Assembly (NCBI GenBank): GCA_046726415.1
Contig: JBKPAK010000220.1
Span: 1-19,109 of the forward strand
Source of the DNA: Candidatus Methylomirabilota bacterium
Lineage (GTDB): Bacteria > Methylomirabilota > Methylomirabilia > Rokubacteriales > CSP1-6
Length of the DNA stretch: 19,109 bases
Direction of reading: 5' to 3'
Made by a program: the position numbers and the translations under genes. Of the stretch, positions 1-19,109 are shown piece after piece (positions within the stretch are counted from its first letter, which is position 1; each line of letters begins with the position of its first letter). The notes beneath the pieces were generated by a model. The model did not search any database. It was not told where the DNA came from and saw only the letters and a list, made by a program, of their open reading frames with translations.

Positions 1-323
1 TCGAGAGGCACTCGGCCCCAGCGCTCCCGCCGGGCGGCGACGAGCGCGGCATGAATCGCGAACTTGTACGCCCACGTGGTGAACCGGCTCTCGCCGCGAA
101 ACTCGTGGAGCCGCTCGAGCAGCGACGCCAGGGCCTCCTGAACGGAATCCTCGGCGAGCTGGTCCACGTCGATGGGTGCGAGCCGCAGGGCATTGCGGTG
201 ACGCGAGAGCGCGTAGCGTGCGGCTCGTAGCAGGTAGGCGCGCAGATCGGACAGGGCCGCGGTCTGGGGCTGACCGTCGGCCTTTAACGCGATCAGCCAC
301 TCCGCGTTGGCGCGTGCCTTCAT
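1..323 (-). CDS. ECF-type RNA polymerase sigma-70 factor, 5' part (runs off the window edge)
   Basis: Not in the ORF track. Manual translation from ATG at 323 gives MKARANAEWLIALK...VDQLAEDSVQEALASLLERLHEFRGESRFTTWAYKFAIHAALVAARRERW, a typical sigma70 region-2 signature (D..QEA...F.G.S.F.TW). Confidence 0.9.
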   Translation of the reverse strand, partial: MKARANAEWLIALKADGQPQTAALSDLRAYLLRAARYALSRHRNALRLAPIDVDQLAEDSVQEALASLLERLHEFRGESRFTTWAYKFAIHAALVAARRERWGRVPL

Positions 324-346
324 CGGCAGAACTTTGGCGACGGCTC

Positions 347-352
347 ATTATA
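347..352 (-). promoter_or_regulatory. Putative -10 box (TATAAT) for the ECF sigma gene
   Basis: Perfect TATAAT on the minus strand 23 nt upstream of the ATG, in GC-rich DNA. No clear -35 box. Confidence 0.5.
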
Positions 353-435
353 GGCACACGCACCGGAGCCCGGGTTTCGTGACCCTCGCGGCCCGAGCGA
401 TCGAGCGCAACGGGTCGCCAAGACGGGCACTTCCG

Positions 436-806
436 ATGCTCTGGAAGAGCCCGTCTGAGGCCCCGCCGAAGACCGACGCGTGGCTGGCGATCGTGGAGAC
501 AGGCCAGGCGCCGGAGAGCGCGGAGCTGGCTGAGGTGGTGGAGCGGCTCCGGCATCCCGACGCTGTCACCCGAGAGGATATCCGCCGTAGGGCGACGGGG
601 GACTTCAGGACGTGGCTGGAGGATTGGAGGAATGGATCGACCATCCGCCACCGCATGATCGATGTCGGATACGAGTTGGTGCCGAACCCTGACGAGAAGA
701 GGGGGGTCGCGAGCAACGCGCGATCTACTCGCGGCGCAAGCTGGCCCGCCAGGAGCGCGTTGCCGCCGCCAGGGAGTACGCGGCGAGGGGGGACTCCGAC
801 AGCTGA
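436..806 (+). pseudogene. Remnant C-terminus of a phage/integrative-element primase-helicase-type protein (frameshifted, 5' part missing)
   Basis: APPKTDAWLAIVETGQAPESAELAEVVERLRHPDAVT...FRTWLEDWRN...IRHRMIDVGYELVPNPD, then a frameshift at the G6 run (701-706) continues as QRAIYSRRKLARQERVAAAREYAAR to TGA at 804-806. Resembles, from memory, the C-terminal region of DUF5906-type primase/helicases. Confidence 0.55.
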
Positions 807-832
807 CGCCACCCCAGAGCACCGTTGCCGCC

Positions 833-960
833 GTAGGCAGGTAGGTACGATAGGTAGGTCAAACATCCCGCGAATGGTGAAGAGAGTAGGTAGTAGGGAG
901 AAATGGTAGGGAGAGTGGACCTGGGTGTCCGACCTACCTACCCTCCCTATCCCAGCTACC
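833..960. repeat. Cluster of converging TAGG/CCTA short repeats with a 10-bp inverted pair (iteron/origin-like)
   Basis: TAGG at 834, 842, 851, 855, 887, 894 and 907; CCTA at 933, 937 and 946. TAGGTAGGTC (851-860) is the exact reverse complement of GACCTACCTA (931-940). Confidence 0.75.
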
Positions 961-1253
961 AGGGACGACGATGACACCGGTGCTCGCGGCGGAGACGGCC
1001 GACGGTTGACCCGCGCCATTGGCCCGTCCTCGGGCCGACATCTTGCGACCTCTTGCACCGGCTCGATGCTCTGTGCACAGATTCAGTGCGCAGACTGGCC
1101 AGCATGTTCTCGGAACACCGCAATCTCCTGACCCCACAGGGACGGTACGGCGTTTGAATCCCGCTTACCCGTCCCTGCCCCGGCACCGAGTCTATTGAGG
1201 TGCCGTGGCGACGACGAGACGGCGGCGCGTGCTACCTTCGAAGGAGGTCAGGA

Positions 1254-1679
1254 ATGAGCACACATCTCAAACGTCTCTTTCTTGTGGGGCTTGTCGGTGT
1301 CGTGCTGGCTGCGTTGATGATGGGGGGTCCCCGAGCATTCGCAGCGGGTTCGCCCCGCGTTGTCGCGACCTTCTCCGTTCACCCGGTCCCTGGCTCAGGA
1401 CCGAGTGCGGGCGGAGGCGGCGTCCTCTTCGACGGAGGTAGTGCGAGCGGCCTCATTTCGACCGTCGACCTTGCCGATGACGAGACCACCCACGCCATAC
1501 CCCTCAGCTGGCAGTTCCTGTCGACGAACGAGGTCGAGATTTGCTTCGAATTCATCGTCGTCAGGGGCGAAGCTGAGCTGCCGCCGGGGACCGTCTTGTG
1601 CGTTCCCTTCCCGGTCGGACAGTCAGTCGTGGCCCCGGAGAATGTCGTGGTGACGGTGAGGCTCATCCACAGACGTTAG
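1254..1679 (+). CDS. Hypothetical secreted protein, 141 aa, beta-rich
   Basis: Strong SD AAGGAGG at 1241-1247 before ATG 1254. Signal peptide MSTHLKRLFLVGLVGVVLAALMMGGPRAFA-A. Two Cys in the mature part. Confidence 0.75.
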   Translation: MSTHLKRLFLVGLVGVVLAALMMGGPRAFAAGSPRVVATFSVHPVPGSGPSAGGGGVLFDGGSASGLISTVDLADDETTHAIPLSWQFLSTNEVEICFEFIVVRGEAELPPGTVLCVPFPVGQSVVAPENVVVTVRLIHRR

Positions 1680-1935
1680 TTCGCTCATTTGGTCAGCGGC
1701 GCTGAGTCGCGGCCTCGCCGCGCGCGCGCCGCAGGAAGGCCCCCCGCGGACCGTCGGGACCCCTCCATGAGGGTCGGTTACCCGTATGTCGGGGACACCT
1801 TCAAGCTGGCCCGTACAATAATGCGTGCGTCCCGAGGCGTCCGCTCAGAAGCCGCTGACGAGGGCCTCGGCCCGGCTCCGGGATGTCCCCGCCTATCCTC
1901 GTCGCCCGGGCCGTCCCCGCAAACGTCAGAGCATT

Positions 1936-2315
1936 CTAGTGTCCTGTCTCTAACGCTTCTTTACAACGCTTGATCTTGCGCAAGATCGCCGAGGTGGTGG
2001 CCGTCCAAATGAACGGACGCGGATCCTTGTTGTGTTCGCGGACGTAGCTGCGAATGGCGGCGATCAGGGCCGGCACGCTGCGGAACGTGCCTCGACCCAG
2101 CCGCTTGCGGGTGATCTCGGCGAAGAAGCGCTCCACCAGGTTGAGCCAGGAGGCCCCGGTCGGGGTGAAGTGGAAATGAAACCGCGGATGCTCCCTGAGC
2201 CACGTGGTCACCGTCGGATGCTTGTGCGTGCCGTAGTTGTCGAGAATGAGATGAAGGTCCTGACGGCGGGGCGTCCGCTGATCGAGCGTATCCAAGAACG
2301 CGATGAACTCGGCAT
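1936..2315 (-). mobile_element. IS630-family transposase, 3' fragment with right end (5'-truncated)
   Basis: LHLILDNYGTHKH...HPRFHFHFTPTGASWLNLVERFF...RGTFRSV...PRPFIWT is the IS630 DDE C-terminal signature. The stop codon overlaps the terminal ...GGACACTAG with a TA, as in IS630 ends. Confidence 0.92.
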
Positions 2316-2374
2316 ACACAGCGCGGGCGGACAGAGCGGCAGCGCTTCATACGGCCGGACGCGGGAGGGTCGGT

Positions 2375-3286
2375 ATGTGGTCTCATCGGCTCGGGCTGGG
2401 AGCTGGGCTCATGGTCACCGCCGTATGCAGCGCTGGGACGCCGTGCGGCGCCGAGTGGCTCCACCACCCGATAACTAGCTCGTGGTGCGCGCCGGCCACG
2501 CTGACCTGCGAGGAGCTGGTTGCGCTCGGTTACGCCTACCCCTACGCACGGGAGCCTGGCTCCTATCTGTTCATCAACGGCGCTGCCTATCCGTACGTCG
2601 AGCTATCCAACGACCTGCTGGCGCAGGGATCAGTCCGGGTCGGCAGTACGACAGTGGCCACCATGGAACTCCTCCAGACCTTGGGCCTGGCGGACCGAAT
2701 CACGCGCCAGCGCACGCCGGTCATCAGCTATGGCGCGAATGCCGCCGTGAGCGCCCTGACTCGCAAGTACGTGGCCCCCGGCGTGAGGGAGCCCGCCGTA
2801 GTTCCGGTCACGCGGGCGCAGCTGCGCGACTACGACGTAGTCTGGTCGCCGCATCTCGTCTTCAACGGCGCGATGCCCTCGACGATAGTGCGGTCGCGCG
2901 GTACGGTCGTCGAGGTCTGGATCATCTGGCTCGACGACCTGGAACTCAAGCGCATGCACGAGACCGAGGGAGCAGGCACGCTCTACTCGTATGGCACCCT
3001 GTCGGCGTCCCGGCTCGACTCGGACGTCCCTCTGTCCGAGCCGCCCCACGTCTACGTCGACTGCTACGGGGCGCTAGCCCTCGATGGCGTCGTGCAAGCG
3101 GTCGGCGGCGTTCCCGCCAAGCGCCGCCGCTTTCCCGCGGTCGACTCCGAGCAGGCGATGCGCGGTGTCGCGCCCTACATCGGCTGGACAGGCAGCGTCT
3201 TCGCGTTACTGCTCGACAATGTGCGGTCTTCTTCTCGCCGCGCTGTGCGCGCTCAGACGCTCGCCGCTGGGCAGATTCATCGCTGA
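2375..3286 (+). CDS. Hypothetical protein, gamma-glutamylcyclotransferase-like fold suspected, with possible N-terminal signal peptide
   Basis: SD GGGAGG at 2363-2368 favours ATG 2375 over 2303. Motifs RTPVISYGAN, A.LRDYDVVW and W..LDDLELKRMHETEG...Y resemble the GGCT-like YGSN and LDxxEG motifs. Confidence 0.6.
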   Translation: MWSHRLGLGAGLMVTAVCSAGTPCGAEWLHHPITSSWCAPATLTCEELVALGYAYPYAREPGSYLFINGAAYPYVELSNDLLAQGSVRVGSTTVATMELLQTLGLADRITRQRTPVISYGANAAVSALTRKYVAPGVREPAVVPVTRAQLRDYDVVWSPHLVFNGAMPSTIVRSRGTVVEVWIIWLDDLELKRMHETEGAGTLYSYGTLSASRLDSDVPLSEPPHVYVDCYGALALDGVVQAVGGVPAKRRRFPAVDSEQAMRGVAPYIGWTGSVFALLLDNVRSSSRRAVRAQTLAAGQIHR

Positions 3287-3725
3287 CCCGGGCTACCGAG
3301 CCGAGTGACCGTGTGGCGCGGCGTCGTGCCCGGTTCCGTAGGCCCTCGCTGCCCCCGGGCCGTCTCCCTAATGCAAATTACATGGTCTGCACTTAGCCGT
3401 CCGATCGACTTCGCTCACGCCCAGGCCCAATCTGGGGTCTCGGCGAATCAGCCGTCGGTTCGATCGGCCGGATGATGGCGATGAGCGCGACAGTCAATGA
3501 TCCCGGGCTTCCAGGGTCGGCGGACCTATACTTCGGCTCGCTACTTCCTGGCGGTGTGACGATTGTAGACTGGTGGCGGCGGCACCGCGGGATGTCCGTT
3601 ACCGGGAAACGCCAGGCACCTCCCAGAGAGTGATATGAAGAGAGGCACGCACTTGCGGACGGTGCCCGGCAATGTCCCATACACCGAAGACGGGAAAGCA
3701 TCGCGGTCGGCGTCGCCGCACGCGG

Positions 3726-4424
3726 TCATGCCAGGTCGAACACCAGGACCTCGGCAGCCTGCTGACCGACGACAGCGAGGCGGTCCTCGCCGCTTACCGC
3801 CGCGCCATCGCCCTCTCCCAGCGCAGTCCCGTTGACCGAGACTGACCCGCGGGCGACGTGGATCCACGCGTGATGTGACCGGCGCAGCGAGAGCTCCCGT
3901 CGCTCCCCCGGACCGATGAACGCGACCCGGAGGTCCACGTCCTGCTGGACGTCGAGGCTGCCGTCCCGTCCGCCCTTCGAGGCGAGGAGAACGAACGCCC
4001 GGCTGGCCAGCTCCCGATCGAAGGTCTGCTGGCCATACGCCGGCTTCAGACCCCGCGCCTCCGGCACGATCCAGATTTGCAGGAAGTGCACCGGGTCGAC
4101 CTTCGAGTGGTTCTGCTCAGTGTGAGTTACGCCCGTGCCGGCCCGCATCAACTGGATCTCGCCCGGGCGGATGACGCCGCCACCGCCCGAGCTGTCCTGG
4201 TGCTCGAGCGCGCCCTCGAGCACGTAGGACAGGATCTCCATGTCCTGATGGCCGTGGCGCCCGAACCCGGCACCGGCCTTCACGCGGTCGTCGTTGATCA
4301 CCCGCAAGGTCCGAAATCCCATGTGCGCCGGATCGTGGTACTCGCCGAACGAGAAGGTGTGCCGGCTGTCCAGCCAGCCCCAGTCGGTGCGTCCACGCGC
4401 CTCGGCTGGTCGAATCTGCATCAT
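3726..4424 (-). CDS. Pirin family protein (YhhW-like, quercetin 2,3-dioxygenase-type bicupin)
   Basis: GWLDSRHTFSFGEYHDPAHMGFRTLRVINDDRV...GFGRHGHQDMEILSYVLEGALEHQDS...MRAGTGVTHTEQN...FLQIWI. The metal ligands H-x-H and H-x-E are present. Confidence 0.95.
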   Translation of the reverse strand: MMQIRPAEARGRTDWGWLDSRHTFSFGEYHDPAHMGFRTLRVINDDRVKAGAGFGRHGHQDMEILSYVLEGALEHQDSSGGGGVIRPGEIQLMRAGTGVTHTEQNHSKVDPVHFLQIWIVPEARGLKPAYGQQTFDRELASRAFVLLASKGGRDGSLDVQQDVDLRVAFIGPGERRELSLRRSHHAWIHVARGSVSVNGTALGEGDGAAVSGEDRLAVVGQQAAEVLVFDLA

Positions 4425-4439
4425 CGCGTCATCTCCCCC

Positions 4440-6088
4440 TCACGCCTCCTTGAGAAACTCGTGGACGCACTGGACCGCCATCGATCCCTCGCCCACGGCT
4501 GAGGCGACCCGCTTGACAGAGCCCGACCGCACATCGCCGGCCGCGAAGACTCCAGGGCGGCTCGTTTCCAGCAAGAACGGATGCCGACGGCTGGTCCAGT
4601 GGGGGGACCCGGCCAGTGCTGCGCCGGTCCGGATGAATCCCCGGAGTCCCGTTCGATCTCCGGGGGCAGCCAGTCGGTCCGGGGCACGGCGCCGATGAAG
4701 CTGAACACCGCGGGCGTTTCCACGGTGCGCTCCTGCCCGGTCTTCGCGTTGACGATGTCGACCGCGCGGAGGTGATCCGTGCCGCTCATGCGGCGGATCG
4801 TCGTGTTGGGGAGGAGTTCGATGTTGGGCGTTTGCGCGATTCGATGGGCCAGATAGCTGGACATGCTCTCGGACAGATCATCGCCGCGGATCAGGAGGAG
4901 CACCGTGCGGGCATGCTGGGCCAGGAAGACCGCAGCCTGGCCGGCAGAGTTGCCGCCGCCCACCAGCACCACCTGCGTCCCGCGGAACGTCTGACCCTCG
5001 GCAGGCGTGGCCGCGTAGTAGACTCCCTTCCCCTCGAACTGCTCGCACCCCTCCACGGCCAGCCGGCGGTAGTCGGCTCCGGTGGCGATCAGGAGACACT
5101 TCGTGGTGACGATCTCGCCGCTGTCCAGCCGCACGACGGAATAGGCGTTCTCCCAACCGACGTGGACGACCTGAGTGGGGACAGACAGTCGTGCACCGAA
5201 CTTGTTGGCCTGCAGGATGGCACGGTCTGCCAGCTCGCTCCCCGTCACGCCAGTGGGGAAGCCGAGATAGTTTTCGATCCGCATGCTGCTACCCGCCTGC
5301 CCCCCGGGCGCGGTGCGCTCCAGCAACACCGTTCGCAGTCCCTCGGAGGCAGCGTAGACCGCCGCGGCCAGCCCAGCCGGGCCGGCGCCCACGACGACGA
5401 GGTCATAGACCGTCCGATCCAGCGGCTGATGGATGCCGATCGCATCGGCCAGCTGGCGGGTTGAAGGATTTCGCAGGAGCAACAAGTCACCGAGGGCGAC
5501 CACCGGCGTGTCGGCTTCGGTCATGCCAAAGTGTTTGAGGAGCCGGTCAACCTCCGGGTCGGTTTCCACGTCCATCCAGGTGAACAGCACACGGTTCTTG
5601 GCCAGAAAATCGCGGACGCGAAACGTATCGGTGGAGTAGCGGGATCCGATCACCCGCAGGCCAGTGAAGTCCGGTGACTCGCGCAAGAGCTGGCGGCGGG
5701 CGATGAAGGCTTGGAGGATGATGTCACTCAGGGCCGGGCACTGGTTGAGGGCCCCCCGCAGCGTTTCCCCCGATACCTCATCCACCTCGCAATCGCCTCG
5801 GGCCACGGCGCTGATCACAGACGCGCGGCCGGTGAGGTGGGAGACGTCGCCGGTGAACTCGCCCTTCCCATGGAGGGTGACCGTTTTCGGCGTGTCACCG
5901 GAGTGATCGAGAATCTCAATCTCGCCTGACCTGACGACGAAGAACTTGAAGTCGCGATCGCCGATCGAGATGAGGGTCTGGCCGTCGCGATAGGTCCTTG
6001 GGGTGGCGGCGGTGCAACGGCTGAATTCCCTGATCTGGGCGTCGTCGAGCGTCGGGAAGGCGACGGAATGAAGCGTGTGTTCGGCCAT
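4440..6088 (-). CDS. Cyclic-nucleotide-binding domain / thioredoxin-reductase-like FAD-dependent oxidoreductase, with a 1-nt frameshift near 4640
   Basis: N-terminal cNMP-binding domain (FFVVRSGEIEI...GEFTGD), FAD motif GAGPAGLAAA, NAD(P)H motif GGGNSAGQAA. The conserved tail GFIRTG...LETSRPGVFAAGDVRSGSVKRVASAVGEGSMAV...KEA* lies in another frame and ends at TGA 4440-4442. Confidence 0.9.
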
Positions 6089-6712
6089 GGTAATGATCCT
6101 ATCGCACCGGGCTACCGCGCAGTGCAGGGCCCGATGATGTGCTCGGGCGCGCCGGCCGCCGCTTGTTCACGAGCTCGACTGCGCTCGCGCGCACATTTCC
6201 CGCGCGATCGTTCGGGGTCGGCCACGATGATAGAGGACCCATGGACAGCGGCCCCTCTGGCCGTGCTGCCCGCGCTCGATCTGCACGTGAATGTCTCCGC
6301 GAGCGCGGCGCGGGGGCGACCGGACCGTCACCGGACGCCGGCGCGGGAGCCTAAGTGGGAGCGTGCATGAATACCCTCAAGCTTCGGTCTCGCGCGTGTG
6401 CGGGGGCTGCCTCGAACCCGACGCCTTGCCCCGGCGCCCGGCGGCCGGTGCCCAAGCGGTACCGATCGCTGGCGGCGTCGCCTATCTCGCCCGGCGCCGT
6501 GCTCGTCAACGGCAAGGCCGTGCGGCCTGCATAGGTCGCGCTACTTGGCGAACAAGGGACCGGGCGAGGCCCCGGTAATCAGCGGGTCCAAGCGTCGAGT
6601 CCTTGACGGGCCACCAATCGACGCGGACGTTTCCGCAACACCGACAGCGCCGGTGCAGTTTCAGTGGGCGCTGCAGCACCAGGGCCCCGGACCCGCACCC
6701 TCGCCGTGATCC

Positions 6713-6850
6713 TCACGGCGCCTTGATCGGGTGACGCGCGAACAACGCTGCCAGCGCCTCGGCCACGGCGCGGGGATGCTCGACGTGGAGCGGGTGGGTC
6801 GCGTCGGGCAAGACGAGGCCTCGCACCTCGTGGGCAATGAGACCCGGCAG
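6713..6850 (-). pseudogene. C-terminal remnant of an alpha/beta-fold hydrolase
   Basis: VLPDATHPLHVEHPRAVAEALAALFARHPIKAP* resembles the catalytic-His loop and last helix of alpha/beta hydrolases. No upstream body is present. Confidence 0.55.
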
Positions 6851-6874
6851 TAGCCAAGCGGCCTCGCGCGTCGG

Positions 6875-6917
6875 TTGCACCGCCCTCTGCATCGGCTCAT
6901 AATCGCCGGCACGGAGG
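6875..6917 (+). promoter_or_regulatory. Putative sigma70 promoter and RBS of the TauD-family gene
   Basis: TTGCAC (6875-6880), a 17-nt spacer, CATAAT (6898-6903), then GGAGG (6913-6917) before ATG 6924. Confidence 0.55.
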
Positions 6918-6923
6918 ATCGCC

Positions 6924-7766
6924 ATGACAGAGGCACCGCAACTCCGCCCCCTGGGCGCAACGCTAGGGACCGAAGCCCTCGGGATCGATTTGTCAAAGCC
7001 ACTCGATGAAGGCACCTTCGCCTGGATCAAAGCGGTCTTTGCCGAGCATCCGGTACTGGTGTTCCGCGACCAGGACCTGGGCGCGCTGGAGCTCGCCGCA
7101 TTCGGCCGCCGTTTCGGTACGCCGCGTCGCCACGCGCTGGTCAAATATCGCCACGCCGATTGTCCGGAAGTCTCCTGGCTGACCAACGTGGAAGAGACGG
7201 GTCAGATCGACTGGTACGGCGTCAAACGCGCCACCGACTGGCACACCGACTCCACCTTCGAGGACAATCTGCCGCTGCTGGCCGTGTTGCATGCCAAGGA
7301 GGTGCCCTCGGCGAAGGGCGGCACGATGTTCGCCGACATGCGCGCCGCCTACGAGGCGTTGCCCGAGGCAAGGAAGCAGCTTCTGTCCGGCCTCACCGGT
7401 CTGCACAGCCGCAGCACCGGGCCCGCCGGCGAGCGGCTGTATGGCGACGACAAGGGCGAGACCGAGAAGAAGTATCACGAAGTGCAGTGGCCGGCGGTCA
7501 CGCGGCATCCGGTCACCGGGCGATCGATCCTCTTCGTCAATCCCATGCACACGCATGGCTTCGTGGGCATGAAGCGCGACGAGGCCTGGTCCCTGATCGA
7601 GGAACTTGCGGAACACGCGACACAGGAGCGCTTTGTGTACTACCATCGCTGGCGCGTCGGCGATCTCCTGATGTGGGACGAGCGCGCGACGATGCACCGG
7701 GGCGCCGGCGACTATAGGCCGGACGAGCGCCGCATCATGCTACGCACGATCGTGTATCCGAACTGA
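6924..7766 (+). CDS. TauD/TfdA family Fe(II)/2-oxoglutarate-dependent dioxygenase
   Basis: HPVLVFRDQDL, WHTDST (HxD), GGTMFADMRAAYEALP, HPVTGRSILFV, HRWRVGDLLMWDERATMHR, RIMLRT. Confidence 0.95.
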   Translation: MTEAPQLRPLGATLGTEALGIDLSKPLDEGTFAWIKAVFAEHPVLVFRDQDLGALELAAFGRRFGTPRRHALVKYRHADCPEVSWLTNVEETGQIDWYGVKRATDWHTDSTFEDNLPLLAVLHAKEVPSAKGGTMFADMRAAYEALPEARKQLLSGLTGLHSRSTGPAGERLYGDDKGETEKKYHEVQWPAVTRHPVTGRSILFVNPMHTHGFVGMKRDEAWSLIEELAEHATQERFVYYHRWRVGDLLMWDERATMHRGAGDYRPDERRIMLRTIVYPN

Positions 7767-8138
7767 CGACGCGGGTCAGCTTCCGCGCGTGAACACATTC
7801 GCGCGCCGAAGCGTGTCCGAACCAATCCGACCCGGATTCTAATCCCTTACGAGGGCGCCGCCGGGGTTGGCGCCGCTGAGAATGAACACCGCCTCCGTTG
7901 CCCGCGCGCCCTGAGGCAGGTCAGCTGGGGCAAGGCGGGGCGAAGCTATGCCGCCCGCCGGACGTAGCCATGATGCAACCGCCGACCTCGCAGAAGCGCG
8001 AGATGATCGTCACCGTCGCCCGGCCCAAGCGGGTGCCGGGCGCTCGAACCGACTGACGCGACGCCGCGGGCCACGATCGGCATCGCGCACGAGCGGCCAG
8101 GCCGCACCGGAATCGCGCACGCACGAGTGTCCCCGCGG

Positions 8139-9401
8139 TCATGCTGCCCCTCGGCCCGGGCGCCGGGGAAGAAGCGCCGTCAGGAGCCCCAACAAGAGCA
8201 GGAACGGGGTCAGCCGGTACACCGTCGAGATACTGGTGAGGTCGGCCAGCCGCCCCAGGGCCGCGGCCCCCAGCCCGGCGAGACCGAACGCGAGGCCGTA
8301 GAACATGCCGGCGGTCAGGCCCACGCGCCCGGGCAGCAGCTCTTGGGCGTAGACGAGGATGGCCGAGAAGGATGAGGCCATGATGATGGCGATGAGCACG
8401 GCCAGGACGCCCGTCCAGAAGAGGTTGGCGTAGGGCAGGATCAGCGCGAAGGGCAGGGCCCCCAGGATCGAGAACCACATCACGGGAATGCGTCCCATCC
8501 GATCGCCGACGGCCCCGCCGGCGATGGTGCCGGCCACGATACCAACCAGGAAGGCGAAGAGGTAGAGCTGGGCCGTCTGCACGGGGAGGTGGAACCGGTC
8601 GATCAGATAGAGCGTGTAGTACGAGCTGAGGCTGGCGCTGTAGACGTTCTTCGAGAAGAGCAGAGCCACTAGGACGACCACCGCCGTGGCCACCCGCCGG
8701 CGGGGCAGCGCGCTCTCTCGCGGCGTCGCCCCCGCGGTCCGGGCCGGGGTCGGCGCCGGCCGGCGCGGCCCACGATGACGCGCGTACCAACCCGCCACCT
8801 GCAGCAGCACCACCATGGCCACCAGCGCGGCCAGGGCAAACCAGGCGATGCTCGACTGGCCGCGCGGCACCACCACGAAGGCCGCGAGCAACGGGCCCGA
8901 GGCCGAGCCCACGTTGCCGCCCACCTGGAAGAGCGACTGGGCGAGGCCGTACCGTCCACCGGCCGCCATGCGGGCCACCCGCGAGGCTTCGGGGTGGAAC
9001 ACCGACGAGCCCATGCCGATCAACGCCGCGGCCATCAGGATCGCTGGATAGGAGGACGCTCGCGACATGGCCAGCAGTCCCACCAGCGTGAACCCGATGC
9101 CGACCGTCAGCGAGTAGGGCTGAGGGCGCCGGTCGGTATAGAAGCCCACCGCGGGCTGGAGGATCGAGGCCGTGCACTGGACGGTCAGGGTGATGGCGCC
9201 GATCTGGCCGAAGCTGAGACCATACGACGCTTTCAGGATGGGATAGAGCGCGGGCACCAGCGACTGCATCAGGTCGTTGAGCAGGTGACAGAAGCTCAGC
9301 GACAAGATGATGGAGAAGGTGGTGACCTGGGCGACCGTGCGATGGTGTACGGCGGCGTCCGGCTGAGAGACTCCTGTGGTGGCCACCGCGCGGTCGCTCA
9401 C
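8139..9401 (-). CDS. fsr: MFS transporter, fosmidomycin-resistance (Fsr) family
   Basis: HLLNDLMQSLVPALYPILK, ASILQPAVGFYTDRRP, GSSVFHPEASRVARMAAGGRYGLAQSLFQVGGN, AFSAILVYAQEL.PG-like segment; about 12 hydrophobic segments. Confidence 0.9.
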   Translation of the reverse strand: MSDRAVATTGVSQPDAAVHHRTVAQVTTFSIILSLSFCHLLNDLMQSLVPALYPILKASYGLSFGQIGAITLTVQCTASILQPAVGFYTDRRPQPYSLTVGIGFTLVGLLAMSRASSYPAILMAAALIGMGSSVFHPEASRVARMAAGGRYGLAQSLFQVGGNVGSASGPLLAAFVVVPRGQSSIAWFALAALVAMVVLLQVAGWYARHRGPRRPAPTPARTAGATPRESALPRRRVATAVVVLVALLFSKNVYSASLSSYYTLYLIDRFHLPVQTAQLYLFAFLVGIVAGTIAGGAVGDRMGRIPVMWFSILGALPFALILPYANLFWTGVLAVLIAIIMASSFSAILVYAQELLPGRVGLTAGMFYGLAFGLAGLGAAALGRLADLTSISTVYRLTPFLLLLGLLTALLPRRPGRGAA

Positions 9402-9574
9402 CGAGCCAGGATACCAGTCCTCATCTCGGGTGGCTGGGCGCGCGTGATCCGGGCACCACCCTCGCTCAACGGTCCGGCGATCGCAGGATCTCCGTCTGAG
9501 GCGTCAGCGCCAGGAGCGCTGGGCCTCAAGCCGTCTCTGTTCGAGCGCGTCGGTAGACCCGTATACCAGTCTCG

Positions 9575-9880
9575 CTAGCTAGCCGCGAGCTTGCGCCGAT
9601 ACTGCGCCGGAGGGAGGCCAAACTCGCGCTTGAAAGCGCGGTTGAATGCGGCTTCCGATTCGTAGCCGACATCGAAGGCCACATGGAGAATGGTCTTCGG
9701 GGGTGGTCTGCAGCAGTCTCGCCGCGAGCTGCAGGCGCCAGCGCGCGAGAGAGGTGAGCGGCGGTTCTCCGACGACTGCACGAACCGTTCGGCGATGACG
9801 GAACGCGAGGCGCCCACCTTGGTCGCCAGCTCGGCCACGGTCCAGGGATGGCTGGGCTGCTGATGGAGCATGGTCAGGAC
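9575..9880 (-). pseudogene. AraC-family regulator, C-terminal HTH fragment with two compensating frameshifts
   Basis: LH..PSHPWTVAELATKVGASRSVIAERF / VGEPPLTSLARWRLQLAARLL / TILHVAFDVGYESEAAFNRAFKREFGLPPAQYRR. Shifts fall near 9775 and in the G5 run at 9699-9703. The N-terminal domain is absent. Confidence 0.88.
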
Positions 9881-10001
9881 ACTGCACCGACTCCGTGACA
9901 TCGGCCTCACGCGCGGGAGCATCGAGCGCGCCGTCCGGTTGGGACGGGACGTCGAGAGCGTCAGGTCGGGCCCGGCGAACGCCGGGCGAGCTGCCGATCG
10001 G

Positions 10002-13000
10002 TTATGGCCGCTCGATGGGTTTGGTGAACTCCCTCAGAAGCCAACCCGTGGTGGCTGCTCCCTGAGAGGAATCAGGCGCCCTGACCTCGACCCACTTGCC
10101 CCTGACGCCGAGCTGGACAACAACTTCGTTCGGATGGATCGCGCGAATTGGAGGCGACTGGCCATGGGGCCGGTGCCGCAGCGTCGTCGGTTTGACGGTG
10201 ACAACGGGGACAGGCTCGCCGTGGGCCGCCTGGCCGGCTTGTTCGGCCAGAGGGCTGGGCCCGAGTTGGCGGAGCCTGGCGTTGCGCGTGTCGGCAACCA
10301 CGAACAATGCCCCGCGGGTCACGGTGACGGCTTGGGGCTGGTTGAGCTCGGTCTGGTCGGCGTAGCGGCCGTCCCCGTTGAAGCCACCCTGGGGCGTGCC
10401 GTTGGCGACGAGGCCGCCCAGGTCGACCACGTGGCCGGAGGCGGGCACATAGGCCCGGACGAGGTCATTGGTGGTGTCGGTAAAGACCACGTTGCCATTG
10501 AGGCCAATGGACAGGCCCCTGGGCTGGTTGACCTGGACGGATGTGCCGGGGAGCAGCAGTCCCGTGTTGGGGTCGGTGTTGCCGTTGTAGCCGCTCGCCC
10601 CGGTCCCGACGACGATCGTCGCCTGTCCTGTGGTGAGGTCGATCTGGACGAGGTAGTCGGGGTCATTCGAGGTGGCGTAGAGGTTACCGGCGATGTCGCC
10701 GACCACTGCCCAGAGGAGGCCAAGGCCCCCGGCGCCGCGCTGGCAGCACTCGGTGGTGATGGTGCCGTCGGGGAGCACGCCACGGATGCCCCGGCGACCG
10801 TCGGCGATCCAGAGGTGGCCGCTCGGGTCGACCCACACGCCGTAGGGACCGCTGAGGGCGGCGGCGGTGGCCGGCCCGCCGTCCCCGCAGTCCCCGGGCG
10901 TTGCTCCACGCGGTGGGCGCACGAGACGCTGGCCGGGGAGTAGCGGACGAGGGTGCCGCGGAGGCTGGGGGAGGAGTTCCGGCGCCGGGACACTCCGCCG
11001 GGGATCAACCCGAACGGCGGCGGTAGCGCTGCAGCTCGCGCCGGTACCGGCGACGGTGGTGATGCGGCCCGAGGGATCGATTCGACGGACGCGGTGGAGG
11101 ACCGGGTCGGCCAGGTACAGCGACCCGTCGAGGCCGACGGCTAGGCCTGTAGGTGCTCCGAGCAGAGCTTGGGCGGCCGGGCCGCCATCCCCGCAGGCCT
11201 GGGTGGGGCTGGGACAGTGCTGGCCCGGGTTCCCGGCAATCACCTGCGGGGAGCCGTCGCCCACCACCAGCCGGAGCGTTCCGTCGTCGAGAGCGACGTA
11301 GTAGCCGCGTCCCGTGAGCGTGGTGGCCCAGGTGGGCGGGGTGGCCGGCACCACGGCCAGGGGTGAGCCGATGGAGGTGGCGTCGAAGAGGGTCGAGGTG
11401 GGGGTGGGGCAGGCCCCCAGGCCCGCGGCTGAGCAGGGAGCGGGGATGAGCGGCGCTTCGGCCGGGTCCGGCAGGAGATGGTTATCACAGCCGAAGGGGG
11501 GGATCGGGTCTTTGCCGTCCGGGCAGACGGTCACGTCATTCAGCGACACTCCCGTCAGGTCGGTCGTGGCGAAGGGGACGGGCCCGAATGCCTCCCCGGA
11601 GCCGAGGGCCAGCGGCCAGGCCCATCGGGGCTGCGAGCCCGGGACGTTGGCGCAGGAGCCATTCGAGAGATCCCCGCAGTAGAGCCAGGCACCAAGCAGG
11701 TTGACGCCCGGGAGGGTGGCGGACGAGAACACGGCCCCGAGCAGGTAGGCATCGGAGAAGCTGGCTCCGTCAAGGGTCGATCCGGTGAAGTTGCAGCCGA
11801 TGCACTGAGCTCTGTCGAACTTGGCCCCGGTCAGGTCGGCCCCGGCCAGATCGAAGCCTCCCTGATTGGCGTCGCCGGCGAGCACGGCATCGACGAAGTC
11901 GGCGGCCTGCAGGTTTCTGGCGCTGTCGAAGGCCCGGCCGTCGCCGTAGATGTGGGCGCCATTGAACACGGCGTTGGGGGCCTTCACCGAGTTGAAGTCG
12001 GTGCCCACGGCCAGGGCCCGGTTGAAGGCTGCCCTCGAGAGGTCGGCGCTCTGGAAGCTGGCGCCGCTCACATCCGCCCCGACGAAGACGGCGCCCACCA
12101 GGCTGGTCGTCGAGCCGGCGAAGCTGGCCCCCGGCACATTGCTGTGGGCGGCCAGGCGAGCGTTGAGAAAGGACGCCCCCGTCGCCTCGGCATTGCGGAA
12201 CGTGGCCCCGGAGAGATCGGCCAGCTCGAAGCTCGTCTGCTGGAGCGAGGCACCGTCGAAGTTGGTGCGCGAGAAGTCGGCGGGGAACCCGACGAAGCTG
12301 ACCAGGGCCAAGTTGATGCCGTGCAGGTCCGCACCGGCGAGCCCGGCGCGGTTGCCCGCGTCGGCCACGAAACGGGCGTTGGCGAAGTTGACGGTGACCT
12401 GGTAGGTGCGCGCAAGCAAGGTGAGCAGGTCGAGCGGCGCGGTACTGAACGAGAGCAGCGGGCTGGTCTCGCAGCCAGGGTCCGGCTTGATTGGGGCCAG
12501 GCGGGTGCTGCGGAGGTCCGTGTTCTCGAACTTGGTGCACCGTCCGTCGAAGGGTCCTATCCGGACGCCGGAGAAGCTGGGGGGCATGCTGTGCTGCAGC
12601 CCGACCAATTGGGCGCCGCGGAGGTCGGCGCGGTCGAACACGGTGCGATCGACCACCGTCTGGTCCAGGGTCGCGCCGCTCAAGACAGCGCCGGTCAGGT
12701 CGGCACCGGTCAGGTCGGCGCCGCTCAAGACCGAGCCGATCAGGTCGGCGCCGTTCAGGTCCCAGCCGTTGAAGTTTCCGGTCAGGGTGGCGCCGCCCAG
12801 GCTGGCGCCGCTGAGGTCGCTCTGATACGCGACGTTCGGGTTCAACGGCGTAGGTGTGAAGCTGATTTTCTCCGGCAGCACGCAGGCCCGGCAGCCGTTG
12901 TAGGTGGCCAGAAGCTTCTCTGGGTCTACGATGTCGACCTCCGTCGGGACAAAGGAAGGATCACCCGGGAACAGCACTGGAGCGGGGTCGCCGACCCCGG

Positions 13001-14219
13001 CGTTCTTGGCTCCCCACGCGGACACGCGGCCGGCGGCGTCCTTGAGCAAGACGGCGGCGCCAGGCGCGACGGTAATCGAGTGGGGGTTGGTCATGACTTC
13101 CCGCCCACCTTCGGCAATCCCAGAACACCCGGCAGCTTCGCTCCAGGTGGAACCGGCTGGCAGCACCACCACGTTGGCGCTCGAACTGTTGGGCTCCAGC
13201 GGTCGGGCAAAGACCGCGCCCCCGAATGGAGGAAGGGGAAGCGGTGGGGGATCCTGGCGCAGGCAGATGGGCCCGGTTGGCACGCTGACCGCAACCGAGT
13301 CCGGGCCGCAGCGGGGGATGTCGATGTTGTTGAAGTTGCAGCCGGAGCCGCTGCTGGTATCGGCGGTGATGAAGTTCTGATTGGCGTCGCTGCCGTCGAG
13401 GTTCGCCCGCCCAATCGTTCCGCCGCTCGAGGGGAACCAGCTGTTAGCCCAGTAAATGTGCTCGTAATCGAGCGCCACGCCAAACGGGTTGATCGCGCCG
13501 GTGATGAAGTTCGAGTTGACATTGCTGCCGTCGAGGGTGGCCCGCCCGATCGTGCCGTCCGAAAGGTTGGTCCAGTAGATGTGCTGGTAGTCGACCGCCA
13601 ACCCGGAAACCGCGACGCTTAGTGGGTTCCGGTCGTCGTTCGGGACGGTGATGAAGCTCTGGTTGACGCCGCTGCTGTTCAGGTTCGCCCGCCCAATCGT
13701 GCTGTCGCCGACGTTGGACCAGTAGATGTGCTGGCCGTCGACCGCCAGCCCCGCGGGACCGTTCGCGCCAGCGATGAAGCTCGGGTTCGCGTCGCTGCCG
13801 TCGAGGTTCGCCCGCCCGATCGTGCCCACCGCAGGGATGGCCCTGTAGATGTGCTGGCCGTCGACCGCCAGCACCGCGTAACCGTTCACGCCGGTGATGA
13901 TGAAGCTCGGGTTCGCGTCGCTGCCGTCGAGGTTCGCCCGCCCGATCGTGCCGTCCCCGGTCCAGTAGATGTACTGGCGATCGACCGCCACGTTTATTAC
14001 GGCAAGGACGTTGTTGCCAACCTTGATGAAGCTCTGGTTGACGTTGGCGGGGTTCCCGTCGGTCGTGCCGCGTCCGATCGTTCCGGATTGGGTGTTGGGC
14101 CAGTAGACGAAGGCGGATCCGGATGGCTGGGCGAGCGCGGGCGGCACTGCGACGAGGCTGGCGACCAGCATCGCGGTCAGGAGAGACACCGGGGACGGGT
14201 ACCGGGCGACGGTCGTCAC
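10002..14219 (-). CDS. Large secreted multi-repeat protein (1405 aa): signal peptide, YWTD/LY-like propeller, pentapeptide repeats, NHL repeats, SH3b-like C-terminus
   Basis: Signal ...LVAVPPALA-Q. Six repeats of LAVD.QHIYW....TIGRANLDGS..N.SFI. Many A(D/S)L(S/T)G pentapeptides. NHL units GDGGPA..A.L..P.G. C-terminal TTLRHRP...IRAIHPNEVV...KWVEVR...TGWL. Confidence 0.9.
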   Translation of the reverse strand: MTTVARYPSPVSLLTAMLVASLVAVPPALAQPSGSAFVYWPNTQSGTIGRGTTDGNPANVNQSFIKVGNNVLAVINVAVDRQYIYWTGDGTIGRANLDGSDANPSFIITGVNGYAVLAVDGQHIYRAIPAVGTIGRANLDGSDANPSFIAGANGPAGLAVDGQHIYWSNVGDSTIGRANLNSSGVNQSFITVPNDDRNPLSVAVSGLAVDYQHIYWTNLSDGTIGRATLDGSNVNSNFITGAINPFGVALDYEHIYWANSWFPSSGGTIGRANLDGSDANQNFITADTSSGSGCNFNNIDIPRCGPDSVAVSVPTGPICLRQDPPPLPLPPFGGAVFARPLEPNSSSANVVVLPAGSTWSEAAGCSGIAEGGREVMTNPHSITVAPGAAVLLKDAAGRVSAWGAKNAGVGDPAPVLFPGDPSFVPTEVDIVDPEKLLATYNGCRACVLPEKISFTPTPLNPNVAYQSDLSGASLGGATLTGNFNGWDLNGADLIGSVLSGADLTGADLTGAVLSGATLDQTVVDRTVFDRADLRGAQLVGLQHSMPPSFSGVRIGPFDGRCTKFENTDLRSTRLAPIKPDPGCETSPLLSFSTAPLDLLTLLARTYQVTVNFANARFVADAGNRAGLAGADLHGINLALVSFVGFPADFSRTNFDGASLQQTSFELADLSGATFRNAEATGASFLNARLAAHSNVPGASFAGSTTSLVGAVFVGADVSGASFQSADLSRAAFNRALAVGTDFNSVKAPNAVFNGAHIYGDGRAFDSARNLQAADFVDAVLAGDANQGGFDLAGADLTGAKFDRAQCIGCNFTGSTLDGASFSDAYLLGAVFSSATLPGVNLLGAWLYCGDLSNGSCANVPGSQPRWAWPLALGSGEAFGPVPFATTDLTGVSLNDVTVCPDGKDPIPPFGCDNHLLPDPAEAPLIPAPCSAAGLGACPTPTSTLFDATSIGSPLAVVPATPPTWATTLTGRGYYVALDDGTLRLVVGDGSPQVIAGNPGQHCPSPTQACGDGGPAAQALLGAPTGLAVGLDGSLYLADPVLHRVRRIDPSGRITTVAGTGASCSATAAVRVDPRRSVPAPELLPQPPRHPRPLLPGQRLVRPPRGATPGDCGDGGPATAAALSGPYGVWVDPSGHLWIADGRRGIRGVLPDGTITTECCQRGAGGLGLLWAVVGDIAGNLYATSNDPDYLVQIDLTTGQATIVVGTGASGYNGNTDPNTGLLLPGTSVQVNQPRGLSIGLNGNVVFTDTTNDLVRAYVPASGHVVDLGGLVANGTPQGGFNGDGRYADQTELNQPQAVTVTRGALFVVADTRNARLRQLGPSPLAEQAGQAAHGEPVPVVTVKPTTLRHRPHGQSPPIRAIHPNEVVVQLGVRGKWVEVRAPDSSQGAATTGWLLREFTKPIERP
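13285..14111 (-). repeat. Intragenic tandem repeats (~126 bp, six blades) of the YWTD-like propeller
   Basis: Identical 54-bp copies at 13773-13826 and 13899-13952, and identical 28-bp copies at 13722-13749 and 13845-13872. Confidence 0.9.
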
Positions 14220-14241
14220 GGGGTACCGCCTTGGCGCGCCG

Positions 14242-17200
14242 TCACCGCCGCCGGCGCCGTGCTCGGCTCGGCGTGAGCGGATCGAAGCGGCTCAGGGAGG
14301 GTTCGGCCACGCCCAGGAGGGGGTCGATGTGGGGCTGGCTGGTGCTGCTATCGAGCAGGGCCGTGTAGTTCGCCGCATAGATGCTGCGCCAGTAGTCGAC
14401 GGCGATGTGCGGGATGTTGGTGCCCGGGCTGTTGGTGGCGAGCGGCGCGCCGCTGGGGGTGTAGACGTCGATCCGGTAATCCGCCGGCTGGGTTCCGTCG
14501 CCCTGATATGAAAGCACGTAGATCTGGCCCGAGCCGTCGACTGCGACATCCAGGTAGGTGGCAGGTCTGGGGAGCGTGAGTGTGAAGGCGGCCGGCGACC
14601 CGGTGCCGAAGTAACGGACAGGGTTACCGTCGAGGTCGAATGCGGCCAGCTGCGAGGCGCCAGCTTCCAGCACGATGACGATGCCGGGATTGGTGACAGC
14701 CACCGCGGTCGGGGACGAGAGGAGGCCGATCTCGGTGCCGGGCCCGGCCACGTAGGCCGCCAGCGGAGGCTGAGGGGTGTTGGCCGGCAGCACGTGCCCC
14801 AGCCGGCCGCTATCGGTGTGGATGGCCACGACGCGCCCGGAGGAGTGCAGGGCGGCGGCGCTCACAGGGAGGGGGAAGAAGCCCAGCGAGGTGGTGGGAG
14901 TGGGATCCCAGCTCAGGGCGCCGGTGGTGGGGTCGATGGCCAGGCGCCGGATGTTGTAGCCGGGTGTGGTCTCGTCGGGCTCGAGCAGCACGTGGTTGGC
15001 GATGTCGTCGGCCCCGACGAACGAATCGAACAACAGGAACGGGCGGCGGGTATAGCCCTGTGTCGTCGCGTCACCGAGGGTGATCGTGGCGCCCTTCTCA
15101 GCGATGGGGACGCCCCGCAGCCAATACTTATCGTCCTGCTTCCAGACGATGCCGGCCACACCCAGCCCGGTGGCGATGGCGACGCCGGTCACCTCCTGGA
15201 CGCCGCTGTTGGCGATCGTGCCGGTGTCGGTGACGGAGTCGGACCAGGTGTAGCCGCCGGCCGTGGGACTGTAGGTCGTGGTGTCAGCCCGCCGGAACAC
15301 GGTGGAAGCGGTGATGGGGGCCGGCAACTCGGTGATTGCGAAGGCCACGCTCGAGGGCGGGTTGGCCGGATCGTTGTTGGCCAGCTGGGTTGAGACACCG
15401 GTGCCGACCTGGTTGCCGTTGGCGTCCAAGACCACGATCGACCAGGTGATCGTCCGGCCGCCGAAGGGGGCGGTCAGGTGCAGCACGATAGGGTCGGAGT
15501 CGATGTGGCCGCCGGCATTGAGGGGGCCGGTTCTCGGGGTCAGCGCCACGGCCCCATCGATCTTGGCTTCGATCCGCCACGAGCGGGCCGTCACCGGCCA
15601 CGTCGCCGCGTTGTGGGCAAGATCCCGCGACACCGTCACCGTCGCCGCGTACTGCAACGACACCTCGTTCTCGATCACCCACGGCGACGTCACCGTCTCC
15701 CCGATCGCCTCCGCCAACGTCGCCGCATCACCCACCGCCGCAGCCACGGCCAGGACCTGACCGATCAACGGGATCGCCTCGACGATCTTGGAGCCCGCCT
15801 GTCCCGCAAGGATGGCGGCGGCGATTGGCGTCCAGATCGGGTTGCCGAAGGCTTCGAAGATGGCCTTCGGGATGATCGTCCCGAAGTTGACGAGGATGCT
15901 CCAGATGTTGGCTGTGCTGCCGCCGTTGTTGTTGATGTCCTCGGCGGTGGCTGCACCGGCCGCCACCAACACGGCGACGCTCTCGATGACGGAGAGGATC
16001 CTCGAGCCGATCAGCGCTTTCAACGCCGCATCCAGCGCCTGGCGGTTCTGGATGGCTGTCCGGATACCCGCCCAGGTGCTGGCGACGTCCATGTCGCAGA
16101 AGAGGGCGAAGGCGGTGACGCCGATGGTCAGGACGCCGGTCATCAGCGAGGCGAGGAGGACCTCGTCCTGGGGGGCGATGGCGCCGCTGGGGTAGGCGTC
16201 GGCGGGGAAGTATTGGCGCCAGCCACCGTCGACGGCGTTGCTGCCGAGCCCGCAGTACAGGATCCGGGCGCTGGCCGCCTCGGACGGGAAGTTCAAGGTG
16301 ACGTCGATGGTGTTGGTGTCCCAGATCGGGATGCCGAGGATGGTCCAGATCTGGGGGAGCAGGCCGAGGGAGTGGGCGTGGCGGGTGTTGGGGAACGTCG
16401 CGTTGGGGTCGAGCGACAAGTTGGTGCCGTCGGCTTTGAGGTATTGGACGTACACCGACACCCAGCGGACGTAGTTGTTGTACAGCTTGAGGGGGAGCTG
16501 CCCGCCGTTGAGGCCCCCGTTGACGAAGGTCTTGGTGCCATAGAACAGCCCGGGGTGCTTGACCTGCACGCTGAGCGTCGCTTGCGGTCCGCCCGGCGGG
16601 ACGTAGACGGTGGGGGTGGGAACGACACCTTCGGGCTGATGCCAGGTGGCAGTGTCGCTGGTGTCGTGCAGCTGGTCGAGGGGCTGATCGATGACCTTGC
16701 CGAGGCTGCCGGTGTCACGCACCCCGTGAATGCCCGCCACGAAGGCGTTGCGGGCGGTCTCGGTGAACGTCGTGTCGGTCGTGTTCAACTTGACGGTCGT
16801 CAAGGCGACGGTCTGCGAACCGACGGTGATCTGGCTCGGGTTGCCGGCGGCGTCGACCGCCGGCACCACCGTGGCGTAGTCCTGCCCCGCCTGCTGCATC
16901 TGGCCGATGTAGCTGCCGAGCGCGCTGACCTCAGGCGTCTGGCTCAGCAGCGACTTGGTGGCCGCCACCGCGGTAGGCGCGATGGTCGCCACGTTGGGGT
17001 GCAGCATGGTCAGAGCAATCGCCGTCTGATAGGGGTCCCCGATCGTCTCCAGCTGCACCACGTGCTCCGGGGAGCTGATTTGGGAGGGCAGGAGGCCCAA
17101 CGCCCTCAGGCGCGCAGGCGAGCCCAGCACGCTTCCGAGCGAGCCGGTGAAGCGATGCGCCGCCTGGGCCAGGATCCGCGTGGCCTTGGGCGGGACGCGC

Positions 17201-17637
17201 CACAGTTGCGACACCAAGACTTCGTTCTGCCCCCTGCGCCCGTACACCGAGACCACCATGCCCCGGTCCACCGAGAAGGGGACAGCCGAGACGTAGTGGG
17301 TGAGAGCGGACAGGTTCATGACGCCCCACAGGCCGCCTTCGGCCTTGAGCGCTGCTCGTGACACCTCGGTGTGTGGGACCAGTGGGAACCTGGCCCCGTT
17401 GGCGACCAGCACCAGATCCGAGACGCCCGTGGCTGTTGCGAGGGCGAAGTGGAGGGCGGAGGAGCTGCGCACGCGCGTCGGTGCGGCAACGGCCGGACTC
17501 GACTGCAGCTGCATAGCCATGGCCGCGGCTGAGCCCAGGCCGGCCTTGAGCATCCAGCGGCGGCTCACCGGCGTGGCCCCGAGCTCTCTCAGCAGTGATC
17601 GGCTCTCGCTGTCCAGGTGCGTGTGCTCGTCGCTCAT
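14242..17637 (-). CDS. Tat-signal hypothetical protein (1131 aa) with central hydrophobic helices and C-terminal NHL-like beta-propeller
   Basis: SD AGGAG before the ATG. Twin-arginine motif SRRWMLK followed by an h-region and PAVA-A. C-terminal blades LSSPTAVAVT..G.VIVLE and YLDVAVDGSGQIYVLSY, HIAVDYWRSIYAANY. The stop lies 22 nt from the next start. Confidence 0.88.
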   Translation of the reverse strand: MSDEHTHLDSESRSLLRELGATPVSRRWMLKAGLGSAAAMAMQLQSSPAVAAPTRVRSSSALHFALATATGVSDLVLVANGARFPLVPHTEVSRAALKAEGGLWGVMNLSALTHYVSAVPFSVDRGMVVSVYGRRGQNEVLVSQLWRVPPKATRILAQAAHRFTGSLGSVLGSPARLRALGLLPSQISSPEHVVQLETIGDPYQTAIALTMLHPNVATIAPTAVAATKSLLSQTPEVSALGSYIGQMQQAGQDYATVVPAVDAAGNPSQITVGSQTVALTTVKLNTTDTTFTETARNAFVAGIHGVRDTGSLGKVIDQPLDQLHDTSDTATWHQPEGVVPTPTVYVPPGGPQATLSVQVKHPGLFYGTKTFVNGGLNGGQLPLKLYNNYVRWVSVYVQYLKADGTNLSLDPNATFPNTRHAHSLGLLPQIWTILGIPIWDTNTIDVTLNFPSEAASARILYCGLGSNAVDGGWRQYFPADAYPSGAIAPQDEVLLASLMTGVLTIGVTAFALFCDMDVASTWAGIRTAIQNRQALDAALKALIGSRILSVIESVAVLVAAGAATAEDINNNGGSTANIWSILVNFGTIIPKAIFEAFGNPIWTPIAAAILAGQAGSKIVEAIPLIGQVLAVAAAVGDAATLAEAIGETVTSPWVIENEVSLQYAATVTVSRDLAHNAATWPVTARSWRIEAKIDGAVALTPRTGPLNAGGHIDSDPIVLHLTAPFGGRTITWSIVVLDANGNQVGTGVSTQLANNDPANPPSSVAFAITELPAPITASTVFRRADTTTYSPTAGGYTWSDSVTDTGTIANSGVQEVTGVAIATGLGVAGIVWKQDDKYWLRGVPIAEKGATITLGDATTQGYTRRPFLLFDSFVGADDIANHVLLEPDETTPGYNIRRLAIDPTTGALSWDPTPTTSLGFFPLPVSAAALHSSGRVVAIHTDSGRLGHVLPANTPQPPLAAYVAGPGTEIGLLSSPTAVAVTNPGIVIVLEAGASQLAAFDLDGNPVRYFGTGSPAAFTLTLPRPATYLDVAVDGSGQIYVLSYQGDGTQPADYRIDVYTPSGAPLATNSPGTNIPHIAVDYWRSIYAANYTALLDSSTSQPHIDPLLGVAEPSLSRFDPLTPSRARRRRR

Positions 17638-17821
17638 CAGTCTTTCTCCTGGCGAAGCCTCATGCAGGGCCGGTGATGAGAGAAGTCGGCTGGTGCCTTG
17701 TTATCTCGTAGGGTCGACGACCGGCGCTTGCTCCGCTCTCCATGCCCGAAGGTGAGGTTAGATATGTCTTCTGGATCTTCTGTGCGTTCCCCTTCGGGAG
17801 CGCCGGAGACCGGTCGAGATG

Positions 17822-17908
17822 AGCGGGTGCCGTGCCACCCCCGCGATTCTGCGTAACTCCTCGATTCGCCGCTCGTTGCATGGTCCCGGCTGTGCAGAAG
17901 GTTGCACA
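17822..17908 (-). promoter_or_regulatory. Putative sigma54 promoter with IHF site and upstream activator palindrome
   Basis: TGGCACG-GCAC-CCGCT (17837-17822, GG-N10-GC). AATCGA-GGAG-TTA (17866-17854, one mismatch to WATCAANNNNTTR). TGTGCA-N6-TGCACA (17891-17908). Confidence 0.62.
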
Positions 17909-18210
17909 CGGTGAGCAAGCCGCCTGCGACCCGGGCGGGCGTTCCCGGAACGTCGCAGACTGTGTTACCGATGCGTTCGCTGGAGTGGGGTGACGGTGGC
18001 GCGGGCCGGCGCCCTTGGCGTACTGTCGACCACTAGAATCGCTGGCGCTGCGCTTTTTCGGCGGCTTCGATTTCAGCACTGGCGCCGGGCGCCCGGGGCC
18101 AGAAGGCCCAGGCGCCGCTGGCCTACCTCGCCTGCCACACCGGCCAATTGCATCCCGGGACAATAGCAGGCCCGCACCAATCTCCGCAAGGCGGTTTGGG
18201 TCCTTCGAGG

Positions 18211-18260
18211 GACATGCGGCTCTGGAGCAGGCCGAGGCGGAGATGAAGGCGCTCGGCTGA
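18211..18260 (+). pseudogene. Tiny remnant resembling the C-terminus of adenylate-cyclase/AAA-ATPase/TPR proteins
   Basis: Reads DMRLW / LEQAEAEMKALG* across a small deletion. From memory this resembles the (E/D)M.FWLEQAEAE(L/M)..LG ending common in Rokubacteria-type proteins. Very short. Confidence 0.4.
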
Positions 18261-18444
18261 TCTCTGCCCGCGCTGCCAGGTTGAGAACCGCGGTTCTCAG
18301 ACCACTTCGAGCTCGGTCAGGGCGAAACGAGGCGAGCGCGGGACCCGCGCACGGAGCCTGTGGCTTCTAGGTGAGATCACCACCCGAGCCGGCCCGGGAA
18401 CCACGGAGGGACCCGAGAGCCGCTATCGCGAGGCGCTTGCGATC

Positions 18445-18846
18445 TCAGCGAGACCTTGTCGGATTGGCGTCTCCGAGCGCGTGCGCGAAGTACGCGTGCC
18501 AGCGGGCGAGATCATTCCGCGTGCGCTGATCCTGCGCACCCTGAACTTGAATCGCCATCCACGCCGCGCGCAAGGTGGCCTGGAGGCGACGAACCTCGTC
18601 GGCCGACAGCCGCACCGGCCGCCCGGTGAGGGCGGTCAGCTGCCGCTTGAGAATGTCCAGCTGCTTCGGCTGGAGCGGCGCCGCGGTCGCCCGCGGGGGC
18701 AGCGATGCGAGCGTCGTCTGCAGGCTCTTCTGCGCCACCGCTCCTCGTTCGAGGTTCTTGCGCATGAAGGTCGAGAGCAACGACGGGTCGTTCATGTTGT
18801 AGAGCGGCCGAGGCTGCGGTGGGAGATGGCCGGGAAAACGAGCCAT
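18445..18846 (-). CDS. Hypothetical protein, 133 aa
   Basis: Strong SD GGAGGAGG upstream of ATG 18846 (MARFPGHLPPQ...). The upstream extension in the ORF track overlaps the cupin gene and is unlikely. Confidence 0.65.
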   Translation of the reverse strand: MARFPGHLPPQPRPLYNMNDPSLLSTFMRKNLERGAVAQKSLQTTLASLPPRATAAPLQPKQLDILKRQLTALTGRPVRLSADEVRRLQATLRAAWMAIQVQGAQDQRTRNDLARWHAYFAHALGDANPTRSR

Positions 18847-18916
18847 GATGCGCCTCCTCCGAATGCCGTGCCCGTCGTTCCAACTCGTGACGGCGGAGCG
18901 TCCAGCTGCTGACTTC

Positions 18917-18940
18917 GGAGCGGGCCGCGCGGCCCGCTCC
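18917..18940. terminator. Perfect GC-rich hairpin just after the cupin stop codon
   Basis: GGAGCGGGCC-GCGC-GGCCCGCTCC lies 9 nt past the stop. It has no U-tract, so it may be an mRNA stabiliser or a weak terminator. Confidence 0.5.
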
Positions 18941-18949
18941 TGCGTTGTC

Positions 18950-19109
18950 TCAGCCGCGCTTCGGCCGTCCTTCGGGCGGATCGCACGGCACGGTTCCCAT
19001 GTCGGCCGGCACGGACACTTCCAGGATCTCGAGCGTGTCCGACGTCGCGATCTCGTTGTGGCGCAAGCCACCCGGGATGTACAGGGACTCACCCGCCTGG
19101 AGGCGGATC
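18950..19109 (-). CDS. Cupin-domain protein, 3' end (enters from the window edge)
   Basis: Not in the ORF track. Manual translation IRLQAGESLYIPGGLRHNEIATSDTLEILEVSVPADMGTVPCDPPEGRPKRG* contains cupin motif 2 (G.S.YIP.G..H.E). Confidence 0.85.
   Translation of the reverse strand, partial: IRLQAGESLYIPGGLRHNEIATSDTLEILEVSVPADMGTVPCDPPEGRPKRG

Follow-up and report, generated by a model that had tools for sequence, protein, structure and literature searches.

Adjacent, co-oriented genes for a protein family without a database model and for large pentapeptide-repeat proteins, with matching targeting signals, in divergent bacterial lineages

Described systems and the gene pair

Pentapeptide-repeat proteins of the Qnr, MfpA and McbG type are cytoplasmic DNA mimics which protect gyrase, and for most pentapeptide-repeat proteins we know of no role apart from this protection. 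Two-component or binary membrane-attacking toxins include alpha-helical pore formers that conceal their hydrophobic helices, and systems in which one binding component is combined with several active ones. For a secreted pentapeptide protein of the YjbI type in Caulobacter crescentus, whose beta-helix is flanked by Cys pairs, regulation of outer-membrane composition is reported (PMC12864828).

The DNA stretch analysed (the window; 19,109 nt of a Candidatus Methylomirabilota bacterium, GCA_046726415.1, JBKPAK010000220.1:1-19109) contains two minus-strand genes, termed A and B (Table 1). An earlier note on this DNA had reported two very large co-oriented ORFs 22 nt apart, which was confirmed (1131 and 1405 aa). 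Both ORFs are intact and have a strong coding signature, with a GC3 of 0.90 for A and 0.86 for B; in five related loci, the stop codon of A and the start codon of B overlap by 4 nt. The dedicated-looking promoter of the same note was not recovered: a scan of positions 9400-18600 for the sigma-70 consensus gave 0 sites, with 0.5 expected from shuffles. Rfam contained no family matching anywhere in the window, the region upstream of A (17638-18444) included. An AraC-type gene is located directly downstream of B in the window and has no counterpart at the two paralogous cassettes.

Table 1. Coordinates of genes A and B, their predicted domains and adjoining regions in the window.
Feature	Position	Strand	Residues	Basis or remark
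Gene A (P0001)	14242..17637	minus	1131 aa	ORF, ATG start; unnamed family
A, twin-arginine signal peptide	17485..17637	minus	1-51	VSRRWMLKAGLGSAAA...AVA-AP; cleavage site read by eye
A, alpha/beta N-domain	16708..17469	minus	57-310	predicted structure; conserved His89, His114, His213
A, Ig-like beta-sandwich	16213..16557	minus	361-475	VIA-wide, Z 5-6 to generic sandwiches
A, hydrophobic helical region	15688..16185	minus	485-650	predicted structure, Kyte-Doolittle, conservation
A, second beta-sandwich before propeller	15223..15687	minus	651-805	secondary structure of AF2 model
A, six-bladed NHL-type beta-propeller	14272..15222	minus	806-1122	VIA-wide, Foldseek, profile search
Spacer, A stop to B start	14220..14241	no strand		22 nt, from sequence
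Gene B (P0002)	10002..14219	minus	1405 aa	ORF, GTG start; pentapeptide-repeat and propeller protein
B, Sec-type signal peptide	14124..14219	minus	1-32	…LLTAMLVASLVAVPPALA-QP; read by eye
B, YWTD-type propeller head, variable module	13320..14123	minus	33-300	Pfam
B, small Cys-containing B-specific domain	12855..13265	minus	319-455	alignment
B, pentapeptide-repeat quadrilateral beta-helix	11520..12854	minus	456-900	Pfam
B, Cys-rich linker	11253..11519	minus	901-989	invariant C899, C911, C929, C937; highly conserved
B, NHL propeller	10245..11252	minus	990-1325	PF25021 E 2.2e-21, PF01436 E 4e-5
B, Pro/Arg-rich insert in NHL propeller	10890-11027	minus	1065-1110	45 residues; alignment
B, variable tail, weakly SH3b-like	10005..10244	minus	1326-1405	PF08239
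Region upstream of A	17638..18444	minus		~800 nt, free of assigned feature
TTG-start ORF upstream of A	17660-18163		167 aa	no family match

No description of such a pair was found in the open-access papers searched. With the Qnr, MfpA and McbG proteins, B has the repeat fold in common, as judged from generic NCBIfam and Pfam repeat matches, whereas its signal peptide, 15 invariant Cys and fused propellers set it apart. Assignment to the Qnr/MfpA type was rejected (best Qnr-type score 55.2 bits, cut-off 240; MfpA 42.6 bits, cut-off 360); the NCBIfam scores for Qnr, MfpA and PipB were all far under the cut-offs (33-55 bits vs. 240-500). A small cytoplasmic pentapeptide protein was dismissed on account of the length of B, its signal-like N-terminal segment and these Cys. 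Since B would reside in the periplasm, a role as DNA mimic is implausible. By description, B would resemble the YjbI-type protein as a putatively exported pentapeptide beta-helix with flanking conserved Cys, connected to the envelope and not to gyrase; the abstract of PMC12864828 differs in that it describes no A-like partner gene, propellers or Tat-exported companion and names no protein with the size and propellers of B.

Teneurins and bacterial teneurin-like or YD-shell toxins are large surface proteins. B matches TEN_NHL, and the propeller and a sandwich of A align to teneurin chains with TM-scores of 0.10-0.17, which rest on the propeller. However, A and B have no YD/RHS shell, Tox-GHH or C-terminal toxin domain, and a teneurin-like or YD-shell (RHS) toxin was rejected, as no RHS_repeat, YD or toxin domain was found in either protein at E ≤ 0.01. 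Binary toxins may be compared by analogy, not by membership, in having two proteins, with up to three A per B, hydrophobic helices in an otherwise soluble A, variable heads and an accessory, mobile spread; searches of Pfam, PDB profiles, Foldseek and VIA gave no sequence or fold match to such a toxin, the top rows for the whole model of A being propellers. Tat-exported lipoproteins share the N-terminal twin-arginine motif with A, and distant A homologues add a lipobox. Compared to Tat lipoproteins and Tat-inserted membrane proteins, A is far larger, its hydrophobic helices are internal instead of C-terminal and no lipobox is present here.

Searches of Pfam, NCBIfam and PADLOC assigned neither A nor B to an enzyme family, and PADLOC gave 0 families for each protein; the earlier reading that no catalytic motif is recognisable thus stands as far as tested. 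A full-length match to a characterised enzyme family, which had been named as evidence against a new system, was not found for either protein in Pfam or NCBIfam.

Targeting signals and domains of A and B

Among 8000 scored candidates, 176 homologues of A were obtained at E ≤ 0.001, and the 120 listed were nearly all full-length, none of them with a precomputed Pfam domain. A representative library at 50% identity contained 242 proteins matching A at E ≤ 1e-30, and the family has more than 900 members. One homologue (P0019) is encoded by Methylotetracoccus oryzae, which can be cultured. Apart from a sub-threshold TAT_signal, no family model was found for A in Pfam, NCBIfam and PADLOC; A is a member of a large family without a model in these three collections. 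Its parts follow each other in the order targeting signal, alpha/beta domain, Ig-like sandwich, hydrophobic helical region, second sandwich and NHL propeller.

The N-terminus of A (VSRRWMLKAGLGSAAA) is built like that of Tat substrates: a twin-arginine motif, RR at residues 26-27, precedes a hydrophobic stretch and AVA-AP. R26 and R27 are invariant across 46 aligned homologues, the signal is kept in distant clades and TatC is encoded in the same genome (contig C256, 248 bits, above cut-off). The Tat signal proposed in the earlier note is upheld, with a TAT_signal (PF10518) score of 16.3 bits, under the cut-off of 22.7.

In both models, most of the alpha/beta N-domain has a pLDDT exceeding 90. 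Foldseek gave 0 matches of the N-terminal model to the PDB at E ≤ 0.001, and for a model of residues 50-480 the best VIA-wide hit had a Z of 6.1, to generic sandwiches and only on the adjoining Ig-like part (model residues 312-424). Because the model is of high confidence and yet matches no solved structure, this domain is a structural target. His89, His114 and His213 are invariant in A1, at least 90% conserved once distant homologues are added and kept even at 21-30% identity. The Ig-like sandwich is among the most conserved parts of A.

For the helical region, nine helices were predicted with a pLDDT of 56-75, and Kyte-Doolittle peaks of 2.0 occur at residues 492-516, 539-566 and 616-645. 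This region varies more within the family than any other part, with the conservation minimum of A at 511-630, and its architecture is retained across all three targeting classes. The last helix has conserved Glu and Asp residues, unlike a classic transmembrane segment. Two tandem A copies on contig C18 of G253 are 100% identical save for two diverged blocks (42-76% nt identity), one of which is the helical region; both copies stem from a single metagenome-assembled genome, in which an assembly artefact is possible.

Solved-structure matches of A are confined to the C-terminal NHL-type propeller; some of the alignments obtained by VIA and Foldseek, to filamin-NHL (6fpt) and to teneurin chains, reach into the second sandwich. 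The best VIA-wide hits of the propeller were 7nyq_B (Z 19.0, rmsd 3.4, 256 aligned), 1q7f_A (Z 18.9) and 8suc_A (Z 18.4); Foldseek gave an E of 7e-8 to 6d69, a PDB profile search gave NHL chains at E 3e-6 and the single sequence gave no Pfam NHL match. In searches of the PDB, VIA-wide and BFVD with the whole model, the top rows were all propellers. The ESM Atlas returned only NHL-type clusters for whole A (scores of at most 0.78) and no usable match for residues 57-660.

The only hydrophobic segment of B is N-terminal (residues 7-32, KD 2.07, ending ALA-QP), which agrees, read by eye, with the Sec signal proposed earlier. Fifteen Cys are invariant in 10 homologues, fitting an oxidising compartment; among them C443/C446, C806/C809 and C848/C856 lie on both sides of the helix. 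The long pentapeptide solenoid expected from the first reading was recovered for B as a beta-helix of ~450 residues, in which PF00805 matches in six stretches (E 5.9e-33, 112.5 bits, cut-off 20.2), together with PF13599 (E 7.3e-17, 61.6 bits, cut-off 38) and PF13576 (E 3.3e-15, 56.5 bits, cut-off 27).

Three propellers had been proposed and were found, namely the YWTD-type and NHL propellers of B and the NHL-like propeller of A (~806-1122). The head of B has Ldl_recept_b/Vgb_lyase matches at residues 42-258 (PF00058 E 1.1e-8; PF24684 E 9.7e-12, below cut-off). It is missing in L001, L004, L020 and L022, and in L021 an FG-GAP-repeat head precedes the conserved core. B has two paralogues in its own genome (85% and 77% identity), among which head and small domain diverge faster than the core (head 68-69%, core 82-96% identity). 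The small domain is conserved in 10 of 10 B homologues and has no Pfam match even at E ≤ 5. TEN_NHL (PF25021) scores 76.7 bits on the NHL propeller (cut-off 27.1), and the Pro/Arg-rich insert is present only in the three paralogous B proteins of the source genome, the other 7 of 10 sequences having 40-41 gaps. A cell-wall-binding tail had also been suggested: SH3_3 (PF08239; E 0.0012) was the one weak match in Pfam scans of sub-fragments at E ≤ 5, which speaks for it, whereas its 19.4 bits remain under the cut-off of 27. In relatives, the tail is poorly conserved or absent.

Linkage, matching signals and distribution

Even in lineages that diverge strongly, the gene for A has a pentapeptide gene next to it in the same orientation, and the products of the two have matching targeting signals. 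In 11 of 13 intact arrays of close relatives, which belong to three phyla, the last A gene is followed by B: the window, contig C326 of the same genome, L001 (Methylococcaceae), L002, L004, L005, L006, L021, L022, L023 and G433 (Solirubrobacterales). A third cassette of the source genome is divided over contigs C16 and C90. The two intact arrays without B are L024, with an oxidoreductase next, and L020, a plus-strand A-A pair with HYDIN-Ig/DUF1573 proteins next.

A distant set comprised A homologues of 25-48% identity at 73 non-redundant metagenome loci. A same-strand pentapeptide ORF lies downstream in 29 of the 39 loci having at least 3 kb of downstream sequence. Where 3 kb are available on both sides (n = 18), such an ORF was found downstream in 13 cases, upstream in 4 and not at all in 1, i.e., a pentapeptide gene is adjacent in 17 of 18 loci; these linkage counts include loci related by descent and hence are not independent. 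All 51 pentapeptide-positive frames of the distant loci are on the strand of A (opposite strand, 0), and PF00805 was confirmed by Pfam in 27 of 45 ORFs tested. Of the 251 genomes in the phylum of the source organism, 1 was found to have the B-specific domain, as were 2 of 301 sampled Solirubrobacterales; every one of them has an intact A. Recurrent linkage to pentapeptide genes across phyla, which the earlier note had set as a test, was thus found in Pseudomonadota, Actinomycetota, the source genome and divergent metagenomic homologues.

A single contig encodes a chimeric protein of 2282 aa which unites A-like and B-like parts; as a Rosetta-stone fusion it was set aside as too thin, being possibly an artefact of gene calling or assembly. 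Complex prediction for A 651-1131 with B 319-470 and B 965-1325 returned 'no answer' (0.00 vs. a mark of 0.32) and counts neither way.

Signal classes were read by eye in 26 A/pentapeptide pairs. A Tat signal on A is combined with a Sec signal on the partner in 10 pairs, both partners have a lipobox in 7, neither has a signal in 7 (among them the smaller pair of L067) and both are exported with differing anchor types in 2. Pairs in which one partner alone is exported do not occur (0 of 26). Targeting therefore co-varies: Tat with Sec, Tat-lipoprotein with lipoprotein and none with none. The source genome encodes Omp85, so that the organism is a diderm and Tat and Sec deliver to the periplasm; a subclade with signals on neither partner indicates that export is no inherent property of the module. 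Of the extracellular apparatus proposed in the first reading, the export signals on both proteins stand; the word extracellular has to be qualified on account of the delivery to the periplasm and the signal-less subclade.

Three of the 251 genomes from the source phylum contain A, as do 3 of 301 sampled Solirubrobacterales, one of the latter (G266) being a match of propeller length only; the module is rare, at ~1% of the genomes sampled in the two lineages. Full-length copies of A number eight in G253 and five in G252, and A-A-A-B arrays have up to three A genes per B. Many loci are flanked by transposases or integrases, and neighbouring genes vary between loci. Large AAA-TPR regulators (LAL/MalT-type) adjoin L002, L020, L021, L024, L068 and L070. 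The flanks scanned with Pfam showed neither a candidate immunity gene nor a third gene shared by all loci.

Possible roles of the pair

The reading we tentatively prefer, at somewhat less than even probability, is that the region represents an intact copy of a two-gene module which had no name before and is scattered horizontally. Its products would share one location as a complex, in which B is the stalk that binds and A the effector that engages a membrane. Both proteins would reach the periplasm or envelope of the diderm host and act there together. B would be a rigid rod, of which the exchangeable propeller head and the small N-terminal domain select the binding target and the conserved NHL end possibly docks A. 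The earlier proposal of B as surface anchor or receptor binder fits its heads, which vary (YWTD, FG-GAP or absent), and the fact that head and small domain diverge faster among paralogues. A would be the working partner, carried across the membrane pre-folded by Tat; crossing in the folded state would allow its hydrophobic helices to escape stop-transfer capture. The fast-evolving helical region may then engage a lipid membrane or a variable target. Membrane insertion of A and a toxin, adhesion or predation role of the pair, as proposed in the earlier note, are candidate functions, and the helical region could be an ordinary soluble bundle. The rarity, multiple copies, A-A-A-B arrays and nearby transposases or integrases suggest an accessory device for interaction or antagonism instead of envelope housekeeping.

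That the two are mere neighbours, i.e., stand-alone surface proteins with no functional tie, is close to refuted: B is missing from two intact A arrays, as would be expected, whereas the same-strand linkage in 17 of 18 distant loci, the 0 of 51 opposite-strand frames, the co-occurrence of the B-specific domain with A, the matching targeting classes and the overlapping stop and start codons all argue for a tie. An unlikely alternative is an envelope-resident complex serving the own surface, in which B, once secreted, would lie in or on the envelope, with A anchored beside it via its helical region or, in relatives, a lipid anchor; the two together would sense what the envelope is composed of, adjust it, or capture a substrate. 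The tuning of the outer membrane by the Caulobacter YjbI-type protein (PMC12864828) points in this direction, with B likewise having Cys that flank the helix (a likeness by description), and so do the lipoprotein partners in seven pairs, the weakly SH3b-like tail and the AAA-TPR regulators beside six loci. Against such an own-surface role stand the presence in only ~1% of sampled genomes of the two lineages, the tandem multi-copy arrays with transposase or integrase flanks and the seven pairs without any signal peptide.

A metal enzyme, too, would be compatible with the three conserved His of the N-domain and with export by Tat. An exported metal or cofactor enzyme with its scaffold is quite unlikely; A would be catalytic in its N-domain or propeller and need Tat because of folding or cofactor loading before export, in the cytoplasm, and B would position it on a polymeric or surface substrate. 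The conservation of the His to 21-30% identity, the Tat signal of distant clades and the structural similarity to propeller enzymes (phytase 1poo, Z 17.6; CylK 7ron, Z 17.0; PAL 3fw0, Z 15.6) are consistent with this, the propeller matches being at fold level only. However, no enzyme family of Pfam, NCBIfam or the PDB matches any part, the signal-less subclade conflicts with a Tat-dependent cofactor as defining trait, and evolution is fastest in the helical region instead of in a module recognisable as substrate-binding. A conflict system of the cytoplasm, such as anti-phage defence, is highly improbable. It would suit the patchy, multi-copy occurrence near mobile elements and the one signal-less subclade; PADLOC, however, has no family for the pair, export signals are present on both proteins in the window and most clades, and no nuclease, ATPase or NAD-related domain was found in A or B by Pfam.

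It is possible, though unlikely, that A and its pentapeptide partner form a two-component weapon of a new class, directed at cells, in which the stalk docks to a target surface and the exchangeable helical cassette of A inserts into the target membrane. The rigid pentapeptide stalk with swappable heads would present one of several alternative A subunits, and three release routes would be used: Tat/Sec export, lipoprotein anchoring and signal-less release. If true, this would give large exported pentapeptide-repeat proteins their first general role, and an envelope module would add to what was recently found for YjbI. In one broad group, large pentapeptide-repeat proteins are linked to partners of a single family, of ~1,100 residues, and the matching kinds of signals on the partners make the role of the pentapeptide rods directly testable. 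If the pair is an antagonistic device, soil communities would harbour a bacterial weapon of a new kind. No RNA data set was found for the region; the DNA data sets sharing words with it come from soil metagenomes and contain no more than 0.45 of the words sampled.

Layout of the gene pair and features of its proteins

Genes A and B form a real operon, in which they are separated by 22 nt. The window is the entire contig C220 of a genome (7.6 Mb, 98% complete) which is referred to as the own genome. Third-position GC was 0.90 for A and 0.86 for B, which matches the expectation for a 67% GC genome, and both were thus accepted as real genes. A dedicated promoter for the pair, proposed in the earlier note, was not confirmed. 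Downstream of B, the AraC-type gene has no counterpart next to either paralogous cassette of the own genome (cassette: A gene or genes plus the adjoining B or another pentapeptide partner gene). Beyond the MFS gene follow TauD, a cNMP-binding thioredoxin-reductase-like fusion, a pirin gene and a DDE transposase fragment. The stop of the fusion gene overlaps the start of the pirin/quercetinase-like gene by 4 nt.

Features of the window, of proteins A and B and of related loci (C, contigs of the own genome, G000; L, loci bearing A homologues in other genomes or metagenome contigs)
Feature	Position	Strand	Remarks
Gene A	14242-17637	-	1131 aa; ATG start, AGGAGA ahead of start
Gene B	10002-14219	-	1405 aa; GTG start
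AraC-type HTH-only gene	9575-9922	-	115 aa; 79 nt downstream of B
MFS transporter gene	8139-9401	-	downstream of B
Cyclic-nucleotide-binding domain plus thioredoxin-reductase-like flavoprotein, with adjoining pirin/quercetinase-like gene	3726-6088	-	fusion of 555 aa
DDE_3 transposase fragment	1936-2319	-	127 aa
Alpha/beta domain	A 57-310		pLDDT >90
Ig-like sandwich	A ~361-475		AlphaFold2 model
Nine helices	A 485-650		pLDDT 56-75
Second sandwich	A 651-805		AlphaFold2 model
Six-bladed propeller	A 806-1122		AlphaFold2 model
YWTD-type propeller	B 42-258
Small Cys-containing domain	B 319-455		no family match
Pentapeptide repeats	B		~450 residues; PF00805, E 5.9e-33
Cys-rich linker	B		between pentapeptide repeats and NHL propeller
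NHL propeller	B		PF25021, E 2.2e-21
Pro/Arg-rich insertion	10890-11027 (B 1065-1110)		45 residues, within NHL propeller
Tail	B		80 residues; SH3_3 match only, sub-threshold
Split A copy	G000:C326:12633-16032		two frames
Degraded A copy	G000:C16:284-1998		three frames
Tandem A genes	L023:10047-17894
AAA-TPR regulators	L002:4915-7764, L020:2-2248, L021:12764-14482, L024:9205-12003, L068:2673-5177, L070:10476-13256
HYDIN/VesB-like Ig + DUF1573 proteins	L020:2279-4024, L020:11326-12966, L020:12988-14607, L004:14500-16416
RCC1-repeat propeller protein	L022:8432-9901	+
RHS-repeat protein with Tlde1 domain	L064:12692-14014	-	beside rve integrase

The N-terminus of A reads VSRRWMLKAGLGSAAA...AVA-AP. 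It scored 16.3 bits with the Pfam model TAT_signal, below the cut-off of 22.7; in an alignment of 46 homologues, R26 and R27 never vary, RR motifs are present in distant homologues too, and TatC is encoded in the own genome. Beyond TAT_signal, no match was obtained for A in Pfam, NCBIfam or PADLOC. An AlphaFold2 model was built from an alignment of 46 sequences (mean pLDDT 77). Its propeller is of the NHL type (VIA versus Mei-P26: Z 19.0, rmsd 3.4, 256 residues aligned; Foldseek versus Thin: E 7e-8; PDB profile search: E 3e-6). With a second model, which covers residues 50-480 only (pLDDT 87), Foldseek returned no PDB chain at E ≤ 0.001 and VIA-wide gave only generic sandwiches (Z ≤ 6.1), all covering the Ig-like part. 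Thus, the N-terminal domain has no detected structural relative despite a confident model.

Protein B has one hydrophobic segment, which is N-terminal and ends ALA-QP. Fifteen cysteines are invariant among ten homologues, consistent with an oxidising compartment. The Pro/Arg-rich insertion is confined to the three paralogues of the own genome; the 7 remaining B homologues of the alignment have gaps at this site. Classification of B as a Qnr/MfpA/PipB-type protein was rejected, since every match to those models was far under cut-off.

Linkage, co-occurrence and targeting in relatives

A belongs to a large family without a name. A word-indexed search found 176 homologues at E ≤ 0.001; among the 120 matches listed, nearly all were full-length with 50-95% identity and none had a precomputed Pfam domain. 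Exhaustive search of 50%-identity representatives with A gave 914 proteins at E ≤ 0.001 (242 at E ≤ 1e-30), full-length relatives reaching down to ~26% identity. Sixteen distant homologues had no Pfam family besides weak TAT_signal matches and one spurious match. Named carriers are Methylotetracoccus oryzae, an uncultured Methylococcaceae MAG and Solirubrobacterales MAGs; together with the own genome, considered diderm because of two Omp85 genes, the pair is present in at least three phyla.

Three cassettes occur in the own genome: that of the window, one on C326 (A, split A, then B) and a third in which a degraded A stands at the beginning of C16 and B runs from C16 onto C90. The C326 copy is split near residue 540 and the C16 copy lacks residues about 56-600; these damaged copies may be pseudogenes or assembly indels.

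Recurrent linkage of A to pentapeptide-repeat genes across phyla, which according to the earlier note would support a conserved system, was borne out in close and distant relatives. The last A is followed by B in 11 of 13 intact arrays of A genes (window, C326, L001, L002, L004, L005, L006, L021, L022, L023 and genome G433), and in five loci the two genes overlap by 4 nt at the stop-start junction. B is missing from two intact arrays, L024 and an A-A pair on the plus strand of L020, where two HYDIN-Ig/DUF1573 proteins occupy its position. L003 stops at a contig edge, and L029 and L030 contain frameshifted remnants of both A and B.

For the deep scan, an alignment of ten distant A homologues was run against metagenome contigs. 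Of 79 loci, 73 were kept after removal of six near-duplicates (L038, L059, L074, L088, L092, L105), and their six-frame ORFs were compared with an HMM of the pentapeptide part of B. A same-strand pentapeptide ORF was located downstream in 29 of 39 loci with ≥ 3 kb downstream flank and upstream in 7 of 25 loci with ≥ 3 kb upstream flank. When ≥ 3 kb was available on both flanks (18 loci), it was found in 17, downstream only in 13 and upstream only in 4; no locus had both and one (L040) had none. Opposite-strand pentapeptide ORFs were absent from all three sets, and all 51 pentapeptide-positive frames of the 73 loci were on the strand of A. Independently of the HMM, Pfam detected PF00805 in 27 of 45 flanking ORFs checked. 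The distant partners have no NHL domain, and in some of them FG-GAP repeats take its place; A plus a pentapeptide beta-helix is thus the ancient core of the module.

Within the own phylum (251 genomes in the collection searched), A was found in 3 genomes, degraded in two of them, and among 301 sampled Solirubrobacterales genomes likewise in 3, one with merely a propeller-length match. The B-specific domain (residues 319-470) occurred in 1 and 2 genomes, respectively, and every genome with this domain also has intact A.

Targeting classes were assigned to 26 pairs by reading the N-termini by eye. A Tat signal on A is combined with a Sec-type signal on the partner in 10 pairs (window, C326, L001, L004, L020/L002, L021, L022, L060, L079, L101), both partners have a lipobox in 7 (on A six Tat, one Sec; L031, L032, L076, L078, L102, L103; L057) and neither has a signal in 7 (L058, L064, L065, L067, L068, L070, L071). 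In the remaining 2 (L063, L106), A is Tat-lipobox and the partner, encoded ~2 kb off, has a Sec-type signal. No pair had one partner exported and the other not. At most signal-less loci, the first Met is preceded by an in-frame stop at a distance of 4 to ~40 codons; the open frames of L058 and L064 extend further upstream, with no signal-like stretch there. The classes cluster by descent, hence few independent events are behind the 26 pairs; even so, matched targeting, as judged by eye, is the pattern that would be expected of proteins that must meet. In the signal-less subclade, A begins MHET... and the partners share a '...INTW...YNQNYTV(Y/F)GL'-like N-terminal domain of no known family.

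Variable regions, proposed function and alternatives

The helical region is the least conserved part of A, above all at 511-630, and the domain diverging most between paralogues. Kyte-Doolittle values exceed 1.9 in three segments of A (492-516, 539-566 and 616-645). Two tandem A genes on contig C18 of genome G253 (L023), with a Mutator-family transposase ORF between them, show 100% nucleotide identity except in two blocks (residues ~391-470 and ~541-690), where identity is 42-76%. Unless it is an assembly artefact, this mosaic indicates cassette-like exchange by recombination centred on the helical region. The B paralogues of the own genome share 68-73% identity in head and small domain and 82-96% in the core formed by the helix and NHL propeller. 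The head varies across relatives, being YWTD-type in the window, made of FG-GAP repeats in L021 and absent in several others.

We propose that A and B would form a complex within one compartment. B may act as a rigid stalk carrying a specificity head, and A as an effector that, through its variable hydrophobic helical module, would engage either a variable target or a membrane; export by Tat would spare these helices the stop-transfer arrest that Sec would cause. Taken as a whole, this reading is plausible and falls somewhat short of probable, with its 'functional pair' part on much firmer ground than its 'membrane-engaging, antagonistic' part. Against this reading count the acidic residues conserved in the last helix of the helical region, the signal-less subclade and the two arrays without B; furthermore, no pore-former fold was among the structure matches to the A models, and inspection of the scanned flanks brought up no candidate immunity gene.

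By analogy with YjbI (PMC12864828), the pair could be an envelope-resident regulatory or structural complex, which we consider rather unlikely. A Tat-exported metal enzyme plus scaffold would draw on His89, His114 and His213 of A, which are invariant in the close family and still ≥ 90% conserved after adding homologues of 21-30% identity; its probability is rated lower still. For a cytoplasmic conflict system the signal-less pairs might be cited, and the Tat and Sec signals of the other classes speak otherwise, making it very improbable. Chance neighbours, which would have to yield the one-strand linkage and the co-occurrence, are the least credible explanation. Of the module, only individual parts are known: the propellers (NHL and YWTD) and the helix of pentapeptide repeats. 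Searches of Pfam, NCBIfam, PADLOC and open-access full-text literature yielded no named system that pairs such proteins; within those libraries, the module is therefore rated outside the known kinds of system, its function being a prediction.

Mobile surroundings and recurrent neighbours

The module has an accessory, mobile distribution. Many loci are flanked by transposase, integrase or group II intron genes. The module multiplies in its carriers, with 8 full-length A genes in G253 and 5 in genome G252, where the arrays are convergent. IS110 and other DDE-type transposase genes lie directly upstream of the C326 cassette. Large AAA-TPR regulators recur at six loci from two different clades, several with a LuxR/GerE HTH (LAL/MalT type).

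Beside Solirubrobacterales cassettes, HYDIN/VesB-like Ig plus DUF1573 proteins recur, which replace B in one array; one of them additionally has an ALK/LTK glycine-rich domain. The RCC1-repeat protein of L022 is encoded right after a head-less B and may be its separately encoded head. In the 2282-aa chimeric protein P0272, residues 8-921 match A residues 18-912 at 61% identity, followed by glycine-rich (ALK_LTK_GRD) and TIG domains and finally a stretch that matches B residues 573-1324. It originates from a single ENA contig (74,632 bp), which also encodes the proteins P0009 and P0011; a natural fusion, a gene-call artefact or an assembly artefact could each explain it. The RHS/Tlde1 gene of L064 is situated ~2 kb past the end of the pentapeptide gene of a signal-less cassette.

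Follow-up and report, generated by a model that had tools for sequence, protein, structure and literature searches.

What a hydrophobic helical block could be doing in the middle of a large protein with a twin-arginine (Tat) signal is the question raised by a locus of a Candidatus Methylomirabilota bacterium (assembly GCA_046726415.1, contig JBKPAK010000220.1). The window, i.e., the whole analyzed stretch of 19,109 nucleotides, contains gene A, and the block lies within its product, P0001. The first-pass annotation of this DNA had described the block as toxin-translocation-like. According to the analysis presented here, the block could be explained, with a probability of about one half, as a soluble, acidic helical insert domain of a Tat-exported protein, which serves as a module of a two-protein unit formed with the product of the neighboring gene B.

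Gene A and the architecture of its product

Gene A is preceded by AGGAGA, located 7 nt upstream of the ATG. In P0001 the twin-arginine signal is followed by an N-domain, two Ig-like sandwiches and a six-bladed NHL propeller, the helical block being situated among them:

14242..17637, minus strand: gene A, encoding the 1131-aa protein P0001 (open reading frame and translation)
17482..17637, minus strand: Tat signal peptide, residues 1-52 (sequence motif and conservation)
16720..17469, minus strand: N-terminal domain, residues 57-306, predicted beta-sandwich with a six-helix subdomain (pLDDT ~90-98)
16171..16602, minus strand: Ig-like beta-sandwich 1, residues 346-489 (VIA rows and AlphaFold2 secondary structure)
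15700..16170, minus strand: helical block, residues 490-646, ~ten predicted helices (AlphaFold2)
15298..15699, minus strand: beta-sandwich 2, residues 647-780
14353..15297, minus strand: six-bladed NHL/YWTD-type beta-propeller, residues about 781-1095
14242..14352, minus strand: C-terminal tail, E-P-S-L-S-R-F-D-P motif followed by a poly-Arg end in P0001

The gene A family comprises 204 relatives at E<=1e-3; it is uncharacterized and has no Pfam or NCBIfam model. Searches of P0001 against these two collections yielded no family beyond a weak TAT_signal match, no precomputed Pfam domains were present on the 120 listed relatives (of 204), and ~780 of the 1131 residues, including the N-domain and the helical insert, had no Pfam, NCBIfam or PDB match. 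Nothing was found in literature searches on the family, neither gene A nor gene B was matched by PADLOC, and Rfam gave no match over the window. Protein Atlas recognized the whole P0001 only as NHL.

A search for other architectures returned 16 shorter family matches resembling fragments. The sole longer match, P0244 (2282 aa), was considered as an A-B fusion and rejected as a frameshift read-through, in which A residues 16-912 and an Arg/Pro/His-rich out-of-frame stretch run on into the signal peptide of the following gene. A further match, P0201 (4685 aa, six weak stretches), has TbpB domains and was discarded as unrelated. Distant relatives (1069-1236 aa) share the architecture of P0001; in them a Tat or Sec signal is followed by a lipobox Cys. 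The median number of Cys per protein is 2 in family A versus 20 in partner B; the scarcity of Cys in family A is consistent with cytoplasmic folding.

The propeller is the most conserved domain of P0001 and has a six-bladed fold. In a comparison of the family profile with the PDB, the Thin NHL domain (E 2e-5) and TRIM3 (7e-5) were matched, and weak matches to the Pfam NHL model came from only two of the 39 members (the best at E 0.064). H114 and H213-P214 of the N-domain are nearly invariant; residues 57-306 were not covered by any row among the best 50 of the VIA searches. Invariant residues of the C-terminal tail (V1110, E1112, P1113, S1114, S1116, F1118, P1120) belong to a region with pLDDT <50 in AlphaFold2 run 1.

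Tat signal and export route

The Tat consensus is S/T-R-R-x-F-L-K, followed by an h-region and a signal-peptidase site. In P0001 a conserved helical n-region precedes S-R-R-W-M-L-K (residues 25-31), which is followed by an h-region (GLGSAAAMAM) and A-V-A, with cleavage presumably occurring after the latter by the A-x-A rule. Judging from the motif, the h-region and the A-x-A site, P0001 is a putative Tat substrate, in agreement with the first-pass annotation. R26 and R27 are invariant (39/39 aligned relatives), and W28 and K31 are nearly so. All intact tandem copies of the fetched loci contain TPVGRRW.LKAGLGSAAA, and the RR motif is present in 130 of 152 full-length relatives. The TatC gene is found in the same genome (248 bits). 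The Pfam TAT_signal model scores 16.3 bits on P0001, below the gathering cut-off of 22.7, and matches 5 of 39 relatives at E<=0.1.

Ten of the 152 relatives lack the signal h-region and retain the block; these are left unexplained by the Tat rationale.

Composition, charge and conservation of the helical block

The region in which the block had been noted (15695-16165, minus strand) encodes residues 491-648 of P0001, and the four peptides quoted from it were all located (494-514, 547-565, 578-594 and 601-642). Relative to the rest of P0001, the block is rich in Ala (20.9% versus 11.7%) and Ile (12.0% versus 4.4%) and poor in Pro (2.5% versus 7.8%); His and Tyr are absent from it. Its mean Kyte-Doolittle value is 0.88 versus 0.13 for the whole P0001. 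The most hydrophobic 158-residue segment of the protein begins at residue 493, and a maximum as high was obtained in only 9 of 2000 residue shuffles. In the family alignment A2 (41 sequences) the mean column identity of the block is 53%; being conserved in this way, it is not a chance feature. Three elements of the block are referred to below:

16099..16170, minus strand: helix H1, residues 490-513 (insertion energy and hydrophobicity)
15736..15795, minus strand: helix H8, residues 615-634 (..IVEAIPLIGQVLAVAAA..)
15709..15732, minus strand: G-D-A-A-T-L-A-E motif, residues 636-643

H1 is the only segment of the block with near-transmembrane hydrophobicity. It contains 22-24 uncharged residues (KD19 about 2.0; mean Eisenberg hydrophobicity 0.56, moment 0.13) and a Thr/Gly ladder, in which T500 is invariant in 78/78 sequences, and it has acidic residues on both flanks. 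On a simple summed scale of insertion free energy, its 19-residue value is -1.5 to +2.7 kcal/mol in 41/41 sequences and near 0 in several members; on the same scale a second segment at <=3 kcal/mol occurs in only 4 of 41. The length and hydrophobicity of H1 are enough for a membrane span, which counts against a soluble domain.

Residues 478-662 contain on average ~7 K+R and ~19 D+E. Acidic residues outnumber basic ones in every loop except residues 585-612 (2.1 K+R versus 1.6 D+E), and with loop charges such as those of 514-549 (2.9 K+R versus 5.3 D+E) a positive-inside pattern is lacking.

Conservation is high in H1 (0.76), H6 (0.76) and H9 (0.81) versus the amphipathic H2 (0.52) and H3 (0.31), which is the pattern of a globular core. 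P623 and G626 of H8 are invariant, distant relatives included. The most conserved stretch of the block is G-D-A-A-T-L-A-E, with D637, T640, L641 and A642 invariant in alignment A1, and it is directly followed by the strand S-P-W-V-I-E-N-E. In the distant lipoprotein relatives the block is shorter and less hydrophobic: the piece skipped by their profile matches is 68-85 aa versus 118, the H1 equivalent contains Asn and Pro, and in one of them no window within the block attains KD19 >= 1.5.

Predicted fold of the block and its insertion

The structure was predicted by AlphaFold2 for the full length with 39 sequences (run 1) and for residues 57-785 with a 78-sequence alignment including distant relatives (run 2). 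In both runs residues 490-646 are all-helical, with beta strands on either side; the helices of the block, about ten in number, are 490-513, 518-529, 532-543, 550-559, 565-570, 579-582, 585-595, 602-612, 615-634 and 638-645. The Ala/Ile/Leu/Gly-rich hydrophobic helical block and its beta-rich flanks, both reported in the first-pass annotation, are thus real features: the block is the most hydrophobic stretch of P0001, is conserved and is helical in both models.

Residues 502-639 have pLDDT below 50 in run 1. Run 2 gave a mean pLDDT of 87 and pTM of 0.83 for residues 57-785, with about 78-91 in the block, so the predicted fold depends on the alignment used. The confidence of run 2 indicates a defined, compact multi-domain fold in the model; a low-confidence spot (pLDDT below 50) coincides with the G-D-A-A-T-L-A-E motif at model residues 583-588. 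From the confidence scores and sequence patterns we infer that H1 and H8 are buried.

VIA rows for sandwich 1 extend from model residues 296/309 to 606 (real 352/365 to 662; ~80-98 aligned residues) and jump over the helices, the last strand of the sandwich (about 654-662) being placed after the block. In the model, the block is a domain inserted before this strand. This domain is folded, acidic and entirely helical, and belongs to no known family. When the full-length model was used for fold searches, propellers filled the lists, and nothing meaningful was obtained in a BFVD search.

Gene B, the locus and its distribution

10002..14219, minus strand: gene B, encoding the 1405-aa partner P0002, 22 nt downstream of gene A

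P0002 consists of a Sec-type signal, a YWTD propeller, pentapeptide repeats, cysteine-rich linkers and an NHL propeller (Pfam: Pentapeptide 5.9e-33, TEN_NHL 2.2e-21, Ldl_recept_b 1.1e-8). A relative of B is located <=8 kb from gene A in 35 of 45 loci; no B gene lies within 8 kb in the other 10, about six of which are apparently away from contig ends. In tandem arrays two to three A genes stand ahead of one B gene. A complex prediction for A 57-785 and B 319-580, without control runs, scored 0.00, which speaks neither for nor against binding.

The cassette was found in 3 of 201 genomes of the phylum sample, its own genome included, and also in assemblies of Actinomycetota, Chloroflexia and Methylococcaceae. 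The gene A family is patchy and often multi-copy, with tandem copies in soil Actinomycetota and scattered occurrence in methanotrophs, Chloroflexia and the phylum of the present genome; the cultured Methylotetracoccus oryzae C50C1 also carries the cassette. Besides A and B, the only clusters present in at least 4 of the 45 loci were a Gly-rich secreted protein and a LuxR-type regulator (6 loci each); no conserved immunity-like small gene was found beside the cassette among these loci.

Search for kinship with pore formers and toxins

The first-pass annotation had likened the block to the colicin and diphtheria-toxin T domains. In Pfam scans at E<=10, where HMMER filters drop most matches above about 0.1, none of the 41 A2 members matched Colicin, Diphtheria_T, Bcl-2 or Endotoxin_N; 18 families were matched, each by 1 of 41 members. 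PF01024 and PF02764 were matched neither by P0001 at E<=1 nor by the 41 block sequences at E<=10, and the block profile retrieved 0 PDB sequences at E<=10. With the run 2 model as the query, 729 residues combining the helical block with beta domains, Foldseek gave no match at E<=0.001, and the best 50 VIA rows were all beta-sandwiches, without a pore-former or translocation fold among them; both lists were filled by beta-sandwiches.

Two weak leads were followed up. Among the Foldseek rows were cholesterol-dependent cytolysins (perfringolysin O and intermedilysin) at E 5e-3 to 5e-2, with a probability of 0.2-0.6 over 126-157 columns; VIA did not uphold them. Protein Atlas placed the block closest to unnamed clusters (best score 0.80), with the Colicin PF01024 cluster at rank 15 (0.77), and both scores are within the noise range that shuffled proteins reach.

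Within the ten-helix bundle of the colicin pore domain, ~35-40 uncharged residues form a contiguous hydrophobic helical hairpin. Such a hairpin is absent from the block, in which the median length of the longest D/E/K/R-free run is 22 residues (range 22-35, 41 sequences); the uncharged runs of P0001 (22, 23, 21 and 16 residues) are at four separate sites. The AIPLIGQVL segment, previously read as a hairpin, comprises a helix of 20 residues with a short one after it, and does not form a long uncharged hairpin. Of the translocation-like character ascribed to the block, the part that stands is the probable hiding of apolar helices in a folded exported protein, as suggested by the run 2 model, the acidic charge and Tat routing; kinship or fold likeness to pore formers found no support in these searches. 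A toxin-like mechanism is unsupported rather than refuted.

Possible role of the block

The function of the block and of protein A can be inferred as follows. The block represents a family-wide all-alpha domain of ~155 residues, with a core presumably formed by the long, apolar H1 (490-513) and H8 (615-634) together with conserved short helices, and with the variable amphipathic helices (518-543) outside this core. Its host protein, of ~120 kDa, is nearly Cys-free and, to judge by its signal, exported by Tat. Most likely P0001 buries its apolar helices as it folds in the cytoplasm and then crosses by Tat in water-soluble form, as a class I substrate; its distant relatives probably do so as class II lipoproteins. 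The block would therefore be a soluble and strongly acidic helical domain, and no polytopic anchor in the membrane. The reason for Tat routing could be that one helix resembling a Sec stop-transfer signal is kept from the Sec translocon. Outside the cytoplasm, P0001 would act with the co-transcribed, disulfide-rich pentapeptide/NHL protein B, and the helical insert could be the docking module of the A/B unit or its module for binding apolar ligands or membrane surfaces.

A latent membrane-insertion module would likewise look like an acidic helical domain in which apolar helices are buried. In such a module, a soluble inside-out bundle would release H1 and H8 upon a trigger (low pH, a partner or a target membrane), and the A/B pair would form a secreted membrane-active system, toxin-like or lipid-extracting, with the propellers as binding parts. 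Apolar helices within an apparently soluble acidic domain, conserved Tat export of a pre-folded protein, tandem arrays with up to three A genes, and a cassette that is patchy and accessory (3/201) yet present in Actinomycetota, Chloroflexia and Methylococcaceae are consistent with this; the Atlas Colicin cluster and the cytolysin rows are weak leads only. We nevertheless regard it as rather unlikely, given 0/41 Pfam matches to pore-former or translocation families, 0 PDB sequences for the block profile, no Foldseek match at E<=0.001 for the multi-domain query, an Atlas score within the shuffled-protein range, no contiguous uncharged hairpin (median run 22), no immunity-like neighbor conserved among the 45 loci, and a propeller that is the most conserved domain and not the most variable one. 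G-D-A-A-T-L-A-E, the most conserved motif and one of low model confidence, could be a hinge. More doubtful still is the elaborated version in which this hinge would switch a Tat-exported inside-out insertion module, A and B being horizontally mobile, multi-copy and unrelated to known pore formers; cytoplasmic folding would then spare the apolar helices from the Sec translocon, and after export they would be released into a target or host membrane.

Two further explanations concern where the apolar surfaces are buried. Homo-oligomers, hetero-oligomers of paralogues or protein B, instead of the monomer itself, could cover them; the two to three tandem A genes ahead of one B gene, the conserved A-B pairing and the low confidence of the block in the full-length monomer run would suit such an assembly interface, but the monomer model of 57-785 is already confident and no fused A-B form exists, P0244 being a read-through product. 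This possibility is considered improbable. Burial in the cytoplasmic membrane, which H1 alone or with other helices would span, leaving large domains on one face or on both, is quite improbable. The uncharged length, KD19 and summed energy of H1 (-1.5 to +2.7) would allow it, and its small-residue ladder (T500, G501, T504, G506, T508) resembles those of packed transmembrane helices; in addition, AlphaFold2 run 1 left the block unpacked. An ordinary membrane anchor is nonetheless unlikely because there is one near-spanning helix, the block is net acidic without K/R-rich loops, H1 being acidic on both sides, and distant relatives are lipid-anchored at the N-terminus with Asn and Pro in the H1 equivalent. 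A single span would also leave the propeller in the cytoplasm, whereas partner B is Sec-exported and disulfide-rich, and the run 2 model is compact (pTM 0.83). The polytopic inner-membrane anchor, which the first-pass annotation had itself named as the outcome contrary to its reading, has little in its favor, with a second hydrophobic segment in 4/41 sequences and no positive-inside loops. None of the five Tat substrate classes, as presented in a 2026 review (PMC13673990, section 6), has a mid-protein polytopic anchor, and the topology required is absent from them.

The preferred reading, a soluble insert domain acting with protein B, concerns a large, wholly unannotated family whose genes are maintained in a two-gene cassette together with those for the giant, cysteine-rich pentapeptide/NHL protein. 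Lipid binding or membrane insertion, if confirmed for the insert, would bring a new domain class to Tat biology, and hiding a Sec stop-transfer helix would be one reason for the Tat routing of a cofactor-less protein. Should the block prove to be no more than a structural core, what is gained is a useful annotation for a dark family, without anything exceptional about it.

Comparison with known systems

Extracellular propeller proteins of the six-bladed NHL/YWTD type, exemplified by PknD (sensor domain, 1rwi), Brat, TRIM and teneurin, share 8-17% sequence identity with P0001 in their NHL domains, and all of them are without its N-domain and helical insert. The block resembles the colicin (PF01024) and diphtheria-toxin T (PF02764) domains in being a water-soluble helical domain that hides apolar helices and, in an exported protein, is flanked by other functional domains. 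The T domain is acidic, as the block is, whereas colicin pore domains are basic; unlike the contiguous colicin hairpin, the two long apolar helices of the block are ~100 residues apart.

P0001 differs from class I/II Tat substrates in that no cofactor-binding family was recognized in it, its conserved 25-residue helical n-region before RR is longer than usual, and its TAT_signal score is under the Pfam cut-off. It shares with them the S-R-R-x-F-L-K-like motif, the h-region and the A-x-A or lipobox site; the family is Cys-poor, consistent with pre-export folding, and TatC is present.

Gene A, its product and its signal

The hydrophobic helical block lies inside the product of gene A (P0001, 1131 aa), which is followed by gene B; together they form a cassette.

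14242-17637, minus: gene A, an open reading frame of 1131 codons enclosing the block
17482-17637, minus: Tat signal of the gene A protein
15695-16165, minus: the block, residues 491-648 of the gene A protein
14242-14352, minus: C-terminal tail of the gene A protein
10002-14219, minus: gene B, encoding a 1405-aa protein and starting 22 nt downstream of gene A

AGGAGA is located 7 nt 5' of the gene A ATG. By its sequence, the protein is a Tat substrate, as the first-pass annotation had proposed: S-R-R-W-M-L-K at the N-terminus is followed by an h-region and A-V-A, and R26 and R27 are invariant in 39/39 relatives, with a Pfam TAT_signal score under the cut-off. Every intact A copy in the loci has a T-P-V-G-R-R-W signal of its own, and TatC is encoded at another place in the source genome. 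The n-region before RR (about 25 residues) is conserved and predicted to be helical (consensus ..L.E-L-W.T-P-V-G-R-R-W). Signals that dedicated Tat chaperones bind typically have a long, conserved n-region; no Tat chaperone gene was seen within the window. The C-terminal tail, modelled at low confidence, carries the invariant motif G-V-A-E-P-S-L-S-R-F-D-P, after which this copy reads R-A-R-R-R-R-R. The motif may form a strand that closes the propeller, or may be a short signal for docking or sorting.

The approximately 800 bp 5' of gene A (17638-18444) contain neither an ORF of coding-like GC3 nor a match to Rfam; translations of the ORFs there are Arg/Pro-rich and non-protein-like. On the minus strand at 3726-6088, a gene for a pirin/quercetinase-like cupin shares 4 nt with the end of a fusion gene that combines a cyclic-nucleotide-binding domain with a pyridine-nucleotide-disulphide oxidoreductase. 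Genes for a TauD-family dioxygenase, an MFS transporter and an AraC-type HTH protein lie between these and the cassette.

Family A

Apart from the weak TAT_signal, Pfam and NCBIfam gave no match in the gene A protein. A word-seeded search (8000 candidates scored) yielded 204 relatives at E<=1e-3; none of the 120 matches listed (835-1319 aa, identity 50-95%) carries a precomputed Pfam domain, and those that are named are 'hypothetical'. Run against 1.84 billion proteins, a profile of the block built on 41 sequences from genome loci matched just 94 cluster representatives at E<=1e-3; at E<=10 it matched none of the PDB sequences. The family is new to annotation, and no relatives of its insert were recognised; taken as a whole, the protein is best seen as a new form of secreted multi-domain protein of the propeller/Ig kind.

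The block is kept in 10/152 full-length relatives that have no signal h-region. A sub-group 65-67% identical to P0001 (P0014-P0018, P0020, P0024, P0025, P0060 and P0073) has lost the h- and c-regions and kept the block: either E-R-R-V-F-H-F-A-L-G leads directly into the first strand of beta structure, or the protein begins just ahead of that strand. Members of the sub-group might stay in the cytoplasm, be exported together with a partner, or be copies in decay. An apparent A-B fusion, P0244 (2282 aa), was rejected as an artefact: a frameshift near A residue 912 carries the reading through Arg/Pro/His-rich out-of-frame sequence and on into the following gene, whose own signal peptide is still there.

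Gene B and distribution of the cassette

The gene B protein consists of a Sec-type signal, a YWTD/LDL-receptor-type propeller, pentapeptide repeats (about 440 residues), cysteine-rich linkers, an NHL propeller and a small C-terminal tail domain. Short B forms in other genomes start at a conserved C-L-R-Q..P-P-A-P-P..G-G-A-V-F-A-R-P right behind the signal peptide. Family B has many invariant cysteines, with a median of 20 Cys per protein against 2 in family A, which fits oxidative folding of B after Sec export and cytoplasmic folding of A before Tat export.

Gene A has a B relative no more than 8 kb away in 35 of 45 loci (the window and 44 fetched ones), in nearly every case as its immediate downstream neighbour, and as many as three A genes can stand in tandem. 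Only two further clusters recur in at least 4 of these 45 loci, each in 6: one is a Gly-rich secreted protein, the other a large regulator of the LuxR type. The former (about 540 aa) accompanies the cassette in six other loci. The regulator (about 950 aa; by sequence appearance an ATPase, repeats and a C-terminal HTH) lies within 8 kb of the cassette, mostly just upstream, in L011, L016, L029, L034, L043 and L044.

The loci belong to assemblies of Solirubrobacterales, Acidimicrobiia, other Actinomycetota, Chloroflexia and Methylococcaceae, and the block occurs in 3/201 sampled genomes of the window's phylum, the source genome counted. Contig C326 of that genome bears another cassette (8835-16032; loci L047-L053 with the C16 copy), in which two A paralogues in tandem (63-67% identity) precede a B paralogue; one of the two contains an in-frame TGA and the other is split in two frames. 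A decayed third A fragment adjoins the start of a B gene at C16:284-1998. By this distribution the cassette is accessory and patchy, and probably horizontally mobile.

Soluble domain or membrane segment

The hydrophobic helical block with beta regions on either side, described in the first-pass annotation, was recovered by composition, a shuffle test and both AlphaFold2 runs, in which it is all-helical. The four peptides quoted there map to residues 494-514, 547-565, 578-594 and 601-642. Ala and Ile abound in the block, Pro is scarce, and His and Tyr are absent. It contains the most hydrophobic span of 158 residues in the protein, a value reached in only 9/2000 residue shuffles. Model 1 (full length, 39 sequences) gave pLDDT <50 over residues 502-639. 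Model 2 (residues 57-785, 78 sequences), whose alignment took in distant relatives, reached mean pLDDT 87 and pTM 0.83, with about 78-91 in the block. Its block helices are 490-513 (H1), 518-529, 532-543, 550-559, 565-570, 579-582, 585-595, 602-612, 615-634 (H8) and 638-645; the apolar ones would be buried, judging by confidence scores and sequence patterns.

H1 is the segment most compatible with a true membrane anchor: its summed insertion energy, on a simple scale of insertion values, is -1.5 to +2.7 kcal/mol in 41/41 sequences, and its Eisenberg mean hydrophobicity is 0.56 (moment 0.13). A second segment at <=3 kcal/mol occurs in only 4/41 sequences, the other helices being more amphipathic and less hydrophobic. 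Residues 478-662 are strongly acidic (about 7 K+R vs about 19 D+E), and by charge count no loop there obeys the positive-inside rule. Conservation is highest in apolar H1, H6, H8 and H9 and lowest in amphipathic H2 and H3 (within 518-543), as is typical of a globular core with helices on its surface. Distant relatives (1069-1236 aa) share the entire architecture and, behind a Tat or Sec signal, begin at a lipobox cysteine; the block piece skipped by profile matches measures 68-85 residues in them vs 118 in the profile, Asn and Pro occur in their counterpart of H1, and these relatives are less hydrophobic. A polytopic anchor in mid-protein belongs to none of the five classes into which a 2026 review sorts Tat substrates (PMC13673990). 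Together with the signal-less relatives, these data make an ordinary polytopic inner-membrane anchor, one of the outcomes that the first-pass annotation had set against its own reading, unlikely, and favour a soluble, pre-folded domain.

The leading reading (probability about 0.5) is therefore a soluble acidic helical insert, with the apolar helices as its core, exported folded by Tat and acting with B. The gene A protein would cross the membrane through Tat already folded and would act together with protein B; in a diderm, a class I Tat substrate would reach the periplasm first. The insert may serve as a docking module or an apolar-ligand/membrane-surface module. A latent membrane-insertion module, with which hidden apolar helices are compatible, is improbable; an assembly interface is more doubtful still, and a true anchor, for which H1 speaks and the acidic loops do not, ranks lowest. 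Family A is a well-defined dark family that keeps Tat routing.

Comparison with pore-forming and translocation domains

Likeness to pore-forming or translocation domains, suggested in the first-pass annotation, found no support in sequence searches or in fold searches with the multi-domain model. The 41 block sequences matched 18 Pfam families at E<=10, each by 1/41 sequences, with no pore-former or translocation family among them. In the Atlas, a Colicin-bearing cluster ranked 15 with a score of 0.77, within the shuffled-protein range. Foldseek listed cholesterol-dependent cytolysins in weak rows (E 5e-3 to 5e-2; rmsd 11-16 A), none of which was among the best 50 of 996 chains after VIA re-scoring.

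The layout proposed for the toxin-domain reading was right and hidden apolar helices agree with the data, but the specific toxin analogy has so far found no support. The hydrophobic hairpins of colicins and the T domain are contiguous, whereas the two long apolar helices of the block lie about 100 residues apart, and the median length of its longest uncharged run is 22 residues.
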